In this document: positions 1 to 64,000 of the stretch, piece by piece | How positions within the stretch are numbered: position 1 is the first letter of the stretch | Layout: every line of letters starts with the position of its first letter | NCBI GenBank assembly: GCA_035762305.1 | Contig: DASTPH010000096.1 | Location: 984-64,983 of the forward strand | Length of the DNA stretch: 64,000 nt | Direction of reading: 5' to 3' | Source of the DNA: Anaeromyxobacteraceae bacterium | GTDB lineage: Bacteria > Myxococcota > Myxococcia > Myxococcales > Anaeromyxobacteraceae | Position numbers and translations under genes: made by a program | Notes under the pieces: generated by a model | The model's input: only the letters and a program-made list of their open reading frames with translations | Database searches by the model: none | Told to the model about the DNA's origin: nothing

Positions 1-1102
1 GCTGCCGATGTACTTCCTCATCGGCGTGTGGGGCGGGCCGCGCAAGGAATACGCCGCCATCAAGTTCTTCCTCTACACCCTGGCCGGCTCGGTGCTGATG
101 CTGCTGGCCATCATCGGCCTGTACTACAACAGCCTGCCGGCCCAGCTGGTGGACGGCACCCCCGCCCAGCACACCTTCAACCTGCTGGAGCTGGCGGCCC
201 AGGGACAGGCCGGGGTCTTCAAGAACGCGGCCCCCATCCTGGGCTTCGGCTTCGCCAAGATCGTCTTCATCGGCCTCTTCATCGGCTTCGCCATCAAGAT
301 CCCGATGTTCCCCTTCCACACCTGGTTGCCCGACGCCCACGTCGAGGCCCCCACCCCCATCTCGGTGATCCTGGCCGGTATCCTCCTCAAGATGGGTCCC
401 TACGGCATCCTGCGCTTCAACTACCCCATCCTGCCCGACGCCACCCTCTGGGCCGCCAACGCCATCGCCGTCTTCGGCGTCATCAACATCGTCTACGCCG
501 CCTTCGTGACCCTGGCCCAGAAGGACTTGAAGAAGCTCATCGCCTACTCCTCGGTCTCGCACATGGGCTTCTCGCTCCTGGGCATGGCGGCCTTCACGCC
601 CACCGCCATCTCCGGGGCGGTCTTCAACCTCTTCACCCACGGCCTCATCAGCCCCATGCTCTTCCTCATCGTGGGCGTGATCTACGACCGCGCCCACCAC
701 CGCGAGATCGAGCGCTTCGGGGGGCTGGCCTCGGAGCTCCCCGAGTACACGGGCGTGATGGGGCTGGCCTTCTTCGCCTCGCTGGGCCTGCCCGGGCTGT
801 GCGGCTTCATCGCCGAGTTCATGGTGCTCTCGGGCTCGTTCCCCACCCTCATGACCTACACCATCATCTCGGCCACCGCGGTCATCATCACCGCCGCCTA
901 CTACCTGTGGGCCATCCACCGCATGTTCCTGGGCAAGCTCAACGAGGCCTACCGGGGCTTCCCGGACCTCAACTGGCGCGAGCGCCTCTCGCTCTACCCG
1001 CTGGGAGCGCTGGTGGTGGTGCTCGGCTTCTACCCCCAGGCCATCCTCGACTGGATCAACCCGACGCTGCACGGGCTCATCCGGTCCATCAAGCCGATGT
1101 AG
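1..1102 (+). CDS. nuoM: NADH-quinone oxidoreductase subunit M (complex I), 5' end outside window
   Basis: Frame of ORF 8..1102 is open to the window edge. Motifs MYFLIGVWGGPRKEYAAIKFFLYTLAGS and FHTWLPDAHVEAPTP. Polytopic antiporter-like membrane protein, followed directly by nuoN. Confidence 0.9.
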   Translation, partial: LPMYFLIGVWGGPRKEYAAIKFFLYTLAGSVLMLLAIIGLYYNSLPAQLVDGTPAQHTFNLLELAAQGQAGVFKNAAPILGFGFAKIVFIGLFIGFAIKIPMFPFHTWLPDAHVEAPTPISVILAGILLKMGPYGILRFNYPILPDATLWAANAIAVFGVINIVYAAFVTLAQKDLKKLIAYSSVSHMGFSLLGMAAFTPTAISGAVFNLFTHGLISPMLFLIVGVIYDRAHHREIERFGGLASELPEYTGVMGLAFFASLGLPGLCGFIAEFMVLSGSFPTLMTYTIISATAVIITAAYYLWAIHRMFLGKLNEAYRGFPDLNWRERLSLYPLGALVVVLGFYPQAILDWINPTLHGLIRSIKPM

Positions 1103-1124
1103 CCCTCAGCGGAGGCCCCTCGAA

Positions 1125-2657
1125 ATGGAACTCCAGGCGCACCTCATCGCGGAGAACCTCCGCTCGGCGGGCTGGTTCCGCCCCGAGCTCTGCCTGACCT
1201 TCGGCAGCCTCGCCGTCTTCGTGCTCGACCTCTTCTGGAGGAGGAGCCCGGCGCGGGTGGCCCTGCTCACCCTGGCCACCCTGGCGGTGCTGGCGCTGGC
1301 CGCGGCGTTCCTCTGGGTCCAGCCCGCCACGCCCCAGACCCTCTTCAACGGACTTTTGGCCAACGACGCCTTCGCCAACTTCTTCAAGTGGCTCTTCCTG
1401 GCGGCGGCGGCCCTGACGGTGCTCATCGCCTCGCAGGGGCGGGACTTTCCGCCGGTGCGCATCGGGGAGTTCTACGCCCTGCTGCTGGCCATTGCGCTGG
1501 GCATGTTCCTCATGGCCAGCGCCACCGACCTGCTCACCATGTACATGTCCATCGAGCTGGTCTCGATGGTGAGCTACGTCCTCTCCGGCTACCGCAAGGG
1601 GGACCGCAAGGCCTCCGAGGCCTCGCTCAAGTACGTCATCTACGGCGGGGTGGCCTCCGGGGTGATGGTCTTCGGGATGAGCTGGCTCTACGGCCTGCTC
1701 GGCACCACCAGCGTGCTGGAGTACGCCCAGCGGCTCTCGGCGCTGCCCCAGGGCGGCGCGGTCCGGGTGGCGCTGGTGCTGGCGGTGGTCTTCGTCTCCG
1801 CCGGCGTGGGCTACAAGGTCGCGGCCGTCCCCTGGCACATGTGGTGCCCCGACGTCTACGAAGGGGCGCCCACCCCCTTCACCGCCTTCCTCTCGGTGGG
1901 CCCCAAGGCCGCCGGCTTCGCCCTGGCCTTGCGCTTCTTCTGGGGCGCCCTGGCCGGTCCGGCCGCGGCCAACGGCTTCGCCGAGGCGGTGGGCGGCATC
2001 CCCTGGCCGGCGGTGATCGGGGTCCTGGCCGCCGCCACCATGACGCTGGGGAACCTCACCGCCATCGTCCAGACCAACTTGAAGCGCCTGCTGGCCTATT
2101 CCTCCATCGCCCACGCCGGCTACATGCTCATGGGGCTCGCCGCCGTCTCGGCCACGGGCACCCAGGGCGTGATGGTCTACATGCTGGTGTATCTGGTGAT
2201 GAACGTGGGGGCCTTCCTGGTGGTGATCCTGGTGGCCCAGTCCACCGGGTCGGAGTCGATCCTCGACTACCGCGGCCTGGGGCAGCGCCAGCCGCTGGCG
2301 GCGATCACCTTCGCCATCTTCCTCTTCTCCCTGACCGGCCTCCCCCCCTTCGCCGGCTTCGCCGGGAAGTACTACCTGTTCCTGGCGGTGATCGAGCGGG
2401 TCCCGGGCCCGGGCGGCTTCTGGTACGCGGTGCTGGCGCTGGTGGCCGCCCTGAACACCGCGGTGTCGCTCTACTACTACGCGCGCATCGTGCGGGCCAT
2501 GTTCCTGGAGGCGCCCTTCACCGAGGAGCGGGTGGCCTCGCCGTGGAGCTACCAGGTGATGCTGGCCGGTTTCTCGGTGCTGATCCTGGTCTTCGGGATC
2601 TGGTGGGCCCCGTTCGTCGACTGGACCCAGGCCTCGCTGACGCTCTTCCGGGGCTGA
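1125..2657 (+). CDS. nuoN: NADH-quinone oxidoreductase subunit N (complex I)
   Basis: 510-aa polytopic protein. Motifs WHMWCPDVYEGAPTP and LKRLLAYSSIAHAGY are typical of NuoN/ND2. Starts 22 nt after the nuoM stop. Confidence 0.9.
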   Translation: MELQAHLIAENLRSAGWFRPELCLTFGSLAVFVLDLFWRRSPARVALLTLATLAVLALAAAFLWVQPATPQTLFNGLLANDAFANFFKWLFLAAAALTVLIASQGRDFPPVRIGEFYALLLAIALGMFLMASATDLLTMYMSIELVSMVSYVLSGYRKGDRKASEASLKYVIYGGVASGVMVFGMSWLYGLLGTTSVLEYAQRLSALPQGGAVRVALVLAVVFVSAGVGYKVAAVPWHMWCPDVYEGAPTPFTAFLSVGPKAAGFALALRFFWGALAGPAAANGFAEAVGGIPWPAVIGVLAAATMTLGNLTAIVQTNLKRLLAYSSIAHAGYMLMGLAAVSATGTQGVMVYMLVYLVMNVGAFLVVILVAQSTGSESILDYRGLGQRQPLAAITFAIFLFSLTGLPPFAGFAGKYYLFLAVIERVPGPGGFWYAVLALVAALNTAVSLYYYARIVRAMFLEAPFTEERVASPWSYQVMLAGFSVLILVFGIWWAPFVDWTQASLTLFRG

Positions 2658-2660
2658 GCG

Positions 2661-3225
2661 TCGCCCCGGGCCTCCCCCTCCGGCACGTCCTCGCGCCGAG
2701 CATGGCGCTCTCGGCCGCGACGCGCGACCTCGATCCTCGCGGCGCGCCGGCGAGAGGCGTGCACTGTCCCGAGCTATTCTGGAGACGTTTCAGGCGCGTG
2801 CTCGCCGTCGCGCACCGCCGGGTGCGTGGCGTGTCGCGGCGGCGCGGTGCGCGATTGCGGCGCTGCGGATTGTGCCGTCGGGGGAGGCCCGAGGCTCCTA
2901 GCGAAGGTTCGATCTGCAGGCGACCTGCGCCGAACGATCGGCGGCCCGGTCTCGCCAGAGGCCGCCTCCGCAGCGCCGCACCCGGGTCCGGCGGTGGCCG
3001 CGCGGCGCCGCGAGCGCCAGGGTCGCGCGGCGAAGCCTGTCCGAGCCTCCGCGCCGCGAAGCGAAGCGCGGAGGCGAGTTCTGCAGCCGCGCTGTGCGCT
3101 CCCTGGTCGCGCCGCGCGGCCAAGGGTAACGCGCCCGGCGCGAGGACAGCGGCCGAGGGCGAGACCGGGCCGCCGGACCCCGCCACGACGGGACAGGACG
3201 TGCCGGAGGGGGAGGCCCGAGGCGA
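2661..3225. repeat. 565-bp non-coding block bounded by 30-bp inverted repeats, directly after nuoN
   Basis: tcgccccgggcctccccctccggcacgtcc (2661-2690) is complementary to 3196-3225 at 29 of 30 positions. This also shows as GLPLRHVL in track ORFs on both strands. Confidence 0.8.
2941..3174. repeat. IR-bounded ~235-bp intergenic repeat, copy A (opposite orientation, diverged interior)
   Basis: gcggcccggtctcg (2941-2954) and cgagaccgggccgcc (3160-3174). The ends (cccggtctcg..gaggccgcctccgcagcg ... ccctggtcgcg) align to the reverse complement of copy B. Confidence 0.6.
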
Positions 3226-3267
3226 CCCGAGGCGCCGGCCGGAGGCGAGACCGGGCCGCCGTGGGCC

Positions 3268-4101
3268 TCACGCCCGGCGCGCCTCCAGCCGCTCCAGGTC
3301 CTCGGCCGCCATCTCGGCGCTCCCCAGGAAGCGGTTCGGCGAGACCGCCTCCCCGTGGTAGTCGGTCCCGGCGGTGGGCACCAGGTCCAGCTCCTGGCAC
3401 AGGCGTCGGTACTTGTCGCGCACCGAGGGGTTGTGATCGGGGTGGCCCACCTCCAGGCCGGCCAGGCCGGCCTGGCGCAGCCGCAGCAGGTCGCCGCGCT
3501 CCACGCCCGAGTTGCCCGGATGGGCGACGGTGGCCACGCCGCCCGCTCCGCCGATGAAGCGGATCGACTCCTCGGCCTCGAGCCGGAAGCGCGGCACGTA
3601 GGCCGGCCGGCCCTCGCCCAGGTAGAGGTCGAAGGCCTCCTTCACCGTGGACGCGGCCCCGGCCTCCACCAGGGCCCGCGCCACGTGGGGCCGGCCGATG
3701 GTCTTGCCGCCGCTCCACCGGACGATGTCGTCCTCGCCGATGGCGATCCCCAGCGCCGCCAGGCGGGAGACGATCTCGCCCATGCGCACCCGCCGCCGCT
3801 CGGCCAGGAAGTCCTCGAAGCGCCCCAGCGAGGGATGGGCCGGGTCGACGAAGTGGCCCAGCACGTGGATCTCCCGCTGCCCCAGGTACACCGACAGCTC
3901 GATGCCCGGCACGAAGCGCACCCCCAGGCGCCCCGCCGCCTCGGCCCCCTCCGCCTGGCCCGCCACCGTGTCGTGGTCGGTGAGCGACCAGACGCGGGTG
4001 CCGGCCGACGCCGCCCTGGCCGCTACCTCGCCTGGCCGGTACTCGCCGTCCGACGCCAGGGAGTGGGTGTGGAGATCGATGAAGCCGTCGCCCCCTGCCA
4101 T
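3268..4101 (-). CDS. PHP-domain metal-dependent phosphoesterase
   Basis: MAGGDGFIDLHTHSLASDGEY plus later His/Asp motifs (HVLGHF, TVAHPG, TDYHG). Start set at ATG 4101; the longer ORF start at 4185 would overlap the divergent Rrf2 gene. Confidence 0.8.
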   Translation of the reverse strand: MAGGDGFIDLHTHSLASDGEYRPGEVAARAASAGTRVWSLTDHDTVAGQAEGAEAAGRLGVRFVPGIELSVYLGQREIHVLGHFVDPAHPSLGRFEDFLAERRRVRMGEIVSRLAALGIAIGEDDIVRWSGGKTIGRPHVARALVEAGAASTVKEAFDLYLGEGRPAYVPRFRLEAEESIRFIGGAGGVATVAHPGNSGVERGDLLRLRQAGLAGLEVGHPDHNPSVRDKYRRLCQELDLVPTAGTDYHGEAVSPNRFLGSAEMAAEDLERLEARRA

Positions 4102-4176
4102 TAGGATCCTCTCGGCTGTGGTATCATATCCAAATCCTTTGGCGGTCCGCGGCGTTAGGGGATAGGGAGCCGGTGA

Positions 4177-4635
4177 ATGCAGCACGTCCTGCGCATCTCA
4201 CGGAAGATCGACTACGGCCTCAGGGCGATGATCTATCTCTCCTCCCTGCCTTCCGGCTCGGTCGTACCCTTCCGGGAGATCGCGCGAGAGATGGAGGTCC
4301 CGGAGGACTTCCTGGCCAAGATTCTCAAGACGCTGGTGGACCAGGGATTGGTCAAGTCCGCCCGGGGCCCGCACGGCGGCTACGCCCTCGGCCGCAGCCC
4401 CGGCGAGATCAGCTTCCTCGACGTCATCGAGGCGGTCGAGGGGCCGGTGGCCCTGAACGTGTGCCTCGACGGCGACGACGCCTGCGGCCGCTCCGGCACC
4501 TGCACCATGGTCTCGGTGTGGAAGGCGGGCCAGGAGCGGATGCTGGACGTCTACCGGCAGGCCAAGCTCTCCGAGCTCGCGCCCCGGCCGGACGGCACGG
4601 ACCGCCCCCTCATCCAGCTGGGCGCGCGATCGTAA
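4177..4635 (+). CDS. Rrf2-family transcriptional regulator (probable Fe-S sensing)
   Basis: N-terminal winged helix MQHVLRISRKIDYGLRAMIYLS. Cys triad CLDGDDACGRSGTC (C-x6-C-x5-C). Confidence 0.85.
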   Translation: MQHVLRISRKIDYGLRAMIYLSSLPSGSVVPFREIAREMEVPEDFLAKILKTLVDQGLVKSARGPHGGYALGRSPGEISFLDVIEAVEGPVALNVCLDGDDACGRSGTCTMVSVWKAGQERMLDVYRQAKLSELAPRPDGTDRPLIQLGARS

Positions 4636-4684
4636 CCCATCGGCCGTTGACGCTCCGGGAGCGCCGGTCTACCGTGCGCTCCCC

Positions 4685-5827
4685 ATGGCTCCCTCCCCCA
4701 AGCAGCTGCGCAGGCGCTACCTGTCGCGCCCGCCGGTCGAGCCCATGCGGCTCCGGCCGGGCATGAGCGTGGTGGACCTGGTCGACGTCTACCGCCGCGC
4801 CGGCGCCTTCAACGGCGGACGCCTGGCGGAGGGCTGCGATCTCTTCGGCCGCATGATCGACCAGGGCGCCACCATCGCCCTCACCGTCACCGGGGCCATG
4901 GCCCCGGCCGGCATGGGCGGCGCCATCCAGGCCATGATCGAGGCCGGCTTCGTGGACCTGGTGGTCGCCACCGGCGCCAACCTGTATCACGACCTCCACT
5001 TCGCCCTGAAGCTGCCGGTGGTGCAGGGGCACTTCAACGTCGACGACCGCGAGCTGTACCGCGCCGGCATCGAGCGCATCTACGACGTGTTCATCACCGA
5101 GGACTCGCTGCTCGACACCGACGCCTTCGTGCGCGAGGCCCTGGAGAAGGCTCCGCCCCACCTGCGCGGCCACACCTCCACTCCTCGGCTGCACCACTAC
5201 CTGGGGCACCTGGTGCTGCAGGGCGCGCCTCGCCCGGAGCTGAGCTGGGTGGCCACCGCCGCCCGCTACGACGTGCCGGTGTTCACCTCCTCGCCCGGCG
5301 ACAGCTCCATCGGCATGAACGTGGCCGCCATGAAGCTGCGCGGCGGCACCACCACCGTCGATCCCGACCTCGACGTGCTCGAGTCCACCGCCATCGTGTA
5401 CGACGCCAAGCTGAACGGGGTGGTGATCCTGGGCGGCGGCTCTCCCAAGAACTTCTACCTCCAGACCCAGCCCACCCTGTGGCAGATCCTGGACCTGAAC
5501 CGCGGCGGCCACGAGTACGTGCTGCAGATCTCCACCGACCCGCCGCACTGGGGCGGCCTCTCCGGCGCCACCCCCTCCGAGGCCATCAGCTGGGGCAAGG
5601 TGCAGGCCAACCTGCTCAGGAACCAGGTGGTGGTCTACTCCGACGCCACCGTAGCCGCGCCCCTCGTCTTCGCCTACGCCCTGGCCACCCGCAAGAAGCG
5701 CCAGCCGCGGCGGCTCTTCCGGCGCCTCGACCAGATGTACCAGGCGCTGCGCAGGGCCCACGCCCGCAAGCACCCCGGCTCCGGCGCCATGCCCGAGGTG
5801 AAGGCCGCCGCGAAGACCAGGGCCTAG
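4685..5827 (+). CDS. Deoxyhypusine synthase-family protein
   Basis: 380 aa. DHS-type Rossmann segments TVTGAMAPAGMGG, VATGANLYHD, ILGGGSPKNF. Confidence 0.75.
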   Translation: MAPSPKQLRRRYLSRPPVEPMRLRPGMSVVDLVDVYRRAGAFNGGRLAEGCDLFGRMIDQGATIALTVTGAMAPAGMGGAIQAMIEAGFVDLVVATGANLYHDLHFALKLPVVQGHFNVDDRELYRAGIERIYDVFITEDSLLDTDAFVREALEKAPPHLRGHTSTPRLHHYLGHLVLQGAPRPELSWVATAARYDVPVFTSSPGDSSIGMNVAAMKLRGGTTTVDPDLDVLESTAIVYDAKLNGVVILGGGSPKNFYLQTQPTLWQILDLNRGGHEYVLQISTDPPHWGGLSGATPSEAISWGKVQANLLRNQVVVYSDATVAAPLVFAYALATRKKRQPRRLFRRLDQMYQALRRAHARKHPGSGAMPEVKAAAKTRA

Positions 5828-5884
5828 GGCCCGGGCTTGCCGGGCCCGGAGGACGGAGGCGCGGTTGCGGCGCCCGGTGCCACC

Positions 5885-7522
5885 ATGAACGACCACGGCC
5901 CGCCGTCGCTCCGGTCGACCAACGTCGCCAAGCTCTCCGCCGCGCCCTTCGACGTCCTGGTGCTGGGCGGCGGCATCAACGGCGCCGTTTCCGCCGCCGC
6001 CCTCTCGGCTCGCGGCGCCAGGGTGGCGCTCGTCGATCGCGGAGACTTCGCGGGCGCGACCTCGCAGGGCTCGTCCAACCTGGCCTGGGGCGGCATCAAG
6101 TACCTGGAATCGCTCGAGCTCGGGTTGGTGTGGAGGCTGTGCCGGGCGCGCAACCGCCTCATCCGCGCCTACCCGTCGACGGTGAAGGAGATCCGCTTCT
6201 ACGCCGCGCACCCGCGCGGCTTCCGGCATGGGCGCTGGAAGGTCCTGGCCGGGGCCTGGCTCTACTGGGCCATGGGAGGCTTCTTCACGCGCCGCCCGCG
6301 CCTCCTCTCGCCGGAAGACATCCGGCGAGAGGAGCCCATCATCGAGACCGAGGGCCTGGACGGCGGCTTCGAGTACTCGGACGCGTACCTGCACGACAAC
6401 GACGCGCGCTTCGTCTGGGGCTTCGTCCGCTCCGCGTTGGACCATGGTTGCGTGGCCGCCAACTACGTCGAGGCGCTGGCGTCGAGCCGGGAGGGCGGGG
6501 AATGGATCACGCGCGCGCGCGACGTCGCCGGCCGTGGCCTGCTGGCCATCCGCTCGCGCCTGCTCGTCAACGCCTGCGGCCCCTGGGCCGACCAGGTGAA
6601 CGCCCGCGACGCGGTGCGGACCTCGCACCGCCACGTGCTCTCGAAGGGTGTCCACCTCCTGGTGGACCGCCTCACGCCCAGCCGCCGCGTGCTGACCTTC
6701 TTCGCCGACGACGGGCGGCTCTTCTTCGTCATTCCCATGGGCCCCAAAACCTGCATCGGCACCACGGACACGCCCGCCGACCGGCCGGAGGTGGAGGTCC
6801 TGCCGGAGGACCGCCGGTTCGTGCTCGAGAACATCAACAAGCGCCTGTGCCTCCCGCGCCCGCTCGACGAGCGGGACGTCGTCGCCGAGCGCTGTGGGGT
6901 GAGGCCGCTGGCCCTCGAGGCGGGGGGAGACGGCTCGCGGGACTGGATGCAGCTCTCGCGCCGGCACGTCATCGAGACCAGCCCCCGGGAGCGGCGCGTC
7001 ACCATTTTCGGCGGCAAGCTCACCGACTGCCTGAACGTGGGCGAGGAGATCTGCGCCGAGGTCCAGCGCCTCGGGGTGGTGCTCCCCGACGCCGGCAGGG
7101 TCTGGTACGGCGAGCCGCACCCGGCCGTCCGGGACGAGTTCTTCCACCAGGCGCGCCTGATGGGCCTGGACGGGATGACGTCGCCTCAGTCGTCGGAAGC
7201 GCTCTCGACGCGGCTGTGGAGGCGGTACGGGGACCAGGCGCTGGGCATGCTGGAGTCCATCCGGCGCGACCCGCGCATGGCCGAGGTGATCATCGAGACC
7301 AGCGAGTACCTGCGCTGCGAGCTCCACGACGCGGCACGGCGCGAGATGGTGGTCACGCTCGACGATTTCCTCCGGCGCCGTTCCAAGATCGCGCTGGTGG
7401 TCCGGCGCGAGGACATCCGGCGGGCCGCGGGACTGCGCGAGGCCTGCCGCATCCTCTTCGGCGACCAGGCCGACGCCAGGCGGGCGGAGTACTTCTGCGA
7501 GCCAGGGCCGCCGGCGACGTGA
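5885..7522 (+). CDS. glpD: FAD-dependent glycerol-3-phosphate dehydrogenase/oxidase
   Basis: FDVLVLGGGINGAVSAAALSARGARVALVDRGDFAGATSQGSSNLAWGGIKYLE (dinucleotide fold plus GlpD-type signature). ATG 5885 preferred over in-frame TTG 5837. Adjacent to a glycerol-type ABC importer. Confidence 0.8.
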   Translation: MNDHGPPSLRSTNVAKLSAAPFDVLVLGGGINGAVSAAALSARGARVALVDRGDFAGATSQGSSNLAWGGIKYLESLELGLVWRLCRARNRLIRAYPSTVKEIRFYAAHPRGFRHGRWKVLAGAWLYWAMGGFFTRRPRLLSPEDIRREEPIIETEGLDGGFEYSDAYLHDNDARFVWGFVRSALDHGCVAANYVEALASSREGGEWITRARDVAGRGLLAIRSRLLVNACGPWADQVNARDAVRTSHRHVLSKGVHLLVDRLTPSRRVLTFFADDGRLFFVIPMGPKTCIGTTDTPADRPEVEVLPEDRRFVLENINKRLCLPRPLDERDVVAERCGVRPLALEAGGDGSRDWMQLSRRHVIETSPRERRVTIFGGKLTDCLNVGEEICAEVQRLGVVLPDAGRVWYGEPHPAVRDEFFHQARLMGLDGMTSPQSSEALSTRLWRRYGDQALGMLESIRRDPRMAEVIIETSEYLRCELHDAARREMVVTLDDFLRRRSKIALVVRREDIRRAAGLREACRILFGDQADARRAEYFCEPGPPAT

Positions 7523-7690
7523 CGCTGGCCCGACCGGCGCGCCGGGCCCTCCTCCGCGAGCGGCACGGCCCTCTCGGGGCTGGCCCTTGCCGGGGGTATC
7601 TGACTATGGGAGGGTGCCGCCCCAAGGCCATATCTCACCGACGGTGACTTCGGGCGTCGCGTACCGTTCGAAACCACGAAAGGGCAAGAC

Positions 7691-9433
7691 ATGACGAGGC
7701 TCCAGACCATGCGGATCGGCGTGGCCCTTCTCCTGGCGGCGCTCGGGGTGGCCGGCCGCGCCGACACGGCGGCGGCGAAGAAGTGGGTCGAGAAGGAGTT
7801 CCAGCCCTCGACCCTCACCAAGGATCAGCAGATGAAGGAGATGGAGTGGTTCATCAAGGCCGCCAAGCCCTTCAAGGGCATGGAGGTCAATGTGCTGTCG
7901 GAGACCATCCCGACGCACGAGTACGAGTCCAAGGTCCTGACCAAGGCCTTCGCGGAGATCACCGGCATCAAGGTCAACCACCAGGTGCTCGGCGAAGGCG
8001 AGGTGGTGCAGGCGGTGCAGACGCAGATGCAGACCAACCGGAACCTGTACGACGCCTACATCAACGACTCGGACCTGATCGGCACCCACTCGCGCCTGCA
8101 GTCGGCGGTCAACCTCACCGACTGGATGGCCGGCGAGGGCAAGGACGTCACCCTGCCGACCCTGGACGTCGACGACTTCATCGGCAAGTCGTTCACCACC
8201 GGACCGGACGGCAAGCTCTGGCAGCTCCCCGATCAGCAGTTCGCCAACCTCTACTGGTTCCGCTACGACTGGTTCAAGCGGCCGGAGCTGCGCAAGGCCT
8301 TCAAGGAGAAGTACGGCTACGAGCTGGGCGTGCCCCTGGACTGGTCGGCCTACGAGGACATCGCCGAGTTCTTCACCAACCAGGTGAAGACCATCGACGG
8401 CGTGCGCGTGTACGGCCACATGGACTACGGCAAGCGCGCGCCGGACCTCGGCTGGCGCATGACCGACGCCTGGCTCTCGATGGCGGGCGCGAGCTCCAAG
8501 GGCCTGCCCAACGGCCGGCCCATCGACGAGTGGGGCATCCGCATGGAGCCGAACTCCTGCAACCCGTCCGGAGCGTCGGTGTCCCGGGGCGGCGAGGCGA
8601 ACGGCCCGGCCTCGGTGTACGCCATCCGCAAGTGGGACGAGTGGCTCCGGAAGTACGCGCCGCCGGGGGCCGCCGACTACGACTTCTACCAGTCCCTGCC
8701 GGCGCTGTCGCAGGGCAACGTGGCCCAGCAGATCTTCTGGTACACGGCCTTCACCGCCAACATGGTCGCCCCCAGGAAAGACGGCAACAACACGGTGGAC
8801 GACAAGGGCACGCCGCTGTGGCGCATGGCGCCGTCGCCCCACGGGCCGTACTGGATCGAGGGCATGAAGCTCGGCTACCAGGACTGCGGCTCGTGGACGC
8901 TGTTCAAGTCCACGCCCCTGGAGCGCCGCAAGGCGGCCTGGCTCTATGCGCAGTTCACGGTGTCGAAGACCACCTCGCTCAAGAAGAGCCACGTGGGCCT
9001 GACCATCATCCGGGATTCCGACATCCGCCACGCCTCGTTCTCCGAGCGCGCCCCCAGGCTCGGGGGCCTGGTCGAGTTCTACCGCTCGCCCGACCGCGTG
9101 CGCTGGACTCCGACGGGCATCAACGTGCCCGACTACCCGAAGCTGGCGCAGCTGTGGTGGCAGAACATCGGCGACGTGAATTCCGGCGCCTTCACCCCGC
9201 AGCAGGCCATGGACCGCCTGGCATCCGAGATGGACGACGTCATGGCGCGCATGCAGGCGGCCGACGAGAAGGCCAAGACCTACAGCGGCTGCGGCCCGCG
9301 GCTGAACCCGAAGAAGGACCCGAGCGAGTGGCTGGGCCGGCCCGACGGTCCGAAGGCCAAGCTGCCCAACGAGAAGCCGCCGGGGAAGACCATCGACTAC
9401 GACGAGCTGGTCAAGCGGTGGGCCGTCAAGTGA
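7691..9433 (+). CDS. ABC transporter substrate-binding protein (large family-1 SBP, glycerol-type importer)
   Basis: Signal peptide MTRLQTMRIGVALLLAALGVAG. 580-aa Lys-rich periplasmic protein, followed by 2 ATPases, 2 permeases and a DUF2160-like gene. Confidence 0.8.
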   Translation: MTRLQTMRIGVALLLAALGVAGRADTAAAKKWVEKEFQPSTLTKDQQMKEMEWFIKAAKPFKGMEVNVLSETIPTHEYESKVLTKAFAEITGIKVNHQVLGEGEVVQAVQTQMQTNRNLYDAYINDSDLIGTHSRLQSAVNLTDWMAGEGKDVTLPTLDVDDFIGKSFTTGPDGKLWQLPDQQFANLYWFRYDWFKRPELRKAFKEKYGYELGVPLDWSAYEDIAEFFTNQVKTIDGVRVYGHMDYGKRAPDLGWRMTDAWLSMAGASSKGLPNGRPIDEWGIRMEPNSCNPSGASVSRGGEANGPASVYAIRKWDEWLRKYAPPGAADYDFYQSLPALSQGNVAQQIFWYTAFTANMVAPRKDGNNTVDDKGTPLWRMAPSPHGPYWIEGMKLGYQDCGSWTLFKSTPLERRKAAWLYAQFTVSKTTSLKKSHVGLTIIRDSDIRHASFSERAPRLGGLVEFYRSPDRVRWTPTGINVPDYPKLAQLWWQNIGDVNSGAFTPQQAMDRLASEMDDVMARMQAADEKAKTYSGCGPRLNPKKDPSEWLGRPDGPKAKLPNEKPPGKTIDYDELVKRWAVK

Positions 9434-9451
9434 CGGGCTGAAGGGCCTGGG

Positions 9452-9479
9452 CGGGCCGGCGGTGCCCGCCGCCGGCCCG
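9452..9479 (+). terminator. GC-rich hairpin after the SBP gene (possible intra-operon attenuator/terminator)
   Basis: Perfect 11-bp stem cgggccggcgg / ccgccggcccg with a 6-nt loop, 19 nt after the SBP stop. Only a short TT tail. Confidence 0.35.
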
Positions 9480-9537
9480 TTCGGCCGCGGGGCGGGGCGG
9501 CCCGCCCGCCCCCCGCCCGGGGCCGGACCCTCGAGCG

Positions 9538-10620
9538 ATGAGCCTGGCGCTGAAAGACGTCGAGCTGCGCGTGGGAGCGGAGACCCACGTCCACCCGACG
9601 CGCCTGGAGCTCTCGCCGGCCGGCTTCAACGTTCTGCTCGGGCCGACGCTCGCCGGGAAGACGACCCTCCTGCGGCTCATGGCGGGGCTGCTGCGTCCCA
9701 CCGCCGGCGAGGTCTGGTTCGGGGGGCGCGACGTCACCGGCGTGCCGGTGCGTCGTCGCCGCGTCGCCATGGTCTACCAGCAGTTCATCAACTACCCGCA
9801 CCTGTCGGTGTTCGACAACATCGCCTCGCCCCTGCACGTGGCGCGGGTGCCGGCCGCGGAGGTGCGTTCGCGCGTGAGCGGGATCGCGGAGCTGCTGCAG
9901 CTGGGCCCCCTCCTCGATCGGCGGCCCGGCCAGCTGTCCGGCGGCCAGCAGCAACGCGCCGCCCTGGCCCGCGCCCTGGTCAAGGACGCCGACCTGGTGC
10001 TGCTGGACGAGCCGCTCGCCAACCTCGACTACAAGCTCCGCGAGGGCCTGCGCGACGAGCTGCCGCGGCTCTTCGCGGATCGCCGCTGCACCGTGGTCTA
10101 CGCCACCACCGAGCCGGCGGAGGCGCTGCTGCTCGGGGGCCACACCGCCACCGTGCACGCGGGGCGCGTCACCCAGTTCGGCGCCACCGCCTCGGTGTAC
10201 CGGCACCCGGCGGACCTCACCACGGCTCGCGCCTTCTCCGATCCTCCTCTGAACACCGCCGCGGTGGCCAAGCTCGGCGACCGGATCGAGCTCGGCCGCG
10301 TCGCGACCTGGCGGGCGGACGGCGCCCTGGCCGGGCTGCCAGACGGCCAGTACACCTTCGGTCTCCGCCCGCACCACGTCCAGCCGGCCTCCGCCGGCGG
10401 GCCTCCGCGCGCAGTGGCGGTCGCCGGGCGCGTCTCCATCTCGGAGATCAGCGGCTCGGACAGCGTGGTCCATTTCGACCTGGACGGCGGCACCTGGGTC
10501 TCCCAGTCGCACGGGGTCAAGCGCTTCGACGTCGGCGAGACGGCGGGCTTCCGCCTCGACGTCGCACGCGGGATGTACTTCACCGCCGACGGCCGCTGTG
10601 TCAGCGCCGGCGGGAACTGA
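9538..10620 (+). CDS. ABC transporter ATP-binding protein (MalK/UgpC-like)
   Basis: Walker A GPTLAGKTTLL, signature LSGGQQQRAALARAL, Walker B LVLLDEPL, C-terminal regulatory/TOBE-like domain. Confidence 0.9.
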   Translation: MSLALKDVELRVGAETHVHPTRLELSPAGFNVLLGPTLAGKTTLLRLMAGLLRPTAGEVWFGGRDVTGVPVRRRRVAMVYQQFINYPHLSVFDNIASPLHVARVPAAEVRSRVSGIAELLQLGPLLDRRPGQLSGGQQQRAALARALVKDADLVLLDEPLANLDYKLREGLRDELPRLFADRRCTVVYATTEPAEALLLGGHTATVHAGRVTQFGATASVYRHPADLTTARAFSDPPLNTAAVAKLGDRIELGRVATWRADGALAGLPDGQYTFGLRPHHVQPASAGGPPRAVAVAGRVSISEISGSDSVVHFDLDGGTWVSQSHGVKRFDVGETAGFRLDVARGMYFTADGRCVSAGGN

Positions 10621-10631
10621 CGAGAGCGAGC

Positions 10632-12574
<1,943 letters not shown>

Positions 12575-12575
12575 G

Positions 12576-13376
12576 ATGAGACGCGTCGCCTGGCTGGTGC
12601 CGGCCCTGTACATCCTCTTCCTGCTGGTGCCCATCTACTGGCTGCTGAACATGTCGTTCAAGAACACCAACGAGATCCTGGGCTCGTTCACGCTGTGGCC
12701 CCGGGAGTTCACGCTCGCCAACTACCGCAAGATCTTCACCGACCCCACCTGGTACGGCGGCTACCTGAACTCGCTGGCCTACGTGGTGATGAACACCGTC
12801 ACCTCGGTGGCGGTGGCGCTCCCGGCGGCCTACGCCTTCTCGCGCTACCGCTTCCTCGGAGACAAGCACCTGTTCTTCTGGCTCCTCACCAACCGCATGG
12901 CTCCCCCGGCGGTGTTCGCGCTGCCGTTCTTCCAGCTCTACTCGGCCATCGGCCTGTTCGACACCCGCCTGGCGGTGGCGCTGGCGCACTGCCTGTTCAA
13001 CATCCCGCTGGCGGTGTGGATCCTGGAGGGCTTCATGTCGGGCGTGCCCAAGGAGCTCGACGAGACGGCCTTCATCGACGGCTACCCGTTCTGGCGCTTC
13101 TTCGTCCGCATCTTCGTCCCGACCATCGGCTCCGGCATCGGCGTGACGGCCTTCTTCTGCTTCATGTTCTCCTGGGTGGAGCTGCTACTGGCCAAGACCC
13201 TGACCGCGGTCGAGGCCAAGCCCATCGCCGCCACCATGACGCGCACCGCCAGCACCTCGGGGTACGAGCTCGGCCTGCTGGCCGCCGCCGGCGCGCTCAC
13301 CATCATCCCCGGCGCCGTCGTCATCTACTTCGTCCGCAACTACATCGCCAAGGGCTTCGCCCTCGGCCGGGTATGA
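12576..13376 (+). CDS. ABC transporter permease (MalG/UgpE-like)
   Basis: 266 aa. EAA-type loop LDETAFIDGYPFWRFFVRIFVP. Starts 1 nt after the previous stop. Confidence 0.85.
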   Translation: MRRVAWLVPALYILFLLVPIYWLLNMSFKNTNEILGSFTLWPREFTLANYRKIFTDPTWYGGYLNSLAYVVMNTVTSVAVALPAAYAFSRYRFLGDKHLFFWLLTNRMAPPAVFALPFFQLYSAIGLFDTRLAVALAHCLFNIPLAVWILEGFMSGVPKELDETAFIDGYPFWRFFVRIFVPTIGSGIGVTAFFCFMFSWVELLLAKTLTAVEAKPIAATMTRTASTSGYELGLLAAAGALTIIPGAVVIYFVRNYIAKGFALGRV

Positions 13377-13687
13377 CGGGAGCGGCCGCCGTGGCGGGAA
13401 CCACCACCGGGCTGGGCTGGATGGCGTGGACGTGGCAGACGGCCACCTTCTTCGCCCTCATCGGGCTGCTGCTGGCCGCCATGATGATCTGGGAATGGCG
13501 CTCGCCGGGAGGCGCACCCCGCCGGGGCGTGCTGCGCATCGTGACCACCCGCGGCGACCGGCTCTTCATCTCGCTGCTATCGGCGGCCTACCTGCACTTC
13601 GGCTGGATGGCGTTCCTGGATTGGCCGCTGTGGGGGGCGACCCTGGCCTCGGTCGCCCTGACGGTCCTGATCTTCCGACACGTCTGA
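13373..13687 (+). CDS. Small membrane protein, DUF2160-like accessory of glycerol-type ABC importers
   Basis: ATGA overlap with the permease stop. Hydrophobic WMAWTWQTATFFALIGLLLAAMMIW. An alternative start at ATG 13421 is possible. Confidence 0.6.
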   Translation: MTGAAAVAGTTTGLGWMAWTWQTATFFALIGLLLAAMMIWEWRSPGGAPRRGVLRIVTTRGDRLFISLLSAAYLHFGWMAFLDWPLWGATLASVALTVLIFRHV

Positions 13688-13701
13688 CGAGGGGACTGGC
13701 T

Positions 13702-14412
13702 CTAGCGCCGCGCCGCCTCGTCCAGCTTCTTCTGGGCCTTCTCCAGCCGTTCCAGGAAGGCCGGGTCGGAGAGCAGCTCGCGCGCCTGGGGCGACTCCAG
13801 CGCCGGGTCGCGCTCGCCGCTGGAGCGGGCCTGCTGGAGCAGCGACTGCACTCGCGGGTCCTCCAGCAGCGCCCGCATCTCGGCGTCGGAGTGCAGGCGC
13901 GCCGAGCCTCGCGGATCGCGGGCCGCCTTGAGGAGCCGCTTGAGCAGGCCGGCGGTGGGCGAGCGCCAGGTCTCGAACAGGTTGTGCTCCCGCGCCAGCG
14001 CCGCGAAGTCGGATCCGCGCGGGTCGACCGGTCCCACCGGACCGGTGAAGGCCAGCGCCGAGAGGATCACCCAGGCCACCAGCCCGGCCTTGGCGGCGCC
14101 CAGCAGGGCGCCCAGGGCCCGGTCGGCGGGCCGCCAGAACCGGCCCGCCCCCATCCAGCGGATGAGCAGGTGGGCGAAGAAGCCGGCCCCGAAGAGCACC
14201 CCGAAGAAGATGAGCAGCGCCGCCGCCACCCGCGAGATGGGCATGGGGATCCTGCCCCCCAGGCCGCCGGCCACGGCCGGAGCCGTGGCCCGCGCCACGG
14301 CGAAGCCGAGCACGGCCGCCGCCAGGAAGGCGAGCTGGCGCAGCGCCCCCCAGCCCGCCCCCGCCAGGGCGAGGAGCACCACCGCCCCCAGCACGGCCAG
14401 GTCCAGGCTCAC
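13702..14412 (-). CDS. CvpA-family membrane protein
   Basis: N-terminal 4 TM helices (LAVLGAVVLLALAGAGWG..., ALLIFFGVLFGAGFFAHLLIRW) with a soluble C-terminus. GTG start overlaps the J-protein stop (GTGA). Confidence 0.7.
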   Translation of the reverse strand: MSLDLAVLGAVVLLALAGAGWGALRQLAFLAAAVLGFAVARATAPAVAGGLGGRIPMPISRVAAALLIFFGVLFGAGFFAHLLIRWMGAGRFWRPADRALGALLGAAKAGLVAWVILSALAFTGPVGPVDPRGSDFAALAREHNLFETWRSPTAGLLKRLLKAARDPRGSARLHSDAEMRALLEDPRVQSLLQQARSSGERDPALESPQARELLSDPAFLERLEKAQKKLDEAARR

Positions 14413-14960
14413 CGGATCTTGAAGTCCACCTTGGGCCGGTTCTTCTCGACGAGCGCCATCTGCTCCTTGAACTTGGGGTTCTGGGGCTCGTACATGAGCG
14501 CCGACTTGAGGTTGCGCTCGGCCGCCTCCCAGCGGCCGGCCTGGATGTCGGCGAGCGCCGCGGCATAGAACTTCCGGCCGTTGGGGGTCAGGCCGAGCTG
14601 CTCCTCCACCTTCTTCTTCTGGGCGTCCTTCACCTCGGCCTCCTCCACCTCGGTGAAGCGCAGCTTCCGCTCGCGATCCGGCCCGGAGATGTCGGCCAGG
14701 TACTTCTTGCGCTTGGCGTCGTCGCGCAGGACCGTGTAGGCCTCGTTGATGCGCCGGTAGATGCGGCCGATCTGCTCGCGCACGGCCTCGTCCGGCAGGG
14801 CCGCGAAGCGGTCCGGGTGGTAGGCCCGCGACTCGCGGTGGTAGGCGGCCCTGACATCCGCCATCCCGGCGCTCTGGGGGAGCTTCAGGACCCCGAAGTA
14901 GTCGAGCTGGTCCAGGGCCTGGGACAGGGCCTCGACCTCGGCGCGAAACTCCGGCTCCAT
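14409..14960 (-). CDS. J-domain (DnaJ-like) co-chaperone, short form
   Basis: DYFGVLKLPQSAGMADVRAAYHRESRAYHPDRF includes the HPD tripeptide. No G/F region or zinc finger; TPR-like C-terminus. Confidence 0.85.
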   Translation of the reverse strand: MEPEFRAEVEALSQALDQLDYFGVLKLPQSAGMADVRAAYHRESRAYHPDRFAALPDEAVREQIGRIYRRINEAYTVLRDDAKRKKYLADISGPDRERKLRFTEVEEAEVKDAQKKKVEEQLGLTPNGRKFYAAALADIQAGRWEAAERNLKSALMYEPQNPKFKEQMALVEKNRPKVDFKIR

Positions 14961-15030
14961 GACCCCGATCCCTTACCCCATCGGCGGGGGGCGGAAAAGG
15001 GGCGCCGGGCGCCGGCGGGAAGGGCCCGCC

Positions 15031-16629
15031 TCAGGCGGCTCGGCCGGCCAGCTCCATCTCGGCGTTCTTGTCGATGGCCTGCAGGATGTCGGCCTCGGAC
15101 AGGCCGGAGCTCAGGTTGATGGTGGTGGAGGCCTTCTGCCTGGTCTCCAGGTCCATCGCCGAGACGTTGACGATGCCGTTGGAGTCGATCTCGAAGGTGA
15201 CCTGGATCTGCACCTCGCCGCGGTAGGCGATGCGGAAGCCGGTGAACTCGAACTCGCCCAGCAGCTCGCACTCCTCGGCGCGCTTGGACTCGCCCTGGTA
15301 GACGCGGATCAGGACCCGGTCCTGCCCGTCGCGGCTGGTGGTGAAGGTCTTGGACTTCTCGATGGGGATGGGGGTGTTCTTGTCGATGATGGGCTCGGCG
15401 TAGCCGCCCACCGTGCCCACCCGCAGCGTGAGCGGCGTCACGTCCAGGAGGTAGCTCGCCTGCCCCCTGGCCGCCGCGTCGCGGTTGAGCAGGGCGCTGG
15501 CCTGGATGCTGGCCCCGAGCGCCACCACCTCGTCGGGGTCGATGCCGACCATGGGGTCCTTCTGGAAGTAGTGCTTGACGCTCTGGCGGATGATGGGGAG
15601 CCGGGTGGGCCCGCCCACTAGGATCACGGCGTCGATGTCGCCGGCGGTGAGGCGGGCCGACTGCAGCGCCTCGTCGCACACCTTGAAGGTCCGCTGCACC
15701 AGGTCCATCACCATCTTGTTGAAGTGGTCGGCGGAGAGCTTCATCTCCAGATTGAGCACCTCCCCTTCCGGCGACTGGCACACGCCGGGCACGCTGATGG
15801 CGGCGGCGCCGAACTGGCCCACGTCGATCTTGGCCTTCTCCCCGGCCTCCTTGAGCATCTGCAGGCAGAACTTGTTCTGGCGGAGGTCCAGGCCGTGCTT
15901 GTGAAGGAAGTCGTCGGCCAGCCAGGTCATGATCCGGTCGTCGAAGTCGTCGCCGCCGAGGTAGGTGTCGCCGGCGGTGGAGATGACCTCGAACACGTCG
16001 GTGCCGATCTCCAGGATGGAGACGTCGAAGGTGCCGCCGCCCAGGTCGTAGACGCAGATCTTCTGCTTGATGTCCTTGCCGAAGCCGTAGGCCAGCGCCG
16101 CGGCGGTGGGCTCGTTGATGATGCGCAGCACGTCCAGGCCGGCGATGCGCCCAGCGTCCTTGGTGGCCTGGCGCTGGTTGTCGTTGAAGTAGGCGGGGCA
16201 GGTCACCACCGCCTTCTTCACCTCGCGGCCCAGGGCGGTCTCGGCGATGGCCTTCATCTCCTTCAGCACCAGCGCCGAGATCTCCGGCACGGCGAAGATC
16301 TTCTGCCCCACCTGGAGCCGGACCGAGTTGTTCGGGCCCTCCACGATCTTGTAGGGCATCACCGCCTGGGCCTTCTTCACCTCGTCGGAGAAATAGAAGC
16401 GGCCGATGAGGCGCTTGGCCGAGTAGACGGTGTTTTCGGCGTTGGTGATGATGTTCTTCTTGGCGTTGTTGCCGACCAGGACCGTGGCGTCCTCCAGGAA
16501 GCTCACCACCGAGGCGTGGGTGCGCTCGCCCCACTCGTTCGGCAGCACCTGGGGTTGGCCGTCCTGCATGCAGGCGACGGCGCTGTAGCTCGTGCCGAGG
16601 TCGATCCCCACCGCCAAGTCGTCGTTCAT
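15031..16629 (-). CDS. Hsp70-family ATPase (DnaK paralogue, 532 aa)
   Basis: Motifs [31 protein letters not shown]. The substrate-binding beta-domain is present but the C-terminal lid is short compared with canonical DnaK. Confidence 0.9.
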
Positions 16630-16828
16630 CCCTTTTTCCTGGGAGGTTCCGCCGGGTTGAGCCCGATCCTATCGACCGTTCCGCCGGGCTGTCAAACCCG
16701 GGGCCGAAGGGGCATTGAAGACGCGGCCTTGCGGCCCCGTCCGGATGAAAAGGGTCGGACCCCGGTTATAAGATCGACCGGTCGGCCGCCCCGCGTCGAG
16801 TGGTCGGGTTTCACGGGAGTCGAGGGAC

Positions 16829-17671
16829 ATGGGTGCTCTGGTCGCCTTGATGCAGAACGACCCCAACCTCATGGCGTGCCAAGTGGCTCGCCTGCGGGAT
16901 CTGGTGACGTTGCAGGAGGGCGAGCGCCGCCCGGACGCCTACGGCTTCGGCTCCTACGGCGCTGGCGACGTGCTGCTCGGCAAGCGCCCCAGCGGCGCCC
17001 CGGCCCCGTTGGGGCTGGGCGAGCTGGTGGGGGCGGTGGAGGGCGAGGCCCTGGTGGTCCACGCCCGCACCGCCACGGTGGGGAACCTCAAGGACGAGAA
17101 CACCCACCCCTTCCGCTTCCGCCGCTGGCTCTTCGCCCACGACGGCACGGTCGAGGGCTGGGAGCAGGTGAAGCCCCGGCTCCTGCCGGCCCTCCCCGAC
17201 TTCCTGCGCCGCTCCATCCAGGGTGAGACCGACTCCGAGCACGTCTTCACCTGGTTCTTGAAGCTGCTGCGGGACCAGGGCCACCTCGACAGCCTGGACC
17301 TCCCGGCCGCCGCCGCCGTCCAGGCCCTGGGCCGCACCGTGCGCCAGCTCGACGCCTGGTGCCGCGAGGTGGGGGCACAGCGCCAGAGTGCCATGAACCT
17401 GGTGGCCACCAACGGCCGGGTGCTGGTGGCCACCCGCCGCGGCCGGCCGCTGCACTACGCCCTGCTGGAGGGCATCGTCCCCTGCCCCGGCCACGGACTG
17501 GAGGCCTCGACGCCCGAGAACGACCCGCGGCTGCGCCCGCACCGGGCCGTCAAGGCGGTGTGCTTCGCCACCCTGCTGGCCCAGCCCAACGGCTTCATCG
17601 AGGTGCCGGAGGGGAGCGCGGTGGCGGTGAGCCGGACGCTGCAGGTCACCGTCTCGGCGTTGAATCACTGA
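16829..17671 (+). CDS. Class-II (Ntn) glutamine amidotransferase-like protein lacking the Cys2 nucleophile
   Basis: VHARTATVGNLKDENTHPFRFRRWLFAHDGTVEG matches the YafJ-type GATase-2 core. The N-terminus is MGALVA (Gly where Cys is expected). Confidence 0.65.
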   Translation: MGALVALMQNDPNLMACQVARLRDLVTLQEGERRPDAYGFGSYGAGDVLLGKRPSGAPAPLGLGELVGAVEGEALVVHARTATVGNLKDENTHPFRFRRWLFAHDGTVEGWEQVKPRLLPALPDFLRRSIQGETDSEHVFTWFLKLLRDQGHLDSLDLPAAAAVQALGRTVRQLDAWCREVGAQRQSAMNLVATNGRVLVATRRGRPLHYALLEGIVPCPGHGLEASTPENDPRLRPHRAVKAVCFATLLAQPNGFIEVPEGSAVAVSRTLQVTVSALNH

Positions 17672-17695
17672 TGGCCGATCACCCGGGTCGAGCCC

Positions 17696-17750
17696 CGGCG
17701 GGGGACGAGCCCCCGCCCTACGGACCGTAGGGCGGGCCCTTGCGGCCCGG
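17696..17750. repeat. Palindromic GTAGGGCGGG unit (REP-like) between convergent genes
   Basis: cccgccctac-ggacc-gtagggcggg forms a 10-bp stem. The 21-mer ggggacgagcccccgccctac (17701-17721) is the exact reverse complement of 48864-48884. Confidence 0.7.
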
Positions 17751-17794
17751 CGCGGCCGTCGGATCCACGCGAGAGGCTTTCGCGCCGCGCAGCG

Positions 17795-18844
17795 CTAGAC
17801 GATCGCCCACGGCCGGGGGCGGAAGATCTCGTCCCAGGTGCCCAGGGCGAAGCGGTCGGTCATGCCGGAGATGAAGTCGGCGACCGCCCGCACCGGCGGC
17901 TCCCCCGGCCGCGGCGCCACTCCGTAGCGCGCCTCCAGCCGGCCCGGGTCCTCCAGGCACCATCCGAAGAGGTCCCGCAGGATGCGCTGGGCCTTCTCGA
18001 ACTCGTCGTGCACGACCGGGTTCTCGTAGACGCGGGCGTAGAGGAAGTCGCGCAGCGCCAGCAGCGCCTGGTGGACGGCGTCGCTCATGACGATGTGGCC
18101 GCCGCCGTCCACGTCCGAGGCGGTGATGACGTCGTGGATCAGGGTCGCGAAGCGCTGCGAGTGCCCCGGTCCCAGGGTGCGGCGGATGTCGGCCGGAACG
18201 TCCTCCTCCCGGAGCAGCCCGCCGCGGACGGCGTCGTCCAGGTCGTGGTTCACGTAGGCGACGATGTCCGCCAGGCGCACCACCTCGGCCTCCAGGGTGA
18301 GGGCCTTCTCGCCGCTCCCCTTCATGAGCACGGTCCCCTTGCCCTTGGAGTGGCGCAGGATGCCGTCGCGCACCTCCCGGGTGAGGTTCAGCCCCTGGCC
18401 ATCCCGCTCCAGCACCTCCACCACCCTGAGCGACTGCATGACGTGGTGGAACCCGCCCGGGACCACCTCCGACAGCAGGCGCTCGCCGGCGTGGCCGAAG
18501 GGCGTGTGCCCGAGGTCGTGCCCCATCACCATGGCCTCGACCAGCATCTCGTTGAGCCGGAGCGCCCGGGCGATGGAGCGGCCCACCTGGGCCACCTCCA
18601 GCGTGTGGGTCATGCGGTTGCGGTAGTGGTCGCCGCGCGGAGCCAGGAACACCTGGGTCTTGCCCGCCAGGCGGCGGAAGGCCTTGGAATGGAGGAGGCG
18701 GTCGCGATCGCGCTGGAAGACGGGGCGCTCGTCGTCGGCGGGCTCGGGGCGCTCGCGGCCGAGGCTCCTCGCCGAGAAGGCCGCGCGCGGGTGCAGCGTG
18801 CGCGACTCCTGCTCCTCCAGCATCTCGCGGATGGTGCCTCGCAT
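17795..18844 (-). CDS. dGTP triphosphohydrolase-like HD-domain protein
   Basis: Motifs RMTHTLEVAQVGRSIA, GHDLGHTPFGHAGE, VNHDLDDA. Confidence 0.85.
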   Translation of the reverse strand: MRGTIREMLEEQESRTLHPRAAFSARSLGRERPEPADDERPVFQRDRDRLLHSKAFRRLAGKTQVFLAPRGDHYRNRMTHTLEVAQVGRSIARALRLNEMLVEAMVMGHDLGHTPFGHAGERLLSEVVPGGFHHVMQSLRVVEVLERDGQGLNLTREVRDGILRHSKGKGTVLMKGSGEKALTLEAEVVRLADIVAYVNHDLDDAVRGGLLREEDVPADIRRTLGPGHSQRFATLIHDVITASDVDGGGHIVMSDAVHQALLALRDFLYARVYENPVVHDEFEKAQRILRDLFGWCLEDPGRLEARYGVAPRPGEPPVRAVADFISGMTDRFALGTWDEIFRPRPWAIV

Positions 18845-18910
18845 GGCCGTCTTCTAGCGCGGCGGCGGACGGATGTCAGGCCCGGTCGTTCCCCGGCGTC
18901 CCGGTCTCGC

Positions 18911-18959
18911 GCGGGGCCGACGGCGCGGACGCACCGTACCTCGGCGAGGCCCGGGCGGT
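18911..18959. repeat. 49-bp direct repeat, copy 1 (copy 2 at 19207-19255)
   Basis: gcggggccgacggcgcggacgcaccgtacctcggcgaggcccgggcggt recurs at 19207-19255 with 2 mismatches. Confidence 0.8.
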
Positions 18960-18962
18960 TCC

Positions 18963-19197
18963 CGGCGTCCCGGTCTCGCCTCCGGCGGCTGGTCCTCGCT
19001 CGCGACCAGGGCAGTCAGGGCCGCGCGGGGGCGGGGACCTCTCGGCGGCTCGCAAACGGCGGTCGCGCATCACGCCGACCGCGCGGAACGTTGGCGCTCC
19101 GCGCCGGTTGTTCGCCGCGAGCGCGGCATCGGGGCCGCGCGCTTCCGGGCCGCCTCGGCTCGCTGCGGAGGCCGCCTCCGTCGAGACCGGGACGCCG
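18963..19197. repeat. IR-bounded ~235-bp intergenic repeat, copy B
   Basis: 16-bp terminal inverted repeat: cggcgtcccggtctcg (18963-18978) and cgagaccgggacgccg (19182-19197). The core aligns along its length with 27199-27400. Confidence 0.75.
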
Positions 19198-19580
19198 AAG
19201 GCGGGCGCGGGGCCGACGGCGCGGATGCGCCGTACCTCGGCGAGGCCCGGGCGGTCCGGGCGCTCGATGGGATCGTCGCCGGCGGCCACGGCCCGCTTGA
19301 GGCCGCCTCCGCAGCGCCACGCTCGGAGACCCCGAACCAGAGCGCCGGGGCCTCGCTCCGCCGGCGCTTCCCCGCAGCCGCCCGAGGAGGCGGTGGAAGC
19401 GGCGCCGCGCCGATGGGCCCGATGTCGCGACGGCGAACACGCGCCGGGAACGCGACCAGGAAAGCACGGGACGAGTCCCGCCTTTCGCCGCCGCGCCACG
19501 AGCACCGCGGGCGCGGTGCCGCCATGGACGCCACGTGGCGGCGAGGACACGCGCCGGCGGAGCGAGGCCCGGCGCGACCC

Positions 19581-20321
19581 TCACCGCCCGTAGAAGCTGG
19601 CCTCCAGCACCGCCAGGAAGAGGTTCGAGAGGGCGTGCACCAGCACCGGCGCGGCCAGGTCGCCGCTGCGGGCCCGGAGCCACCCGAAGAGCAGGCCGGG
19701 GAAGAAGGTGCCCAGGCGCCAGGGCTGGAGACGGACCAGGTGCCCCAGGGCGAACAGCGCCTGGGTGGCGAGGAAGCCGCGCCCCAGGTCGGCTCCGAGC
19801 AGGCGGACCCTCCGCGACGGGTCGCTCGCCGCCCACGAGGTCTGCATCCATCCCCGGTAGAAGAGCTCCTCCGGGAGCGCCACCACCAGCAGCTGGCTCA
19901 GGGCCAGGAGCCCGAAGCCGTCGGGGAGGCGCAGGCGCGGCCCCGCCGGCGGCCCGTAGGGCGCGAGGAGCCGGGCCCATCCCGGGGGCAGCTCCGGGAG
20001 GAGGCGCGAGAAGGCGGCGAAGCCGAGGACGAAGAGCGGGAACACCACCGCGCACACCCCGAGGGCCCAGAGCGCGCCCCGCCCCCAGGCCCGCCAGGTG
20101 CGCCCGTCCCGGACGCCCCACCAGGGCAGGCCGTAGCGCTCCCAGCGCTCGCCGCGGGCGCGCAGACGGCGGTCGGGGAGCACCACGAAGAGCAGGGCCG
20201 CCACGCCGGCCAGGTTCCCGCGCAGGAGCCCGGTCGGCTCGACGAGCGAGACGGCGCTGGCGGCCGCCAGGAGCCCGACGGCCGCGGCCCAGGTGGCGAG
20301 GAGCGCGCGGGGGGCGTCCAC
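19581..20321 (-). CDS. CPBP-family intramembrane glutamic endopeptidase (CAAX protease-like)
   Basis: All three CPBP motifs are present: PEELFYRGW (EExxxR), ALFALGHL (FxxxH), HALSN (HxxxN). Polytopic; GTG start. Confidence 0.85.
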   Translation of the reverse strand: MDAPRALLATWAAAVGLLAAASAVSLVEPTGLLRGNLAGVAALLFVVLPDRRLRARGERWERYGLPWWGVRDGRTWRAWGRGALWALGVCAVVFPLFVLGFAAFSRLLPELPPGWARLLAPYGPPAGPRLRLPDGFGLLALSQLLVVALPEELFYRGWMQTSWAASDPSRRVRLLGADLGRGFLATQALFALGHLVRLQPWRLGTFFPGLLFGWLRARSGDLAAPVLVHALSNLFLAVLEASFYGR

Positions 20322-20476
20322 CGGCCCTGTTTCGCCCGGGCCGGGGCGGGAGTCAAATCCCCCGAATGGCTGTGGGGTCCGCTCTCACCCTGTCACCATC
20401 CGTGCGCGCGGGTCGTAGGAACCCCACCGGCCTGCCGTGGTATGACCCGTGAAGTTTGTCCAGGAGGAGGGCTCAC

Positions 20477-23400
20477 ATGCGTCACCCCGACCGTTCCCGG
20501 TTCCGCCGCGTCGCCCCGGCGCTGGGGCCGGCGCTCCTCGCCGCCCTGGCGCTGGTGCTCATGGCCCCGACCTGCCAGCCCACCACACCAGGGGTGAAAA
20601 CGTTCGCCAAGGGGTCGATCGTCATCCCCATGGACGCCTGCTACCAGGGCGACGCCGCGGTGACCCCCACCTCCTGCTCGGCGCGCGACGTCGGCAACGT
20701 CATCCAGGCCTACGGCCTGGTCTACCAGCTCATCCGCAACAACATCCCGGTCTACTGGGTCATCAAGCAGAACAAGGCCTCGCTCACCGACGTGGACCTC
20801 ACCGTCCAGCTCTCGGGCGGCCCGCCGGTGGGGGTCTACGACTGGACCAACGGCGCCACGGGCGGCATGCCGCCCAGCAACGCCAACCCCATCGACTACC
20901 GCGGCGGCCCCTTCGTCGTCGACGCCAGCGACTTCGCGGCGGCGAATGCCCTGTTCCAGACCGGCAACGCCGGGACCGGCACGCCGGCCCTGAAGACCCT
21001 CTACTCGGCCGTGAACCTTCACGTCACTCAGGTGGCCTTCCAGGGGTACGCCGCCAAGACCTTCGCCGGAGGCTGGAACGCCGGCGGGACGGTGGCCCCG
21101 AAGCTGGCCCTGCTCAACATCCCGGGCGGCGACGGACGCTACGCCGACCACGTGCTGGAGGGCTATCTCATCCGGGCGGCGCTGGCGCCGGCCTGCGTGC
21201 TCAACAACCCGCCCTGCGCCGACAACTCCGCCGGCACCGCCAGCCCCTCCGGCCACGGGACCATCTACGACCGGCTGGAGGCGGCGGACTTCATCCCCCC
21301 GACCTGCACCAGCACCGCCCAGTGCCAGGCCGTCGAGCCGACCTCGATCTGCGACACCGGAGCCGGGCGTTGTGACTGGAAGGCGACCAACTTCCATAGA
21401 TACAGCTACCGGATCCTCTGGCTGCCTCATTGGAAGGGCCCGAACTCCTGCGAGGGCGTCCTCGGCAACGGCTACTCGTGCGGCACCGGCTTCGGCGGCT
21501 GCGGCTTCGCCGGAAGCGACACCTGCAGTTGCGTCAACAACTGCACCGCCCAATTGACCGCCGCCGAGCTCGACCTGGTACTCAGGACCATCGGCGCCTT
21601 CCAGCAGGCGGGCAACGACGTCTTCGGGGAGTGCGCCGGCCTGGGGACGCTCGAGGGCGTCTACAACGCCGGGACGGCCACGGTGGACGGCTCATTCGGC
21701 GACGGCGAGGCCACCAGCCGCTTCCAGACGTCGTGGGGGACGGGCGGCTCGGGCGGCGGCATGCACATCAGCGCCACCGCGCCGACGGCGGCCTGTACCG
21801 CCGGCCAGGGCAGCAAGCAATGCGTGAACGGCGCGCTCTACGAGCCGTCCTACTACCCCTCTCCCTTCCTGCAGCTCGGCGACTTCCCCTTCACGCCGGT
21901 GAGCGGCGCCATCACCGAGTACCGCCCCGCCACCGGCAACGGCGCCACCGGCTACGTGGGCGGGGTGGCCACGCTCATCGCGCGCATGAACGGCGGCACC
22001 GAGGTCGACTACTTCACGTTCCTCCCGGGCGTCGCCGACCGAGGCAACGTGGTCTACCTGGGCGGCCACGACTACTCCGGCTACCAGGGCACCTTCCAGA
22101 TCGCCGGCACGCGCCTGGTCCTGAACACCCTCTTCAACCTGGGCGCCGCCTGCGTGGAGACCTTGGCCCCCTGCAGCACCGGGCAGCTCGGCGTCTGCGG
22201 CGAGGGGGAGATGCGGTGCGTCGGGAGCGTCCCCACCTGCGTGCAGAAGAACCAGCCGTCGGCGGAGGTCTGCGACGGCAGGGACAACGACTGCAACGGC
22301 GCGGTCGACGACGGCCTGGTCCAGTCCTGCTACGACGGCCCGGCCGGGACCCAGGGCGTCGGCATCTGCCACGGAGGGACCAGGACCTGCGTGGAGACCT
22401 CGCCGGGCAACTTCGGGATGAGCGCCTGCCTGGGCCAGGTCCTCCCCGCCGCCGAGGAATGCAACGGCCTCGACGACGACTGCGACGGCCAGGTGGACGA
22501 CGGCCTCGGTTCGCGATCGTGCTACGACGGCCCGCCGGCCACGCAGGACGTGGGCACCTGCCGGGCCGGCACCCAGACCTGCTCCAGCGGGAGCTGGGGC
22601 ATCTGCAACGGCGAGGTGCTGCCCCTGGGCTACGACGTCTGCGAGCCGGTCCAGGACACCAACTGCAACGGCGCCGTCGGCGACGGCTGCGGCTGCTACC
22701 CCCAGGGCTCGACGCGCCCGTGCTACGGCGGGCCGGCCGGGACCGAGAACGTGGGCATCTGCCGCGGCGGCGCGCAGACCTGCGGCGCCAGCGGCATCTT
22801 CGGCAACTGCGACGGCGATGTCCGCCCAGGCGCCCGAGCCTGCAACGGCCTCGACAACGACTGCGACGGCGTCGTCGACACCGAGCAGCTGTGCTGCGAC
22901 GGCGGCGCTCCGGCGTCGAGCCGCACCTGCTACGGCGGACCAGCCGGCACGCTGGGCGTGGGCGTCTGCCGCGGCGGCACGCAGATCTGCGTGGGCGCCG
23001 CCTGGTCCTCGGGGTGCGACGGCCAGATCCTCCCCGGCCCCGAGCTCTGCAACGCCAAGGACGACGACTGCAACGGCGTCCCGGACGACGGCACGCCCAT
23101 CTGCCCCCCCGGCTCGAGCTGCGTGAACGGCGTGTGCGTGCCGGGCTCCTGTGGTCCCGAGGGGCCGTTCTGTCCGGGCGGCTACACCTGCACCGGCGCG
23201 AGCTGCGTCATCGGGAACTGCGGCGCCGGCGGCCCCTGCACCAACGGCCAGGTCTGCCAGGGCGGTACCTGCGTCGACCCGTGCGCCGCCATGACCTGCG
23301 GCCCGGGCGCCTACTGCTCCGGCGGCCTGTGCGTCGGCGGCGGCTGTTATGTCACCGGCTGCCCCGCCGGCCAGCTGTGCGTGCAGGGCACCTGCCAGGC

Positions 23401-25879
23401 CGACCCCTGCGCCGGCCGCTCCTGCCCGACCGGGACCTTCTGCCGCGAGGGCTACTGCGTGCAGTCCTGCGTCTTCGTCGCCTGCCCGACGGCCCAGCGC
23501 TGCGGCCAGGACGGCTTCTGCCAGGCCGATCCCTGCTCCGGCACGATCTGCGGCGCGGGCCAGGTGTGCCTGAACGGCACCTGCCAGACCAACCAATGCG
23601 CCTCGGTCACCTGCGGCGCGGGCCAGGTCTGCAATCCCGAGAACGGCACCTGCGTCCCCGATCCCTGCACCGGCGTGACCTGCCCGGTGGGTCAGTGCCT
23701 CTCCGGGCAGTGCTACTCCTCCAACCCCGGGGGCGGCCCGGCCCCGCCGCCGCCCATCGGCCCAGACGTGAAAGAGTCCTCCGGCTGCGGTTGCGGCTCG
23801 GCTCCGGCCGGCGAGCTGGGGCTGCTCCTCCTCGGCCTGCTCCTCCCCTGGCGTCGGCGCGCCGCCCGCCGGGCCGCGATCCGCCATCGGAGGTCGCTTC
23901 GCCACGCCGGGGCGGCGCTGGCCCTGTTCCTGGCCCTGACCGCCGCCGGCTGCTCCTCCAAGGAGGAGACGCCGAACCCCTGCACCAACCCCAACTGCAA
24001 CGGCGCCTGCGTCGACTTCCAGAACGACCCCGCCAACTGCGCGACCTGCGGCCACGCCTGCTCCGCCGGGCAGATCTGCGTGGAGGGGGCCTGCGGCCCC
24101 TCGTCGGCGGTGGCGCCGCAGATCACCGGCGTGAGCCCGGCCTCGGCCGCGAGCGGCACCACCCAGGCGGTGAGCCTCACCGGCCAGCGCTTCCAGGCCA
24201 ACGCCCAGGTGGTCGTGCTCGGGGCCGGGGCCCAGGCGGTGACCGCCTCGGTGGCCGACTCCGGCCACCTCTCCGCCACCCTCGACTTCACGGCGGTCTC
24301 TCCGGGCGCAGCCGAGATCCGCGTCGTGAACCCGGACCACGTCATCTCCAACGGCGCGGACTTCGACGTCACCCTGGCGGCGCCGGTGCTCACCGGCCTC
24401 GCCTGCCAGGGCGCTTCCTGCGTGCCGGCGAGCGGGACCTCGGCCACCACCGCCGTGGGCTCGGGCAGCCCGGTTGCGGTGACGCTGGTGCTCTCGGGGA
24501 CCGGCCTGGTCTCGTCGAGCCAGTGCCGGATCGCCTCGACGAACTTCCCCGAGATGGCCCTGCCCTCGGCCCTGTCCGGCGGGCAACTCCAGTGCACGCT
24601 CGACCTCCGCCTGACGGATCCCGGCGACTACCAGGTGACGGTGATGAACGGCGGCGTGGCCCGGTCCAACCCCCTGACCTTCACGGTCCTCACCAACACC
24701 CCGACGCTCACCTCCATCAGCCCCACCGCCGCCCGGGCCGGCGAGGTGGTGGCCCTCACCGTCACCGGGAGCGGCTTCGACCAGTCGAGCGAGGTCCTGG
24801 TCGACGGGTCCACCACCTTCAACGGCTCGGCCATCGTCACCACCTTCGTCTCGGGCACGCGCCTCGTCGCCCAACCAGTCGACCTGCGCGGCGCAGCCGC
24901 GGAAACGCACACCGTCACCGTGCGCAACGGCGCCACCGCCGGGACCGGCTCCGCCACCTTCACCGTCGACCCGGCCGCCCCGACGCTCTCCACCGTCTCC
25001 CCGACCTCGGCCAGGCAGGGCGCGGCCGTCGCCCTGCAGGTCACCGGCGCCAACTACGACGCCTCGACCCGGATCGAGGTCCAGGCGCCCGGCGCCGGGA
25101 CCTTCACGCCCATCGCCGCCACCGTGGTCGACTCGGCCACTCAGGCCCATGCGCCCTACGCCTTCGGCCAGGAGGGCTCCTGGCTGGTGCGCGTCACCAA
25201 CGCCGCCGGCGCCTCCGGCCCGCTCTCGGTGCGCGTCCTCTCCAACGTGGCCATCCTCTCCGGCGTGTCGCCGGCGAGCGCCCAGCAGGGGCAGACGGTG
25301 ACCCTGACCCTCACCGCCACCAACCTCGACGCCTCGCCGACCGTTCACCTCGCCTCCCCCTCGCTGGGCTGCCCCACCGCCCCGTGCAGCCTGGACCGCA
25401 CCCCTACCGTCTCGGGCAGCACGCTCACGGTAACGGGCCTGTCCCTGGCCGGCTGGGACGCCGGGACCTACGCGGTGACGGTGGTAAACCCGGGAGCGGC
25501 GGGCTCGAACGCGCTCGGGTTCACGGTCACGCCGGGCGCGCCGACGCTGGCCGCTCCGGCGAGCCCGGCCTGCGTGCTCCAGAGCGCGACGCCGACGACG
25601 GTGACGCTCACCGGGACCAACTTCGCCAAGCCCGACGCCGGCGGCAACGGCGGCTCGACCGTCCACGCCTCGTCGGCTGCCATCCCGGATTACGTGGTGC
25701 CGGGGGTCACCGTGACCAGCACCACCACCCTCACGGTGAGCTTCGACTCGTCGGCGGCGATCCCGGACAACTACACGCTCCAGGTCTGGAACCCCGGCCC
25801 TGCCATCCTCAAGTCGGGCACCATCCCCTTCAAGGTGGCTGCCAGCTACGCCGCGCCTCCCTTGAACGCCTGTCCGTAG
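20477..25879 (+). CDS. Giant secreted/cell-surface protein with several domain types
   Basis: Domain order: unknown N-terminal domain, MopE-like CxxxDxDCxG repeats, CxxGxxC repeats, internal MYXO-CTERM-like tag, lipobox, IPT/TIG-like repeats. RBS ggaggagg lies 6 nt before ATG 20477 (the track starts at TTG 20456). Signal peptide ALLAALALVLMAPTC. 5 x C(D/N)GxD(N/D)DC(N/D)GxVDD and 4 x CY(D/G)GPxxTxxVGxCxxGxxxC. SGCGCGSAPAGELGLLLLGLLLPWRRR at 23780-23860, then LFLALTAAGC. About 6-7 Ig-like repeats of the P(T/Q)(L/I)TxxSPxSA type. No stop codon in 5.4 kb. Confidence 0.8.
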   Translation: MRHPDRSRFRRVAPALGPALLAALALVLMAPTCQPTTPGVKTFAKGSIVIPMDACYQGDAAVTPTSCSARDVGNVIQAYGLVYQLIRNNIPVYWVIKQNKASLTDVDLTVQLSGGPPVGVYDWTNGATGGMPPSNANPIDYRGGPFVVDASDFAAANALFQTGNAGTGTPALKTLYSAVNLHVTQVAFQGYAAKTFAGGWNAGGTVAPKLALLNIPGGDGRYADHVLEGYLIRAALAPACVLNNPPCADNSAGTASPSGHGTIYDRLEAADFIPPTCTSTAQCQAVEPTSICDTGAGRCDWKATNFHRYSYRILWLPHWKGPNSCEGVLGNGYSCGTGFGGCGFAGSDTCSCVNNCTAQLTAAELDLVLRTIGAFQQAGNDVFGECAGLGTLEGVYNAGTATVDGSFGDGEATSRFQTSWGTGGSGGGMHISATAPTAACTAGQGSKQCVNGALYEPSYYPSPFLQLGDFPFTPVSGAITEYRPATGNGATGYVGGVATLIARMNGGTEVDYFTFLPGVADRGNVVYLGGHDYSGYQGTFQIAGTRLVLNTLFNLGAACVETLAPCSTGQLGVCGEGEMRCVGSVPTCVQKNQPSAEVCDGRDNDCNGAVDDGLVQSCYDGPAGTQGVGICHGGTRTCVETSPGNFGMSACLGQVLPAAEECNGLDDDCDGQVDDGLGSRSCYDGPPATQDVGTCRAGTQTCSSGSWGICNGEVLPLGYDVCEPVQDTNCNGAVGDGCGCYPQGSTRPCYGGPAGTENVGICRGGAQTCGASGIFGNCDGDVRPGARACNGLDNDCDGVVDTEQLCCDGGAPASSRTCYGGPAGTLGVGVCRGGTQICVGAAWSSGCDGQILPGPELCNAKDDDCNGVPDDGTPICPPGSSCVNGVCVPGSCGPEGPFCPGGYTCTGASCVIGNCGAGGPCTNGQVCQGGTCVDPCAAMTCGPGAYCSGGLCVGGGCYVTGCPAGQLCVQGTCQADPCAGRSCPTGTFCREGYCVQSCVFVACPTAQRCGQDGFCQADPCSGTICGAGQVCLNGTCQTNQCASVTCGAGQVCNPENGTCVPDPCTGVTCPVGQCLSGQCYSSNPGGGPAPPPPIGPDVKESSGCGCGSAPAGELGLLLLGLLLPWRRRAARRAAIRHRRSLRHAGAALALFLALTAAGCSSKEETPNPCTNPNCNGACVDFQNDPANCATCGHACSAGQICVEGACGPSSAVAPQITGVSPASAASGTTQAVSLTGQRFQANAQVVVLGAGAQAVTASVADSGHLSATLDFTAVSPGAAEIRVVNPDHVISNGADFDVTLAAPVLTGLACQGASCVPASGTSATTAVGSGSPVAVTLVLSGTGLVSSSQCRIASTNFPEMALPSALSGGQLQCTLDLRLTDPGDYQVTVMNGGVARSNPLTFTVLTNTPTLTSISPTAARAGEVVALTVTGSGFDQSSEVLVDGSTTFNGSAIVTTFVSGTRLVAQPVDLRGAAAETHTVTVRNGATAGTGSATFTVDPAAPTLSTVSPTSARQGAAVALQVTGANYDASTRIEVQAPGAGTFTPIAATVVDSATQAHAPYAFGQEGSWLVRVTNAAGASGPLSVRVLSNVAILSGVSPASAQQGQTVTLTLTATNLDASPTVHLASPSLGCPTAPCSLDRTPTVSGSTLTVTGLSLAGWDAGTYAVTVVNPGAAGSNALGFTVTPGAPTLAAPASPACVLQSATPTTVTLTGTNFAKPDAGGNGGSTVHASSAAIPDYVVPGVTVTSTTTLTVSFDSSAAIPDNYTLQVWNPGPAILKSGTIPFKVAASYAAPPLNACP

Positions 25880-25921
25880 GGCGGGGCTCACCGGAGGGCG
25901 GGGGCTGGCTCCCCGTCCCAG

Positions 25922-26311
25922 TCACTCTTCCTCGCCGGCCGGGCCGATGGCCTTCTCCACCAGGGCCACGGCGGCCTCCGGCGCGAACGGCTTGCGCAGG
26001 ACCTCGTCGGCCCCGATGCGCCGGTACATCCCCATCTCCTGGTCGGAGACGCGGGCGCTCATGAGGACCAGGTACGTCTTCTTCCAGTGGGGGTGGGCCT
26101 TCACCAGCCGGCACACGTCGGCGCCGTTGATCTTCGGCATGTAGATGTCGAGGAGCAGGGCGTCGGGGTCGGCCTGGGCCATCTTCCGGAAGACCTCCTC
26201 GCCGTCGACGGCGTGGGACACGTCGTACCCCGCCTCCTCGAAGGCCCCGGTCAGGGCCTCCAGGAGCGCCGGGGAGTCGTCGACGATGAGGACCGCCTTC
26301 TTCTTTCCCAT
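25922..26311 (-). CDS. Single-domain response regulator (CheY-like receiver)
   Basis: Start MGKKKAVLIVDDSPALL. Phospho-acceptor region LLLDIYMPKINGADV, then LMSARV and LRKPF. The rest of the 480-aa track ORF upstream is an artefact. Confidence 0.85.
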   Translation of the reverse strand: MGKKKAVLIVDDSPALLEALTGAFEEAGYDVSHAVDGEEVFRKMAQADPDALLLDIYMPKINGADVCRLVKAHPHWKKTYLVLMSARVSDQEMGMYRRIGADEVLRKPFAPEAAVALVEKAIGPAGEEE

Positions 26312-26338
26312 CCCCGAGTGCTTATACTCCAGGGCGCG

Positions 26339-27154
26339 ATGGATCGCGAACCCGCCGTCGCCGGACGATTCTACCCGGCCGGAAAAGAGCGGCTCGGCAC
26401 CGAGGTGGCCGCGCTCCTGGCCGAACGCCCCAGCGGCCGGGCCACCGCCGAGCCGCCGCGGCCGGTGACCGGGGTCCTCGCCCCCCACGCGGGATACGTC
26501 TACTCGGGCCGGGTGGCCGGAGCGACCTATGCGCGAGTGGACGTCCCCGAACGGGCCGTGGTGATGTGCCCCAACCACACCGGCCGGGGCGCCCCGATCT
26601 CGGTGTGGCCCGACGGGGGCTGGTTGACCCCGCTGGGGCGGGTGCCGGTCGACCAACAGCTCACCTCCTCCCTGCTTTCGGGCGATCTCGCCACCGCGGA
26701 TCGCGAGGCGCACCGCTTCGAGCACGCGCTCGAGGTTCAGCTGCCCTTCCTGCAGCTCCGCCGCCCCGAGGTGTCCATCGCCGCGGTGTGCCTCGGCCCC
26801 CTCTCCTTCGCGCGCTGCCAGGCGGTCGGCAAGGCGGTGGCGGAGGCGGCCCGGCGACGCCCGGCGCTGCTGGTGGCCTCGAGCGACATGAGCCACTACC
26901 TCCCCGCCGCCCGCGCCCGCGAGAAGGATACCCGGGCCCTGGAGCGCTTCCTGGCTCTCGACCCGGCGGGTCTCTACGAGGTGGTGCGCCGCGAGGACAT
27001 CAGCATGTGCGGCTACGTGCCGGCCACGGTGATGCTGGTGGCGGCCCTGGAGCTGGGCGCGCGCGAGGCCGAGCTGGTGCGCTACGGCAACAGCGCCGAG
27101 GCCAGCGGCGACGAGGGCTCGGTGGTCGGATACGCCGGCGCCGTCGTCTACTGA
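26339..27154 (+). CDS. amrB: MEMO1-family protein (AmmeMemoRadiSam system protein B-like)
   Basis: Motifs PAVAGRFYPA, VLAPHAGYVYSG, SSDMSHY, GNSAEASGD. Start at ATG 26339. Confidence 0.8.
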   Translation: MDREPAVAGRFYPAGKERLGTEVAALLAERPSGRATAEPPRPVTGVLAPHAGYVYSGRVAGATYARVDVPERAVVMCPNHTGRGAPISVWPDGGWLTPLGRVPVDQQLTSSLLSGDLATADREAHRFEHALEVQLPFLQLRRPEVSIAAVCLGPLSFARCQAVGKAVAEAARRRPALLVASSDMSHYLPAARAREKDTRALERFLALDPAGLYEVVRREDISMCGYVPATVMLVAALELGAREAELVRYGNSAEASGDEGSVVGYAGAVVY

Positions 27155-27180
27155 CCGGCCTCGCGGCCACGGGTGTGCGC

Positions 27181-27421
27181 GCCGTCGGCCCCGGACTCGC
27201 CTTCGGCCGCTGGTCCTCGCTCGCGTCCGCGACAGCCGGACCGCGCGACGACGGGGAACGGGTTGCGGCTCGCAAGCGTCGGTCGCGCAGTCCGCGGCTC
27301 CTCCTGAGCATTGGCGCTCCACGACGGTTGCTCGCCGCGACCGCGAGAGCCGCCGCGCGCGCATCCGGGCGCGAGGGTGCTCGCTGCGGAGGCGGCCTCA
27401 GTCGAGTCCGGGGCCGCCGGC
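27181..27421. repeat. IR-bounded ~240-bp intergenic repeat, copy C
   Basis: Terminal inverted repeat gccgtcggccccggactcgcc / gtcgagtccggggccgccggc, 19 of 21 complementary. The core shares gctggtcctcgctcgcg, gcggctcgcaa, ttggcgctcc, tcgccgcga and gctcgctgcggaggc blocks with copy B in the same order. Confidence 0.75.
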
Positions 27422-27432
27422 GCCATCCCGCA

Positions 27433-28413
27433 TCAGGGCCACAGCGGATACCGCGCCTTCCGCCGCCACAGGAGCAGCGCCAGGAGGCCGAGCCACCCCT
27501 CCGCTCCGGCGGTGCCGCAGCCGCAGCTCGACGACCGCTCGCAGGTGGAGGAGGGGCGCGGGGCGACCTGGCCCGATCCGTAGCACACGTTGGTGGGCTG
27601 TCCGGACGGGTAGATGGCGCACAGGCCGGCGACGTCGTCCGGGTCCAGCGTCCGCTTGGCGGTCTCGCCGGACAGCGCCGAGGGGTACATGGTGGCGGCG
27701 GAGACCTCCGAGTGGCCCAGCCCCAGCACGTGGCCGGCCTCGTGCGTCACCACGTTCCGGACGTCCACGCTGATGCAGCCGCTCTGCCCGGGCGCGCCGC
27801 AGGTGGCAGCGGGCGGATCGAGGCAGGTGAAGTAGAAGCCGGGCGGGGATGGCCCGCTGCCGCCCCAGGCGTTGAGCTCCATGTCCGCGTCCACGATCTC
27901 GCCGGTGCCGGCGTCGTAGCTCACCGTGGTGAGGGCGATGACGCGGCTGTCGCCGTGGGACGGGTCGTCGCCGTCCCAGCAGTTGTACTTGTCGGCGCAG
28001 TTCACGGTGGCGGAGCCGTCGACGTCCCACAGCCGGCACGGGTCGTCCGGGGGAACCAGGTCCTGACACTGGCCGCGCCGGAACACCACCAGGTTCCGGC
28101 AGTCGAGGCCGGTGGCGGTGGAGGAGGTCGTCCCGTCCTCGACCGTCTGCATGTCGGTGCATCCGCCGGCGCCGGCCCAGGTGGTGAAGCTCGTCCGCAC
28201 CGCGTCTATGGCGGCCGCGGCGCCGCCGGGCGGCGAGGGCGAGCTGCTGCAGACGCTGGCCGCCGGGCTCGCCGCGAAGTCGTTGACCGCGTAGTGGACC
28301 TGGCGGGTGGACCACCACAGGCACAGGCCCGAGCCGGTGGTCGAGCGCACCCAGGCGTCGCCCGGCGAGGCCCAGAGGAGCAGCGCCGCGGCGCCCGCCA
28401 GGCGGCGGCTCAC
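27433..28413 (-). CDS. Matrixin/metzincin-type zinc metalloprotease with MYXO-CTERM-like C-terminal tag
   Basis: VVTHEAGHVLGLGHS (HExxHxxGxxH) plus Met-turn ATMYP. Signal peptide present. C-terminus SSSCGCGTAGAEGWLGLLALLLWRRKAR. GTG start overlaps the upstream stop (GTGA). Confidence 0.85.
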   Translation of the reverse strand: MSRRLAGAAALLLWASPGDAWVRSTTGSGLCLWWSTRQVHYAVNDFAASPAASVCSSSPSPPGGAAAAIDAVRTSFTTWAGAGGCTDMQTVEDGTTSSTATGLDCRNLVVFRRGQCQDLVPPDDPCRLWDVDGSATVNCADKYNCWDGDDPSHGDSRVIALTTVSYDAGTGEIVDADMELNAWGGSGPSPPGFYFTCLDPPAATCGAPGQSGCISVDVRNVVTHEAGHVLGLGHSEVSAATMYPSALSGETAKRTLDPDDVAGLCAIYPSGQPTNVCYGSGQVAPRPSSTCERSSSCGCGTAGAEGWLGLLALLLWRRKARYPLWP

Positions 28414-28919
28414 CGCGCGCCCTCGACACGCCGCGCCAGCTCCGTGAGGGACATGGGCTCGGCGCGCCGCTCCCCGGCCGGCAGCGCCTCCGCGGCGAAG
28501 GTCCAGCCCTCCAGGCCGGGGCGGGCCTCGCCGCCCACGACGCGGAACTTCCCCTGGGCCGCGCCGTGCACCAGGGTGCGCCCGCCGGCGCGCCGCAGGA
28601 AGATCACCGCCTCCTCGCCCATCTCGAAGGACGGGGCGGCGTCCACACGCTGGCCGAAGCCCCCCACCGTGCCGCCCGCCACCTCCAGCGCCACCTCGGC
28701 CCCGGCGGTCCCGCGCAGCACCCGCGAGACGCGAACAATCACCCGGGTGACGACGTGCCGCCGGTCGGGAGCCCAGCGCGACTCCATCGCCACCACGCGC
28801 CCCTGCACCACCGCGTCGGCCTCGCGCGCCAGCTGCTCCACGGTGGCCGGGCGGGCCACGGCCGCCGCCGCCGCACCGGCGAGGAGGAACCCCAGGAGGA
28901 TGGCGGCGGCCCGGGTCAC
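28410..28919 (-). CDS. Secreted hypothetical protein, translationally coupled to the metalloprotease
   Basis: Signal peptide TRAAAILLGFLLAGAAAAAVA. 169 aa. No recognisable motif. Confidence 0.6.
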   Translation of the reverse strand: MTRAAAILLGFLLAGAAAAAVARPATVEQLAREADAVVQGRVVAMESRWAPDRRHVVTRVIVRVSRVLRGTAGAEVALEVAGGTVGGFGQRVDAAPSFEMGEEAVIFLRRAGGRTLVHGAAQGKFRVVGGEARPGLEGWTFAAEALPAGERRAEPMSLTELARRVEGAR

Positions 28920-28958
28920 CCGTGGATTCTACCCCGTTCGTGCTAAGGTGCGCGCCGC

Positions 28959-30374
28959 ATGACCACGCCGCGCCTGCGCTTCGCGCCCTCCCCCACCGGC
29001 ACCCTGCACATCGGCGGCGCGCGGACCGCCCTCTTCAACTGGCTCTGGGCCCGCCACGCCGGCGGGACCTTCATCCTGCGGATCGAGGACACCGACCGGG
29101 AGCGGTCCACCGGCGAGGCGGTGCAGGCCATCCTCGACGGCCTGCGCTGGCTGGGGCTGGACTGGGACGAGGGACCGGAGGTGGGCGGCCCCCACGGCCC
29201 CTACTTCCAGATGCAGCGCCTCGACCTCTACCGCGAGTATGCCCACCGGCTCGTGGGCCAAGGCAAGGCCTACGGCTGTACCTGCACCAGGGAGGAGCTC
29301 GACGCCCAGCGGGAGCAGGCCCGGGCCGAGAAGCGCCAGTACCTCTACCCGGGCACCTGCCGCGACAAGCCCTGGGACCCGTCCCGTCGGCAGGTGATCC
29401 GCTTCAAGGTGCCCAAGCTCCGGGAGGTCACCTTCACCGACCTGGTGAAGGGACCCCTGACCCGCCCGGGCTCCACCCTGCAGGACGAGGTGATCCTCCG
29501 CTCGGACGGGGTGCCGCTCTACAACTTCGGCGCGGTGGTGGACGACGTCACCATGAAGGTGAACCTGGTGGCGCGCGGCGACGACCACGTCAACAACACC
29601 GCCTTCCAGATCCTGATCTACGAGGCGCTGGGCTACCCGGTCCCGGCCTTCGCCCACCTCCCCATGATCCTGGGCGCGGACAAGGCCCGCCTCTCCAAGC
29701 GCCACGGCGCCACCTCGGTCACCGCCTACCGCGACATGGGCTTTCTGCCCGAGGCGGTGGTGAACTACCTGGTGCGCCTGGGCTGGTCCCACGGCGACCA
29801 GGAGATCTTCACGCGCGAGGAGCTGGTGCGGTTCTTCGACCTCGCCAAGGTGGGCGCCACCGCCAGCGTCTTCAACCCGGAGAAGATGGCCTGGGTGAAC
29901 CACATGTGGCTCAAGTCCCTCTCGCCCGACGAGCTGGCGCGCCGGGCGCTCCCCTATTTCCTCGCCGCCGGTCTCCCGGCCGAGCTCGGCCCGAAGCTCA
30001 CCTCCGTGGCCCGGGTGGGGGCGGAGCGGTCGAAGACGCTGGTCGAGCTGGCCACCCAGTTCCGCTACCTCTTCGAGCCGCCGGTGGTGGACCCCAAGGC
30101 CAGGGCCAAGTTCCTCACCCCGGAGGCGAGACCCCTGCTCCAGGCCGTCCGCGACGGGATCGCCGCCACGGCCGACCCCGACGCCGCCTCGCTGGAGAAG
30201 CTCCTCGGCGACCTGGCCGCCTCGCGGGGCCTGGCCCTGGGCAAGGTGGCCCAGCCGGTGCGGGTGGCGCTCACCGGCGGCACCGCGTCGCCCGGCATCT
30301 ACGACGTGATCCTCATCCTGGGCAAGGCCGAGGCGCTGGCGCGCCTCGACGCCGCCCTGACGCTCATCGCCTGA
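28959..30374 (+). CDS. gltX: Glutamate--tRNA ligase
   Basis: Class I motifs RFAPSPTGTLHIGGART (HIGH) and RLSKRHG (KMSKS). 471 aa. Confidence 0.95.
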   Translation: MTTPRLRFAPSPTGTLHIGGARTALFNWLWARHAGGTFILRIEDTDRERSTGEAVQAILDGLRWLGLDWDEGPEVGGPHGPYFQMQRLDLYREYAHRLVGQGKAYGCTCTREELDAQREQARAEKRQYLYPGTCRDKPWDPSRRQVIRFKVPKLREVTFTDLVKGPLTRPGSTLQDEVILRSDGVPLYNFGAVVDDVTMKVNLVARGDDHVNNTAFQILIYEALGYPVPAFAHLPMILGADKARLSKRHGATSVTAYRDMGFLPEAVVNYLVRLGWSHGDQEIFTREELVRFFDLAKVGATASVFNPEKMAWVNHMWLKSLSPDELARRALPYFLAAGLPAELGPKLTSVARVGAERSKTLVELATQFRYLFEPPVVDPKARAKFLTPEARPLLQAVRDGIAATADPDAASLEKLLGDLAASRGLALGKVAQPVRVALTGGTASPGIYDVILILGKAEALARLDAALTLIA

Positions 30375-30385
30375 AGGGGGTTCCC

Positions 30386-31120
30386 GTGAGGCGCCTGGCC
30401 GTCGCACTTCTGCTCTCCTCCGCGCTCGCTCCGCCAGTCCTAGCTCAGGCTCCCGCCACCGGGCCCGACGCTCCTCCCCAGGGCCAGGCCCCCGCAGTCG
30501 CGCCGGCCTCGCCGCCGCCGGGCTACGCTCCGGCGCAGAAGCCGCGGCGCCTGGAGCTCACCGCCTTCGCCGGCTACGAGGTCAGCTCCGACGTCACCAC
30601 CTCGACCGGAACCCTCCAGATCGACGACGCCCCGGGCTACGGCGTGGCCCTCGACTGGGCGCTGGCGCCGGGGAAGCAGCTGGAGCTCCTCTGGGTGTAC
30701 TCGACCCCCGACGTGCGCCTCAGGGGAACGGCCCCCGGCGCTCCCAGCAGCTCGTCCTTCCAGGTCGACGCGCACTACTTCCAGCTCGGCGGGCTCGCCA
30801 CCTTCGGCAAGGGGAACCTGGAGCCCTTCGCCTCCGGCTCCCTGGGCGCGGCCATGTACGTGCCGGGGACCATCGTCCTCTCCAGCGGCGCTCCGCTGTA
30901 CCCGGCGACCACTTGGCGCTTCGCCTTCTCCCTCGGCGGCGGGGTCAAGTTCTGGCTGGGCGACCGCCTCGGTCTGCGCCTGCAGGCCCGGCTCCTGGCG
31001 CCGGTGCTGTTCTCGGGCGGGGCCTTCTACTCGGGTCCCGGGGGCTCCGCCCTCACCGTGAGCGGCGGCATCCCCTACGTCCAGGGCGACTTCACCATCG
31101 GCCTGACGTTCGCGCCCTGA
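30386..31120 (+). CDS. Small outer-membrane beta-barrel protein (OmpW/porin-family like)
   Basis: GTG start. Signal peptide VRRLAVALLLSSALAPPVLAQA, Pro/Ala linker, then alternating-hydrophobic strands (ELTAFAGYEV, GYGVALDWAL, LELLWVY, RFAFSLGGGVKFW, FTIGLTF). Confidence 0.65.
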   Translation: MRRLAVALLLSSALAPPVLAQAPATGPDAPPQGQAPAVAPASPPPGYAPAQKPRRLELTAFAGYEVSSDVTTSTGTLQIDDAPGYGVALDWALAPGKQLELLWVYSTPDVRLRGTAPGAPSSSSFQVDAHYFQLGGLATFGKGNLEPFASGSLGAAMYVPGTIVLSSGAPLYPATTWRFAFSLGGGVKFWLGDRLGLRLQARLLAPVLFSGGAFYSGPGGSALTVSGGIPYVQGDFTIGLTFAP

Positions 31121-31191
31121 CCCCGAACTCGGCTGGTGACCGGGGCGCCGGCCGGGCCTACCATGTCCCGGGTCTCTCCGGAGGACGTCGC

Positions 31192-33561
31192 ATGACTGCC
31201 CACCCCCTTCCCTGCCTCCTGGCGCTGGCGCTCCTGGCGCCGCCCGCCGCCGCCCAGCAGCCCCAGCCGGCCACGGGAGCGCAGCCCGCCCCCGCGGCCC
31301 AGTCGCCGGCCGCCGGCGGCTGGCCCCAGGCCATCCAGGACGGGGACCTCACCTTCCTGGTGTACCAGCCCCAGATCGACTCCTGGGAGGGCGATAGGCT
31401 CTCCGCCCGCCAGGCGGTGGCGGTCCAGAAGGCCGGCCAGGACGCGAAGAGCTACGGGGTGGTCTGGCTCGCCGCCCGCACCGACGTGGACAAGGAGGCG
31501 GGACGGGTCCGGCTCTACGAGCTCGCCATCACCAAGGCGAGCTTCCCCGGCGACGAGAAGTCGGCGCCCGCCTGGCGCGAGGCGCTCCAGAAGAAGCTCC
31601 TCGGGGAGATGGAGATGAGCCTGGAGCGCCTGCAGATGGCGCTGGCGGTCGCCGAGGCCGAGAAGACGCGGAAGGGCGTCAAGGTCCGCAACGACCCGCC
31701 GGCGATCCTCTTCCGCGAGAAGTCGGCCATGCTGGTGTACGTGGACGGCAAGGAGGCGTTGCGGCCGCTCGAGGGCACCGGCCTGGAGCGCGTCATCAAC
31801 ACCCGCCCGCTGGTGGTGCGCGATCCGGCCTCGGGGCGCTTCTCCCTGCGCCTGCTCGACGGCTGGATGGAGGCCGAGGCGCTCGACGGTCCCTGGCGCA
31901 TCGCCCAGAGCCCGCCGGCCTCGCTGGCTGCGGCGCTCGACTGGGGGCAGAAGAACGACAAGGTGGTGGACCTGCTGGTGGCGAAGCCGGTGGAGGTGGA
32001 CCCGGCCGAGGCCGAGGGGGCCGAGAAGGTCGAGCCGCCCTCGCTGGCCAGGGGCCAGGCGCCCGAGATCGTGGTGGCCCGCAAGCCCACCGAGCTGGTG
32101 GTCACCGACGGCCCGCCCAACCTGGCGCCCATCGACAAGACCGGCCTCCTCTACTGGACCAACACCCGCTCGGACGTGCTGGTGGACACCGCCGGCGGGC
32201 AGACCTACCTCCTGCTCTCCGGGCGCTGGTTCGCCGCCCGGACCACCGCCGGCCCCTGGACCTTCGTCCCCCCCGACAAGCTGCCCAAGGACTTCGCCGC
32301 CATCCCCGACGACGGCCCCAAGGGCAACGTCCTCGCCTCGGTGGCCGGGACCCCTCAGGCCGCTGAGGCCCGGATCGCCAACTCCATCCCCCAGACCGCC
32401 ACCGTCAAGAAGAGCGAGGCCAGGTTCACCGCCAGCTACGACGGCGGTTCGCCCAAGCTCCAACCCATCGAGGGCACCTCCCTCCACTACGCCGCCAACA
32501 GCCCGACCCCGGTCATCCAGGTGACGCCCCAGAGCTGGTACGCCTGCGTCAACGGGGTGTGGTTCACGGCCGCGGGCGCGGCCGGCCCGTGGGCGGTGGC
32601 CACCAGCGTGCCGGCGGCCATCTACGCCATCCCGTCGTCGTCTTCCCTCCACTACGTGACCTACGTCAAGGTGTACGGCTCGACCGCCGAGACCGTCACC
32701 GTCGGCTACACCCCCGGTTACATGGGCACCGTGACCACGACCACCGTGGTGGTCTACGGCACCGGCTACTATTACCCGCCCTACATCGGCCCCACCGTCT
32801 GGTACGGCCCGCCGGTCACCTTCGGCTTCGGCGTCCACGTCGGCTGGAGCCCGTGGACCGGCTGGCACATGGGGTTCAGCTTCGGATTCTACGGCCCTGG
32901 CTTCTCCGTCGGCTTCGGTGTCGGCCCGTGGTGGGGGCCAATGCCCATCTACCGCCCTCCCTTCTACCCGGTGTACCGGCCGCCGTATCCCGGCTATCGG
33001 CCGCCGTACCCCGGCTACCGGCCTCCCTACGGCGGATACCCGGGCGCTCCCGGCTACCGTCCTCCGGGCGGCACCGCGCCTGCGCCGCCCCCGGGCGGCC
33101 GTCCTCCCGGCGGCACCGCCCCCGCCCCGCCGCCGGGCGGCGGCGGCCGTCCGTCCACCACCCCCTCGCGGCCGCCCTCCATCAACAGCGGCAACGTCTA
33201 CGGACAGTGGGGCGGCGCCGCCACCCGCCCGGCCACCCCCTCGACCGGCGCCCGGCCCGGGACCTTGCCGGCCGGCGGGGGAGCGCGCCCCTCGACCGGC
33301 GACGTCTACGCCGGGCGCGACGGCAACGTCTACCGCCCCTCGCAGGGCGGCGGCTGGGAGAAGCACGGCGCCGGGGGCTGGCAGAATGCGCCCAAGGCCC
33401 AGCCGCAGATGAATCGCGAGCAGTCGGCCCGGCAATGGGGCGACTACCGCGCCTCTTCCCCGTCGGCGTCTCGACCCAGCTCCCCGTCTCCCACCTCCTA
33501 CCGAGGCGGCGGCGGCGGAGGGTACCGCGGCGGCGGAGGTCGCGGCGGCGGCCGGAGGTAG
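31192..33561 (+). CDS. Secreted hypothetical protein with aromatic/Gly/Pro-rich low-complexity C-terminus
   Basis: Signal peptide MTAHPLPCLLALALLAPPAAAQ. About 560-aa globular part, then YRPPYPGYRPPYPGYRPPYGGYPGAPGYRPPGG, PPGG(R)PPGGTAPAPPPGG x2, DVYAGRDGNVYRPSQGGGWEKHGAGGWQ, and a terminal GGGGGGYRGGGGRGGGRR. Confidence 0.65.
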   Translation: MTAHPLPCLLALALLAPPAAAQQPQPATGAQPAPAAQSPAAGGWPQAIQDGDLTFLVYQPQIDSWEGDRLSARQAVAVQKAGQDAKSYGVVWLAARTDVDKEAGRVRLYELAITKASFPGDEKSAPAWREALQKKLLGEMEMSLERLQMALAVAEAEKTRKGVKVRNDPPAILFREKSAMLVYVDGKEALRPLEGTGLERVINTRPLVVRDPASGRFSLRLLDGWMEAEALDGPWRIAQSPPASLAAALDWGQKNDKVVDLLVAKPVEVDPAEAEGAEKVEPPSLARGQAPEIVVARKPTELVVTDGPPNLAPIDKTGLLYWTNTRSDVLVDTAGGQTYLLLSGRWFAARTTAGPWTFVPPDKLPKDFAAIPDDGPKGNVLASVAGTPQAAEARIANSIPQTATVKKSEARFTASYDGGSPKLQPIEGTSLHYAANSPTPVIQVTPQSWYACVNGVWFTAAGAAGPWAVATSVPAAIYAIPSSSSLHYVTYVKVYGSTAETVTVGYTPGYMGTVTTTTVVVYGTGYYYPPYIGPTVWYGPPVTFGFGVHVGWSPWTGWHMGFSFGFYGPGFSVGFGVGPWWGPMPIYRPPFYPVYRPPYPGYRPPYPGYRPPYGGYPGAPGYRPPGGTAPAPPPGGRPPGGTAPAPPPGGGGRPSTTPSRPPSINSGNVYGQWGGAATRPATPSTGARPGTLPAGGGARPSTGDVYAGRDGNVYRPSQGGGWEKHGAGGWQNAPKAQPQMNREQSARQWGDYRASSPSASRPSSPSPTSYRGGGGGGYRGGGGRGGGRR

Positions 33562-33592
33562 GGAACGCGCGGGGGCCTTGCGCGTCGGAGGG

Positions 33593-33756
33593 GTGGCGGT
33601 TGCGGCTGCTGCCGCGGTCACGGGTGCGGCTGCCGTTCCGCTTGCGGTTGCGGCTCCCACCGACCGCTCGCTCCCGATGCCGCAGGCGCATCCGCAGGCG
33701 GCAGCGGCATCCGGATCCGGACCCGCATCCGCATCCACAGCCGAAACCGCAGCCGG
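33593..33756. repeat. Inverted pair of hexamer-periodic tracts in a convergent intergenic region
   Basis: Left arm is (GGNTGC)-like: ggttgc ggctgc ... gggtgc ggctgc ... gcttgc ggttgc ggctcc. Right arm is (GCANCC)-like: gcatcc gcaggc ... gcatcc ggatcc ggaccc gcatcc gcatcc. Confidence 0.6.
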
Positions 33757-33767
33757 GAGCACCCGGC

Positions 33768-35477
33768 CTAATACCTCCCCTCCAGGGCGGCCAGGCCGGT
33801 CGCGCCCCAGTCGACCGAGACGGTCGAGCCCTCGCCACCCAGAGAGGGAATGGCGAACCGCGACAGGAGCGACAGCCTGAGCCGCAGCCAGGCGTTCAGG
33901 TCGAAGAGGCCGGAGAATGCGACTCCCACAGTGCTGTCCGCCGAGAGCGGCGCCGGCCGGCTGTCCATGGTGAAGGCCAGGCGGGCCATGAGGCGCGTCC
34001 CGGTGCCCGGTGCGAAGTCACCCTGGGCCCACAGGCTGCGCCCCGAGAGCCAGCCGAACTCCTCGGCGTAGCCGGCGGAGAAACCCCCCGACTTCCAGGC
34101 CTTCGGGACCAGGATCTCCGGCCCCACCCAGGAGCGCTCGTTGCCCGAGACGGCGTCGCTGGCCCAGCCGCCGAAGAGGCGCAGGGACACCGGCCCGAGC
34201 GCCTCCAGGGTGGCCGCCCCCTCGAAGTGGTCGGTCCGGCCCGGGTAGACGGCGGGCGCGGCCGGCTCGCTGGCGGGGAGATCGAAGTGCCGGTAGGAGG
34301 CGAGCAGGCTGAAGCTCCCGGCGCGGCGCCAGCCGAGGTCGGCCGCCCCGTACTCCAGGGCCCCGGTTCTCGACCCGTAGCGAAGCTGGGCCGACAGGTC
34401 CAGCTCGCGCCACAGCCAGGCCTCTCCCATGAGCTCGGCGGCGAAGCCACCGCCGGCCGGGACGCCCTCCACCACCGCCAGCCGCCCCTGATGGCGCACG
34501 ACGACGTCGGGCGAGGCGCGCTCCACGGCCCAGTAGGCGCCTCCCGTGCTCTGGTCCAGCGTCGGCTCGGTGGTGGCCGGGAGCGGCAAGAAGCCGCCGA
34601 AGAGCCCCACCTCGAGCTTTTCCGAGGGGCGCCAGCCGACCTGCGCCCCGTCGAAGACCGAGCTCCCCACCGCGCCCCAGGTCATGACCCGCCCCGCGCT
34701 CAGGGGGACGGTCACGCCGGGGTCCCGGCGCGCCACCTGGAGCTCCCGGACCAGGAGGAAGGCCTTCTGCCCCGGCTGGAAGCGCTCGGTGTCCGATTCC
34801 GCCGCGCGGTAGACGGCCTGGGCGTCCACCCAGAGCCGGAACCCCGACCCCAGCTCGGCCCCCCGAATGGTGCCGTTCACGAAGAGCTGGCTCTGGGTAC
34901 TGGCGCTCACCGAGCCCCAGAGCTGCGCCCCCAGCGACACCGCGCTCCGGAGCACCCGGTCGGCCTCGGCGGGCCGGGCGGCGGACGGGGCCCGCTCGAC
35001 GAGCGTGAACGCCGCCGCCTTCACCGCGGCCAGGCGCCGGGCCTGCTCCTCGGCGGTGGGCTGGGGCGGCAGCGCCTTCCCGGCCGCGGCCGCCGCGCCC
35101 TCGGGGAGGCGGAAGGTGTCCCCGGCCCGCAGGCCCGCGCCGGCGCAGGTGGCGCTCCGCTCCGAGATTGCCTCCACCGTGCAGCGCCCGGCCGGGCGGC
35201 CGCGCCGCACCAGGTCCACCGTCGCCCCGGCGAGGATTCCGTCGCGGCTCCCGGCGTCGAGGTAGGCGAGGCTCGCGGCCACGAAGCGGACCGAGCCGGA
35301 CGCGGCGCGGGGCCGGACCGAAACCGGGCGCAGCGGCAGCGGCGAAGTGGAGGCGGCCGGTTGCTTGAGCGGGGTTGCCGCGGCCGGGGACCGCTTCGGC
35401 TTCCCGGCGGGCTTTTGGGCGGGCGCGGCAGCCGCGGCCAGGGCCATCAGGGCGGCGGCCATCGGGACCGCGCTCAT
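33768..35477 (-). CDS. Predicted outer-membrane beta-barrel protein (porin-like partner of the multihaem cytochromes)
   Basis: Signal peptide MSAVPMAAALMALAAAAAPAQ. About 170-aa N-terminal soluble region, then about 390 aa of alternating-hydrophobic strands. C-terminal residue is aromatic (LAALEGRY). ATG overlaps the upstream stop (ATGA). Confidence 0.65.
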   Translation of the reverse strand: MSAVPMAAALMALAAAAAPAQKPAGKPKRSPAAATPLKQPAASTSPLPLRPVSVRPRAASGSVRFVAASLAYLDAGSRDGILAGATVDLVRRGRPAGRCTVEAISERSATCAGAGLRAGDTFRLPEGAAAAAGKALPPQPTAEEQARRLAAVKAAAFTLVERAPSAARPAEADRVLRSAVSLGAQLWGSVSASTQSQLFVNGTIRGAELGSGFRLWVDAQAVYRAAESDTERFQPGQKAFLLVRELQVARRDPGVTVPLSAGRVMTWGAVGSSVFDGAQVGWRPSEKLEVGLFGGFLPLPATTEPTLDQSTGGAYWAVERASPDVVVRHQGRLAVVEGVPAGGGFAAELMGEAWLWRELDLSAQLRYGSRTGALEYGAADLGWRRAGSFSLLASYRHFDLPASEPAAPAVYPGRTDHFEGAATLEALGPVSLRLFGGWASDAVSGNERSWVGPEILVPKAWKSGGFSAGYAEEFGWLSGRSLWAQGDFAPGTGTRLMARLAFTMDSRPAPLSADSTVGVAFSGLFDLNAWLRLRLSLLSRFAIPSLGGEGSTVSVDWGATGLAALEGRY

Positions 35478-36301
35478 GGCCGCCTCCCGGGCAGGGACGG
35501 CAGGCCGGGCACGGTGAGCCGTCCCGGCCGCGACGGGCCAGGCTTGCCGCCCCCGCCGCCGCTGCAGTTGGTGTGGCAGTTGGTGCAGCGGGTGGTGGTG
35601 CAGGCCGGACCGCACGCCGGCGGGTTCGGGTAGGTGAAGTGGCAGTCGCGGCAGGCGATTCCGGCGTGCTGGCCGCTGGAGATGACGAAGCAGGCGTCGT
35701 GGCCCGGGAAGAACCCGTTCTTGAAGCTCCAGGCCTGGTGGCACTCCCGGCAGTCGTGGGGGAAGCCGGCCGCGGCGTGGTCGATGGAGCCCGGACGGGA
35801 GGTCCCGAGGTAGTCGGCCTGGTGGCAGTCGTAGCAGGTGGAGATGGGGCGCGACTGGCCGCGGTTCAGCCGATCCCCGTGGCACTCCTCGCAGGGGATG
35901 AAGGCGTGCCGGCCGGTGAGCGGGAAGCCGGTCCGCCGGTGGGCGTCGGGGTCGAAGCGGGTCTGCCAGGACTCCTCGCCGTGGCAGGCGGCGCAGCGGG
36001 GGCCGAGGGTACCGCGGTGGGGGTCGCGGTGGCAGGCGCCGCACTCGCGCCCCAGCGACCGCGAGGTGTCCGCCCCGTGGCATCCCTGGCAGCCGACCCG
36101 GCGGTGCTCTCCCCGGAGCGGGAAGCCGGTGCGCTCGTGGGCGAAGGCCACGTCCTGCCAGCTCTCGGTGGAGTGGCAGCGCTCGCAGCGGCTGTCGGCG
36201 CCGGCGTGGAGCGAGGAGGGCGGCGAGGGGCGCAGGTCGGGCTCGGCAGCTGCGGCCGCCAGCGCGGCGAGCAGGGCGGCGGCGAGGGCGAGTGCGCGCA
36301 C
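35474..36301 (-). CDS. Multihaem c-type cytochrome, 9 CXXCH
   Basis: GTG start, 2 nt after the upstream stop. Signal peptide VRALALAAALLAALAAAAAE. CXXCH motifs: CERCH, CQGCH, CGACH, CAACH, CEECH, CYDCH, CRECH, CRDCH, CTNCH. Cys/Gly/Pro-rich tail. Confidence 0.85.
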   Translation of the reverse strand: MRALALAAALLAALAAAAAEPDLRPSPPSSLHAGADSRCERCHSTESWQDVAFAHERTGFPLRGEHRRVGCQGCHGADTSRSLGRECGACHRDPHRGTLGPRCAACHGEESWQTRFDPDAHRRTGFPLTGRHAFIPCEECHGDRLNRGQSRPISTCYDCHQADYLGTSRPGSIDHAAAGFPHDCRECHQAWSFKNGFFPGHDACFVISSGQHAGIACRDCHFTYPNPPACGPACTTTRCTNCHTNCSGGGGGKPGPSRPGRLTVPGLPSLPGRRP

Positions 36302-36303
36302 GG

Positions 36304-38085
36304 TCAGAACCCCTTCAGGGCGCCCTTGTGGAAGTCGGCGTGGCACCCGGCGCAGGTCTTGGGCAGGCCGCGCCAGCGCCGGACCTTCACGCCGTCCACC
36401 CTGACCTCGGCGTGGCAGGCCTCGCACTTGGCCCTGGCGTGCCGGCCGGTGAGGGCGTAGTCGGTGAAGGGGGGCTCGTGGCGGAAGCGGGCGGCCTTCC
36501 AGTCCTCGGCGCCGTGGCAGCGGCCGCAGTCGGTCCGGTCGCGAGACGAGCGGGCGAACTGGGCGCCGTGCGGGTCGGCATGGCAGGCGGCGCAGGCGCT
36601 CTCCACGCCGCCGTAGCGGGCCGCGCCGGTCCGGGTCCGGGAGTGGCAGGCGGCGCAGGCGGCCGTGAGGTGTTTCCCCTCCAGCGGGAAGCGGGTCTGC
36701 CCGTGGTCGAAGCGGGTGCGGGCGAAGGTGGTCACCTCGTGACAGCCGGCGCAGCCCTGGGGCCCGCCCTTCTTCGAGAACTCGGGGCCGTGCGGGTCGG
36801 CGTGGCAGGTCTCGCAGCGGGAGAGATCGCCGGCCACGTGGTAGACCGCCAGCGAGAGCTTCACCGGCCGGCCGCGCCGCTGAAGCTCGGCCCGGACCGC
36901 AGCCGGGAAGCGCTCGCCCACCCGCGGATCGCTCTGGTGGCAGGCCGAGCAGGCGACGGTGCGGTGCGCCCCCTCGAGCGGGTAGCGGCTCCGGGCGTGC
37001 TCCTCCGGGCCGTAGCTCACCGGCTGGTACCCGGCCAGCGAGTGGCAGCGGTCGCAGCGGCCGGCGTCGGGCCCGGAGCGCAGCATCTGGCCGCCGTGGG
37101 CGTCGGCATGGCAGTCGGAGCAGGCGGCGAAACCGAGCCCCTTCCAGAGCGGGGCCTCGGCGCCGAACGGGCCGTGGCAGGCCTTGCACTCCACCTCTGC
37201 ATGCCGCCCCTCCAGCGGGTAGCGGGTCTTCTGGTGGAAGGCGCGATCCTCGCCGGCGCGGGCCACCAGCGTCCGCCAGTCGGCGGGGGTGTGGCAGCGC
37301 TGGCAGGCAGGCCCGAACCGGCCCTGGTGCGGGTCCTTCTGGTGGCAGTCGGCGCAGGCGGCGTGGGCCACCGGCCGGTAGCGCAGGAAGTCCTTGCGGC
37401 GCGGGGCGCCCGGGCCCATCTCGGCGCCGTCCTCCAGCCGCGGGTGGCACTTGTCGCAGGCCACCCTGGCGTGCTTGCCCTGGAGCGGGTAGGCGGTGCG
37501 GGCGTGGTCGAAGCCCGGGGCCGGCTTCCAGCCCTTCTCGTCGTGGCACGTGCCGCACTCCCGTCCCAGCTGGCCGCGGTGCTCGTCGGCGTGGCAGGCC
37601 GAGCATGCCGACGGCGCCCCCAGGAACGTGGCGCGGCCCGGCTTCTTCTCGAGCCAGGCCCGGATGCCCGGGTCCGCGACCAGGGCCCGATCGTGGCACT
37701 TCTCGCAGCCCACGGGCGCGTGCTTGCCGCGCAGCGGCGTCCCGGTCCGAGCGTGGTCGAAGCGCGCCCGCCCGCCCGGCCCCCAGTCCACCAGGGCGAA
37801 GTCCCGCCCCTGGTGCTCGTGGTGGCAGGTCCAGCAGTCGCGCTCGGCGCCCGCGAGCCGCCCGTGGAGCCCGCGTCCGGCGGCCAGCGAGCCACGGAGC
37901 TCCTCGTGGCAGGCGAGGCACGACTCCTGCGCCAGCCGCCGCCCCTCGGGGTGGCAGCGGGTGCAGCTCTTCATGCCCTCCAGGGAGGCGTGCGGCTTCG
38001 CCAGCTCGCCCGGGGAGAAGAGATCCACCGCCAGGGCGGCGGGGGCGAGGGCGATGAGGCAGGCGGCGATCAGGGCGCGGGCCAA
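36304..38085 (-). CDS. Multihaem c-type cytochrome, 20 CXXCH
   Basis: TTG start with GAGGA RBS, 13 nt after the upstream stop. Signal peptide ARALIAACLIALAPAALA. 20 CXXCH by manual count, arranged as repeated F(D/R)HxxTx(F/Y)PLxGxHxxxxCxxCH modules. Confidence 0.9.
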   Translation of the reverse strand: MARALIAACLIALAPAALAVDLFSPGELAKPHASLEGMKSCTRCHPEGRRLAQESCLACHEELRGSLAAGRGLHGRLAGAERDCWTCHHEHQGRDFALVDWGPGGRARFDHARTGTPLRGKHAPVGCEKCHDRALVADPGIRAWLEKKPGRATFLGAPSACSACHADEHRGQLGRECGTCHDEKGWKPAPGFDHARTAYPLQGKHARVACDKCHPRLEDGAEMGPGAPRRKDFLRYRPVAHAACADCHQKDPHQGRFGPACQRCHTPADWRTLVARAGEDRAFHQKTRYPLEGRHAEVECKACHGPFGAEAPLWKGLGFAACSDCHADAHGGQMLRSGPDAGRCDRCHSLAGYQPVSYGPEEHARSRYPLEGAHRTVACSACHQSDPRVGERFPAAVRAELQRRGRPVKLSLAVYHVAGDLSRCETCHADPHGPEFSKKGGPQGCAGCHEVTTFARTRFDHGQTRFPLEGKHLTAACAACHSRTRTGAARYGGVESACAACHADPHGAQFARSSRDRTDCGRCHGAEDWKAARFRHEPPFTDYALTGRHARAKCEACHAEVRVDGVKVRRWRGLPKTCAGCHADFHKGALKGF

Positions 38086-38098
38086 GGGTCCTCGAGGT

Positions 38099-40315
38099 TC
38101 AGTCGAGCAGGATGAGGCCGTAGCCGAGCCACAGCGAGACGCCGATGTGGGCGGCGATGGCCAGGACCAGGAAGACGGCCAGCGAGGCGTGGAAGATGCG
38201 CCAGCCGCGCATGAGCGACTTCAGCGAGCGCGAGAGCGCGATCTGCAGCCGGAGCTGCTCCAGCCGGTGCATGTCGGCGGCGAACTCGGCGAAGGCGGCC
38301 CGGCTGGGGAAGGCCCGGGCGGCGCGGCGCAGGGCGCGCCAGGAGGCGAGCGACTGCAGCGGCAGGTGCACCAGCGAGCCCACCATCGAGCGCGGCGGCA
38401 ACGGCGCCGTCACCGCCTCGAAGAGGCGGCGCAGCGGGGCCGGGTCCGTGGCCTGGGCCAGGAGCGGCTCGACCTCGGCGCGGGCTCGCACGAAGGACCC
38501 CTGCAGGTCCTCCACCTCCAGGGCCTTGCCGCCCGAGGACGGGATCAGCCCGTAGATGAAGCGCCCCACCACGCCGGTCGCCACCACCACCCCGAGGGCG
38601 GAAGCGGTGGCGGTGGCGAGCAGGTTCTTCGACTGGAAGGCGGCGTGGAAGGCGATGACCAGCGGGCTCATGAAGCCCACGAAGACGTGGAAGAGCAGCC
38701 ACAGCCGGATGTCCCCCAGGCCGGAGAGGAGCGGCACCCGCTTGCGCGCCGCGTAGAGGAAGTTCGAGAGCATGAAGGCGGTGGCGGCGATGCCCACCCC
38801 GTGCCCGAAGGGGCCGGCCGACTTCAGCGAGGCGTGCAGGGAGAGGCGCAGCCGCTCCCGCCACGGGGTCAGGTAGTAATCCCAGCCGCGCCAGGCCAGG
38901 AACGCCAGCAGCGCCGCCCCCAGCGCCGCGTAGAGGACCGACAGGCGCCGCTCGCGCGCCCGCTGGGCTCGCTCCCGCGCCTCGGCGTGGCCAGCGCTGG
39001 AACGCGCCCCGCGGGCCTCGCCGAAGTAGCGCCGCATGGAGACGCCGGCCTTCTGGAGCAGCTCGGCCGGGGCCTCGCCGCCCACGCTCACCAGCACGAA
39101 GTCGTTGTCGAGGCGGAGCGGCCGGCCGGCCATCTCCAGATCCACCTCGTGGGCTTCGATGCCGCGCACCTGGGAGCTGGGGAGCAGCCGCAGCCTCCCG
39201 GCCTGGCCCAGGGCGGCGGCGCGCTGACGGTTCGGGGCCCGGCAGGAGGGGTCGGGCTTGCGGTAGGAGAGGACCACCTGGGCGTCGGTCTCCTCGGCGA
39301 GCTGGCAGGCGGCCTCCACCCCCGAGTCGCCGCCGCCCACCACCAGCACCCGGGTGCCCCGGTACTGCTGCGGCTCGTCGAGGTCGTAGACCACCTTGGC
39401 CCGGTCCTCGCCCGGAACCCCCAGCTTGCGGGGAGTGCCGCGCCGCCCCACCGCCAGCACCACCTGCCTCGCCGGCACCGGCCCTTGCGCGGTGAGGACC
39501 GTGAAGTCGCCCTCCTGCCCCTCGACGCCCGTGACCCGCATCCCCTGCTCCACCGCCAGGCCCGCCTTGTCCACCATGCGCCGGAAGGCGGCGGTGAGCT
39601 CCTCCTTGGAGATGCGCCGCTTCCCGAAGCGCCCGTAGAAGGGAAGCGTCACCGTCTCGGTCATCACCACCTTGCCGCGGGGGTAGTGGGCCACCGCGCC
39701 GCCGAGGACGTCCTGCTCCAGCAGGCGGAAGCCGATGCCGCGGGCCCGCGCCCCCAGGGCCGTGGCCAGCCCGGCCGGGCCGGCGCCCACGATGGCCACC
39801 TCGGCCTGTCCCGGCCGGACCGGCCCGCGGCGCTCCGCCAGGTGCTCCGCCACCTCCAGCCCCTGGCGGAGGGCGTTCTTGATGAGCCCCATGCCGCCCA
39901 ACTCGCCCACCACGAAGACGCCGGGCCGAGACGACTCGAAGACCTCGGAGAGCTCGGGCAGCTCCAGGCCGCGCCGGGCGGTACCGAACACCAGCTGGAT
40001 GGCGCCCACCGGGCACTCGGCGGCGCAGCGCCCGTGGCCGATGCAGTTCTCGCCGTGCACCAGGGTGGCGGTCCCGTGGACCATCCCCAGGATGTCGCCC
40101 TCCGGGCAGACCTTCACGCAGGAGAGGCTACCGATGCAGACGTCCGGGTCGATGACCGGGTGGAGCGAGCGGGGGAGGTTCCGCTCCTCCCCGGCCCGCC
40201 CGAGGGCCTCGGAGGCGGCGGCGGCGCGGCGCGCCCGGTGCAGGGCGTAGATCCCCGCCATGACGACCGCGGCGCCGACCGCCACCGCCGGGAACACGAT
40301 CTGCGAGAGATCCAC
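38099..40315 (-). CDS. Membrane-anchored fusion protein with FeS, flavin and putative haem-b domains
   Basis: Domain order: N-terminal TM helix, two ferredoxin-like motifs, FAD/NAD(P)-dependent oxidoreductase, C-terminal multi-TM domain with twin H-x13-H helices. N-terminal TM followed by HRARR. CIGSLSCVKVCP and CIGHGRCAAECP. Two dinucleotide folds VAIVGAGPAGLA and VLVVGGGDSGVE. C-terminal TM helices LLFHVFVGFMSPLVIAFHAAF and IFHASLAVFLVLAIAAHIG. Confidence 0.8.
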   Translation of the reverse strand: MDLSQIVFPAVAVGAAVVMAGIYALHRARRAAAASEALGRAGEERNLPRSLHPVIDPDVCIGSLSCVKVCPEGDILGMVHGTATLVHGENCIGHGRCAAECPVGAIQLVFGTARRGLELPELSEVFESSRPGVFVVGELGGMGLIKNALRQGLEVAEHLAERRGPVRPGQAEVAIVGAGPAGLATALGARARGIGFRLLEQDVLGGAVAHYPRGKVVMTETVTLPFYGRFGKRRISKEELTAAFRRMVDKAGLAVEQGMRVTGVEGQEGDFTVLTAQGPVPARQVVLAVGRRGTPRKLGVPGEDRAKVVYDLDEPQQYRGTRVLVVGGGDSGVEAACQLAEETDAQVVLSYRKPDPSCRAPNRQRAAALGQAGRLRLLPSSQVRGIEAHEVDLEMAGRPLRLDNDFVLVSVGGEAPAELLQKAGVSMRRYFGEARGARSSAGHAEARERAQRARERRLSVLYAALGAALLAFLAWRGWDYYLTPWRERLRLSLHASLKSAGPFGHGVGIAATAFMLSNFLYAARKRVPLLSGLGDIRLWLLFHVFVGFMSPLVIAFHAAFQSKNLLATATASALGVVVATGVVGRFIYGLIPSSGGKALEVEDLQGSFVRARAEVEPLLAQATDPAPLRRLFEAVTAPLPPRSMVGSLVHLPLQSLASWRALRRAARAFPSRAAFAEFAADMHRLEQLRLQIALSRSLKSLMRGWRIFHASLAVFLVLAIAAHIGVSLWLGYGLILLD

Positions 40316-40487
40316 CTGTCGACCACCCGAGGTGGGATTGTCCGGCCGCGGGATGTGGTAGGGCTTTGTCCCCGGTCAATCGGTGGGGAGCCCCGTAGGG
40401 GGCGTCACAGCGGCAGCCAGTTCCCGTGATTCCCCGGCGGCACATGCCGCCGCTGTGAGTCGAGGTCCGGGGCCTGCGGCGCCTCGA

Positions 40488-40512
40488 GCGGGGGGAGAGA
40501 CTCTCCCCCCGC
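40488..40512. repeat. 25-bp perfect palindrome downstream of the ABC ATPase gene and upstream of the cytochrome operon
   Basis: gcggggggagag-a-ctctccccccgc, 12 bp per arm around a single central base. Confidence 0.7.
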
Positions 40513-40551
40513 ACCCCCCATCTCGAGCGTCACTCCAAGTGGCAGGCGGAA

Positions 40552-41232
40552 TCAAAGCTCCTGGATCCCGCCGTCCTGCATCCGCATGCGGCGTCCGGCG
40601 CGGCCGGCCAGCTCGGAGTTGTGGGTCACCATGACGAAGGTCGTGCCCCGCTCCCGGTTCATCCTCATGAAGAGCTCCATCACCTCGGCCTCGGTCTGCT
40701 CGTCGAGGTCGCCGGTGGGCTCGTCGGCCAGCACCAGCGACGGCGCGTTCATGAAGGCGCGGGCGATGGCCACGCGCCGCTGCTGGCCGCCGGAGAGCTG
40801 CGACGGGTAGGCGCCGGCCCGGTCGCCGAGCCCGACCAGCCGGAGCAGCTCCACGGCCCGGGTCTCGGCCCCGTTGAGCGGACCGGCCCGGGGGCGGAGC
40901 GTCACCGGCAGGAGCACGTTCTCCCTGGCCGTCAGGACCGGGAGCAGGCTGGCGAACTGGAAGACGAACCCCACGTGATCGCGCCGGAAGGCGGTGAGCC
41001 GATCGCCGTCCAGGGCGTAGAGGTCGGCGCCGTCCACCAGGACCCGGCCCGACGAGGGCCTGGCCATGCCGCCCAGGATCGAGAGCAGCGTGGTCTTGCC
41101 GGAGCCGGAGTGGCCGACGATGGAGACGAAGTCGCCGCGCTCGACGGTGAACGAGACGTCCTTCACCGCCTCGGGGCGGTCCCCGCCGGCCGCGAAGCGC
41201 TTCTCCACTCGCTCCACCACCAGGTGCGGCAC
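40552..41232 (-). CDS. ABC transporter ATP-binding protein (MacB/LolD-type)
   Basis: Walker A GHSGSGKTTLLS, signature LSGGQQRRVAIARA, Walker B LVLADEPTGDLD. Confidence 0.9.
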   Translation of the reverse strand: MPHLVVERVEKRFAAGGDRPEAVKDVSFTVERGDFVSIVGHSGSGKTTLLSILGGMARPSSGRVLVDGADLYALDGDRLTAFRRDHVGFVFQFASLLPVLTARENVLLPVTLRPRAGPLNGAETRAVELLRLVGLGDRAGAYPSQLSGGQQRRVAIARAFMNAPSLVLADEPTGDLDEQTEAEVMELFMRMNRERGTTFVMVTHNSELAGRAGRRMRMQDGGIQEL

Positions 41233-41233
41233 C

Positions 41234-42430
41234 CTACTCCTCCTTCAGCACCATGAACGGCTCGATGCGCCCGGCGCGGCGGATGGGCAGGAGCGCGCCC
41301 AGCACGCACACGCCGGTGCCGACGAGCAGGCCCACCGCCGCGATGGTGGCGCGCTCTCCTCCGCCGAGGTCGGCGGTGACGCTCCGGAGGATGGCGAATC
41401 CCCGCGCCGGCACGAGCGAGAGGGCGGTCCCGAAGAGGACCCCCAGGGCGCTGCCGAGCCCCCCCACCATCACCACCTCGGTGAGGAAGAGCCGGATCAC
41501 GTGGGACTCGGTGGCCCCGATGGCCCGCAGGATCCCCACCTCGCGGGCCCGCTCGTTGGCGACCCCGGAGAAGACCGCCCAGGCCAGGCAGGCGGCCATG
41601 AGCGAGGCCACGGCGATGAAGGCCGCGAAGACCCGGCGGATGTCGCCCAGGGCGCCGAGGACGCTCTTGCCCACGTCCCGCCGCGCCACCGCGTCCACCT
41701 CGACGATGGAGTCGTCGATGCGGCCGGCCACCACCTGGGGATCGACGCCCGGCTCGACCCTGGCGAAGATGACCGAGACCTGGCCCTCGGCGACCCGGGG
41801 CTTGCCCTTGCGGATGAGGTCCTGGACGTTGCTCCGGTCCACGAACACGGCGGTGTCGAGCCCGGTGCCGGTCTTCTCGAGAACCCCCACCATCCTGAAG
41901 ACGTTGCCGAACAGGACCGCGTCCACGTCGGTGAGGCCCAGGCCGATGTTGAGCGCCGACTCGCTCCCCACCAGGGCCTCCCCGTGGCCCAGGTTCCGAT
42001 GGAGCGCCCGGCCGAGCCAGGGCTTCACCACGAAGTCGGTTTCCTGGTCGAACGCGACCACCATGGTGTCTGGCACGTCGCAGCAGGCTCCGCCCAGGGT
42101 GACCAGATAGGTCTGGGCGGTGACCCGCTCGATCCCGGGCACGGCCCGGACCCGTTCGACCAGGCCCCCCTCCATGTAGAAGCCCTTGACCCGGTGGTCG
42201 ATGAGCACGTCCTCGGCCGAGCCCCGGGAGCCGGTGGGCACCACCAGGACGTCGGCGCCGAGCCGGTCGGCGGTCTTGCGGATGCTCGACTCGACCCGGC
42301 GGACGAAGGACAGCCCGAACACCAACGACGAGACCAGGAGGCCGATGGCCGCGACCAGGATGGCGGCCCGCGCCGGACGTCGCGCCAGGTTCTTGAGGGC
42401 GTGCCTGGAGAGGCCGAAGGCCTTGGGCAT
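41234..42430 (-). CDS. ABC transporter permease (FtsX/MacB-type with large periplasmic domain)
   Basis: TM1, about 220-aa periplasmic domain, then 3 TM helices. FtsX-type REVGILRAIGAT. CC pair (GGACCDVPD) in the periplasmic domain. Confidence 0.85.
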   Translation of the reverse strand: MPKAFGLSRHALKNLARRPARAAILVAAIGLLVSSLVFGLSFVRRVESSIRKTADRLGADVLVVPTGSRGSAEDVLIDHRVKGFYMEGGLVERVRAVPGIERVTAQTYLVTLGGACCDVPDTMVVAFDQETDFVVKPWLGRALHRNLGHGEALVGSESALNIGLGLTDVDAVLFGNVFRMVGVLEKTGTGLDTAVFVDRSNVQDLIRKGKPRVAEGQVSVIFARVEPGVDPQVVAGRIDDSIVEVDAVARRDVGKSVLGALGDIRRVFAAFIAVASLMAACLAWAVFSGVANERAREVGILRAIGATESHVIRLFLTEVVMVGGLGSALGVLFGTALSLVPARGFAILRSVTADLGGGERATIAAVGLLVGTGVCVLGALLPIRRAGRIEPFMVLKEE

Positions 42431-42497
42431 GGGGGCGCTCGCGGGGGGCTCGCTCCACCCGGCCGGAGCCGGGCGGAACGAGCCCGCGCCAGGGAAG

Positions 42498-43646
42498 CTA
42501 CTTGCCGAAGTTGGCGGCGAGGCCGCAGAGGATGGCGTTCTTGTCGCCCTTCCCCATGTCCTTGTGGCAGCCGAAGCACACCGAGGCGGTCTTGCCCACC
42601 AGCTTCTTGGCCCCGACGTCGTAGAGCGCCAGGGTGCCGTCGGTGATCTTCTTGTCGGGCGTGGGCTTGCCCTCGGGGTCGCACCCCTGGGTGTCGGCGG
42701 TGCGCAGCGTCAGCAGCGCGTACTTCCCGTCCGGGGTGGGCTGCACGTCGTGGTTCTCGCCCAGGGCCGGCTTGGTCATCTTCTCGTCCACCATCTTCAG
42801 CGTCTTGGCGTCGATGACCCACATCCGGTCGGCTGCCGACTGGAAGATGAGCTTGTCGTCCCGGCTGAAGTACTGCCGGAAGGTGATGGTCTTCCCCGGC
42901 TCACCGGCCAGGGTGTTCTCGGCCAGCTTCTTGAACTTGCCCTTCTCGAGCGCCGGGAGGTCGAGCATGACGAACGCCTGCTTGCCGTTCATGTTGCCGT
43001 CCTCGCCCTTCAGGCTCAGCGCCACGACGAACTTCTTCAGATCATTGGAGTTGGTGCCGTGCAGGAACTGGTAGGAGCCGGGCTTGAAGCCGAGGTCGCT
43101 GATGAACATCCGCCTCTCGTGCTTCATGGTCTTCTTGTCGAAGACGTCGATGTACCCCTCGGTCCCCATGAACACCGGCATGAAGGCGTTCTTGCTCTGG
43201 CCCGAGGCGCAGTAGACCGGGCCGGTCTTGGCGGGGGACCTGGCATCGGGCGTCAGCGCCACGTCCTTCACCACCTCGCCGGTCTTCAAGTTGGTCTTGC
43301 CCACGTGCATCTTGCCCTCCTTGTCGAGGGCGTAGGTGGACCAGAAGAGGGTGTTCGCGTCGGTGGCGTCGAGGCGCGCGTCGTGGGTCTTGTGGCTCTC
43401 GGTGGTGCCGATGGCCACCATCTCGAGGTTGTTGACGGTGACGGGCTGGTCGGCGTTGGACGGGTCGACGGTCACCTGCGCCTTGGAGAAGTGGCCGCCG
43501 TGGCCGGCCACGTAGACGGTGGCGGCGTAGGTGCCCGACTTGGCGGGCGCGGCCGGAGGCGCCTTGGCCGAGGCCACCGGCGCGACGAGGTAGGCGAGAA
43601 GGGCGAGCGCGACTGCTGGGGCGAAAACGGCGAGTGTCTTCTTCAT
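42498..43646 (-). CDS. Secreted Lys-rich protein, probable beta-propeller, with a single C-terminal CXXCH haem-c motif
   Basis: RBS GGGAG 8 nt before ATG 43646. Signal peptide MKKTLAVFAPAVALALLAYLVAPVASA. His clusters AGHGGHF, ESHKTHD, FLHGTN, ENHDV. C-terminal CFGCHKDMGKGD. Confidence 0.7.
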   Translation of the reverse strand: MKKTLAVFAPAVALALLAYLVAPVASAKAPPAAPAKSGTYAATVYVAGHGGHFSKAQVTVDPSNADQPVTVNNLEMVAIGTTESHKTHDARLDATDANTLFWSTYALDKEGKMHVGKTNLKTGEVVKDVALTPDARSPAKTGPVYCASGQSKNAFMPVFMGTEGYIDVFDKKTMKHERRMFISDLGFKPGSYQFLHGTNSNDLKKFVVALSLKGEDGNMNGKQAFVMLDLPALEKGKFKKLAENTLAGEPGKTITFRQYFSRDDKLIFQSAADRMWVIDAKTLKMVDEKMTKPALGENHDVQPTPDGKYALLTLRTADTQGCDPEGKPTPDKKITDGTLALYDVGAKKLVGKTASVCFGCHKDMGKGDKNAILCGLAANFGK

Positions 43647-43765
43647 CACTGAGCTCCCTGAGTGGGGTGTGTGGCGTACTTCACTTTTGGTGAGTGGTGT
43701 GCGGTACCGGCCTTCGTCCCCCTCCCCTGGTCCAGCGCTTCCGCCTCCTTTCCGCGGCTCGTCCG

Positions 43766-44236
43766 CTATCCGGCGATCCTGACCGAGGTGACCTTCTCGC
43801 CCGCCCTCTCGAAGGCCAGGCGGAGGGTGAACTCGTATCCCTGGCCGACCTCCCCGGGGAGGCCGAACACCATCACGTGCAGCCCGCCCGGCCTGAGCTC
43901 CACGGCGCCCCGGGCCGGGATCCGGACCCGCTGCTGCTTCACCATCTTGCCGTCGACCACCCCGTGCAGCTCGGCCACCGCCCCGGGGATGCCCACCGTG
44001 GCGCCGAGCAGGGAGTCGTCGCCGCTCCCCGCGTTCTCGATCCGCATGAAGATCGAGCAGGTCCGGAGCAGGACCGGCGAGAGACGCGCCTCCTGCCCGG
44101 CGATGGCGATGCTCGGCGACCCGGAGCAGGCGGCCGCGCCCAGGGCCAGGAGCGCCAGGCGCCGCGGGGCGGACTTCCAGCCCGCCCGGCCGGATTCCCG
44201 GCGGGCCTGCCTCGACACGCCGGCGCCATCGGTCAT
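43766..44236 (-). CDS. Copper chaperone PCu(A)C (DUF461) lipoprotein
   Basis: Lipobox LALGAAAC. IENAGSGDDSLLGATV...AELHGVV...MVKQQRV..IPARGAVELRPGGLHVMVFGL matches the PCuAC H/M copper-site pattern. An alternative start at ATG 44275 is possible. Confidence 0.8.
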   Translation of the reverse strand: MTDGAGVSRQARRESGRAGWKSAPRRLALLALGAAACSGSPSIAIAGQEARLSPVLLRTCSIFMRIENAGSGDDSLLGATVGIPGAVAELHGVVDGKMVKQQRVRIPARGAVELRPGGLHVMVFGLPGEVGQGYEFTLRLAFERAGEKVTSVRIAG

Positions 44237-44645
44237 CGCGACCACGAACCGCTTTCCCGGGACCCTGGCTCCCACGAGCGGCCCCCGCCGCCGTGTGCCG
44301 GCCCTGCGCCATCGCGTCGACCGCGCGAACGGCTGCGATTCATGCGTTTCAGCTACGCGAAACGCGGTGGGAGCGTCAACGCGAAGAAGCCTGATAGGGC
44401 GAACAACGAAGCTGATATGGGCCGGAAGGAGCGTTTTCGTCCCTCGGGACGCGTACCTCGCCCCGCCGGCTCGCTCGCCTCATCCAGGCGCCGGGGCGCG
44501 GCGCGGAGCCGCGGCGTGCGGCTCGGCCCGGAGTTGGCGCGCTGCACCGCGGCGAGCGGCGCCCGCCTCCACGAGCGGCCTCACCTCACGGCGCCGCCAG
44601 GATCTCGACGGCGCAGGAGCTCTCCACCGGCAGCGAAGGCCCGGG

Positions 44646-44684
44646 CAGAAAGAAGCCCCGCCTCCAGGACGATGGAAGCGGGGC
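44646..44684 (-). terminator. Rho-independent terminator after tRNA-Glu
   Basis: On the minus strand a 12-bp GC-rich stem (one G-U pair) with a 6-nt loop, followed by UUCUUUCU. Confidence 0.7.
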
Positions 44685-44687
44685 AGG

Positions 44688-44762
44688 TGGTGACCCCTAC
44701 GGGACTTGAACCCATGCTTTCGGCGTGAGAGGCCGACGTCCTAACCACTAGACTAAGGGGCC
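44688..44762 (-). tRNA. tRNA-Glu (anticodon CUC)
   Basis: Reverse complement GGCCCCTTAGTCTAGTGGTTAGGACGTCGGCCTCTCACGCCGAAAGCATGGGTTCAAGTCCCGTAGGGGTCACCA folds as a cloverleaf. Anticodon loop is CT-CTC-AC. CCA is encoded. Confidence 0.9.
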
Positions 44763-44819
44763 ACGGACCTCCTGCATCTACCCGCGGGCGTCGCGGCTGT
44801 CAACGCGCGCCCGCGCTTC

Positions 44820-44893
44820 TGGCTGGGGGACTAGGATTCGAACCTAGATAGCCGGATCCAGAGCCCGGCGTCCTGCCGTTAGACGATCCCCCA
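44820..44893 (-). tRNA. tRNA-Gln (anticodon CUG)
   Basis: Reverse complement TGGGGGATCGTCTAACGGCAGGACGCCGGGCTCTGGATCCGGCTATCTAGGTTCGAATCCTAGTCCCCCAGCCA. Anticodon loop is CT-CTG-GA. CCA is encoded. Confidence 0.9.
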
Positions 44894-44921
44894 ATCTCCT
44901 TTCGATCCTGGATGTCTCACT

Positions 44922-45290
44922 CTAGCCCTTCTTCGGCTTCTTCGGATCTCCCGGAGCGACGAGCACGAAGACGCGCGTCTCGCCGTTGATCTCGTAGACG
45001 TTCAACCCGTCCCAGCTTCCCGGCTTGGGGTCCGGGTTCTCGATGTGCACCGCCCGGACGCCGGGCTTGTTGGCGGGGATGGGCTTGCGCGGGAACTTGG
45101 CCGGCGGGTACACCGACCGGAAGAACTTGAGCGTGTCCTCGTAACTCTTGTCGATGCGGTAGCGCCGCTCCGCCACCTGGCGCGACTCGTCCGGGATGAC
45201 GGCCCCCGCCACCTTCTCCGCCAGGCCGAGCGCCGGCCAGGCGAGGAAAAGCCCTGCGAGGGCGGCCTTATAGCGGGCGAGGTGCGTCAC
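44922..45290 (-). CDS. Small secreted hypothetical protein
   Basis: GTG start. Signal-like ARYKAALAGLFLAWPALGLAEK. Lys/Pro-rich C-terminus. Only the last 122 codons of the 526-aa track ORF look protein-like. Confidence 0.5.
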   Translation of the reverse strand: MTHLARYKAALAGLFLAWPALGLAEKVAGAVIPDESRQVAERRYRIDKSYEDTLKFFRSVYPPAKFPRKPIPANKPGVRAVHIENPDPKPGSWDGLNVYEINGETRVFVLVAPGDPKKPKKG

Positions 45291-45388
45291 GGTCAAGGGG
45301 TTCGTACCGGGTGGCCGCTCCCCTGTCAACGGCGCCGCCGGGGGCTCCCTGGCGTGGCGGCCGCGGCCGACGCTCTCGCGGTCGGCCC

Positions 45389-46798
45389 TCAGACGGCCCG
45401 GCGCACCAGGGTGTCGTAGCTCTGGGCGATCTTGCTGGCCAGGATGAGCAGCTCGCCGACGTCGGAGGCGTCGACCACGCCTCCCCGGCCGTTGTCGAGG
45501 TAGAGCACGTTCACCACTCGTCCCAGGGCGAGGATGGGGAGCACGAAGGCGTTGCGCGGGACGGCGCCGCCGAGCCCCTCGAGGAAGCGCAGGTTCTGCT
45601 CGGTCTTCTGCAGCGGGCCCAGGAAGTGGGCCTGGCTCCGGACCACCGTCTCCAGCACCCCCGGGCCGGAGAGGCCCAGCTGCACCCGGCGCACCGCCTG
45701 GAGGTCGAGCCCCTCGCCGAGCCCCTTCCATCCGGCGGCGGCCCCGCCCCGCACCGTGAGCAGCACCGCCCGGCTGAAGCGGGTGCGGGCGTAGCGCAAC
45801 ACGGTCTGGGCGATGGCCTCTCGATCGGCGACTCCCTCGAGGAAGCGGACCGCCTCCTGGAAGCCCAGCGGACTGGGATCGGGGATCGGCTCCGGCGGCA
45901 AGGGCTCTGGAGGCGTGAAGCTCGGGCGCGGCGCGTGTCCGGCCGACTCCTGGCTCAGGGCTTCCAGCACCGCCTCCCGCGCCCGCGCCGGCTGGACGAG
46001 GTCGGTGAGGTCCAGCGCCGCTCCCGCGGGCGGCGGCGCCGCGGCCGGAGGGGGCGCCGGCGGCGCCGGGGCGGCGGGGGCGGATCGGGCGGCTCCCGGC
46101 GGCGCGTGGCCTGCCGGGGGAGCCGCGGCGGGTGGGCCGGTAGCGGGTGGACCGGCGCCCGGGACGGCAGCCGGCGCAGGGGCGGCCGCCGGCGGCGCGG
46201 CGGCCTGGGGAGCACGCGCCCGGGCGGGCGCTCCCGCGTCGAGCCGTCCGTAGAGCGACTCGAACTCGGCCTCGTCCATGAGGTCCTGCCCGAGGGGCTG
46301 CCGACCGGCGGCTGGCTCGGGAGCCGGCCTGGCCCTCCGCGACTCCGGGTCGGGGAGGTCCAGGCCCCGCAGCTGCCGCTCGATCCGGAAGAAGCGGCGC
46401 ATGAGGGCCCACAGGCGCGACTCGGGGACCACGATGGGGTGGATGCGCCGGCCGGTGGCGAAGGCCAGCTCGTCGAGCACCGCCAGGTCGTCGGGGTTGC
46501 ACACCAGCACCGCCAGCTTCCGGTCCTGGGCCAGGTAGGGAACCGCCTCGAGCCGGTCCACCAGCTGCGGGTCGAGGAGGTCCCTCAGCCGCGGGTCGAT
46601 GCGCAGGTCGCCGAACAGGCAGGGGCGGCCGTAGCGCCGGCCCAGCCCGCGGGCCAGCTCCTCCTCGGTGATGGAGCCTAACTCGAGCAGGTTCGTGCCC
46701 AGCCGGCCGCCGAAGATGACCTGGTTCTCGAGCCCCTGGCGCACCTCGGCCTCGGTGCAGGCCTCGAGCTCCACCAGGATCTCACCGATCCGCGGCAC
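45389..46798 (-). CDS. T2SSE_N (GspE/MshE N-terminal-like) domain protein with Pro/Ala-rich linker and GAF-like C-terminal domain
   Basis: RIGEILVELEACTEAEVRQGLENQ....LGTNLLELGSITEEELARGL and LLDPQLVDRLEAVPYL. About 120-aa P/A low-complexity region. GTG start overlaps the upstream stop by 1 nt. Confidence 0.7.
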   Translation of the reverse strand: MPRIGEILVELEACTEAEVRQGLENQVIFGGRLGTNLLELGSITEEELARGLGRRYGRPCLFGDLRIDPRLRDLLDPQLVDRLEAVPYLAQDRKLAVLVCNPDDLAVLDELAFATGRRIHPIVVPESRLWALMRRFFRIERQLRGLDLPDPESRRARPAPEPAAGRQPLGQDLMDEAEFESLYGRLDAGAPARARAPQAAAPPAAAPAPAAVPGAGPPATGPPAAAPPAGHAPPGAARSAPAAPAPPAPPPAAAPPPAGAALDLTDLVQPARAREAVLEALSQESAGHAPRPSFTPPEPLPPEPIPDPSPLGFQEAVRFLEGVADREAIAQTVLRYARTRFSRAVLLTVRGGAAAGWKGLGEGLDLQAVRRVQLGLSGPGVLETVVRSQAHFLGPLQKTEQNLRFLEGLGGAVPRNAFVLPILALGRVVNVLYLDNGRGGVVDASDVGELLILASKIAQSYDTLVRRAV

Positions 46799-48435
46799 TA
46801 CCGCCCTCCCCCGGCGGTGCGGGGCTGGCCAGGCAGGGCCACCGTCCCCAGGTCCACCGTGGCGCCGGCCGCCACCGCCACCTTGATCTCCACCGGCGGG
46901 GCCTCGGGCTGCCCAGGGGGGCGGACCACCACCAGGTAGGTGCCGGGCGCGAGGCGCGCCTCGAAGGAGCCGTCCGGCCCCACCGGGACCGAGCGCCGGC
47001 TGCGCCCCACCGTGACCGCCGCGCCGGGCGCGGGTCGCCCGTTCTCAGTGACCCGGCCGCGCAGGAGGCCCACCCCGGCCACCGCCTCGCGGGGCGGCGC
47101 CGGCAGGGACCAGCGGACGAAGCGCACCTCGGCGGCGTCGGACTGCATCTGCACCACCGAGCCGTCCGGGGCGATGGCGAACTCCCGGAACTCGAAGCGC
47201 CGGTCGCCCGGCGGAATGCTCTGGGAGCCGGTGAGCGCCCCCTGCGGCGTGACCGAGAGGAGCAGCACCTCCCCCTGCGGCGCCCGCTCGTCCGGGCCCT
47301 CGGCCCGGTCCACCGCCACCACCACCTCGCCGCGGCGGTTCACCCCCACCAGCCGCACCCGGGAGATGGGGACGCGCGAGTGGAGCTGGACCCCGCGCAG
47401 CAGGCGCCCCGAGGCGGTGAAGAAGCGCAGCGAAGCGACCCATCGACCGGAGCGCTCGGCCTGCAGGTGGAGCTCCCCCACCGGCAGCCCGGGCAGCGGC
47501 CCTTCGGCCTTGAGGCCGCTCCAGCCCAGGTCGGCCCGGACCGCTTGGCCGTTCTGCATGAGGAAGAGGGGACGGGGCCGCCCCGCGAAGAGGAAGTCCA
47601 CGCCGCGGAAGGAGGGTGGCAGGGCGCCCTGGAGCAAGAGCCGCCCGGCGGAGTCGTACTGCGAGAGGAAGGGCTGCTCGCCGCCCGTGAAGACCAGGAC
47701 CTGTCCGTCGTCGCCGACCGCCAGGTCGGCCTCCACCTCGGCCCCGCCTCCGGGGCGGACCAGCGGGAAGGCGGCCGCCGGCCTCCCCTTGGGATCGAAG
47801 CGCTGGATCCGCCCGTTCAGGGCGTCGAGCACGTAGAGCGAGCCCATGGGCCCCACCGCGAAGCTGGGCGGGCCCAGGGCGTCCTCGTCGTCGCGGGCCG
47901 GGTTTCCCTGCAGGCCGAACTGCCCGGGCGCGGTGCCGGGAGAGCCCCGCACCCACATCTGCTCGCGGCCCGGGACCGCCGGGGAGATGGCCGAGCCCGG
48001 CAGCTCCAGCTGGGGAGCGTCGGGCGCCACCGCCACCAGCTGCTCCTCGGCGGGGCCACCCGCCCTCGCCACCGGGTCGCAGCTGGGCGGCGGCTCCTCC
48101 GGCCACAGGTCCACCGCGCCCAGGTCGCGCGCCTGCCCCAGCGCCACCGCCACCTCGTCCACCCGCTGGTCGGCCACCAGGTTCGGCCCGCGGAAGGCCA
48201 GCGAGTAGGTGCCGGGAGGGAGGACCAGCCTGAAGCGCCCCTCGGCGTCGGAGGTCGCGACCGCGTCCCGGCCCATGACCATCACGGTGGCTCCCGCCAC
48301 CGGGTTCTGGCAGCCCTTGTAGCGCAGCGATCCGGTGACCACCGCGGAGTTGCGCGGCCCGGTCGGCTTGGGCTTGGTGGCGGGCTTGTCGCCGCCAAGA
48401 GCCAGGGCGGCCAGGAGGAGCGCGGCGGCGTGCAC
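46798..48435 (-). CDS. Secreted protein with CarboxypepD_reg-like domains at both ends flanking a probable beta-propeller
   Basis: GSLRYKGCQNPVAGATVMVMGRDAVATSDAEGRFRLVLPPGTYSL and GRVTENGRPAPGAAVTVGRSRRSVPVGPDGSFEARLAPGTYLV. Confidence 0.65.
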   Translation of the reverse strand: MHAAALLLAALALGGDKPATKPKPTGPRNSAVVTGSLRYKGCQNPVAGATVMVMGRDAVATSDAEGRFRLVLPPGTYSLAFRGPNLVADQRVDEVAVALGQARDLGAVDLWPEEPPPSCDPVARAGGPAEEQLVAVAPDAPQLELPGSAISPAVPGREQMWVRGSPGTAPGQFGLQGNPARDDEDALGPPSFAVGPMGSLYVLDALNGRIQRFDPKGRPAAAFPLVRPGGGAEVEADLAVGDDGQVLVFTGGEQPFLSQYDSAGRLLLQGALPPSFRGVDFLFAGRPRPLFLMQNGQAVRADLGWSGLKAEGPLPGLPVGELHLQAERSGRWVASLRFFTASGRLLRGVQLHSRVPISRVRLVGVNRRGEVVVAVDRAEGPDERAPQGEVLLLSVTPQGALTGSQSIPPGDRRFEFREFAIAPDGSVVQMQSDAAEVRFVRWSLPAPPREAVAGVGLLRGRVTENGRPAPGAAVTVGRSRRSVPVGPDGSFEARLAPGTYLVVVRPPGQPEAPPVEIKVAVAAGATVDLGTVALPGQPRTAGGGR

Positions 48436-48484
48436 GGGGGCCCATCATACAACGACCTCGCCCTGCCGCTTTGAGACCGCACGC

Positions 48485-48538
48485 CGACCCCGACCTCGAC
48501 CTCGACCGCGACCCCGACCGCGACCCCGACCTCGACCG
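48485..48538. repeat. (CGACCN)9 perfect hexamer-periodic tract
   Basis: cgaccc cgacct cgacct cgaccg cgaccc cgaccg cgaccc cgacct cgaccg. Confidence 0.85.
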
Positions 48539-48863
48539 GGATGCCCTCTCCCCCTGGGAGAGGGCACTCGGAGTCCTCGGAAACGATGGAGGGTGAGGGC
48601 TCGACCGCGACCCTCGGGCAGCCGCCGCGCCGGCCTTCTCGGCCGTCACGTCGGCTGCATCGCTTGGTTCGCCATCGAACTCGACGTCGCGGTCATGGTC
48701 GTGGTCGCGGCCGTCCCATCTCCTCCACCGAAACCTCCCTCCCCTTCCAGCGCCTCGACGTCTACCTCGCCGCCCGGGAGCTCGCCCGCCTGGTCCACCT
48801 CGCCGGCATCCGCGACGCCGAGCTCCGTGACCAGGCCACAAGGGCCGGCCCAGCGATGCGCCG

Positions 48864-48926
48864 GTAGGGCGGGGGCTCGTCCCCCGCCGGGAGCACATGG
48901 CGGCGGGGCACAAGGCCCCGCCCTAC
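48864..48926. repeat. Palindromic GTAGGGCGGGG unit inserted in the four-helix-bundle pseudogene
   Basis: gtagggcgggg (48864-48874) and ccccgccctac (48916-48926). Its first 21 nt are the exact reverse complement of 17701-17721. Confidence 0.75.
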
Positions 48927-49056
48927 GCCTCGGCCTTCACGAGACCCTGGCCGCGCTGGACCTCGCCGCCGCCGTGGGCGCCCTCGGCAAGGGCGAAGCC
49001 GCGGCGATGCAGGCTCTGGGCCTGCGGTTCAAGCGCATGCTCCGCGCACTCCGCCG

Positions 49057-49545
49057 CTAGCGCACCAGGCCGGTGAGCAGCGCTACCAGGCGGTCGGCGA
49101 GGCGCTCCACCTCGCGGGCCGCCACTGGCCGGACATCGCCGCACAGGGCGGCGATCTCCACCGCCGCGGCGGCCTCGACCGCCTCGCCGCGGGCGATGGT
49201 GAAGGCCCGTGCCTTGTCGGCCCGCGAGACCCTACCCGCGCCCTCGGCGCAGTTGAGCGCCGCGCTCTTGGCGGAACGGAGCGCTTCGTCGCGGAGCTTG
49301 CCATCACGGATCTCGGCGGCACGGACGGCGAGCAGGAGGTCGCGGGCGACCGTGTAGGCGACGAGCTTGTGGTGGGGGAGGCGGATGCGGCCGGGGCTTC
49401 GGTCGAGGTCGGGGCTGCGGTCGGGGTCGTGTTCGCGGTCGGGGCAAGGGTCGTGGTCGCGGTCGAGTTCGCGGTCGTGGACGAGGATGGGGTCGTGGCC
49501 GGGGCCGCCGTCGAGTTCGGGATTGCGGAAGAGGTTGTCGTTCAT
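49057..49545 (-). CDS. Four-helix-bundle protein (23S rRNA intervening-sequence protein family) with Asp/Pro/Arg-rich N-terminus
   Basis: HHKLVAYTVARDLLLAV....LRDEALRSAKSAALNCAEGAGRVSRADKARAFTIARGEAVEAAAAVEIA. RBS AAGGAG before ATG 49545. Its stop overlaps the pseudogene stop (CTAG). Confidence 0.8.
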   Translation of the reverse strand: MNDNLFRNPELDGGPGHDPILVHDRELDRDHDPCPDREHDPDRSPDLDRSPGRIRLPHHKLVAYTVARDLLLAVRAAEIRDGKLRDEALRSAKSAALNCAEGAGRVSRADKARAFTIARGEAVEAAAAVEIAALCGDVRPVAAREVERLADRLVALLTGLVR

Positions 49546-49592
49546 CGGTCGTCTCCTTTCACCCGACCGGAAGGAGACGACCGATGAACGAC
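49537..49592. repeat. 22-bp perfect inverted repeat (12-nt spacer) spanning the RBS and ATG of the four-helix-bundle gene
   Basis: gtcgttcatcggtcgtctcctt (49537-49558) and aaggagacgaccgatgaacgac (49571-49592). Confidence 0.85.
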
Positions 49593-49667
49593 TCCTCGAC
49601 CCGTGCGCGAGGACCCCAGCCGATGCAGGCGCAGTGACGGGCGAAGCCCGGCACGAGCCTGCCACCC

Positions 49668-49769
49668 CGACCGCGACCCCGACCCCGGCCGCGACCCCGA
49701 CCGCGACCTCGACCTCGACCCCGACCGCGAGCTCGACCTCGACCCCGACCGCGACCCCGACCTCGACCG
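49668..49769. repeat. (CGACCN)17 hexamer-periodic tract, inverted relative to (NGGTCG)17 at 49400-49501
   Basis: 15 of 17 units match CGACCN. The mirror tract lies inside the four-helix-bundle CDS and encodes DRELDRDHDPCPDREHDPDRSPDLDRSPG. Confidence 0.8.
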
Positions 49770-49780
49770 CGGCAGTTGGC

Positions 49781-51190
49781 CTACGCCCTCCCCGGCCCGG
49801 TCAGCTTTCGCACGTCGAGGATCCGCCTCGCCTCCGCGGGCCGGAGCCCGCCCATCTCCACCGCCAGATCCAGGACGGACCGCCCGCTGGCCATCGAGGC
49901 CTTGACGATCTCCGCCGCGCGGGCGTAGCCCAGCCGCGGCGCCAGGGCCGTGGCCAGGCTCACCGTGCGCTCGGCGTAGAAGCGGCAGCGGGCCTCGTCG
50001 GCCTCGAGCCCCCGGGCGCAGCGCTCGTCGAAAGCCCGCACCGCGTTGGCCAGGATCTGCATCATGTGGCACAGGTCGAAGGCCACCAGGGGCATCATCA
50101 CGTTCAGCTCCAGCTGGCCGCCCGCGGTCGCCGCCGCCACCGCCGCGTCGAGCCCCAGCACCTGGTAGCTCGCCATGGCCAGCATCTCGGCCATGGAAGG
50201 GTTCACCTTCCCCGGCATGATGGAGGAGCCCGGCTGCACCGGCGGCAGGCGCAGCTCGGCCAGGCCGGTGTTGGGGCCCGAGCCGAGCAGCCGCACGTCC
50301 CCGCCGATGCGGAGGAGCTCCAGCGCCGCCGCCCGGAGCGCGCCGGAGAGGGCAGCGAAGGGAGCCAGCGACTGCATGGCGTAGAAGGGGTTCGGCGCCG
50401 CCCGGAGCTCGAGCCCGGTGAGGCGGGACAGCTCCTTCACCACCATGGCCCGGTAGCGCGGGTGGGCGTTCAAGCCCGTGCCCACCGCCGTGCCGCCGAT
50501 GCCGAGCGCGGCCAGCTCCGGCATGGCCCCGCGCAGGCGCGCCGCCGCCGCCGAGAGCGCCTCCGCCCACCCCGACACTTCCTGGCCCAGCCGGATGGGC
50601 GTCGCGTCCATGAGGTGGGTGCGCCCCGACTTGACGATGCGGTCCCAGGCGCGGGCCTTGCCGCCGAAGGTGCGCGAGAGCGCCTGGAGGGCGTCGCCCA
50701 CCTCGGGCCCGAGCCGGAGCGCCGAGAGGCGCATGGCGGTCGGGACCACGTCGTTGGTGGACTGGGCCATGTTGACGTGGTCGTTGGCGTCCACCAGCGC
50801 CTTGTCGCCGCGGCGCCCGCCGAGCAGCTCGGCGGCGCGGTTCGCCAGCACCTCGTTCACGTTCATGTTGTGGGAGGTGCCGGCCCCGGCCTGGTAGACG
50901 TCGACCACGAACTGGTCGCGCCAGCGCCCGGCCAGCACCTCCCCGCCCGCCCGCGCGATGGCGCGGGCGATGCGGCGGGGCAGGAGCCCCAGGCGGGCGT
51001 TGACCCGCGCCGCGGCCAGCTTCACGCGGACGGTGGCGTCCACGAAGGCCGGATGCGCGCGGAGGCCGGAGATGGGGAAGTTCACGACCGCCCGCGCCGT
51101 CTGGGCGCCGTAGAGGGCGTCGGCGGGGACCTCCATGGTCCCCATGGTGTCCCGCTCGATGCGGGTGCGGGGCCTGCGGGTCCTGGCCAT
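49781..51190 (-). CDS. Class II fumarase/aspartase-family lyase (aspartate ammonia-lyase-like)
   Basis: Signature GSSIMPGKVNP. N-terminus IERDTMGTMEVPADALYGAQTARAVVNFPISG is more AspA-like than FumC-like. Confidence 0.85.
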   Translation of the reverse strand: MARTRRPRTRIERDTMGTMEVPADALYGAQTARAVVNFPISGLRAHPAFVDATVRVKLAAARVNARLGLLPRRIARAIARAGGEVLAGRWRDQFVVDVYQAGAGTSHNMNVNEVLANRAAELLGGRRGDKALVDANDHVNMAQSTNDVVPTAMRLSALRLGPEVGDALQALSRTFGGKARAWDRIVKSGRTHLMDATPIRLGQEVSGWAEALSAAAARLRGAMPELAALGIGGTAVGTGLNAHPRYRAMVVKELSRLTGLELRAAPNPFYAMQSLAPFAALSGALRAAALELLRIGGDVRLLGSGPNTGLAELRLPPVQPGSSIMPGKVNPSMAEMLAMASYQVLGLDAAVAAATAGGQLELNVMMPLVAFDLCHMMQILANAVRAFDERCARGLEADEARCRFYAERTVSLATALAPRLGYARAAEIVKASMASGRSVLDLAVEMGGLRPAEARRILDVRKLTGPGRA

Positions 51191-51268
51191 GGCTGCCTCC
51201 CCTGCGGGAGGAACATAGGCCGGGAAAGGCGCCGCCGCGACACCTCGCGGACGTCCGGCGCTGGAACG

Positions 51269-51589
51269 TCACTCCAGGTCGACTTCGCCGGCCCTGGCCC
51301 CGTCCTCGACCACGTAGTAGACGCGCACCTTCTCGTTGGGCTGGAGGCGGGCGATGCCCCCCGCGGGCTTGCCGTCCTTCTCGAAGACCTGCGTTTCCGG
51401 CCCGGCCTTGTAGGTCACCACCCCGGCCGGAGTGGTGATCCGCAGCACGCCCTTCTGGCCGTCGGCCGCGAGGACCGTGCCGGTGTCGCACTTGGTCCGC
51501 TCGGTCGGGACCAGCAAGCGCGGCGCCGGGTACGGCAGGGAGGCGTCGGCGGCGAGGGCGAGGGCGGCCAGGGCGGCGGCGGGGATCAT
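51269..51589 (-). CDS. Small secreted hypothetical protein
   Basis: RBS GGAGGAG before ATG 51589. Signal peptide MIPAAALAALALAADA. 106 aa. Confidence 0.55.
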   Translation of the reverse strand: MIPAAALAALALAADASLPYPAPRLLVPTERTKCDTGTVLAADGQKGVLRITTPAGVVTYKAGPETQVFEKDGKPAGGIARLQPNEKVRVYYVVEDGARAGEVDLE

Positions 51590-51711
51590 GGCTCCTCCGA
51601 TCCTCGAAGTATGGCGCCAACCGGACCCGCGGGGAAGCATCCGGCGCCGGGCCGGGGGCGCTCGCCGATCGCCGCCTGGAGCCGCCGGATCCACGCGGGC
51701 CGGCGCGACCA

Positions 51712-52383
51712 TCAGGGTCCGAGCCGGGCGGCCAGGCGCCGGAAGGCGATCTCGGTCTTGGCGTCCTCGATCTCCCCGGACTCGCAGGCGCGGATGGCGG
51801 CGCGGAGCTCCCGCCAGCGCAGGAAGGCCCCCTCCTCCAGCGGCGAGCCGTCGCCGTGCTCCGGCGCCGGGAGCTCGTCCGGCCCGGCCTTCTCCACCTC
51901 GGCGGCCAATAGATGAATCTTCTCCGAGGCGATGCCCGGGACCACGAAGAAGGGGCCGCCCAGCGGCTCGAGGCGCGCCGGCTCCACCGCGAGCCCGGCC
52001 TCCTCGCGGACCTCGTCGGCGCCGCGCCGCCTCAGGGCCTCGGGGCCGCGCTCCCCGGGCTCGACCACGCCGGCCACCAGCTCCTCCAGCAACAAGTATT
52101 CGGGCTCGGGGAGCGCCGCCGCCTGCCCGCGCCGGAAGTAGGCCGCCGGCCGCAGGCTCCTCCGGGTCAGCACCTCCACCCCTCGCGCGGTCCGCGCCCA
52201 CAGGCACACCGCCACCGCGTCCAGCGTGGGGCGGTCGATGACGTCGATGGGGTACTCGCGGGAGCGGGAGCCGTCGGCGCGGCGGTTCGCCGCCGTGTAG
52301 CGCTTGAGCCGGAGGAATCCCTCGTCACAGCGGGAGGCGGCGGTGCGGTCCAGGACGATCTCGATGGCGGTGACGCGGGGCAT
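51712..52383 (-). CDS. NUDIX-family hydrolase-like protein
   Basis: Nudix-box-like GVVEPGERGPEALRRRGADEVREEAGL. 223 aa. Sits between the small secreted protein gene (51269-51589) and acnB. Confidence 0.6.
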   Translation of the reverse strand: MPRVTAIEIVLDRTAASRCDEGFLRLKRYTAANRRADGSRSREYPIDVIDRPTLDAVAVCLWARTARGVEVLTRRSLRPAAYFRRGQAAALPEPEYLLLEELVAGVVEPGERGPEALRRRGADEVREEAGLAVEPARLEPLGGPFFVVPGIASEKIHLLAAEVEKAGPDELPAPEHGDGSPLEEGAFLRWRELRAAIRACESGEIEDAKTEIAFRRLAARLGP

Positions 52384-52490
52384 GCCGGTCCAATAGACGC
52401 GGGACGGGACGGGGGCAAGGCCCCGGGGACGGCGGGGGCCGCCCCCAGGCGGAGGCGGCCCCGGAGGTCGCGCGGCGGAGACGGCCCCCT

Positions 52491-55055
52491 CTAGGCCACC
52501 ACCCTCATCTTCTTGCCGGCGGTCTGGTACTCCTTCAGCTCGTCGAACTGGAGGTAGCGGTACACCTTGTCGGCCTTGGGGGCGATCTTCTCGGCGTAGA
52601 CCTTGAAGTACTCCTCCGGCGTCGGCAGGCGCCCCAGGCCCGAGGCCACCGCCCCCAGCTCGGCCGAGCCCAGGAACACCTTGGCCTGGTCGCCCATGCG
52701 GTCGTCGAAGTTGCGGGTGGAGGTGGAGTAGACGGTGGCCCCGTCCGGAACCCGGGCCTGGTTGCCCATGCACAGCGAGCAGCCGGCCACCTCGATGCGG
52801 GCCCCGATGGCGCTGAACACCGAGAAGTAGGCCTCGTCGCGCAGCTCCTGCTGGTCCATCCGGGTGGGCGGGCAGATCCAGGTGCGCACCGCCGGGTTGA
52901 ACTTCTGCCCCTTCCAGATCTCGCCGGCGGCGCGGAAGTGGCCGATGTTGGTCATGCAGCTGCCCAGGAAGACGTCGTCGATCTTGGTGCCGGCCACCTC
53001 GGAGAGGCGCTTCACGTCGTCCGGGTCGTTGGGGCAGGCCAGGATGGGCTCCCGCACCTCCCCGAGGTCGATCTCGATCACCGCCGCGTACTCGGCGTTC
53101 GGGTCGGCGGAGAGGAGCGCCGGCTTCTTGAGCCACTTCTCCACGTCCTGGATGCGCTTCTGCAGGGTCTTCGGGTCGGCGTACCCGTCGGCGATCATCT
53201 TGCGCATCAGCGCGGCGTTGGAGCGCAGGTAGTCGGCCACGCTCTTCTCGGAGAGCTTCACGGTGGCGGCCGCGGCCGAGCGCTCGGCGGCGGCGTCGGT
53301 GAGCTCGAAGGCCTGCTCCACGGTGAGGTCGGGCAGCCCCTCCATCTCGAGGATGCGCCCGTTGAAGACGTTCTTCTTCCCCTTCTTGGGCACGGTGAGC
53401 AGCCCCTGCTTGATGGCCCAGGAGGGGATGGCGTTCACCACGTCGCGCAGGGTGATGCCGGGCTCGAGCTTGCCCTTGAAGCGCACCAGCACCGACTCGG
53501 GCATGTCGAGCGGCATGAAGCCCAGCGCGCCGGCGAAGGCCACCAGCCCCGAGCCGGCCGGGAAGGAGACCCCGATGGGGAAGCGGGTGTGGCTGTCCCC
53601 GCCCGTGCCCACCGTGTCGGGGAGGAGCAGGCGGTTGAGCCAGGAGTGGATGACGCCGTCCCCGGGCTTGAGCGACACGCCGCCGCGCTCGACGACGAAC
53701 TGCGGCAGCGTCTTGTGCATCTTCACGTCCGCCGCCTTGGGGTAGGCGGCCGTGTGGCAGAAGGACTGCATGAACATGGGCGACTGGAACGTGAGGCAGG
53801 CGAGCTCCTTGAGCTCGTCGGCGGTCATGGGGCCGGTGGTGTCCTGCGACCCCACCGTGGTCATCCTGGGCTCGTAGTAGCCGCCTGGGAGGACGCCCGG
53901 CAGGCCGCAGGCCTTGCCCACCATCTTCTGCGCCAGGGTGTAGCCCTGGCCCGGCTTGGGCTGCGGGTTCACCACCTGGGCGAAGAGGTCGCTGGCCGGC
54001 TTCTTCAGGGCCTTGCGGGCCTTGTCGGTGAGGGCGCGGCCGATGGTGAGGGGGATGCGGCCGCCGGCCCGGTACTCGTCGGGCAGGGTGTTGGGCTTCA
54101 CCTGGAAGGTGGAGAGCACCTCGCCCGACTCGGAGCGGATCTCCCCCTTCTTGAAGTCCACCGTCACCACGTCGCCCATCTTGAGGCGGGAGACGTCGGC
54201 CTTGATGGGCAGCGCCCCCGAGTCCTGGGAGGTGGCGAAGAAGATGGGGGCGATGACGCCGCCCAGGATCACGCCGCCGCGCCGCTTGTTGGGCACGAAT
54301 GGGACGTCCTCGCCGATGTGCCACTGCACCGAGTTGCAGGCGCTCTTGCGCGAGGAGCCGGTGCCCACCACGTCGCCTGCGAAGGCCACCTGGAAGCCCT
54401 GGGCCCGGAACTCGGCGATCTGCCTCAGGCCGCCCGGGAAGCGGGTCTTGCCCATGGCCAGCGCATGCAGCGGGATGTCGGGGCGGGTGGAGGCGTCGCC
54501 GGCCGGCGAGAAGTCGTCGGTGTTGATCTCGCCGTCCACCCGGAAGACCTTGACCTTCACCTGGTCGGGGATGCCGGCCCGGGAGGTGAACCACTCGGCG
54601 GCCGCCCACGACTCCAGCACCTTCTTGGCCGCCGCGTTCTTGGCCTTGGCCAGGGCGGCCACGTCGTCGAAGGCCTCGTAAACGTAGGTGAGGCCGGAGA
54701 GCGCCTTGGCGGCGTCCTCGGCCAGGGCCTTGCTCTTGAGGGCGGCCACCAGGGGCGGGACGTTGTAGCCGCCGCCCATGGTCCCGAGCATGAAGACCGC
54801 GTCCTTCTTGGTGATGACCGGCGAGCGGGCCTTGCCGGCGGCCACCTGCGAGAGGAACTCGGCCTTCACCAGGGCGGCCGGATCCACGCCCGGGGAGACG
54901 CGGTCGCGCAGGAGCGCCAGGAGCTTCTCCTCCATCCCCTTGGGCGGCTTCTGGAGCAGCTTCACCACCTCGCGGGTTTGCTCGGGGTCGAGCGGACGGG
55001 GAGGGATGGCCTGCGCCTGCCGCTCCTCCACGTGCTTCAAATAGGCGTCCATCAC
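52491..55055 (-). CDS. acnB: Aconitate hydratase B (bifunctional aconitase 2 / 2-methylisocitrate dehydratase)
   Basis: 854 aa with AcnB-type N-terminal domain. Fe-S/active-site segments [30 protein letters not shown]. Confidence 0.95.
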
Positions 55056-55204
55056 GGCGGTGGTCTCCTTCGGTGGGAGGGATGGGCCCGGCGGTCAAGG
55101 CCCTTTGAAAACGTGGCCTTATACCGCAACCGGCCCGCGCTGTCAGCGACGGCGCGGCCGGGGTCGGACCTTGACGTAAGCCAAATTTCCCGGAGGCGGG
55201 GGCG

Positions 55205-56007
55205 TTACCCCGCCGCGCGCACGTCCACACGGTTGTCGTAGAAGGTCGAGCCGCCGGCCTCGTCGGTGAGGCGCTGCGAGGTGAGGGCGTTCACGGTCCG
55301 TTCACCCGGGGCATGGGCCGCCCAGAAGACTCCCTCGGCCACCACCACCCCGCGCGGCGCGTCGGCGCTCACCTCCAGCTCGAAGGCCACCTCGCCGAGC
55401 TCGTTCCAGGCGAAGACCCGCTGGCCGTCGCGGAGGCCGCGCTCGGCGGCGTCGGCCGGGTTCATGAGGAGGCGCATGGCCCGCCGGCGGCGGCGCAGGT
55501 CCTCGCGCTCGCCGAAGGTGGAGTTGAGCGAGTAGAGGCTGGCCCCGGTCATGAGGCGGAAGGGGTGGCGCCCCGACTCCTCGTGGGTGGGGAGCAGATG
55601 GTGCGGTCGAGCCGGGAGGCGCCCAGGCGGTGGAAGAAGGCGTGGCCGGCGTTGCGCTGCAAAAGGCCCATGGTGCCGGCGTAGGAGTAGGGCAGGATGG
55701 CCTCGCCGCCGTGCTCGGCCAGGATGGCCCGCCAGCGGGCGGCGATCTCCGCCACCGCCTCGTCCCAGCTCGTGGGCCGGAACTCGCCCGACCCCTTGGG
55801 ACCGCTGCGCCTGAGCGGCGTGGCGAGCCGCAGCGGCGAGTGCACCGTGTCCTGGTAGCGGTTCATCTTCGGGCAGAGGGTGCCCCGGCTGAAGGGGTGC
55901 TCCGGGTCGCCCCGCACCGAGAAGGCGCGGCCGCCCTCCACCTCCACCAGCATCCCGCAGGCGTCGGGGCAGTCGTAGGGGCAGACGGAACGGACGAGGC
56001 GCGGCAC
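55205..56007 (-). pseudogene. Molybdopterin (bis-MGD) oxidoreductase remnant with the catalytic core deleted
   Basis: The N-terminal 4Fe-4S Mo/W domain (VRSVCPYDCPDACGMLVEVEGGRAF ... LDRTICS) is joined after about 150 aa to the C-terminal MopB_CT barrel (LLMNPADAAERGLRDGQRVFAWNELGEVAFELEV...). They appear as two ORFs meeting at an ATGA at 55549-55552. Confidence 0.65.
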
Positions 56008-56206
56008 GGCCAGGGCATCATAGCCCGGCGGCGGGGGCGCGCGCGGCACCTGGGGTCCGCCAGGCATGGGCACCGGCTTCCGCCTCGCCCTCCCCCGTCG
56101 CGGGGCGGTGGCCCTGGGTCTGCCCACCGCCTTCTGACCGCCGGGCGTGGCTGCCGCGCCGCCCGTTGACGGCGCGCTCGCGCCGTCGCAGCCTGTCGGC
56201 GCCATC

Positions 56207-57181
56207 ATGAAGGCCCTGGTCACCGGCGCGGCGGGCTTCCTGGGATCCCGGCTGGTGCGGCTGTTGCTCGCGCGAGGGCACGCGGTGCGGGCTCTGCTCA
56301 GGCCTGGCCAGGCGCTCGGGCCGCTCGCTGGGCTGGAGGTGGAGGAGGCCCGCGGCGACGTCACCGAGCCCCACTCGCTGGAGCGCGCGGTGGAGGGCTG
56401 CGACTGGGCCTTCCACCTGGCCGGGGTTCGCCGCGCGGCCAGCCGCCAACTGTTCCTGGAGGTGAACGCCGAGGGGACGCGGCACCTCGTCGAGGCCTGC
56501 CTTTCCGCCGCGCCCGGCCTGGCCCGCTTGGTCCTCGCCGGCTCGCTCGCCGCGGCCGGCCCCTCCGCCACCGGAAAGCGCGAGGAGGACCCGCTCCAGC
56601 CGGCGGAGTGGTACGGCGAGTCCAAGGCGGAGGCGGAGCGCATCGCCCTCTCCTACGCCGGCCGGCTCCCGGTGACCGTGGCCCGGCCGCCCCGCATCGT
56701 CGGCCCCGGCGATCGGGAGAACCTGGTCTTCTTCAAGATCGTCAAGGCCGGCTTCCTCCTCGACCTCCGGGGCCCGCCGCGCCCGCTCTCCTTCGTGGAC
56801 GTGGAGGACTGCGCCCGCGGCTTCCTCCTGCTCGCCGAGAGCCCGGCCGCGCCGGGAGAGGCCTTCTTCCTCGCCTCGGAGGAGCGCACCGACCTCGTCG
56901 GGCTGCAGCGCCAGGTGGCCCGGGCGCTGGGCGTCTCGCCCCGCGCCCTTCCGGTCCCGGCGGCGCTCCTCTCGGCGCTGGCCTGGGTCGCCGACGCCGC
57001 GACCCTGGCCTCGGGCGTGAAGTTGCCCTTGAACCGCAAGCTGGCCCGCCAGATGCTCGCTCCCGGCTGGACATGCGACCCCGGGAAGGCGCGGCGGCTC
57101 CTGGGGTTCGAGGCCCGGGTCTCGCTGGCCGAGTCGGTGGACCGGGCCGCGCGCTGGTACCGCGAGCAGGCGTGGCTGTAG
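56207..57181 (+). CDS. NAD-dependent epimerase/dehydratase-family SDR
   Basis: MKALVTGAAGFLGSRLV Rossmann fold, YGESKAEAE (YxxxK). ATG 56207 preferred over 56147. Confidence 0.85.
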   Translation: MKALVTGAAGFLGSRLVRLLLARGHAVRALLRPGQALGPLAGLEVEEARGDVTEPHSLERAVEGCDWAFHLAGVRRAASRQLFLEVNAEGTRHLVEACLSAAPGLARLVLAGSLAAAGPSATGKREEDPLQPAEWYGESKAEAERIALSYAGRLPVTVARPPRIVGPGDRENLVFFKIVKAGFLLDLRGPPRPLSFVDVEDCARGFLLLAESPAAPGEAFFLASEERTDLVGLQRQVARALGVSPRALPVPAALLSALAWVADAATLASGVKLPLNRKLARQMLAPGWTCDPGKARRLLGFEARVSLAESVDRAARWYREQAWL

Positions 57182-57651
57182 GCCTCGCCCTGGACCGGAG
57201 GGACGTGAGATCACGACCTCGGTCGAGCTTTCGGAGCGCCGCCGCTCTTTAGACTGAGTCCAAACAGTTTAGAAGAACCGGATTCACCCGTTCGGGTCGT
57301 ACCGCCTCAGGCGAGCGATGGCCATCGCGACGTCACCGAGCCGCTGACGGCCGACCTGCGCCGGTTCCACGTCACCGTGTCGCGCGGCGCCGATCCGTGC
57401 TTTGGTCGCCGCGGGGGAGAGCCAGGTGGAGACGCCGGGACGAGCGCCCTGCGCCGGCTCATCGACCTGGCCCCGGTGAGCCTGGGGACGCCCCCCTGTC
57501 TCGGCACCTAGATGCGGGAGACGGTGCGGCGCAACGTGATGTGGTCCGCTGCGCTGGTGACCGGACCTTGCCGCGCAGCGTCACGATTGAGTCACGGCCG
57601 GTCTGGACCCCTTTTGACTTTCGCCGGGCCGCTCGATTAGACCCTGCCGCA

Positions 57652-58335
57652 ATGGCCGGCGGCGAGGCGTGCAAGGGCGCCTTCTTCGACGTGGACGGCA
57701 CGCTGGTGCGCACCAACCTGGTGCACGCCTTCGGCTTCTATGCCATGAACCAGGGATCGATCCTGGGCACCGCCTGGCAGACCCTGCGGACGGTGGCCTC
57801 CATCCCGCTCTTCTGGGCCACCGACAAGGTGAACCGCAAGCTCTTCAACGAGCTCTTCTACCGCTACTACCAGGGGCAGACCGAGGATCGGCTGGTGGTG
57901 CTGGCCGAGGAGCTGTTCCAGGAGGTGCTCCGGCCCGCCATCTACCCGGGCACGCCCCGCCTGCTCGACGAGGCCCGCCGGGCCGGCTGCCGCCTGGTGC
58001 TGTGCACCGGGGCCCTGGACCTCACCATGCGCCCGCTGGCGCGCCACCTGGGCGTGGACGACCTCATCGCCAACCGGATGCACTTCGTGGACGGCGTGGC
58101 CACCGGGCGGGTGGTGCCCCCCATCATCGAGGGGGCCCACAAGGCGCTGGCCATCCGCGACTACTGCCTGCGCCAGGGCCTGGCGCTCGAGCAGAGCCAC
58201 GCCTTCTCCGACTCCTTCTCCGATTACCCCATGCTGGCGGTAGTGGGTCACCCCACCGCCGTGAACCCGGACCTCCGGTTGCGCGGCGTGGCCCGGGCCT
58301 ACGAGTGGCCGGTGGTCTCCACCCTGGAGGGCTGA
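57652..58335 (+). CDS. HAD-IB family hydrolase/phosphatase
   Basis: Motif [10 protein letters not shown]. Also LCTGALD and [11 protein letters not shown]. Confidence 0.8.
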
Positions 58336-58337
58336 GA

Positions 58338-59951
58338 ATGCGGAACCCGCCGCGGCTCTCCCGCCTCTACGAGGCCACCGAGCAGGTGATCACCATCGAG
58401 AAGGACTCGCCGCCCCGCATCCTCTTCTCCGGCGAGGACCTGCTCCTGGAGGACCTCCCGGTTGGGACGCGGGTGGTCTACCCGCGCCCGCCGGTGGAGG
58501 GTCTCCCCAACGTGAAGAGCGCGGTGCGCTGGGCGCTGAACCACCCCGAGGGCTGCGAGCCGCTCCACGCCAAGCTCAGGCCGGGGATGAAGGTCACCAT
58601 CGCCGTGGACGACATCTCCCTGCCGCTCCCGCCCATGCGCACCCCGGACGTGCGCCAGACGGTGCTGGAGATCCTGCTGGAGCTCCTGGCCGACTCCGGC
58701 GTGGACGACGTCCACATCGTCATCGCCATCGCCCTGCACCGGCGCATGACCGAGCCGGAGGTGCGGCGCATGGTGGGGCGCCGCATCTTCGAGGCCTGGT
58801 GGCCGGACCGGCTCTACCACCACGACGCCGAGGACCCCGAGGGGCTGGTCCAGCTGGGGACCACCGAGCACGGCGAGAAGGTGGTCCTGAACCGGCGCGC
58901 CGCCGAGTCGGACCTCATCATCTACGTCAACCTGAACCTGGTCCCCATGGACGGGGGCCACAAGTCCATGGCCACCGGCCTCACCAGCTACCAGGGGGTG
59001 AAGGCCAACCACACCCCGGCCGCCATCCGCAAAAGCTGGTCCTACATGGACCCGCCGCGCTCCGAGCTGCACCGCTCGGTGGACCGCGTGGGGCGGCTCA
59101 TCGACCGCGAGCTGGACGTCTTCCACGTCGAGACCACCATCAACAACCGCATGTTCGACGGCCCCCTCGACTTCCTCGTCAAGCGAGAGGAGGACTTCGT
59201 CGAGGCCGACCGCCTCAAGTTCGAGGGGATGCGGGCGCTGCTCAAGCGCCTCCCCCGCGCCGCCAAGCGCAGGATGTTGCACGCCGTGCCGGCGGCTTAC
59301 GACGTCATCGCCGTCCACGCCGGCCGCACCGAGCCCACCCACAAGCGGATCCTGGAGGCCTCCTACGCCCAGTACCTGGTGGACGTGGACTTCCAGGCCG
59401 ACGTGCTCGTCTACGGCATCCCCTACATCTCGCCCTACAACGTGAACTCCATCCTGAACCCGCTCCTGGTGCAGGTGATGGCCTGCGGCTACTTCTTCAA
59501 CTTCTACCGGGGCAAGCCGCTGGTGAAGAAGGGCGGCACCCTCATCGTGACCCACCACTGCTCCGACGAGTTCGACCCGGACCAGCACCCGAGCTACATC
59601 GAATTCTTCCACCGGCTGCTGCCGGAGACCCGCGACTCGGCGCTGCTGGAGCAGAAGTACGAGCGCGAGTTCGCCGAGAACCCGAGCTACGTTCACATGT
59701 ACCGCACCGGGCACGCCTACCACGGGGCCCACCCCTTCTTCATGTGGTACTGGGGCGAGAACGGCCGCCAGCACCTGGGGCGGGTCATCGCCGTGGGCTC
59801 GGACAACGAGCACGTGCCCAGGCTCCTGGGCTGGGACAGCGCCAAGACGCTCTCCGAAGCCATCGACATGGCGCGCTCGGTCCACGGGCGCGGGGCGGAG
59901 ATCGCCCTCCTGCACCACCCCCCCATCGTCATGACGCAGAACCTCGGGTGA
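58338..59951 (+). CDS. LarA-like (lactate racemase N-terminal domain, DUF2088) protein, long form
   Basis: [24 protein letters not shown]...[15 protein letters not shown] matches the DUF2088 N-terminal pattern. 537 aa. Starts 2 nt after the HAD stop; its own stop overlaps the next start (GTGA). Confidence 0.7.
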
Positions 59952-62900
59952 GCGTGGGACGCGGCGACGACCAGGCCGGCCGCGGCCAGAAGGCCCCGCT
60001 GCGGGCGGTGCCGCCGCCCAGGCCGCCGCTGGACGTCGGGGCGGCCCTGGCCGGGCGCCGGCTGCTCGTCACCGGCGCCACCGGCTTCGTGGGCAAGGTG
60101 GCGCTCTCACTCCTGCTGCACCGGTACCCCCAGGTGGGAAGGGTGTTCGTGCTGCTGCGCCCCGGCACCGGCGGCAGCGCCGAGTCGCGCTTCTGGGACA
60201 AGGTGGCCGGGGCCCGCCCCTTCGACCCGTTGCGGGAGCAGCACGGGGCGCGCTTCGAGGCCTTCCTGCGCGAGAAGTGCCTGCCGCTGGCCGGCGACGT
60301 CTCCGATCCCTTCTTCGGCCTCTCGGAGCGCGACCTCTCGGCGCTGGCCGGCCTGGACCTCCTCGTGAACTGCGCCGGGCTGGTGGACTTCAATCCCTCG
60401 CTGGAGCTGGCCATCCAGGTGAACACCCGCGGCGCCGGCAACGCGGTGGCGCTGTGCCGGCGCCTGGGGGCCTCGCTGCTCCACGTCTCCACCTGCTTCG
60501 TGGCCGGGAACCGGGACGGCGTGGTCTTCGAGGACGAGCCGGTGGCCGGGTACTTCCCCCGCCGCGAGGGGGTGGTGGGCCGTCCCAAGGAGCCGGCGCT
60601 CCACGCCTCGGCTTTCGACCCCGACGAGGAGCTGGCCGACTGCGAGCGGCGCATCGCCGCGGTGCGGGCCGAGGCCGAGGACCGGGTCCTCGGCTCCGGC
60701 TTCCGCGAGCGGGCCGCCGAGCGGCTCCGCCAGGAGGGGCGCGACCTCTCCGACGAGAAGGCGCTGCGCCTGGCGGCCGGGCGCGAGAAGCGGCTGTGGA
60801 TCTCCCAGCGGCTGGTGGACCTGGGGATGGAGCGCGCCCGGCACTGGGGCTGGCCCAACACCTACACCTTCACCAAGTCGCTGGGGGAGCAGCTCATCGC
60901 CCGGAGCGGGGTGCGCCACGCCATCGTGCGCCCGGCCATCGTGGAGAGCGCGCTGCGCTACCCCTTCCCGGGCTGGAACGAGGGGTTCACCACCAGCGCC
61001 CCGCTGGCCTTCCTCTCGCTCAAGGGGCACCGCCTCTATCCGATGCACGAGAAGGCCATCCTGGACGTGGTGCCGGTGGACTTGGTGGCAGCCGGGGTGG
61101 TGGCGGTGTCGGCGGAGCTCCTCGACCGGGCCTGCCGCGGCGAGCCGCTCCCTGGGACCGCGGACGACGCGGACGGGGGCCAGCCCGGCGCGCCTGCCGT
61201 GTTCCACCTGGCCTCCGGGGACCTGAACCCGTTCTGGGTCAGACGCTGCGTCGAGCTGGTGGGGCTCTACCAGCGCCACCTCTACAAGGATCGCCAGGAG
61301 GGGAACCGCTTCTGGAACGCCGTCCTCTCCCGCCTCGAGCCGCAGTCGGTCTCCCGCCTCCACTTCGAGGCCATGAGCTCCCCGGCCCTGAAATCGCTGG
61401 CCCGCGAGGCGAGCCGCCTCTTGCGGGAGCGGACGCCGCGCTGGGGCGCCCCGCGCCTGTCGGCCATGGCGGCGCGGCTCGCCGACGGGCTCGACGAGGT
61501 CGAGTCCCATCTCGCCAAGAGCCAGGCCCTCTTCGAGCTCTACCTCCCCTTCGTGTGGGACAACAAATACGTCTTCCGCTGCGCCAACATCCGCGATCTC
61601 CAGGCCCGCCTCGACGACGCCGACCGCCAGCGCATCCCCTGGGACCCGGAGCGCATCGACTGGCGCCACTACTGGCTCGACGTCCACCTGAAGGGGCTGG
61701 AGCAGTGGGTCTTCCCTGGCCTGGAGGAGGAAGCCAAGAAGAAGGTCCACCCCATCCGCCCGCACCGCGACCTCCTGGAGCTGCTCGAGGCCGCCGCCGA
61801 GAACCACGGGCGCCGCACCGCCCTGCGCATGAGCGGCCAGCGCAAGGCGCGCTTCAGCTACGCCGAGGTGCGGCGGCTGGCCGGGCGGGTGGCCGCCTTC
61901 CTCGCCTCCGCCGGCGTCGGCAAGGGCGACCGGGTCCTGCTCATGGGCGAGAACCGGCCCGAGTGGCCCATCGCCTGGTTCGGGATCGTCCTCTGCGGCG
62001 GGGTCGTGGTGCCGGTGGATCACCAGCTCTCCGCCGCCGAGATGGCGAACCTCACCCGCAGCGCCGGGGCCCGGGTGCTGCTCCTCTCCGAGGCGGTCCG
62101 GGAGCGGCTCGACGACCTCCCGGCCGCGCTGGCCGCCGCCGGCCTCTCGCCGGCCCTGGCCCTCCTCGCCGAGGCGCTGGAGGGGGGACCGGCCCCTGCG
62201 CCGCCTCGGCCGCCGCTCATCCCCGACGACCCGGCCTCGCTCATCTTCACGAGCGGCACCACCGGCACGCCCAAGGGGGTGATGCTCTCCCACCGCAACT
62301 TCGCCAGCCTGGTGTCGCGGCTGGCCGGGGTCTTCGACCTCGGGCCGGGCGACGGGCTGCTCTCGGTGCTGCCGCTCCACCACACTTTCGAGTTCACCTG
62401 CGGGCTCCTGGTGCCGCTCTCCCGCGGCGCCGAGGTGGAGTACCTGGACGAGATCACCGCCGACACCCTGGGCGACGCCCTGGAGGAGGGCCGGGTCACC
62501 GCCATGATCGGCGTGCCCGCCCTGTGGTCGTTGCTCCATCGCCGCATCACCCAGGAGCTCTCGGCCCGGCCCGGGGTGGTGGAGGCGGCCTTCGGCCGGC
62601 TGCGCCAGCTCAACGCCGCCCTGCGCCAGCGTTACGCCCTGAACCTCGGAAAGCTCCTCTTCTGGCCGGTCCACCGCAGGCTGGGCGGGCGGCTGCGCAT
62701 CCTGGTCTCGGGCGGCTCGGCCCTCTCGCCGGAGGTGCAGCAGGCCTTCCACGAGATGGGCTTCGACCTCTACCAGGGCTACGGCCTCACCGAGGCGGCC
62801 CCGGTGCTCTCGGTCTCGGCCCCCGGCGACCGGGGCACGCGACTGGGCAACGTCGGACGGGCCCTGCCCGGCATCGAGATCCGCATCCTCGACCCGGATG

Positions 62901-64000
62901 CGCGCGGGGTGGGGGAGATCCTGGCGCGCGGCCCCAACGTCATGCTGGGCTACTTCTCCGGCGGCGAGGGAGCCCCGGAGGTGGACCGCAACCTCACCGG
63001 GGCGGTGCTCCGGAACGGCTGGCTCCACACCGGCGACCTGGGGACGCTCGACGCCGACGGCCGGCTCACCATCGTCGGCCGCAAGAAGGACGTCATCATC
63101 GACGCCAGCGGCAAGAACGTCTACCCGGACGAGGTGGAGGAGCTCTACCAGGCCCCCGGCCTGGTGAAGGAGCTGTCGGTGGTCGGGCTCCCCGACGAGG
63201 GCGGCGGCGAGAAGGTGGCCATGCTGGTGGTGCCCGACTGGCAGGGGCGCGAGCGCGCCGAGGTGCGGCGCCTGGTGGAGGAGCACCTGAGCCGGGTCTC
63301 GGCCTCGCTGCCGTTCCACAAGCGGGCCAGGCTGTGGCACCTCTCCGACCAGGACCTCCCCAAGACCGCCACCCGCAAGGTCAAGCGCCAGCTGGTGGTG
63401 CAGGAGCTGGGGCGCCTGGAGGCCGCCGCCCACAAGGGCCGGCAGGCGCGCCAGGCGGCCTCCCAGGGCGGCGACGGTTGGGTGCTCGACCTCCTGGCCC
63501 AGGTGGCGGGGCGTCCGCGCGCCGAGGTGACGCTCCAGACCCACCTCGCCACCGAGCTGGCCTTCGACTCGCTCATGGCCGGCGAGCTCATGGCGGCGCT
63601 GGAGCAGGCCGGCGTGCCACCGGCGCTGGCGGAGCAGGTGACCCGTGTCCAGACCGCCGGCGAGCTGGCGCGGCTCGTGTCCCAGGCGGTGCACCGCGAG
63701 GCTCCCCAGGTCCACCCGCCGGCCGCGGCCGCCGAGCGCCCCGGGACGACGCTGGAGCTCCCCGGCGCCGTGGCGGCCCTGGGCCGCTCGCTCCTCGGCT
63801 TCGCCCAGCGCGTGCTCTACCGGGACGTCTACCGCACCCGGGTGGAGGGCGCGGTCCACGTCCCGCGCGACCGGAACTTCCTGGTGGTGGCGAACCACCA
63901 GAGCCACCTGGACATGGGGCTCGTCAAGGTGGCGCTGGGCGATGCCGGGGAGCGGCTCGCCGCCCTGGCCGCCGCCGACTACTTCTTCGACACCGCGTGG
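59948..64000 (+). CDS. Multidomain lipid-biosynthesis enzyme (ElbD-like), 3' end outside window
   Basis: Domain order: fatty acyl reductase (NAD_binding_4), AMP-dependent acyl ligase, ACP, 1-acyl-G3P acyltransferase. The open frame is not in the track because no stop lies within the window. [12 protein letters not shown] and [11 protein letters not shown] (FAR YxxxK); [19 protein letters not shown] (adenylation); [11 protein letters not shown] (ACP Ser); [10 protein letters not shown] (HX4D acyltransferase). Confidence 0.85.

Follow-up and report, generated by a model that had tools for sequence, protein, structure and literature searches.

Myxosortases, predicted in 2023 (Haft, 10.1101/2023.06.07.544157) and demonstrated experimentally in 2025 (PMC11980579), are represented in Myxococcus xanthus by MrtX, the product of MXAN_2755 (10.1101/2023.06.07.544157; PMC11980579). 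Cleavage of the MYXO-CTERM sorting tag in M. xanthus requires MrtX, as has been shown for TraA, and MrtX cleaves the motif in E. coli; Cys-dependent cleavage of the tag has been shown only for this M. xanthus enzyme (PMC11980579). M. xanthus has 35 substrates, none of which is reported to be encoded beside mrtX (PMC11980579), and the 2023 preprint found no myxosortase in the same operon as a target in any genome examined there (10.1101/2023.06.07.544157). Anaeromyxobacter species have three to six MYXO-CTERM proteins, and the motif is found in ORFs next to mrtX that are transcribed divergently from it (Guo, Haft & Wall, mBio 2025, PMC11980579). Internal MYXO-CTERM motifs are rare; MXAN_5598 has been discussed as such a case, and cleavage of an internal tag appears in the literature only as a proposal, made for that protein (PMC11980579).

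The 64,000-nucleotide window analysed here, by which we mean the whole stretch of DNA, has a G+C content of ∼72% and contains a locus of this kind. We read the gene at 19581-20321 on the minus strand as mrtX, the single general myxosortase of its genome and a glutamic intramembrane endopeptidase of the CPBP/Rce1 type, with a probability of roughly 0.85. The features to which the text refers are the following.

17795-18844, minus strand: dGTP triphosphohydrolase gene (dgt; NF002327, 485 bits), the conserved downstream neighbour of mrtX
19581-20321, minus strand: mrtX, coding for a 246-aa CPBP-family glutamic-type intramembrane protease, the predicted myxosortase MrtX (predicted catalytic residues E151/E152/R156, H194 and H229/N233)
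20322-20476, no strand: divergent intergenic region of 155 bp between mrtX and the giant gene
20477-25879, plus strand: giant ORF, 1,800 aa from its ATG
23780-23872, plus strand: internal MYXO-CTERM-like tag SSGCGCGSAPAGELGLLLLGLLLPWRRRAARR, the presumed MrtX cleavage site
23900-23953, plus strand: lipoprotein-type signal peptide within the ORF, RHAGAALALFLALTAAG-C, immediately behind the Arg-rich loop
25922-27364, minus strand (that of mrtX): ORF with a C-terminal response-regulator receiver domain
27433-28413, minus strand: matrixin-like metalloprotease (HEAGHVLGLGHS) with a putative MYXO-CTERM tag at 27445-27531

An earlier, sequence-only reading had described the mrtX product as a 246-aa polytopic CPBP protein with intact EELFYR, FALGH and HALSN motifs and had put it forward as a candidate sortase. 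The motifs are present at residues 151-156, 190-194 and 229-233, and at least five strongly hydrophobic 19-residue segments are compatible with a polytopic protein. The gene starts with GTG and has a GC3 of 0.96, measured over its stop-to-stop frame. Scoring against the NCBIfam myxosortase models as well as the generic PF02517, with the curated NCBIfam scores as family cut-offs, agrees with the proposed type: the protein reaches 193.1 bits with NF040593 (myxosortase MrtX; cut-off 180, E = 6.7e-57), in a match spanning profile positions 39-238 of 238, and 122.8 bits with NF040914 (Mrt_core, the myxosortase core; cut-off 100), and it lies under the cut-offs of the models for MrtP (173.4 bits, cut-off 250), MrtC (145.6 bits, cut-off 195), MrtS (66.7 bits, cut-off 130) and MrtJ (51.2 bits, cut-off 75). 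Pfam recognizes only a generic Rce1-like domain (PF02517, 61.7 bits, E = 8e-17, exceeding the gathering score of 22.4 bits).

Alignment of the protein with 72 homologues from across the Myxococcota (33-90% identity) shows residues E151, E152, R156, F190, H194, H229 and N233 to be invariant in all 73 sequences, and the spacing of E152, H194, H229 and N233 (42, 35 and 4 residues) is that of the M. xanthus MrtX catalytic residues E146, H188, H223 and N227 (PMC11980579). The two enzymes are thus alike in NCBIfam family, in catalytic residues and their spacing, in being encoded by a single-copy gene, and in co-occurring with tags composed of a Cys motif, a helix and an Arg cluster. Similarities to Rce1 and MmRce1, the type II CAAX prenyl proteases of PF02517, extend to the fold family, to the EExxxR, FxxxH and HxxxN motifs and to a predicted cleavage beside a lipid-modified Cys; the substrates of those proteases are cytoplasmic CAAX boxes, whereas those of MrtX are C-terminal transmembrane-helix tags on exported proteins.

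The source genome, from a member of the Anaeromyxobacteraceae, comprises 4.79 Mb in 205 contigs and is 94% complete, so that an additional Mrt gene, or additional tags, may have escaped the census. Six PF02517 paralogues are present, mrtX included, and mrtX is the only gene in the genome to match Mrt_core over its cut-off, the next-best paralogue scoring 37 bits. Exactly one Mrt_core gene is found in 60 of 61 Anaeromyxobacteraceae genomes, the sole exception being a 73%-complete assembly. A scan of the source genome with TIGR03901 gave only sub-threshold matches, and the tag census was made instead with a family-specific profile built from Anaeromyxobacteraceae sequences. It yields about seven tag-bearing ORFs.

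C96 (the contig of the window), giant ORF: tagged ORF
C96, 27433-28413, minus strand: tagged ORF, metalloprotease
C55, 39024-40604: tagged ORF, second metalloprotease paralogue
C29, 512-3811: tagged ORF
C33, 18278-19207: tagged ORF
C130, 4501-6237: tagged ORF
C130, 11538-13883: tagged ORF, marginal

Five of these roughly seven proteins are therefore encoded on contigs other than that of mrtX. The co-localization of tags with CPBP genes, which the sequence-only reading had suggested be examined, is accordingly partial: two tags lie near mrtX and five elsewhere, and in the genome scan the five remaining CPBP paralogues are all on contigs devoid of tagged ORFs. Among the relatives, 29 of the 61 genomes have mrtX without the giant gene, and in a single genus five genomes have neither the giant gene nor the metalloprotease but retain one mrtX, with one to four tagged ORFs each, all of them away from it. 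Because the genome contains unlinked tags, and because relatives retain mrtX in the absence of the giant gene, we regard mrtX as a general sorting enzyme.

Its linkage to substrate genes is nonetheless real. The N-terminal domain of the giant protein (profile P0004) is found in 32 of the 61 genomes, and in 30 of these it is encoded on the mrtX contig within ∼5 kb, divergently in 22 and upstream in the same direction in eight; in the remaining two it lies on a different small contig. There is no genome among the 61 in which the only giant copy is shown to be away from mrtX, and in G242 a second copy was encountered, at the margin of a different contig. The relationship is asymmetric, in that the giant gene is near mrtX in 30 of 32 genomes, yet mrtX (60/61) often occurs without the giant gene (32/61). 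In the window the two genes are adjacent and divergent, separated by a spacer that measures 155 bp, just as was first noted, and the metalloprotease, which had been placed about 7 kb away, lies 7.1 kb from the mrtX start. An MXAN_2677-like metalloprotease is present in 34 of the 61 genomes and is less than 10 kb from mrtX in 18. Two of the seven tags lie within 8 kb of mrtX where ∼0.02 would be expected by chance (P ∼2e-4, our own estimate from seven tags and 16 kb of 4.79 Mb).

A second layout is illustrated by four fetched co-directional loci, in which mrtX starts 9-34 bp after the stop codon of the giant-like gene. The upstream gene is a shorter, tagged version that ends 9-34 bp before the mrtX GTG on the same strand (L007:2722-2732, L017:9938-9953, L021:2028-2063 and L023:1185-1208). 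From this spacing the two genes look like one operon. The genomes of the 2023 preprint differ from these relatives in this respect, and the layout, seen in some genera, qualifies the earlier statement that a myxosortase is never co-operonic with its target. The family also differs from M. xanthus with its 35 substrates in having, in the genome studied here, about seven, two of them less than 8 kb from mrtX. The cultured strain Anaeromyxobacter dehalogenans 2CP-C, whose layout is that of the window, has about three tags, and three are seen in two complete genomes of the genus g4 among the relatives. The gene is an orthologue of a known enzyme in a layout already on record in outline; the family detail is incremental and leaves the identity of the gene unchanged. 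What it adds to the literature are the family-wide numbers, including that no sole giant copy is found away from mrtX, the operon-like co-directional variant, and the persistence of mrtX in genomes without tagged neighbours.

On its other side mrtX lies in a conserved housekeeping neighbourhood, the order mrtX-dgt-hsp70 being present in all inspected loci of the family. In relatives without tagged genes, gltX on the opposite strand is followed by mrtX, dgt and hsp70; the tagged genes thus occupy a variable interval upstream of mrtX. In two relatives without the giant gene (L018 and L028) a receiver-domain ORF is directly upstream of mrtX and on the same strand. The counterpart in the window, the ORF at 25922-27364, matches PF00072 at residues 358-469 (78.7 bits). 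The 5' end of this 480-aa ORF runs into a repeat element, and the L018 counterpart has ∼136 aa; the real receiver gene is probably much shorter than the ORF, with its true start well downstream of 27364. The repeat, of ∼225 nt, is present as two direct copies at 18969-19191 and 27190-27412 that are 73-91% identical by block and have terminal inverted repeats; the copies bracket an 8-kb segment containing mrtX, the giant gene and the response-regulator gene, and the element may be MITE-like.

Three other explanations of the locus have to be weighed against a general myxosortase. The sequence-only reading had suggested a locus-specific rather than a housekeeping enzyme. On this view a dedicated protease makes up a closed sortase-substrate pair together with the giant protein, the metalloprotease perhaps included, much as MrtJ does with JDVT-CTERM. 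That cassette (Haft 2023/2024) does resemble the present locus in that a CPBP-type sorting protease adjoins a Cys-tagged target, with the Mrt core common to both, and a dedicated enzyme would fit the absence of any genome whose only giant gene is shown to lie elsewhere (30 of 32 adjacent to mrtX, two on other small contigs), the operon-like gap of the co-directional loci, and the small chance probability of two of seven tags within 8 kb. It fits poorly with a score of 51.2 bits against the 75 set for MrtJ, with the conserved housekeeping context that flanks mrtX, and above all with the distribution of genes. MrtJ is dedicated to one target and sporadically distributed, whereas mrtX is single-copy family-wide, has several targets and persists without its neighbour; where the MrtJ-JDVT system has one target per genome we find about seven tags on five contigs, and where its enzyme and target constantly co-occur we find mrtX in 60 of 61 genomes and the giant N-domain in 32 of 61. 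With one Mrt gene per genome, five other tagged proteins on other contigs, and 29 genomes that have mrtX but not the giant gene, the five of these that were checked all bearing unlinked tagged ORFs, we consider a dedicated enzyme unlikely and the claim of locus specificity not sustained.

The linkage could alternatively reflect an insertion hot spot or mobile segment rather than functional coupling, the interval between gltX and mrtX being one that tolerates insertions. Its content does differ among relatives, and in the window the ∼225-nt direct repeats enclose mrtX together with the giant and response-regulator genes. However, the cargo is not arbitrary, the interval containing time and again a gene with a MYXO-CTERM tag, that for the giant protein or that for the metalloprotease, no sole giant copy is found elsewhere, and the divergent spacer contains conserved blocks, all of which leave this explanation with little probability. 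Least credible of all is a generic CPBP/CAAX-type protease, or a protein of the bacteriocin-immunity type, that is unrelated to the tags and adjacent to them by coincidence. PF02517 alone would permit it, as would the five further CPBP paralogues, but mrtX exceeds the MrtX and Mrt_core cut-offs, no other paralogue surpasses 37 bits with Mrt_core, and adjacency to tagged genes recurs in at least seven genera of the Anaeromyxobacteraceae. The outcome that would have pointed to such a protein, a generic CPBP score and no synteny with tagged genes, is the opposite of the MrtX-level score and family-wide adjacency observed, and the giant gene beside mrtX in 30 of 32 genomes shows that the synteny is conserved. 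The general myxosortase thus remains the preferred reading.

The tags of the two neighbours share a tripartite build of Cys motif, hydrophobic helix and Arg cluster: GCGCGS...LLLLGLLLPW-RRR in the giant protein and SCGCGT...LGLLALLLW-RRK in the metalloprotease. Gly-Cys is invariant in 20 tags of the family. TIGR03901 scores both under its cut-off of 20 bits (giant, 17.4 bits, and 14.4 in the genome scan; metalloprotease, 14.0 bits, and 18.4 in the genome scan), and the family-specific profile gives 29.8 and 42.2 bits in two scans for the former and 42.3 bits for the latter. We apply the name MYXO-CTERM to both as a putative assignment, on the strength of architecture, the family-specific profile and synteny. 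The metalloprotease tag is at the extreme C-terminus, the protein ending ...SCGCGTAGAEGWLGLLALLLWRRKARYPLWP with four residues beyond the scored tag, and homologues beside mrtX in other species likewise end in tags. The protein scores 226.6 bits with NF041905 ('myxosortase-dependent metalloprotease, MXAN_2677/2678 family'), under the cut-off of 250, and 44 bits with PF00413. The second MXAN_2677-like metalloprotease of the genome, at C55:39024-40604, has the motif HEAGHVIGFDH and its own tag, GGGGCSSAGVDPTLAAAAIAALAARRR, and is unlinked to mrtX.

The giant ORF was said to carry a GCGC-helix-RRR tag, and it does, but the tag (GCGCGSAPAGELGLLLLGLLLPWRRR) is internal, with ∼670 residues following in the same frame without a stop. 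The order of parts is a signal peptide, an N-terminal domain of ∼550 aa, MopE-like and Cys-rich repeats, and the internal MYXO-CTERM-like tag, and then a lipoprotein signal peptide, an MXAN_6577-like Cys-rich region and IPT/TIG ('choice-of-anchor Z') repeats. The lipoprotein-type signal peptide ends LALTAAG-C, with the Cys codon at 23951-23953 and ∼640 residues beyond. The tag is internal in every orthologue with a tag profile match and the ORF end on the contig, and the succession of tag, Arg linker, hydrophobic helix and lipobox is conserved among orthologues with both halves on the contig; a helix with an [AST][AG]C lipobox is present at 17 of the 18 junctions inspected, and at the L026 junction a Pro directly follows the Cys. 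A search for loci with the giant tag at a true C-terminus returned as its only candidates L041 and L048, which are low-coverage or frame-broken, and so no clear case. A survey of the class for unfused C-terminal halves with NF041328 (MXAN_6577-like) found the domain to be widespread and multi-copy, and was uninformative.

The absence of a stop after the tag first suggested a frameshift or assembly error, an idea rejected on two grounds. GC3 stays flat through the junction and lies at 0.89-0.99 for all 100-codon blocks of the giant ORF, the junction included, and in none of the fetched orthologues does a stop separate the tag from the half downstream. Wherever a contig contains both halves of an orthologue, the tag and what follows it form a single stop-free frame.

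The topology predicted for the giant protein is self-consistent, the tag helix running from outside to inside, the Arg loop being cytoplasmic and the signal-peptide helix returning from inside to outside. Cuts by MrtX and by signal peptidase II would then be likely to split the one precursor into two lipid-anchored products. The parallel with MXAN_5598 is that there too the tag lies mid-ORF and has been read as the result of a gene fusion, the N-terminal part being processed and anchored at the surface; the downstream part of MXAN_5598, however, is an outer-membrane beta-barrel with an OmpA domain, whereas that of the giant protein is a lipoprotein signal peptide with IPT/TIG repeats, and, unlike MXAN_5598, the giant gene is locked beside mrtX.

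The spacer between the two genes has a length of 103-228 bp in 24 orthologous divergent loci and contains two conserved blocks, GTCAA (TTGAC on the mrtX strand) and CGTGGTAnnnT, the latter upstream of the Shine-Dalgarno sequence of the giant gene, GGAGGAGG, which is 6 nt before the ATG at 20477. A scan of 18800-20700 for consensus sigma-70 promoters and terminators found nothing, and it is from the conserved blocks that we judge the spacer to hold, probably, back-to-back promoters.

By analogy with M. xanthus MrtX, the enzyme is expected to cut the tripartite MYXO-CTERM tag, with its Cys motif, transmembrane helix and Arg cluster, off Sec-exported proteins, the cut falling after the invariant Cys, which would presumably be lipidated first; anchoring of the mature proteins and their transfer to the cell surface would follow. 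One MrtX would serve all of the roughly seven tagged proteins of the genome, and the substrates whose genes are tightly linked to mrtX in the Anaeromyxobacteraceae would be two, the giant two-part surface protein and the MXAN_2677-like metalloprotease, with the giant gene and mrtX sharing the 155-bp divergent region for their control. The data establish family membership, copy number, the number of tags and the synteny directly; cleavage of these particular tags, lipidation, and co-regulation through the shared spacer are what we infer from the comparison. More tentatively, and with the odds somewhat against it, the general myxosortase may also be a quasi-dedicated partner of a single precursor, the giant two-anchor protein, in this family. 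If so, MrtX may have to resolve the membrane hairpin of the giant protein while that protein is being made, and the linkage would be no accident of history: it would have been selected for co-expression, or as a way to keep a toxic precursor from remaining uncut. With few substrates, of which two lie beside the enzyme and one of these is an internal-tag precursor, the genome-reduced Anaeromyxobacter lineage would offer a simple natural setting in which to dissect MYXO-CTERM processing.

The ∼550-aa N-terminal domain of the giant protein (window 20477-22150) has many residues that are invariant among orthologues and matches no family in Pfam or NCBIfam. Its AlphaFold2 model (mean pLDDT 67.6, pTM 0.72) gave no Foldseek match to the PDB at E <= 0.001, and showed a weak, non-significant likeness to class-I glutamine-amidotransferase-like or ThuA-like folds (best E = 0.025). 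The N-terminal signal peptide (window 20477-20590) ends ...LVLMAPTC, and its Cys, C33, is invariant in 22 orthologues; if this is a lipobox of atypical form, as it may be, the N-terminal part would have lipid anchors at both ends. At the other end of the protein, the long and short versions alike terminate in ...(S/A)CP-stop (window 25868-25879; L007, L017, L021 and L023), such that a C-terminal Cys-Pro is conserved.

Follow-up and report, generated by a model that had tools for sequence, protein, structure and literature searches.

Can one bacterial gene supply two separately anchored envelope proteins from a single precursor? The question is raised by a long open reading frame in the 64,000-nucleotide stretch of Anaeromyxobacteraceae DNA analysed here (the window), in which a MYXO-CTERM-type sorting tag runs without a stop into a lipoprotein-type signal. 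The polyprotein ORF (20477..25879, + strand) encodes 1,800 aa plus the stop, most likely from the ATG at 20477, and lies in open frame 1 (20456..25879, +; whole-frame GC3 0.96). Its product is identical to an Anaeromyxobacteraceae protein from an NCBI MAG (P0001). The stop-free order at the junction is SSGCGCGS, LGLLLLGLLLPW, RRRAARRAAIRHRRSLR, HAGAALALFLALTAAGC and SSKEE, and the translated stretch in frame 1 reads ...PDVKESSGCGCGSAPAGELGLLLLGLLLPWRRRAARRAAIRHRRSLRHAGAALALFLALTAAGCSSKEE..., with the tag Cys codon at 23786-23788 and the lipobox Cys codon at 23951-23953. No in-frame ATG, GTG or TTG occurs from the Arg cluster to the lipobox Cys, and no stop was seen by eye over 23840-23929 in the other two + frames. 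The domains also change at the junction, with MopE-like and Cys-rich repeats before it and a Stig1-like/MXAN_6577-like module and six CoaZ/IPT-TIG repeats after it. At the sequence level, a single frame beside the myxosortase gene mrtX opens with a signal peptide and an adhesin-like first half of 1,100 aa; the MYXO-CTERM-type tag, the basic loop and the lipoprotein-type signal come next, and an Ig-repeat second half of 640 aa closes it. A preliminary description had claimed the tag and lipobox in one stop-free frame at these positions, the missing in-frame start, the switch from Cys-rich to IPT/TIG-like domains, and a metalloprotease at 27433 with a true C-terminal tag; translation bears out the first claim, and the other three hold as well. 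Such proteins are now annotated as "IPT/TIG domain-containing" or "MopE-related".

The prototype of the MYXO-CTERM/myxosortase system is TraA of Myxococcus xanthus (Haft 2024; Guo, Haft and Wall 2025, PMC11980579), whose tag is cut by MrtX in a Cys-dependent manner (Guo, Haft and Wall 2025, PMC11980579). The polyprotein tag resembles that of TraA in its GC signature with two cysteines, hydrophobic helix and Arg cluster, and is likewise preceded by a Cys-rich stalk and a Pro/Gly-rich linker. Unlike in TraA, the tag is internal and its Arg tail leads straight into a second export signal. The tripartite MYXO-CTERM criterion (Cys signature, hydrophobic helix, Arg-rich cluster) is satisfied, as is that of an encoded MrtX, by the adjacent gene; that of an extreme C-terminal location fails, the tag being placed 675 residues from the C-terminus and ending about 665 residues ahead of the stop. 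The signature motif SSGCGCGS (Cys1104, Cys1106; 23777..23800, +) matches the MYXO-CTERM model TIGR03901 at 25 bits (cut-off 20) when the fragment 23720-23881 is scored, and at 18.1 bits, slightly below the cut-off, in the context of the whole first half. Among the family's junction modules, 38 of 42 match TIGR03901.2 and 32 of 42 match TIGR03382. For the tag helix LGLLLLGLLLPW (23816..23851, +) a stop-transfer role is inferred; the family median of its best 12-residue Kyte-Doolittle hydropathy is 2.6. The Arg-rich loop RRRAARRAAIRHRRSLR (23852..23902, +) has 9 basic and no acidic residues and, judged from sequence alone, would double as the cytoplasmic tail of the tag and the n-region of the next signal. 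Across the family this loop spans 4-70 aa, with medians of 6 basic and 0 acidic residues. Searched against 1.84 billion proteins, the module profile's first half matched ordinary tags, most of them at or within a few residues of the C-terminus.

The internal lipoprotein-type signal comprises the h-region and lipobox, HAGAALALFLALTAAG followed by Cys1159 (23903..23953, +). It satisfies the SPII sequence criterion (basic n-region, uncharged h-region, lipobox ending [GAS]-C) and fails the criterion of N-terminal position, in which the Cys falls about 15-35 residues after Met1. The PS00013 core pattern is satisfied in 72/80 junctions but has 519 matches elsewhere in these Cys/Gly-rich proteins. 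Because a PROSITE-style pattern is too permissive here, we substituted a composite lipoprotein-signal test, which was tested against 8,236 cysteines in the homologues. It is passed at the aligned junction Cys in 75 of 80 homologues, at a neighbouring junction Cys in 2 more and at no other site. The second half, predicted to be a mature lipoprotein (23951..25876, +), ends ...LNACP without a C-terminal sorting tag. Near its start is the Stig1-like/MXAN_6577-like Cys-rich module (~23990-24097, +; NF041328 at 8.6e-10; PF04885), followed on the same strand by the six CoaZ/IPT-TIG repeats (NF058597, PF01833), which satisfy the choice-of-anchor Z criterion of CoaZ PGGG repeats (NF058597 at 1.3e-42 and 143.8 bits, cut-off 30, in six stretches). 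NF041328, which represents a small free-standing Cys-rich MXAN_6577-like family, aligns onto the internal h-region from profile position 5, which fits a precursor N-terminus located on this h-region.

The first half starts with an N-terminal signal peptide (20477..20575, +) whose end, LPLLAP[T/S]C (Cys33), is invariant across the family and represents either an atypical lipobox or an ordinary signal peptide; this Cys is preceded by R/K and a hydrophobic run in 77/80 homologues. The globular domain that follows (~530 aa; 20573..22171, +) has no assigned function and no Pfam, NCBIfam or PDB sequence match. A Foldseek search with its AF2 model (pLDDT 78, pTM 0.83) gave no significant fold match, only weak ones to class-I glutamine-amidotransferase-like, ThuA and GH42 folds (E >= 0.04). 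The stalk (22172..23776, +; PF11617 at 1.6e-10) is built from MopE-like CxxxDNDCDG motifs, Cys-rich CxxGxxC repeats and a final Pro/Gly-rich linker. A paralogue of the first half, P0072 (50% identity), terminates ...CGC..SRRRRQSA, directly before its stop, aligning with the Arg cluster of the internal tag. We rejected this paralogue as a split version of the polyprotein gene, since its genomic context is different and the gene downstream is unrelated.

The gene adjoining the polyprotein ORF is mrtX (19584..20321, - strand), encoding a myxosortase, a CPBP/Rce1-like intramembrane protease. Its product scores 193 bits against NF040593 CPBP_fam_MrtX (cut-off 180) and also matches the Rce1-like PF02517. 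The two genes are divergent, with ~155 bp between their starts, and a divergent mrtX neighbour recurs in 10/10 related loci with enough flank. Anaeromyxobacter ORFs adjoining mrtX have been reported to bear MYXO-CTERM motifs, and internal tags have been argued to be functional (PMC11980579). An M10-type metalloprotease encoded at 27433..28413 (-; NF041905 at 3e-67 and 226.6 bits, below the family cut-off of 250) carries a true C-terminal MYXO-CTERM tag, SSSCGCGTAGAEGWLGLLALLLWRRKARYPLWP, immediately before its stop and is predicted to be a second MrtX substrate nearby. It has a tblastn match in 5 of the 10 mrtX-linked loci, representing 4 distinct genomes (L002 and L006 cover one and the same A. 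oryzae region), and also in L003; in A. oryzae there is a Peptidase_M10 gene call for it. No type II secretion, lgt or lspA genes occur in the window, the remainder of which holds housekeeping or respiratory genes.

The layout of the junction is common to all ~80 full-length homologues examined (protein clusters, 38-80% identity), among them proteins from the complete genome of a cultured Anaeromyxobacter oryzae strain and from strain PSR-1. In each, one ORF encodes the GC-motif Cys, then the hydrophobic helix and the Arg cluster, and then a further hydrophobic segment and a Cys after G or A. The tag-motif Cys is present in 80/80, the lipobox Cys is invariant (80/80) with G or A at position -1 in every case (80/80), and the spacing from tag Cys to lipobox Cys ranges from 44 to 105 aa. 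This conservation, together with the specificity of the composite test, exceeds chance. At the DNA level, nine of the ten species-level genome loci that cover the full gene have an uninterrupted frame; in the remaining one, L015, the frame appears broken at other points of the gene, and the junction is still one frame. The genome scan yielded no split orthologues, all 13 loci being fused or truncated by contig ends, and no close stand-alone counterpart emerged when a profile of the second half was searched. Two candidates for a free-standing second half were rejected: P0142, a fragment, starts within the h-region, and P0146, only distantly related, likewise has a tag and lipobox. Across 11 loci the second half has neither a conserved in-frame start nor a conserved Shine-Dalgarno sequence; three of the loci lack any ATG, GTG or TTG across the loop and h-region, and where a GTG or TTG occurs it sits within the h-region, 5-15 codons ahead of the Cys. 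A GGAGG at 23889-23893 was rejected as a ribosome site, as it is formed by the codons cgg-agg, has no start after it and is not conserved.

The hairpin reading best fits the comparative data, because the Cys pair is kept, the loop is always strongly basic, no internal start is conserved, mrtX is adjacent and the paralogue ends at the tag. We therefore lean, if only modestly, towards a model in which one precursor gives rise to two separately lipid-anchored envelope proteins via a cleavable membrane hairpin; it is inferred from sequence alone, with no cleavage, lipidation or localisation data. In this model, the N-terminal signal would direct Sec export of the first half until the tag helix halts transfer, with the Arg cluster kept cytoplasmic by the positive-inside rule. 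The second hydrophobic segment would then insert N-in/C-out and translocation would resume, so that the second half is exported too; a two-helix hairpin, each of its periplasmic ends bearing one Cys, would anchor the precursor in the inner membrane. Lgt would diacylglycerylate the lipobox Cys and LspA would cut before it, leaving the second half as an N-terminally lipidated lipoprotein. At the other end, an unidentified enzyme would lipidate the tag Cys and MrtX would cut after it, as has been suggested for TraA; no lipidating enzyme has been identified for MYXO-CTERM proteins, and Lgt is a named candidate (PMC11980579). The released first half, lipidated at its C-terminus, would travel by type II secretion to the cell surface, and the leftover hairpin peptide of about 45-105 residues, a length equal to the Cys-to-Cys spacing, would presumably be degraded. 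The likely gain would be that two partner surface proteins are made in a 1:1 ratio, by analogy with the TraA/TraB pair.

Several features count against the two-anchor reading. The lipobox is loose, with position -3 mostly A or G and rarely L, and with Pro at -2 or -3 in 8 of 80 homologues. Both hydrophobic segments are short, the tag helix in the window having only 12 uncharged residues. In addition, the literature searched offered no precedent for LspA action on a signal preceded by 1,100 N-terminal residues. Residue +2 after the lipobox Cys is variable (K in 34/80, S in the window), so that under the M. xanthus rule (PMC3222651) the destination membrane of the second half would differ between species. 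The preliminary description had offered two options. Its first, a fusion whose helix/Arg-loop/helix hairpin is cut on both sides, is supported by the comparative data, with the processing still inferred. Two details of that option need revision: the enzyme it called sortase-like is the myxosortase MrtX, a CPBP/Rce1-type intramembrane glutamic protease and not a sortase-like transpeptidase, and arrival of either product at the surface, implied by its term surface proteins, has not been shown. Its second option, a sequencing error or recent loss of the stop, fails, as the frame and both motifs recur in ~80 clusters and 9/10 loci. It had also proposed looking in orthologues for a stop or separate genes at the junction, and none of the 13 loci scanned is split there.

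The strongest competitor to the two-anchor model is one in which only the tag is processed. MrtX would free the first half, and the second half would stay in the inner membrane, held by the uncleaved hairpin remnant or signal-anchor, with no Lgt/LspA step. In its favour, the lipobox deviates from the canonical L-[AST]-[GA]-C at -3, and other families, such as P0101, P0103 and P0104, show internal tags followed by non-lipobox, SPI-like or anchor-like segments; because such combinations exist, re-entry rather than lipidation may be the essential property. However, a plain signal-anchor needs no Cys, yet the Cys and the G/A before it persist in every homologue despite freely diverging h-regions, and the second half begins like the N-terminus of free-standing NF041328 proteins. 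We consider this alternative unlikely. Less likely still is the absence of any cleavage: the product would be a bitopic hairpin in the inner membrane, bearing two large domains on the periplasmic side, and its motifs would be relics of an ancestral fusion. The topology would be identical and cleavage has never been observed, but relics should decay, whereas neither the Cys pair nor the G/A at -1 nor the GCGCG signature is lost even at 38% identity, in proteins whose loop varies from 4 to 70 aa, and the conserved neighbour is the gene for a tag-specific protease; we regard this reading as very unlikely.

There remains the possibility that an error of sequencing or assembly, or else a recent mutation, joined two ordinary genes, or that the second half is made from an internal start. 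Only the odd architecture and the origin of the window in a metagenome-assembled genome speak for it. Against it, ~80 independent clusters and complete isolate genomes share this uninterrupted frame, the junction is stop-free in any + frame (read by eye), a conserved in-frame start and Shine-Dalgarno sequence are both absent, and no close stand-alone second half was found. The versions invoking error or recent stop loss are refuted, and this explanation as a whole is all but excluded.

Comparison with known systems places the favoured two-anchor model in context. A rare internal MYXO-CTERM was published earlier in MXAN_5598 of M. xanthus, which its authors read as a fusion of two genes (TraA/TraB-like) whose N-terminal part is processed and surface-anchored (PMC11980579). 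Judged by that description, without sequence comparison, MXAN_5598 is likewise a single ORF in which an internal MYXO-CTERM stands between a large adhesin-like part and a second envelope module. Its second part, however, is an OM beta-barrel plus OmpA domain rather than a predicted lipoprotein, and no lipobox or re-entry signal is described (PMC11980579). It is presented as a single rare case near ftsA/ftsZ and is not mrtX-linked, whereas the polyprotein represents a conserved family whose gene adjoins mrtX. The internal signal shares a basic n-region, an uncharged h-region, an [AG]-C lipobox and a Cys-rich mature start with Lgt/LspA/Lnt lipoprotein precursors and NF041328 proteins; unlike theirs, it lies 1,140 residues from the N-terminus, shares its n-region with the tag tail and rarely has Leu at -3. 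Experimental precedent for processing of a mid-protein tripartite tag by a sorting-tag protease comes from HVO_0405 of Haloferax volcanii (Abdul Halim et al. 2017, cited in PMC11980579). In this ArtA substrate the PGF tripartite signal lies away from the C-terminus; the protein is archaeal, a Tat substrate and handled by an archaeosortase. Its C-terminal part is not known to be re-exported through a second signal. Viral envelope polyproteins such as HCV core-E1 (PMC5402940) and bunyavirus Gn/Gc (PMC5113920) have a TM segment and then an internal signal peptide. Their internal signal makes translocation resume after the membrane segment, and cutting by a host signal peptidase leaves two membrane-associated products at 1:1. 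The bacterial junction may work in a similar way, though by analogy only; the viral proteins differ in using the eukaryotic ER and type I signal peptidase, without lipidation or a sorting-tag protease.

The tag and signal junction also occurs in unrelated Myxococcota proteins (P0113, P0099, P0119, P0101, P0103 and P0108); another of these Myxococcota proteins, P0098, has four MYXO-CTERM units, and P0100 from Planctomycetales has ten PEP-CTERM plus signal peptide units in one ORF. A bolder reading, which in our judgement could as readily prove wrong as right, is that tag, basic loop and signal peptide form a general, reusable bacterial cassette: a cleavable two-helix hairpin through which one ORF would yield at least two separately anchored surface proteins at fixed stoichiometry, with cuts by a sorting-tag protease and a signal peptidase. 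In Anaeromyxobacter, both cuts would leave a lipidated Cys, one C-terminal and one N-terminal, from a near-symmetric Cys-helix-(+)-helix-Cys unit. Internal MYXO-CTERM tags are already known. The literature searched described none paired with a lipobox, and gave nothing relevant on bacterial polyproteins that contain an internal lipoprotein signal or sorting tags in tandem.

If the inferred processing takes place, bacteria would build true envelope polyproteins by abutting a C-terminal sorting tag and the next signal peptide, a strategy familiar from viral glycoprotein precursors and undescribed for bacterial lipid-anchored proteins in the literature searched. Tag and signal-peptide predictors that assume terminal positions overlook such junctions, and the cassette might be used for fixed-ratio co-display of two proteins. 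The polyprotein would also be a natural substrate with a MYXO-CTERM Cys and a lipobox Cys at the two periplasmic ends of a hairpin, and would thereby bear on which enzyme lipidates MYXO-CTERM. Anaeromyxobacter reportedly has only three to six MYXO-CTERM proteins, and the polyprotein may be a principal MrtX substrate in this genus.

The window DNA comes from an Anaeromyxobacteraceae metagenome-assembled genome and is GC-rich (~70–78% across the profiled stretch, 19–27 kb). The polyprotein gene occupies a frame at 20456..25879 (+) that runs for 1,808 codons without a stop; translation most likely begins at the ATG of position 20477, giving a product of 1,800 aa identical to the database protein P0001. 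Residues ~1101–1163 read SSGCGCGSAPAGELGLLLLGLLLPWRRRAARRAAIRHRRSLRHAGAALALFLALTAAGCSSKEE, with the tag cysteine codon at 23786–23788 (+) and the lipobox cysteine codon at 23951–23953 (+), both read from the window DNA. In protein numbering the tag cysteines are Cys1104 and Cys1106, and the lipobox cysteine is Cys1159. Inspection of the DNA by eye from 23840 to 23929 reveals no stop codon in any of the three forward frames, and no in-frame ATG, GTG or TTG lies between the Arg cluster and the lipobox cysteine of this gene. The preliminary description's observation of a MYXO-CTERM tag running into a lipoprotein signal within one ORF is thus confirmed: the junction sequence it wrote out is reproduced exactly in the translation, its claim that neither a stop nor an in-frame start separates tag and lipobox holds in the window DNA, and domain searches on either side bear out the switch in domain content that it placed here.

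The fragment 23720–23881 scores 25 bits against TIGR03901 MYXO-CTERM, exceeding the cut-off of 20; the match of the internal tag is 18.1 bits when the whole first half is the query, and TIGR03901.2 is matched by 38 of 42 isolated junction modules of the family. The alignment with NF041328, a MXAN_6577-like family whose members are small, Cys-rich and free-standing, begins at profile position 5 and runs over the internal h-region into the Cys-rich module after it, so that the second half starts much as a free-standing precursor does. Since MopE-like motifs and Cys-rich repeats lie 5′ of the junction, whereas the NF041328 module and, downstream of it, six CoaZ / IPT-TIG repeats make up the second half, the change in domain content is genuine. 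In the 25877 region of the window the second half ends without a known C-terminal sorting tag. The C-termini of many homologues share a conserved ...[ST]CP or ...FT[IV]xP, placed after WNPGG..PQ[KR]S.

A protein search retrieves ~85 proteins of 1,700–1,960 aa with 38–80% identity to the polyprotein; the named homologues all belong to Anaeromyxobacter or Anaeromyxobacteraceae, the complete A. oryzae chromosome and strain Red801 among them. Cultured strains that carry the gene are A. oryzae Red232, Anaeromyxobacter sp. PSR-1 and A. dehalogenans. When 89 members are aligned with MAFFT, the same junction layout is seen throughout the full-length sequences (n = 80, on which the following counts rest). 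The lipobox cysteine is invariant (80/80), as is a G or A at −1 (80/80), while the tag cysteine column is C in 72/80 and in the remaining eight the cysteine (GGC) sits one or two positions away. From tag cysteine to lipobox cysteine the distance is 44–105 residues. The inter-helix loop of 4–70 residues is little conserved in sequence outside the Arg cluster; its basic residues never number fewer than 4 (median 6), and the median count of acidic ones is 0. On its own, a PROSITE-type lipobox pattern is not specific in proteins so rich in Cys and Gly (519 matches elsewhere), so we used a composite lipoprotein-signal test. To pass, a Cys must follow G, A or S, there must be a hydrophobic window of 12 residues, the last 12 residues must be uncharged, and two or more R/K must lie upstream. 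These conditions hold for the aligned junction cysteine in 75/80 sequences and for a neighbouring junction cysteine in two more; in one of these homologues (P0021) the aligned cysteine fails and its neighbour looks like the real lipobox, and in the other (P0038) the status of the aligned cysteine is undetermined. Among 8,236 cysteines examined in these proteins, none outside the junction passes.

Genomic DNA shows the same frame. With one genome scanned for each species, 13 loci are found, all Anaeromyxobacter-like, of which 10 contain the whole gene, and in 9 of these a single ORF of 1,748–1,969 codons spans the junction. In the tenth, locus L015 (4590–9946), the polyprotein match falls into several separate tblastn pieces and the junction ORF is only 476 codons long; the junction itself is intact and in one frame, and the pieces suggest that the frame breaks elsewhere in the gene, through assembly error or as a pseudogene. 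Orthologue comparison, proposed in the preliminary description as a search for a stop or separate genes at this position, therefore finds one frame in the whole-gene loci, L015's junction included. Where an in-frame GTG or TTG occurs near the junction, it sits inside the h-region, 5–15 codons 5′ of the cysteine, with neither a basic n-region nor a Shine-Dalgarno sequence in the loci examined (n = 11), and 3/11 loci lack any in-frame start codon near the junction, which argues against translation of the second half from a separate start.

The N-terminal domain (~530 aa, window 20573–22171) is modelled confidently by AF2 (pLDDT 78, pTM 0.83) and contains many invariant residues, e.g. IPMD.CYQ, YGLVY, GGPF, HW and LNTLFNLG. 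Searches of Pfam, NCBIfam and PDB, plus structure comparison, return no significant sequence or structural relative; weak matches to class-I glutamine-amidotransferase-like, ThuA and GH42 domains are not significant (E ≥ 0.04). The likeness to TraA-type surface receptors is one of overall build: a globular head, a Cys-rich stalk and a tag. The N-terminal signal peptide (window 20477–20575) closes with LPLLAP[T/S]C[G/S/D], which is invariant in the family and whose cysteine follows a basic region and hydrophobic run in 77/80 homologues. With T/S at −1 and P at −2 this is an atypical lipobox, and the cysteine might be a third lipidation site or might merely form a disulfide, the signal being an ordinary one.

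Directly upstream and divergent lies mrtX (19584–20321, −), identified by NF040593 (193 bits, cut-off 180) and PF02517. It holds the same position in 10/10 loci with enough upstream DNA, and likewise in the A. oryzae gene table. MrtX cuts the TraA tag in a cysteine-dependent manner (Guo, Haft and Wall, mBio 2025, PMC11980579). TraA has also been reconstituted in E. coli with and without MrtX. The same 2025 work counts no more than three to six MYXO-CTERM proteins in Anaeromyxobacter, and mentions divergently transcribed ORFs with the motif adjoining mrtX; the window gene is evidently one of them. At 27433–28413 (−), 1.5 kb downstream of the polyprotein, lies an M10 metalloprotease gene whose best match, the 'myxosortase-dependent metalloprotease' family NF041905 (MXAN_2677/2678), reaches 226.6 of the 250 bits that the family cut-off requires. 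Its C-terminus is a true MYXO-CTERM tag, SSSCGCGTAGAEGWLGLLALLLWRRKARYPLWP followed by the stop, close in form to the internal tag, as had been proposed. The metalloprotease is matched in 5 of 10 mrtX-linked loci (four distinct genomes, since L002 and L006 are one and the same region of A. oryzae) and in one further locus, L003. Thus mrtX belongs to a small gene cluster together with its predicted substrates. Between the two predicted substrate genes, a 480-aa ORF at 25925–27364 (−) has a response-regulator-type receiver domain only C-terminally (residues 358–469), domain searches assigning none to its N-terminal 350 residues; the equivalent position in A. oryzae is taken by a receiver-only gene of 128 aa. 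Farther along are a multihaem c-type cytochrome-like ORF (36307–38220, −; weak HmcA/DmsE-type matches), an adjoining ferredoxin/flavin oxidoreductase-like ORF (38102–40375, −) and a LolD-like ABC ATPase plus permease (40555–42709, −), all scoring below family cut-offs.

The first half also exists as an ordinary MYXO-CTERM protein, as seen in P0072 (L001 937–4658), a stand-alone paralogue of 1,053 aa with 50% identity to the first half and an unrelated genomic context. It ends in a terminal tag, ...KCGCNG..FFVALAGWLSRRRRQSA and stop, which aligns with the internal tag's Arg cluster. An unrelated secreted protein is encoded next, and its TTG start shares bases with the P0072 stop (TTGA), apparently a case of translational coupling. 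A profile search found no close free-standing second half. The fusion seems to be an old one that has become fixed in the lineage.

In the proposed processing, the first half would be exported via its N-terminal signal until the tag helix halts transfer, leaving the Arg cluster in the cytoplasm; the next hydrophobic segment would insert N-in/C-out and translocation would resume, exporting the Ig-repeat half. Lgt and LspA would process the lipobox, and the MrtX cut would fall after the lipidated tag cysteine. The first half would end C-terminally anchored, as type II secretion cargo under the M. xanthus model, and the second N-terminally lipidated, with the hairpin peptide discarded. Minimal junctions such as that of locus L012, PLARRRRGAPLAAIALAVVVGGSGC, indicate that one Arg cluster serves as both tag tail and signal n-region. 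The +2 residue after the lipobox cysteine is K in 34/80 homologues and S in the window; as +2 Lys marks inner-membrane lipoproteins in M. xanthus (PMC3222651), the membrane in which the second half ends up may differ among species.

The junction is a real, conserved and mrtX-linked feature. What becomes of it is inferred: our results support the two-gene fusion with a hairpin cut on both sides, as the preliminary description had suggested, and we lean modestly toward this polyprotein reading, neither cleavage nor lipidation having been shown. If only the tag were cut, the invariant lipobox cysteine and the G/A at −1 would be left unexplained, which makes this unlikely. Less likely still is that nothing is cut and the motifs are relics, as these would not be expected to survive to 38% identity beside mrtX. 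An artefact or internal translation start is contradicted by both the homologue comparison and the DNA-level data and is all but excluded; the alternative of a recent stop loss or sequencing error, also raised in that description, fails because frame and layout are conserved in the homologues and in 9/10 loci.

An internal MYXO-CTERM has already been published, as rare (PMC11980579), where MXAN_5598 is interpreted as a TraA/TraB-like fusion that undergoes processing of its N-terminal part, with LPXTG work and archaeal HVO_0405 cited in support. In the literature searched, we found no description of a lipoprotein signal after such a tag, of a conserved family of tag + lipoprotein-signal proteins, or of how the part distal to an internal tag crosses the membrane. 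Searching 1.84 billion representative proteins with a profile built from the 57 columns of the junction module gives 41 matches, comprising family members, ~18 ordinary tags and nine unrelated internal-tag proteins. The ordinary tags match only the profile's first half, mostly at or a few residues from the protein C-terminus, and provide a useful control. In the nine unrelated proteins an internal tag is followed directly by a signal-like segment in one ORF: a LVLTAC lipobox with Kelch repeats and a second, terminal tag (P0113); a lipobox-like VVGC (P0099); an SPI-type signal, either alone (P0104) or with the whole architecture repeated before a terminal tag (P0101 and P0103); two junctions (P0108, P0119); four tandem MYXO-CTERM units (P0098, on a 1.0-Mb contig); and, in a Planctomycetales protein, ten PEP-CTERM + signal peptide units (P0100, MCA9247495.1). 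The P0103 cluster has 11 members. Because several of these unrelated proteins are seen again in independent assemblies, the junction is likely to be a recurring solution and not a one-off.

Follow-up and report, generated by a model that had tools for sequence, protein, structure and literature searches.

A four-gene operon of an Anaeromyxobacteraceae bacterium as a candidate NAD(P)H-fed electron conduit across the cell envelope

The stretch of DNA we analysed (the window; 64,000 nt of contig DASTPH010000096.1 from an Anaeromyxobacteraceae bacterium) carries four minus-strand genes, a to d (33768-40315), encoding a ferredoxin-flavoprotein-membrane fusion, two secreted multihaem cytochromes and an outer-membrane barrel. 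The reading we favour, as a probable one, is that the operon specifies a self-contained conduit across the whole envelope, in which cytoplasmic NAD(P)H would supply electrons to a and these would pass through b to c and d. Such a conduit, if real, would skip the usual quinone step.

Gene order in the operon and its relatives

The genes are tightly packed: the ORF coordinates leave 13 nt between a and b and 2 nt between b and c, and c and d overlap by 4 nt at an ATGA, in exact agreement with the near-contiguous arrangement given in a preliminary description of this DNA. The start codons are GTG (a and c), TTG (b) and ATG (d). Upstream, 236 nt separate gene a from an ABC-ATPase gene, and this region, which probably holds the promoter, includes a hairpin (GGGGGGAGAG/TCTCTCCCCCC, at ~40490-40510, after the ABC-ATPase gene); downstream of d, the neighbouring gene is convergent. 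Because of this hairpin-bearing gap and convergent neighbour, the four genes look like a single transcription unit. A sigma-70 consensus was not found in the upstream intergenic region, a test that says little for Myxococcota.

Table 1. Positions of the operon's genes, domains and flanking region within the window
Feature	Coordinates	Strand	Basis
Gene a, 738-aa inner-membrane fusion, proposed input module	38099..40315	(-)	ORF + translation
a residues 6-25, N-terminal membrane helix, N-terminus out/C-terminus in	40241..40300	(-)	hydropathy + charge count
a residues 52-110, two-cluster ferredoxin domain	39986..40162	(-)	Pfam Fer4_10, E 5e-11
a residues ~127-430, flavoprotein, two dinucleotide-binding folds (TrxR-like FNR / YpdA type)	39026..39937	(-)	Pfam + PDB matches
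a residues 455-738, five-helix membrane domain, putative di-haem cytochrome b	38102..38953	(-)	invariant residues, AF2 helices, topology
Gene b, secreted 20-haem c-type cytochrome, proposed periplasm-spanning	36304..38085	(-)	ORF, 20 CXXCH
Gene c, secreted 9-haem cytochrome, proposed barrel-inserted segment	35474..36301	(-)	ORF, 9 CXXCH
Gene d, secreted 569-aa outer-membrane protein	33768..35477	(-)	ORF + translation
d residues 59-122, small N-terminal beta domain	35112..35303	(-)	AF2 model + conserved columns
d residues 177-567, beta-barrel of about 22 strands	33777..34949	(-)	AF2 model
Upstream intergenic region, probable promoter region of operon	40316..40551	(-)	sequence read

We compared 82 related loci, 80 of which came from one scan of Myxococcota genomes, and found the order a-b-c-(c2)-d in 62 of them; the genes are thus strongly co-conserved, a point on which the preliminary description had allowed that its proposal might fail. 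Here c2 denotes a third cytochrome, found between c and d in about a third of relatives and often equipped with a lipobox (LALAC in A. dehalogenans, whose genes homologous to the operon are ABC82433-ABC82437), and the barrel occurs together with the cytochromes in most loci. Orphan copies of a are found without cytochromes (L008, L024 and L064), and a is therefore independent of b, c and d.

Genomes at a greater distance encode the membrane domain in a gene of its own (~300 aa), belonging to a stand-alone family of ~290-310 aa with 1753 representatives at E<=1e-3. A separate TM-ferredoxin-flavoprotein gene adjoins it in most of the contexts sampled (6/9; L083/84, L086, L087, L089, L092 and L093). 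Elsewhere it is abutted by a non-homologous FAD_binding_6/NAD_binding_1/Fer2 reductase of the FNR-type NAD(P)H/[2Fe-2S] kind (1/9; L090) or by a [2Fe-2S] ferredoxin (1/9; L088), or such a redox gene is absent nearby (1/9; L091). Multihaem cytochromes are present in the vicinity in all nine. Homology to a, b, c and d extends to the components of these split clusters; L093 combines a cytochrome, this membrane protein and a redox protein with no porin.

Domains of protein a

An NCBI MAG protein from Anaeromyxobacteraceae matches protein a at 100% identity, and full-length homologues at 54-89% identity are abundant. Searches of Pfam, NCBIfam and the PDB bear out its earlier reading as ferredoxin-like motifs joined to a two-dinucleotide-fold flavoprotein and a multi-TM domain, and place in it a two-cluster ferredoxin domain, a TrxR-like NAD(P)H flavoprotein and a hydrophobic C-terminal domain. 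An N-terminal helix precedes these, and the C-terminal domain has five helices. By charge count, the N-terminal helix, which is also present in split homologues, has no K/R before it and HRARR directly after it; on the same hydropathy and charge reading, the N-terminus carries no twin-arginine motif.

The ferredoxin motifs are unusual (C59-x2-S62-x2-C65-x3-C69-P and C90-x2-H93-x2-C96-x3-C100-P), and all six Cys, S62 and H93 are invariant across 40 homologues. The flavoprotein matches Pfam Pyr_redox_3 (E 2e-37), the region of the Pyr_redox_3, YpdA and TrxR-like matches extending over residues 172-428, and in the PDB it matches 7a76/7a7b (Bdr/YpdA), 2zbw and the FNRs 6gar/3lzw. Motif residues are invariant in homologues both at the FAD-binding GxGxxG (176-181) and at the NAD(P)H-binding GGGDSG (326-331), which is followed by S349-Y-R351...R358; a redox-active CxxC is absent from this domain. 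Since the FeS/flavin module is bordered by Arg/Lys-rich segments beside helices, and shows no Tat or Sec signal on a reading of its topology, it is predicted to be cytoplasmic rather than periplasmic, the latter being a location that would have told against a cytoplasmic input.

Within the C-terminal domain, helix 3 carries W538-x3-H542-x13-H556, helix 4 T579-G-x-x-G583-R and helix 5 W704-x3-H708-x13-H722, with a cytoplasmic insert of ~115 aa between helices 4 and 5. W538, W704, TGxxGR and the four histidines H542, H556, H708 and H722 are invariant in homologue alignments, the histidines forming two HX13H pairs. Members of the family match Pfam di-haem families, every one of these matches scoring below the curated threshold (DUF4405 in 14/18 members, Ferric_reduct in 11/18, Ni_hydr_CYTB in 8/18). 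Profile searches returned no solved homologue of the domain, and an AF2 model of a, of moderate confidence (pLDDT 73.6, pTM 0.43), shows its helices. Judged by its motifs, the domain may bind two b haems.

Secreted cytochromes and the outer-membrane barrel

Protein b (593 aa) contains its 20 CXXCH motifs against an expectation of ~0.2 by chance from its own Cys/His content. It is built of c7/c3-like tri-haem modules (Pfam Cytochrome_C7 x5, Cytochrom_c3_2, MtrC/MtrF domain II/IV), with a weak HmcA match (E 3e-11); nearly all homologous loci retain the 20 haems, and b shares 33-37% identity with the cytochrome that comes first in the split clusters. Protein c (275 aa) has a weak DmsE/MtrA-family match (E 5e-4). 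Nearly all of its homologues have 10 haems, and alignment shows that the tenth, C-terminal haem motif has been lost here, a Gly/Pro-rich tail standing in its place. Several relatives join b and c in a single 30-haem protein, and a 45-haem protein is present in L090.

The N-termini of b, c and d are signal-peptide-like and end in Ala-X-Ala, and none of the three has a usable lipobox; an IAAC in b (residues 6-9) was considered and rejected as lying too near the N-terminus. The preliminary description had called b and c secreted 20- and 9-CXXCH cytochromes without a lipobox, and on both counts the translations agree with it. No lipoprotein or obviously extracellular cytochrome was found in the window's cluster.

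Protein d, which lacks Cys-rich motifs and ends in ...EGRY, has no sequence match in Pfam, NCBIfam or the PDB, and none of the 34 homologues found carries a Pfam domain. Its N-terminal beta domain, presumably periplasmic, has a conserved Cys98/Cys110 pair and is itself conserved out to the split cluster L087 (hhalign probability 97%). The AF2 model of the barrel comprises 22 DSSP strands (pLDDT about 85-93 over this part, block values mostly 80-94), well above the 16 or fewer that would have suited a conduit poorly, with short loops on both faces, no plug-like insert and a C-terminal aromatic residue; the ORF and this model together substantiate the earlier description of d as a signal-peptide protein with beta periodicity and such a terminus. 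Foldseek returned only outer-membrane barrels (MOMP, AlgE, Occ porins, FimD/PapC), which are generic matches at TM-score <=0.47. Membership of the MtrB/PioB family was considered and rejected by sequence, there being no Pfam match; a homologue in A. dehalogenans bears the UniRef label 'Alginate export domain-containing'.

Proposed electron path, known systems and alternative readings

In the conduit we favour, NAD(P)H, probably NADPH, would reduce the FAD of the TrxR-like domain of a on the cytoplasmic side, and FAD would pass electrons in single steps to the two fused iron-sulfur clusters. From these, electrons would move to an inner haem b (His542/His708), across the membrane to an outer haem b (His556/His722), and on to the 20-haem cytochrome, which at about 9-10 Å per haem would be long enough for the periplasm. 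The 9/10-haem protein c, in or at the ~22-strand barrel d, would then deliver them to an extracellular or surface acceptor, the additional, often lipoprotein, cytochrome of about a third of relatives preceding that acceptor. The earlier suggestion of a cytoplasmic NAD(P)H input to a trans-envelope cytochrome wire is supported by the split clusters, where the flavoprotein and membrane-domain genes usually stay adjacent and the flavoprotein is once swapped for a non-homologous reductase. Because export of NAD(P)H electrons would dissipate, not build, membrane potential, the operon would probably serve one of three ends: getting rid of surplus reductant, mobilising Fe(III)/Mn(IV) or humic substances by reduction, or reducing O2 outside the cell; classical energy-conserving respiration is less likely.

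The porin-cytochrome clusters PCC3 and PCC4, themselves predictions, come from Proteobacteria, Fe(II) oxidisers among them (He et al. 2017, PMC5566968; Hoover et al. 2023, PMC10734462). They resemble our operon in a five-helix inner-membrane protein with WX3HX13H on both helix 3 and helix 5 and with (S/T)GXXG on helix 4 (matched via the published signature), a cytochrome in the periplasm with about 20-27 haems, enough by the published account to reach across it, an outer-membrane barrel (the Leptothrix PCC3 porin is predicted to have 22 transmembrane regions), and 'other redox proteins' nearby, with an FeS gene lying upstream of that for the membrane protein in PCC4. In our operon, by contrast, a ferredoxin domain, a TrxR-like NAD(P)H flavoprotein and the membrane protein form one polypeptide, a fusion that points to NAD(P)H, not quinol, as partner. 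The large extracellular cytochrome of PCC3 (10-85 haems) is absent from the window, and the hosts are Myxococcota rather than Proteobacteria. The architecture, put forward earlier as non-canonical, is not wholly unprecedented, as the 2017 predictions of PCC3 and PCC4 already included this membrane protein.

For the PCC3/PCC4 membrane protein, with the same signature, interaction with the quinone pool was proposed (He et al. 2017, PMC5566968), and the di-haem b domain of a could likewise be a quinol dehydrogenase or quinone reductase, with the flavoprotein working as an NDH-2-like enzyme on a quinone bound nearby and electrons passing through menaquinone ahead of the cytochromes. The flavoprotein does share a broad superfamily with NDH-2, and the family weakly matched by some homologues, Ni_hydr_CYTB, includes quinone-reactive cytochromes b. 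We consider this route unlikely, however: the two-cluster ferredoxin between flavin and membrane domain is universally kept, although quinone reduction needs no one-electron wire; the reductase of L090 and the ferredoxin of L088 are typical protein-to-protein donors; fusion in a single polypeptide favours direct transfer; and a non-rigorous search identified no quinone-site motif. Electrons might also flow inward, from Fe(II), reduced minerals, humics, cathodes or partner cells to the flavoprotein, which would make NAD(P)H or reduced ferredoxin. The catalysis of TrxR-like FNRs is reversible. Fe(II)-oxidising bacteria carry PCC3/PCC4 clusters with the same signature in the membrane protein (PMC5566968; PMC10734462), an inward direction has been proposed for PCC3 in iron oxidisers, and Mtr-type conduits are reversible (PMC10734462). 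Yet for Fe(II) or humic donors the reduction of NAD(P)+ (about -320 mV) is an uphill reaction, inward electrons oppose the inside-negative membrane potential, the cluster encodes no energy-coupling element (proton pump or bifurcating partner), and the hosts are heterotrophic Myxococcota, not lithoautotrophs, all of which makes inward flow very unlikely.

The cytochromes, supplied by a, might, finally, reduce a soluble substrate within the periplasm or themselves be an electron store or detoxifier there, with d a co-transcribed ordinary porin or exporter. That b and c are neither lipoproteins nor obviously surface-exposed would suit this, as would the alginate-export label, the AlgE and porin matches, the orphan a genes and the existence of porin-less cytochrome/membrane-protein/redox-protein clusters (PMC5566968 Suppl. 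Table 6; L093). It becomes improbable in view of the barrel's co-occurrence with cytochromes and the retention of its N-terminal domain in split clusters, of the frequently lipobox-bearing c2, of 30-haem b-c fusions that exceed the width of the periplasm, and of a modelled barrel with short loops and no plug-like insert.

The proposed outward conduit also recalls better-known systems. NOX, yeast Fre, plant FRO, STEAP and MsrQ follow the same outline, from NAD(P)H through flavin and two b haems to an outer-face acceptor, and in the ferric-reductase superfamily two His pairs on helices 3 and 5, which run parallel, hold the haems with identical HX13H spacing; the Ferric_reduct matches of a being weak and below threshold, its membership is unproven. 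Protein a has five helices as against six, its acceptor would be a multihaem cytochrome chain rather than O2, Fe(III) or MsrP, and its dehydrogenase is N-terminal and TrxR-like with an interposed ferredoxin, whereas that of NOX is a C-terminal FNR-type module. The Hmc/Tmc complexes of sulfate reducers likewise combine periplasmic multihaem c, membrane cytochrome b and cytoplasmic FeS proteins with no obligatory quinone step, but their flow is inward, to HdrD-like proteins, they lack an NAD(P)H flavoprotein and an outer-membrane barrel, and their subunits are unrelated to a-d.

With MtrCAB/MtoAB/PioAB and Geobacter OmaB-OmbB-OmcB, the operon and its relatives share a barrel, a ~10-haem cytochrome and (in relatives) a lipoprotein cytochrome within one operon, together with the weak DmsE/MtrA-family and MtrC-domain matches of b and c. 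Unlike those complexes, it has a barrel of about 22 rather than 26 strands without the MtrB_PioB signature, haem counts of 20 and 9/10, and a flavo-FeS-cytochrome b protein as inner-membrane partner in place of quinol-oxidising NapC/NirT (CymA), ImcH or CbcL. The published Anaeromyxobacter Pcc cluster (Adeh_3392) sits at another locus.

Gene order of the operon and its relatives

The four minus-strand genes, here called a to d in order of transcription, are listed with neighboring features in the table below. Open reading frame listing and translation bore out every detail of what the preliminary description had observed in this part of the window (G+C ~73% over the whole window): the same four minus-strand reading frames were recovered, with a 13-nt gap between a and b, a 2-nt gap between b and c and an ATGA overlap between c and d. 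The motif counts in the translations of b and c agree with the two secreted cytochromes claimed (for b, ~0.2 CXXCH would be expected by chance from its own composition), and d indeed ends in an aromatic residue. Signal-peptide-like N-termini occur on b, c and d, and no usable lipobox was found in any of the three, as had been said of the cytochromes. Protein a is 100% identical to a protein from an Anaeromyxobacteraceae metagenome-assembled genome.

Downstream of d the next gene is convergent. The upstream neighbor of a is an ABC ATPase gene at a distance of 236 nt, with a hairpin on its 3’ side. This hairpin, a perfect GGGGGGAGAG/TCTCTCCCCCC inverted repeat about 40 nt past the stop codon of the ABC ATPase gene, has no T-run and may be a terminator stem separating that gene from the operon.

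Positions of the operon genes and other features in the window
Feature	Position	Strand	Length	Start codon	Remarks
Gene a	38099-40315	-	738 aa	GTG	membrane fusion
Gene b	36304-38085	-	593 aa	TTG	20 CXXCH
Gene c	35474-36301	-	275 aa	GTG	9 CXXCH
Gene d	33768-35477	-	569 aa	ATG	last residue Tyr
Gly/Pro-rich C-terminus of c	35474-35570				
Invariant segment of a	39875-39937				residues ~127-147
Ferredoxin domain of a	39986-40162				
Inverted repeat	40490-40510				
MacB/FtsX-type ABC transporter	40552-42430	-			
Lys-rich secreted protein	42498-43649	-	383 aa		CFGCH at C-terminal end
PCuAC copper-chaperone gene	43766-44275	-			
ORF convergent with d	30913-33561	+	882 aa		

One genome per species was scanned for the membrane-domain pattern of protein a, which turned up in 111 genomes; the best 80 of these were all Myxococcota, including Anaeromyxobacteraceae, Myxococcus and Archangium. 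These 80 loci and two fetched contigs, one of them also a scan locus, were taken as 82 related loci. The order a, 20-haem cytochrome, 10-haem cytochrome, optional third cytochrome and barrel was kept in 62 of the 82, so that the four genes are co-conserved, as the reading in the preliminary description required. Among the 62 complete loci, 41 have two cytochromes, as in the window, and 16 carry a third one, often a lipoprotein, that is found in about a third of the related loci. In Anaeromyxobacter dehalogenans 2CP-C, for example, the cluster comprises five genes (ABC82437 to ABC82433), which encode the fusion protein, a 20-haem cytochrome, a 10-haem cytochrome, a 9-haem cytochrome with a LALAC lipobox, and the barrel. 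A deletion or frameshift artefact could be ruled out as the cause of the missing third cytochrome in the window, since no remnant was seen in any frame and the four-gene form is the one found in 41/62 complete loci; the latter frequency marks it as a normal variant rather than an assembly defect. In several Myxococcota the 20-haem and 10-haem cytochromes are fused into 30-haem proteins (fused or enlarged cytochromes were noted at loci L054, L067, L068, L016, L075, L078 and L090), and one split-type cluster, L090, has a 45-haem cytochrome of 1139 aa.

The predicted input module, protein a

The preliminary description had read protein a as ferredoxin-like motifs, a two-dinucleotide-fold flavoprotein and a multi-TM domain, and all three parts were found. 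Searches of Pfam, NCBIfam and the PDB placed a ferredoxin domain with two clusters at residues 52-110 and a flavoprotein with two dinucleotide-binding folds at residues 172-428, closest to YpdA/Bdr and to thioredoxin-reductase (TrxR)-like ferredoxin-NADP reductases; a Foldseek search with the whole model returned matches to the flavoprotein part only. The flavoprotein domain has neither the TrxR-type CxxC nor the active Cys of YpdA (its motif is GAGPAG, not GGGPCG with Cys14), which rules out a thiol-disulfide reductase role, and it scores 132 bits against the NCBIfam YpdA model, for which the cut-off is 340. A TrxR-like ferredoxin-NADP reductase type describes the domain better. After GGGDSG, its second Rossmann motif, comes a conserved S-Y-R...R. 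In E. coli TrxR an HRRxxxR segment binds the 2’-phosphate, and we take S-Y-R...R to be its parallel, from which we infer that protein a would prefer NADPH.

The ferredoxin domain departs from the usual ligand pattern, in that the second ligand position is not a Cys in either cluster motif (CxxSxxCxxxCP and CxxHxxCxxxCP). Both Ser62 and His93 are invariant in 40 fused homologues, and in homologues encoded as split genes the Cys is back in the first motif and the His is kept in the second, a pattern that suggests a His-ligated [4Fe-4S] or else a [3Fe-4S] cluster where electrons enter or leave. An invariant segment at residues ~127-147, GVFVVGELGGMGLIKNA, resembles the C-terminal ‘GD’ FAD-binding motif of TrxR-like enzymes. 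Because this segment precedes the first GxGxxG, it suggests a circular permutation bringing the ferredoxin domain next to the flavin.

The helix at residues 6-25 has no positive charge ahead of it and HRARR behind it, the segment ahead of the next helix is Arg-rich, and no Tat motif was found in protein a. This predicts a cytoplasmic location for the cofactor domains, in accord with the orientation assumed for the flavoprotein domain by the preliminary description.

The C-terminal 285 residues form five helices, in which three motifs are invariant across 40 fused and 18 mixed homologues: W538-x3-H542-x13-H556 on the third helix, T579-G-x-x-G583-R on the fourth and W704-x3-H708-x13-H722 on the fifth. 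Because helices 3 and 5 are parallel, H542 and H708 would sit towards the cytoplasm and H556 and H722 towards the periplasm, an arrangement that, as predicted from these motifs, corresponds to two b haems placed across the membrane. No significant Pfam match to this domain was obtained for the window protein or for 18 family members, and its profile gave nothing meaningful against all PDB sequences (E>=0.69). The window protein scored 12.4 bits (E 0.17) against Ferric_reduct (PF01794), for which the gathering score is 28 bits. Three di-haem b families nonetheless recurred among the 18 members, all below threshold: DUF4405 (14/18, best E 1e-5), Ferric_reduct (11/18 at E<=1, best E 1e-4) and Ni_hydr_CYTB (8/18, best E 3e-4).

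When the membrane domain alone was searched against the full set of 1.84 billion representative proteins, 1753 matched at E<=1e-3, 650 of them at E<=1e-10. Stand-alone proteins of 285-310 aa, 28-37% identical and with the same invariant residues, are numerous among the matches. We looked at the genomic contexts of nine such genes. At L083/84, L086, L087, L089, L092 and L093 a separate gene, adjacent or in the same operon, encodes a protein of ~440 aa that consists of an N-terminal helix, a ferredoxin and the same flavoprotein, and is 40-45% identical to protein a; homologues of b and c are present in these contexts, and at L087 also a homologue of d (hhalign probability 97%). At L090 a non-homologous FAD_binding_6/NAD_binding_1/[2Fe-2S] reductase ends one base ahead of the membrane-protein gene, which is followed by the 45-haem cytochrome; for the last gene of this cluster, homology to d could not be established (hhalign probability 16%). 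A [2Fe-2S] ferredoxin takes the position of the reductase at L088, and at L091 no such redox gene lies close by. That the cytoplasmic partner of the membrane protein would be an NAD(P)H-oxidising one-electron donor is indicated most strongly by these observations in combination: the two parts are fused in one lineage and encoded side by side in others, and an analogous NAD(P)H-flavin-FeS enzyme can take the place of the partner.

Cytochromes and barrel

Protein b is built of repeated c7/c3-type modules (five matches to Pfam Cytochrome_C7), and its count of 20 CXXCH motifs is kept in its homologues; a sequence search of solved structures with b found nothing. Its 20 haems should give it the length needed to span the periplasm, as has also been argued for the 21-27-haem cytochrome of PCC3, a predicted porin-cytochrome cluster (PMC10734462). 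Homologues of c have 10 CXXCH motifs in almost every locus. In c itself a Gly/Pro-rich tail, GGGGGKPGPSRPGRLTVPGLPSLPGRRP, stands in place of the tenth motif, of which no remnant was found in other frames; the truncation is either specific to this lineage or due to an assembly error that escaped detection.

For d, neither Pfam nor NCBIfam gave a match at E<=0.1, a sequence search of solved structures found nothing, and only 34 homologues are detectable. The AlphaFold2 model (mean pLDDT 77; 85-93 in the barrel) has at its N-terminus a small beta domain containing two conserved Cys as a pair, then a helix and then 22 strands joined by short loops on both sides. Foldseek returned exclusively outer-membrane barrels (MOMP, AlgE, Occ porins and FimD/PapC ushers), all with low TM-scores, and since no family matched, d is predicted to be a barrel of a new sequence family. 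The barrel of the preliminary description is thus supported by the model, in which the strand number exceeds the limit of 16 that had been set for its refutation.

Proposed electron path and relation to known systems

Taken together, these features make it probable that the operon encodes an NAD(P)H-fed conduit through a, b, c and the barrel d to the outside, and the cytoplasmic NAD(P)H input to a trans-envelope cytochrome conduit is supported as far as sequence analysis reaches. Electrons would pass from NAD(P)H to FAD, the two FeS clusters, the inner and then the outer haem b, and onward to the 20-haem wire, a 9/10-haem cytochrome in or at the barrel, and the outside. A purely periplasmic function, with d an unrelated porin, is an unlikely alternative; the gene of d keeps its place behind the cytochromes in the 62 complete loci. 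A quinone intermediate between input and cytochromes, as He et al. proposed for the inner membrane protein (IMP) of PCC3 and PCC4, appears comparably improbable. He et al. (2017, PMC5566968) likened that protein to the ferric-reductase domain and suggested that it trades electrons with quinones; in protein a the corresponding domain is joined to a flavo-FeS module. Inward flow is the least likely of these readings. To reduce NAD(P)+ with electrons from Fe(II)-like donors would mean working against both the redox gradient and the inside-negative membrane potential, and no coupling device is encoded; on the same two grounds, outward flow through the NAD(P)H-fed conduit is favoured. As such flow would consume membrane potential, we expect it to serve in the disposal of electrons, in mobilising Fe(III), Mn(IV) or humics by reduction, or in reducing O2 outside the cell rather than in classical respiration, and a non-respiratory role agrees with the fact that aerobic Myxococcaceae and Archangiaceae carry the cluster.

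The claim of a non-canonical architecture stands in part. The IMP is defined by five TM helices, WX3HX13H on TM3 and TM5, and SGXXG on TM4, and is found in the predicted PCC3 and PCC4 clusters (He et al. 2017, PMC5566968); compared through this published description, the membrane domain of a agrees with it point for point. A very high-haem periplasmic cytochrome beside the IMP (PCC3 median 21) corresponds to the 20-haem b, which starts 13 nt after a, and both cluster types contain a barrel gene, the Leptothrix PCC3 porin being predicted with 22 transmembrane regions. PCC3 differs in having a large extracellular multihaem cytochrome, whereas PCC4 has none and the window has only b and c, both lacking a lipobox. 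The fused NAD(P)H flavo-FeS input is what sets the operon apart from both. He et al. (2017, PMC5566968) listed clusters of cytochrome, IMP and ‘another redox protein’ of 412-805 aa, which they did not name, and we found no description in the open-access literature of an NAD(P)H-flavoprotein linked to a porin-cytochrome cluster. By these comparisons, the predicted input appears to be new, and the cluster kind to which it is attached was already known as a prediction.

Membership of the Mtr/Pio/Mto conduits was ruled out, Mtr and Pio having been put forward for comparison by the preliminary description: d has no MtrB_PioB (PF11854) match, and b and c reach 37.9 and 19.6 bits against the DmsE/MtrA-family decahaem model TIGR03508, far below its cut-off of 192 bits. 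The Geobacter Pcc system (OmaB/OmbB/OmcB, GSU2737-2739) combines an 8-haem periplasmic cytochrome, a porin-like protein and a 12-haem lipoprotein, as against 20 and 9 haems here. Nor is the operon the published Anaeromyxobacter Pcc cluster, which is the two-gene Adeh_3392 locus with a 12-haem cytochrome (Shi et al. 2014), or the 16/26-haem beta-propeller operon of Skennerton et al. 2017, the gene content of which differs.

The two bis-His haem b sites on TM3 and TM5 that characterize the Ferric_reduct superfamily (NOX/FRE/STEAP/MsrQ) are paralleled in a by four invariant His with 13-residue spacing, although the domain falls below the gathering score of that family. NOX and FRE proteins have six TM helices and a C-terminal FNR-type FAD/NADPH domain, whereas a has five and an N-terminal TrxR-like flavoprotein with Fer4; the L090 cluster, which pairs the membrane protein with an FNR-type reductase encoded by a separate gene, is a partial parallel. 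The predicted conduit would work similarly to NOX/Fre, with a different helix number and dehydrogenase type. More tentatively, the operon could represent a two-membrane bacterial counterpart of eukaryotic NADPH oxidases and ferric reductases, an oxidoreductase that would link NAD(P)H to an extracellular acceptor independently of quinones, its flavin-FeS-di-haem b protein injecting cytoplasmic electrons straight into a 30-haem wire through a barrel. The membrane module occurs in 1753 representative clusters in fused, split and partner-swapped forms, also in predatory, aerobic Myxococcaceae and Archangiaceae, and the conduit could therefore be a general, unrecognised route of extracellular reduction not tied to respiration, with iron or manganese mobilisation, humic reduction and enzymatic extracellular superoxide production as candidate roles.

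To our knowledge, the characterised Gram-negative extracellular electron-transfer pathways all draw from the quinol pool via CymA, ImcH, CbcL or CbcBA. Direct NAD(P)H wiring, if true, would be a different kind of input, non-energy-conserving and aided by the membrane potential, and would therefore be suited to balancing the redox state or to mobilising nutrients by reduction. The enigmatic ‘HX13H inner membrane protein’ of PCC3/PCC4, clusters that now serve as marker genes for iron oxidation, would at the same time gain a function. The predictions can be tested in a culturable host, A. dehalogenans 2CP-C, and a compact four- or five-gene module joining the cytoplasmic NAD(P)H pool to the exterior would be attractive for bioelectrochemical engineering.

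Full-length paralogues of a (~745 aa) occur at L008, L024 and L064, where no cytochrome or barrel gene lies next to them, in some cases alongside a complete cluster elsewhere in the genome. The input module may therefore serve other periplasmic acceptors too. Two neighbors of the operon were also noted. The ORF convergent with d, which has no family match, carries a long low-complexity tail rich in Pro, Gly and Tyr (YRPPYPGYRPP...). In the stretch directly upstream of the operon G+C is lower (0.68 vs ~0.73), and there the gene of the Lys-rich secreted protein is flanked by the PCuAC copper-chaperone gene and the ABC transporter; its product had no Pfam, NCBIfam or PDB match and may be a horizontally acquired haem or copper protein.

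Follow-up and report, generated by a model that had tools for sequence, protein, structure and literature searches.

A four-histidine membrane domain fused to an FeS flavoprotein in Myxococcota: a possible inner-membrane entry module of a trans-envelope electron conduit

Introduction

The locus described here raises the question of whether a single polypeptide, in which an NAD(P)H-binding flavoprotein is joined to a membrane domain, could pass electrons from the cytoplasm to the multihaem cytochromes encoded directly downstream. The gene lies in a 64,000-nucleotide stretch of DNA (hereafter the window, meaning the whole stretch analyzed) from an Anaeromyxobacteraceae MAG, a soil bacterium. A sequence-only reading of the window had noted two transmembrane (TM) helices, each carrying a pair of histidines, and had suggested a logic similar to that of NADPH oxidases (NOX) and ferric reductases (FRE), in which the membrane domain would wire a flavin/FeS part to a 20-haem cytochrome. 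Given the conserved operon with cytochromes and an outer-membrane barrel, the fusion protein resembles a wire leading from NAD(P)H in the cytoplasm to the exterior. It is probably built on two bis-His b-haems, through which electrons from NAD(P)H would be delivered to the cytochromes and on to the outer membrane. Literature searches for the architecture of the fusion protein did not find a description of it.

Domain organization of the fusion protein

The gene and the parts of its product, from the N- to the C-terminus, are as follows.

38099..40315, minus strand: fusion gene with a 738-aa product (HEU4383903.1), which carries the annotation 'NAD(P)-binding domain-containing protein'
40244..40300, minus strand: N-terminal TM anchor, aa 6-24, followed by HRARR
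39992..40162, minus strand: ferredoxin-like two-cluster domain, aa 52-108 (Pfam Fer4_10, E 5e-11)
39032..39802, minus strand: two-Rossmann FAD/NAD(P)H flavoprotein domain, aa 172-428 (Pyr_redox_3, E 2e-37)
38102..38944, minus strand: C-terminal 5-TM domain, aa 458-738, putative di-haem cytochrome b of an unclassified family (no Pfam, NCBIfam or PDB match)
38636..38704, minus strand: TM-C, aa 538-560, third helix of this domain, with H543 and H557 (H-x13-H) after W-x2-F-H
38207..38548, minus strand: Arg-rich cytoplasmic helical insert between TM-D and TM-E, aa 590-703 (AF2 pLDDT 87-95)
38117..38206, minus strand: TM-E, aa 704-733, fifth helix of this domain, with H709 and H723 (H-x13-H) after an invariant W-R-x-F-H

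The protein thus begins with a TM anchor, followed by the FeS domain, the FAD/NAD(P)H domain and the 5-TM domain with its four histidines. The HRARR sequence occupies aa 26-30, directly after the N-terminal TM segment, and the position of anchor and motif places the FeS/flavin part in the cytoplasm, as had been argued from the sequence. The N-terminal TM anchor is also kept in flavoproteins that are encoded separately from the membrane domain (see below).

The ferredoxin-like domain carries two unusual FeS motifs, C60-x2-S63-x2-C66-x3-C70-P and C91-x2-H94-x2-C97-x3-C101-P. Its six cysteines were kept in all 23 full-length homologues compared, and His94 in 22 of the 23.

In the flavoprotein domain both Rossmann dinucleotide motifs are present, GAGPAG at position 177 (FAD) and GGGDSG at position 327 (NAD(P)H), the latter together with a conserved R352. 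The top PDB matches of the domain were 7A76 (E 3e-19), 7A7B and TrxR-type FNRs. In YpdA the cysteine of the GGGPCG motif is the redox-active one; in the alignment the corresponding position of the fusion protein is alanine, and a motif search found no CxxC in the entire protein. The domain therefore resembles YpdA, low-Mr TrxR and TrxR-type FNR in its two Rossmann motifs and differs from them in the absence of a redox-active cysteine. With FAD and NAD(P)H motifs intact and no redox-active CxxC, its sequence looks more like that of an NAD(P)H dehydrogenase of the FNR/YpdA type than that of a disulfide reductase. Two database names were rejected as descriptions of function: the best NCBIfam match, 'YpdA bacillithiol disulfide reductase', scored 132 bits, far under the cut-off of 340, and its cysteine is missing here, while the JGI label 'dihydropyrimidine dehydrogenase PreT' was found to be unsupported.

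The four-histidine membrane domain

The two histidine pairs are read in the translation as RLWLLFH(543)VFVGFMSPLVIAFH(557)AAFQ and GWRIFH(709)ASLAVFLVLAIAAH(723)IGV, and the codons given for them from the sequence (38687-89, 38645-47, 38189-91 and 38147-49) are exact. Kyte-Doolittle peaks at 538-556 and 712-730 cover the His helices, and AF2 helices at 536-561 and 672-737 cover both pairs. Judged from the AF2 helices and hydropathy, H543 and H709 are each five residues from the cytoplasmic end of their helix, with H557 and H723 in the outer half. The histidines are thus at matching inner and outer depths, with one residue per helix near each membrane face, which is the arrangement expected for two stacked bis-His b-haems; the domain may accordingly be read as binding two of them. 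The topology analysis placed the FeS/FAD part and the Arg-rich insert on the cytoplasmic side; the periplasmic A-B loop holds four K/R residues, so that the positive-inside signal is not clean at this loop. The domain itself consists of five helices; the N-terminal anchor, 430 aa away, brings the TM segments of the protein to six.

The mean AF2 pLDDT of the C-terminal domain was 79, with values of only 55-84 for the TM helices. The most confident part was the Arg-rich insert (590-703), which may serve as a docking platform for the FeS domain. Foldseek comparison of the TM-domain model with the PDB returned generic helical bundles only (best E 0.16), and is uninformative on the TM fold since the confidently modelled cytoplasmic insert dominates the model.

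At least two H-x13-H pairs occurred by chance in 1.15% of 200,000 shuffles of the 293-aa domain (8 His), so the paired spacing alone provides a modest argument, and the conservation of the four histidines is the decisive point. The ferredoxin domain holds a third such pair, H80/H94, which was dismissed as chance because H80 is not conserved. In contrast, the four histidines of the membrane domain were invariant among about 120 close homologues (116/116, 121/121, 117/117 and 118/118). The same held for the 150 best representatives of the family, which comprises 3,055 clusters at 50% identity (134/134, 136/136, 125/125 and 123/123). They were likewise invariant in an alignment of 54 sequences that share 23-47% identity with the window domain.

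The C-terminal domain of the fusion protein had no match in Pfam, NCBIfam or the PDB. Among 54 mostly stand-alone relatives, 35 matched DUF4405, 22 matched Ni_hydr_CYTB and 17 matched Ferric_reduct (Pfam, E<=0.05), and all remaining Pfam families were matched by two members at most. Of the relatives whose scores were examined, P0188 alone exceeded the DUF4405 gathering cut-off (28.2 versus 26.7 bits); the other matches were below threshold and mostly spanned a single His helix. The matches of these remote relatives to DUF4405, cytochrome b561 and Ferric_reduct models thus point weakly but consistently to di-haem b cytochromes, and the inclusion of Ferric_reduct, below threshold, agrees with the ferric-reductase-like logic originally suspected. 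Precomputed PF14358 and PF01292 labels are also present on relatives. The window domain itself is below detection for DUF4405 (PF14358) and gave no match to PF01794 at E<=0.05, a model to which the 17 of 54 relatives matched at sub-threshold level only. Profile and sequence searches of the PDB with A1, A2 and P0263 found nothing relevant, and hhalign comparison of the family profile with single E. coli sequences was not significant (MsrQ, E 0.34; YodB, E 0.43). Two apparent 'Rosetta-stone' fusions of the TM domain with cytochrome c (P0205 and P0183) were rejected as frameshifted gene calls in high-GC contigs.

Operon structure, synteny and split gene forms

Three genes follow the fusion gene on the same strand.

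36304..38085, minus strand: 20-haem c-type cytochrome, 593 aa, signal peptide, 20 CxxCH (Cytochrome_C7/c3 matches)
35474..36301, minus strand: second c-type cytochrome, 275 aa, signal peptide, 9 CxxCH
33768..35477, minus strand: beta-barrel of the outer membrane, 569 aa, with a signal peptide, 22 predicted strands and a small beta domain at the N-terminus

The gene of the 20-haem cytochrome starts 13 nt past the stop of the fusion gene, and its product has the signal peptide and exactly the 20 CxxCH motifs that had been attributed to it; 20 haem motifs are found in nearly all of the homologous loci. The protein is weakly similar to HmcA (E 2.8e-11; 42.7 bits against a cut-off of 400). The second cytochrome has 9 CxxCH motifs here and 10 in nearly all homologues. 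The start of the barrel gene overlaps the preceding stop (ATGA). Its product had no Pfam match; the modelled fold (AF2 pLDDT 78.6) is that of an outer-membrane barrel, with 283 Foldseek matches in the PDB at E<=1e-3, the best 50 of which were all outer-membrane barrels.

About 70 of 80 Myxococcota loci keep the order of fusion gene, 20-haem cytochrome, 10-haem cytochrome and barrel, with tight gene spacing. In five of six split loci, a TM gene of ∼300 aa has as its neighbour a separate gene of the Fer4-Pyr_redox type (∼440 aa), which keeps the TM anchor. In the remaining one, the TM gene is partnered by a protein of 161 aa with Fer4 only, an arrangement pointing to direct partnership between the FeS module and the TM domain. 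Synteny and split forms together support the proposed wiring of the flavin/FeS part to the 20-haem cytochrome. Adjacent cytochromes are absent for some paralogues and one split pair (L006, L026, L073 and L088). The upstream genes (ABC/FtsX, propeller-cytochrome and PCuAC) were rejected as parts of the system, since synteny with them is seen only in the closest relative.

Proposed electron route and alternatives

In the proposed mechanism, the C-terminal 5-TM domain would be a b-type cytochrome whose two bis-His haems form a wire across the membrane. The inner haem, near the cytoplasmic face, would be ligated by H543 and H709, and the outer haem, near the periplasmic face, by H557 and H723. Electrons from cytoplasmic NAD(P)H would enter at the FAD of the fused YpdA/TrxR-type flavoprotein, reach the inner haem by way of both clusters in the ferredoxin-like domain, and cross the membrane to the outer haem. 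The outer haem would then reduce the co-transcribed periplasmic 20-haem cytochrome, which would hand electrons to the 9/10-haem cytochrome, positioned in or beside the 22-strand barrel, and finally to an extracellular acceptor. The whole would constitute a trans-envelope NAD(P)H:extracellular-acceptor oxidoreductase, possibly operating without quinones. Its inner-membrane part would resemble NOX/FRE, and its outer-membrane part a porin-cytochrome conduit. Export of electrons from NAD(P)H by itself conserves no energy, so that a respiratory role is not obvious.

The strongest of the alternatives, although an unlikely one, is that the TM domain acts as a quinol dehydrogenase or quinone reductase (of the CbcL, NarI or FdnI type) and that the quinone pool is not bypassed. 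Either menaquinol would feed the multihaem cytochromes via the haems, or the flavoprotein/FeS module would act as an alternative NAD(P)H dehydrogenase with menaquinone as its acceptor. Members of the Ni_hydr_CYTB/cytochrome b561 family are quinone-reactive, and the weak match of 22 of the 54 relatives to this model speaks for such a role. So does precedent, inasmuch as a review of extracellular electron transfer in Gram-negative bacteria describes the known inner-membrane entry points as quinol oxidases or quinone reductases (PMC6295460). Against this stands the presence of a cytoplasmic FeS(-flavo)protein, fused or adjacent to the TM gene, in six of six split loci and in all fused loci examined, which argues that the haems connect to a cytoplasmic redox partner. 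Moreover, a full chain of cofactors from cytoplasm to periplasm would render a quinone step unnecessary.

The same wire might also run in reverse, with outside or periplasmic donors (Fe(II), reduced humics or a partner cell) feeding the cytochromes, the b-haems, the FeS clusters and ultimately NAD(P)+. Multihaem conduits are reversible, as in Mto/Pio-type systems, and in the Hmc/Tmc complexes of sulfate reducers a cytochrome b takes periplasmic electrons inward to an FeS protein in the cytoplasm. The 20-haem protein shows weak, below cut-off similarity to HmcA. On established bioenergetics, however, inward transfer would oppose the membrane potential; the reduction of NAD(P)+ (about -320 mV) by Fe(II) or humics is strongly uphill, and a coupling device is not visible in the operon. 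The family is, furthermore, found in heterotrophic Myxococcota (including Myxococcus and Archangium genomes), and inward flow is considered improbable. It is highly improbable that the four histidines are not haem ligands but form a metal or di-metal site or a cation path in a transporter or sensor domain mounted on a redox enzyme: the lack of an above-threshold cytochrome-family match for the window domain and the only moderate AF2 confidence in the TM region would allow it, but H-x13-H on two helices at matching depths is the geometry of stacked bis-His haems (PMC5676040), the only recurring Pfam families among the relatives are three di-haem b cytochrome models, and the genes linked to the family in genomes encode FeS proteins and multihaem cytochromes rather than transport functions.

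Comparison with known systems

The proposed outward, NAD(P)H-driven b-haem wire has a close counterpart in NOX, where electrons flow outward through two stacked b-haems and a bis-His motif (H-x12-14-H) is found on each of helices three and five (PMC5676040). SpNOX can reduce cytochrome c directly (PMC5676040). As in NOX/FRE (eukaryotic NADPH oxidases and ferric reductases; SpNOX and CsNOX5), an NAD(P)H/FAD dehydrogenase and a TM domain are combined in one polypeptide, and both H-x13-H pairs of the fusion protein are located on the third and fifth helices of the domain. In contrast, its dehydrogenase is of the YpdA/TrxR two-Rossmann type with a ferredoxin-like FeS domain, is not homologous to the FNR-like NOX domain, and is N-terminal to the TM domain, a difference in order that had already been noticed. 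The NOX FAD motif is absent from the fusion protein, and the one match to the NADPH motif is spurious, falling inside TM-B (aa 506). Five contiguous helices are found here versus six, together with a 114-aa cytoplasmic insert, and the acceptor would be a dedicated multihaem cytochrome chain rather than O2 or an Fe(III) chelate. The sequence-only comparison with NOX and ferric reductases therefore holds for the logic of the protein and fails for family membership: the fusion protein would work like NOX/FRE, but is not a NOX.

For DUF4405 proteins, haem b binding has been shown experimentally, and their four central histidines resemble those of MsrQ (PMC11334425). The window domain shares with DUF4405, PepSY-like (FoxB) and FezC proteins four conserved central histidines on TM helices (MsrQ has fewer), and 35 of the 54 relatives match the DUF4405 model, one of them above the cut-off. 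A W-x2-[LF]-H start of each His helix, in the best hhalign stretch, is shared with E. coli MsrQ, which draws on the cytoplasmic NAD(P)H flavin reductase Fre (PMC5676040). Unlike DUF4405, MsrQ, FoxB and FezC, which have six helices, the domain has five, and its cytoplasmic helical insert is long and conserved. The partners of the domain also differ from those of DUF4405, MsrQ and FezC, being an FeS flavoprotein and multihaem cytochromes instead of ApbE-flavinylated proteins, MsrP or ferrosomes.

Two further systems resemble the operon as a whole. The Hmc/Tmc chain connects a periplasmic multihaem cytochrome c, a membrane cytochrome b and a cytoplasmic FeS protein; it employs a NarI/HdrE-type cytochrome b and HdrD-like (CCG) FeS subunits, has no NAD(P)H flavoprotein, and is thought to run inward. 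The present system is similar in its multihaem cytochrome (weakly HmcA-like), putative membrane b domain and FeS module; neither a NarI/HdrE-type cytochrome b nor HdrD-like CCG domains were found in the fusion protein with Pfam or NCBIfam. The placement of a barrel gene beside the 20- and 9-haem cytochrome genes recalls MtrCAB and the Geobacter Pcc systems, a likeness that consists of gene arrangement and the modelled barrel; pcc clusters combine an outer-membrane barrel with multihaem cytochromes (PMC4245776). The published Anaeromyxobacter pcc cluster is a different one, with a porin and a 12-haem cytochrome of ∼340 aa (PMC4245776). Unlike CymA, ImcH and CbcL, the quinol oxidases that partner Mtr/Pcc conduits, the inner-membrane step here would be an NAD(P)H-type FeS-flavo-cytochrome b.

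Implications

Taken further, and with more reserve, the fusion protein may represent the inner-membrane entry module of an undescribed, quinone-independent trans-envelope conduit, a two-membrane bacterial analogue of the eukaryotic NOX/FRE ferric reductases, built on an unclassified cytochrome b family of ∼3,000 clusters and conserved across Myxococcota, including aerobic, predatory genera. In the literature searched, the inner-membrane steps CymA, ImcH, CbcL and CbcBA draw on the quinone pool; if NAD(P)H is coupled directly to periplasmic multihaem cytochromes, this would be a new entry point. A further outcome is a large family of probable di-haem b cytochromes, which lies outside Pfam and NCBIfam models and whose close relatives bear no informative source names. 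The occurrence of fused and split forms makes the partner assignments directly testable, and the four-gene cassette, extending from cytoplasm to cell surface, could be transferred to other hosts for bioelectrochemistry.

If the proposed route is correct, its operation would bring no proton-motive gain and, as in NOX, a net depolarisation. Instead of serving classical respiration, it might then help the cell to acquire iron, to dump redox equivalents or to carry out ROS/redox chemistry outside the cell. For the bacteria themselves, this would mean redox balancing, assimilatory or defensive extracellular reduction, or the survival of 'aerobic' myxobacteria in anoxic microsites.

The fusion gene and its conserved histidines

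The fusion gene encodes database entry HEU4383903.1, an 'NAD(P)-binding domain-containing protein' of an Anaeromyxobacteraceae metagenome-assembled genome (MAG), and is followed by three genes on the same strand.

Genes of the module and directly upstream of it (window coordinates)
33768-35477, minus: barrel protein, 569 aa; ATGA overlap with the preceding cytochrome gene
35474-36301, minus: second cytochrome, 9 CxxCH; 2 nt after the 20-haem gene
36304-38085, minus: cytochrome with signal peptide and exactly 20 CxxCH; 13 nt after the fusion gene
38099-40315, minus: fusion gene, ORF of 738 aa
40552-41232, minus: MacB/FtsX-type ABC ATPase
41234-42430, minus: MacB/FtsX-type ABC permease
42498-43646, minus: secreted protein, 382 aa; no Pfam match; single C-terminal CxxCH
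43769-44479, minus: PCuAC copper chaperone

Domains of the fusion protein (minus strand)
aa 6-24: N-terminal TM anchor, then HRARR
aa 52-108 (window 39992-40162): ferredoxin-like dicluster domain (Pfam/NCBIfam)
aa 172-428: two-Rossmann Pyr_redox_3 flavoprotein domain (Pfam/NCBIfam)
aa ~455-738: C-terminal TM domain, five helices (TM-A to TM-E)

In the translated protein (window G+C, 72.6%), the His pairs read WLLFH543-VFVGFMSPLVIAF-H557AAF and WRIFH709-ASLAVFLVLAIAA-H723IG. The four codon positions assigned by the sequence-only reading are exact; both pairs are spaced H-x13-H and lie, as it had predicted, within hydrophobic helices. Since two such pairs arise in 1.15% of shuffles of the 293-aa domain, the pattern taken alone is only suggestive. 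A chance origin is excluded by the conservation of the His across homologues.

A search with the C-terminal 293 residues yielded 136 homologues, mostly metagenomic fragments from Myxococcales-type organisms, in which the four His were present in 116/116, 121/121, 117/117 and 118/118 sequences. When a profile was searched against 1.84 billion cluster representatives, the family grew to 3,055 members at E<=1e-3 (1,685 at E<=1e-10). The four His, whose conservation the sequence-only reading had proposed checking, were invariant in close homologues and in the best 150 of the 3,055 members. Among the same 150, the W-x3-H start of both His helices, an Arg after TM-B, a G-x2-GR at the end of TM-D and the C-terminal Gly were also invariant or near-invariant. 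Only 12 columns, the four His included, were invariant when 53 relatives, mostly stand-alone and 23-47% identical to the window domain, were aligned.

Topology and affiliation of the TM domain

The FeS/FAD part must be located in the cytoplasm, so TM-C and TM-E, which carry the His pairs, must each cross the membrane in the inside-to-outside direction. H543 and H709 each lie five residues from the cytoplasmic helix end, and H557 and H723 in the outer half; these depths match the arrangement required by a predicted inner and outer bis-His haem. A 114-aa Arg-rich helical insert separates TM-D from TM-E. In the AF2 model of the domain (mean pLDDT 79), the insert scored 87-95 and the TM helices 55-84.

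The domain (aa ~455-738) has no match whatever in Pfam or NCBIfam, no sequence relatives were found in the PDB, and Foldseek gave no meaningful match to the model. A Pfam scan of 54 family members was weak but consistent: DUF4405 was matched by 35, Ni_hydr_CYTB (cytochrome b561) by 22 and Ferric_reduct by 17, every other family being matched by two at most. One member exceeded the DUF4405 threshold, and precomputed PF14358/PF01292 labels were found on relatives. DUF4405 proteins have been shown to bind haem b and possess four central His similar to those in MsrQ and PepSY-like proteins (PMC11334425). The His helices of E. coli MsrQ start W-A-T-L-H91 and W-Q-Q-L-H151, and both His helices of the window domain likewise start W-x2-F-H. 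An hhalign comparison of the family with the single E. coli MsrQ sequence was not significant. We conclude that the TM domain probably belongs among the di-haem membrane cytochromes b as an unclassified and divergent branch, and that it is not demonstrably a member of the FRD/NOX family itself.

Some family representatives are differently built. P0172 (873 aa) has an FHA domain between its Fer4 and FAD domains, and seemingly lacks the long cytoplasmic insert, so that TM-D and TM-E jointly match DUF4405 positions 5-63. P0135 (949 aa) carries a ~200-aa low-complexity insertion within the flavoprotein. Two apparent TM-domain/cytochrome c fusions (P0205 and P0183) were rejected as frameshifted gene calls on high-GC contigs, with long Arg/Pro/Ala-rich nonsense stretches, and should not serve as domain-fusion evidence.

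Soluble domains and split forms

The closest solved relatives of the flavoprotein domain are YpdA/Bdr (7A76, 7A7B) and TrxR-type ferredoxin-NADP reductases. Its motifs for FAD (GAGPAG) and for NAD(P)H (GGGDSG) are both retained, and the conserved Arg352 after the second points to NADPH. Since these motifs are kept, with no CxxC in the domain and Ala at the YpdA Cys position, it has the look of an NAD(P)H dehydrogenase and not of a disulfide reductase.

Both ferredoxin-type motifs (aa 52-108) lack the canonical second Cys, reading C60-x2-S63-x2-C66-x3-C70-P and C91-x2-H94-x2-C97-x3-C101-P. His94 is kept in 22 of 23 full-length homologues; position 63 is Ser in 18 and Cys in 5. Such motifs point to clusters of the [3Fe-4S] type or to [4Fe-4S] clusters with Ser/His ligation; FeS clusters at which electrons exit typically have a His ligand.

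Stand-alone proteins of ~295 aa are common in the family, and six of their loci were inspected. In five, a separate Fer4-Pyr_redox gene (~440 aa) adjoins the TM gene, usually divergently transcribed, and its product still has both the TM anchor at its N-terminus and the unusual Cys/His motifs. Multihaem cytochromes (two or three) and a protein of ~530-580 aa without Pfam match are also encoded in four of these five; one of the six has a flavoprotein-TM pair and no cytochromes. Another (L087) encodes cytochromes and a barrel-sized protein, its sole cytoplasmic partner being a 161-aa Fer4 protein (13394-13879) with no flavoprotein, so that electrons there would have to come from some other enzyme or from a pool of soluble ferredoxin. 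The FeS protein and TM domain are the constant pair across the split loci inspected, which supports the view that FeS is the cofactor contacting the inner haem and that electrons usually come from NAD(P)H/FAD.

Organization and conservation of the module

Among 185,579 species genomes scanned, 184 loci encoding the TM domain were detected. Nearly all of the best 80 of these are labelled Myxococcota or former Deltaproteobacteria (three bear only a Proteobacteria/Pseudomonadota label), the named taxa among them being Anaeromyxobacteraceae, Myxococcaceae and Archangiaceae, with A. oryzae Red232 and Myxococcus sp. RHSTA-1-4. The order fusion gene, 20-haem cytochrome, 10-haem cytochrome and barrel is kept in ~70 of the best 80, and haem counts of 20 and 10 are near-invariant across homologous loci.

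The second cytochrome has 9 CxxCH in the window versus 10 in nearly all homologues, whose C-terminal ...KCYECH motif gives way to a Gly/Pro-rich tail in the window protein. No alternative frame of the gene encodes this motif, so either it has truly been lost or the assembly is locally wrong.

The 569-aa protein has no Pfam match. In its AF2 model (pLDDT 78.6), a signal peptide and a small beta domain precede a barrel of 22 strands; Foldseek returned 283 PDB matches at E<=1e-3, the best 50 all being outer-membrane barrels. The well-modelled beta domain (aa 60-123) contains two Cys that are invariant (C99, C111) and may serve as a plug in the periplasm or for docking of a cytochrome; a disordered Ala/Pro-rich linker also precedes the barrel.

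In many loci a third cytochrome (8-14 haems) separates the barrel from the 10-haem protein, and in several, very large multihaem cytochromes (26-44 CxxCH) adjoin or sit inside the module. These additional cytochromes may act outside the cell as terminal reductases or as wires.

Large multihaem cytochromes (locus coordinates)
L015, 16950-20861: downstream of barrel
L021, 12091-17229: downstream of barrel
L025, 4621-7602: next to or within module
L068, 15103-18834: downstream of barrel

Second full copies of the fusion gene (L006, L026, L073) occur in the same MAGs as L001, L036 and L055, with no multihaem cytochrome or barrel alongside; they may work with the cytochromes in trans or have a different acceptor. 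The ABC transporter, secreted protein and PCuAC genes directly upstream in the window (40552-44479) may form a copper or cytochrome maturation/export cluster, whose synteny with the module was found only in the closest relative (L001).

Proposed electron pathway

In the pathway that we infer, NAD(P)H would reduce FAD, and electrons would pass to the two FeS clusters, to the inner and then the outer haem b, independently of quinone, and on to the 20-haem cytochrome. The latter, spanning the periplasm, would deliver them to the 9/10-haem cytochrome, which together with the 22-strand barrel would reduce a putative extracellular acceptor. Electrons exported from NAD(P)H move downhill and in the direction favoured by the membrane potential, and no energy is conserved; for this reason, redox dumping or assimilatory/defensive extracellular reduction (cf. 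yeast FRE, NOX) suits the module better than classical respiration. A non-respiratory role may also explain its presence in aerobic myxobacteria.

That the TM domain also, or alternatively, reacts with menaquinone is unlikely, with a modest chance of being correct. Less probable still is a wire carrying electrons inward. That the four invariant His bind something other than haem is very improbable.

The module would work like NOX and FRE. The NOX/ferric-reductase-like logic of the sequence-only reading stands as a working model, and NOX membership does not: of three NOX hallmarks, bis-His motifs on the third and fifth helices, a contiguous six-TM FRD and FNR-type dehydrogenase motifs, the fusion protein lacks the last two. 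The membrane part resembles the MsrQ/Fre and DUF4405 systems, the chain from cytoplasmic FeS through cytochrome b to periplasmic multihaem c resembles Hmc/Tmc, and the outer-membrane part resembles Mtr/Pcc; the pcc cluster published for Anaeromyxobacter lies at another locus. No description of the module's architecture was found in the literature searched, a collection with few subscription journals, and there is a realistic chance that it represents the first NAD(P)H-fed, quinone-bypassing entry to a Gram-negative trans-envelope cytochrome conduit.
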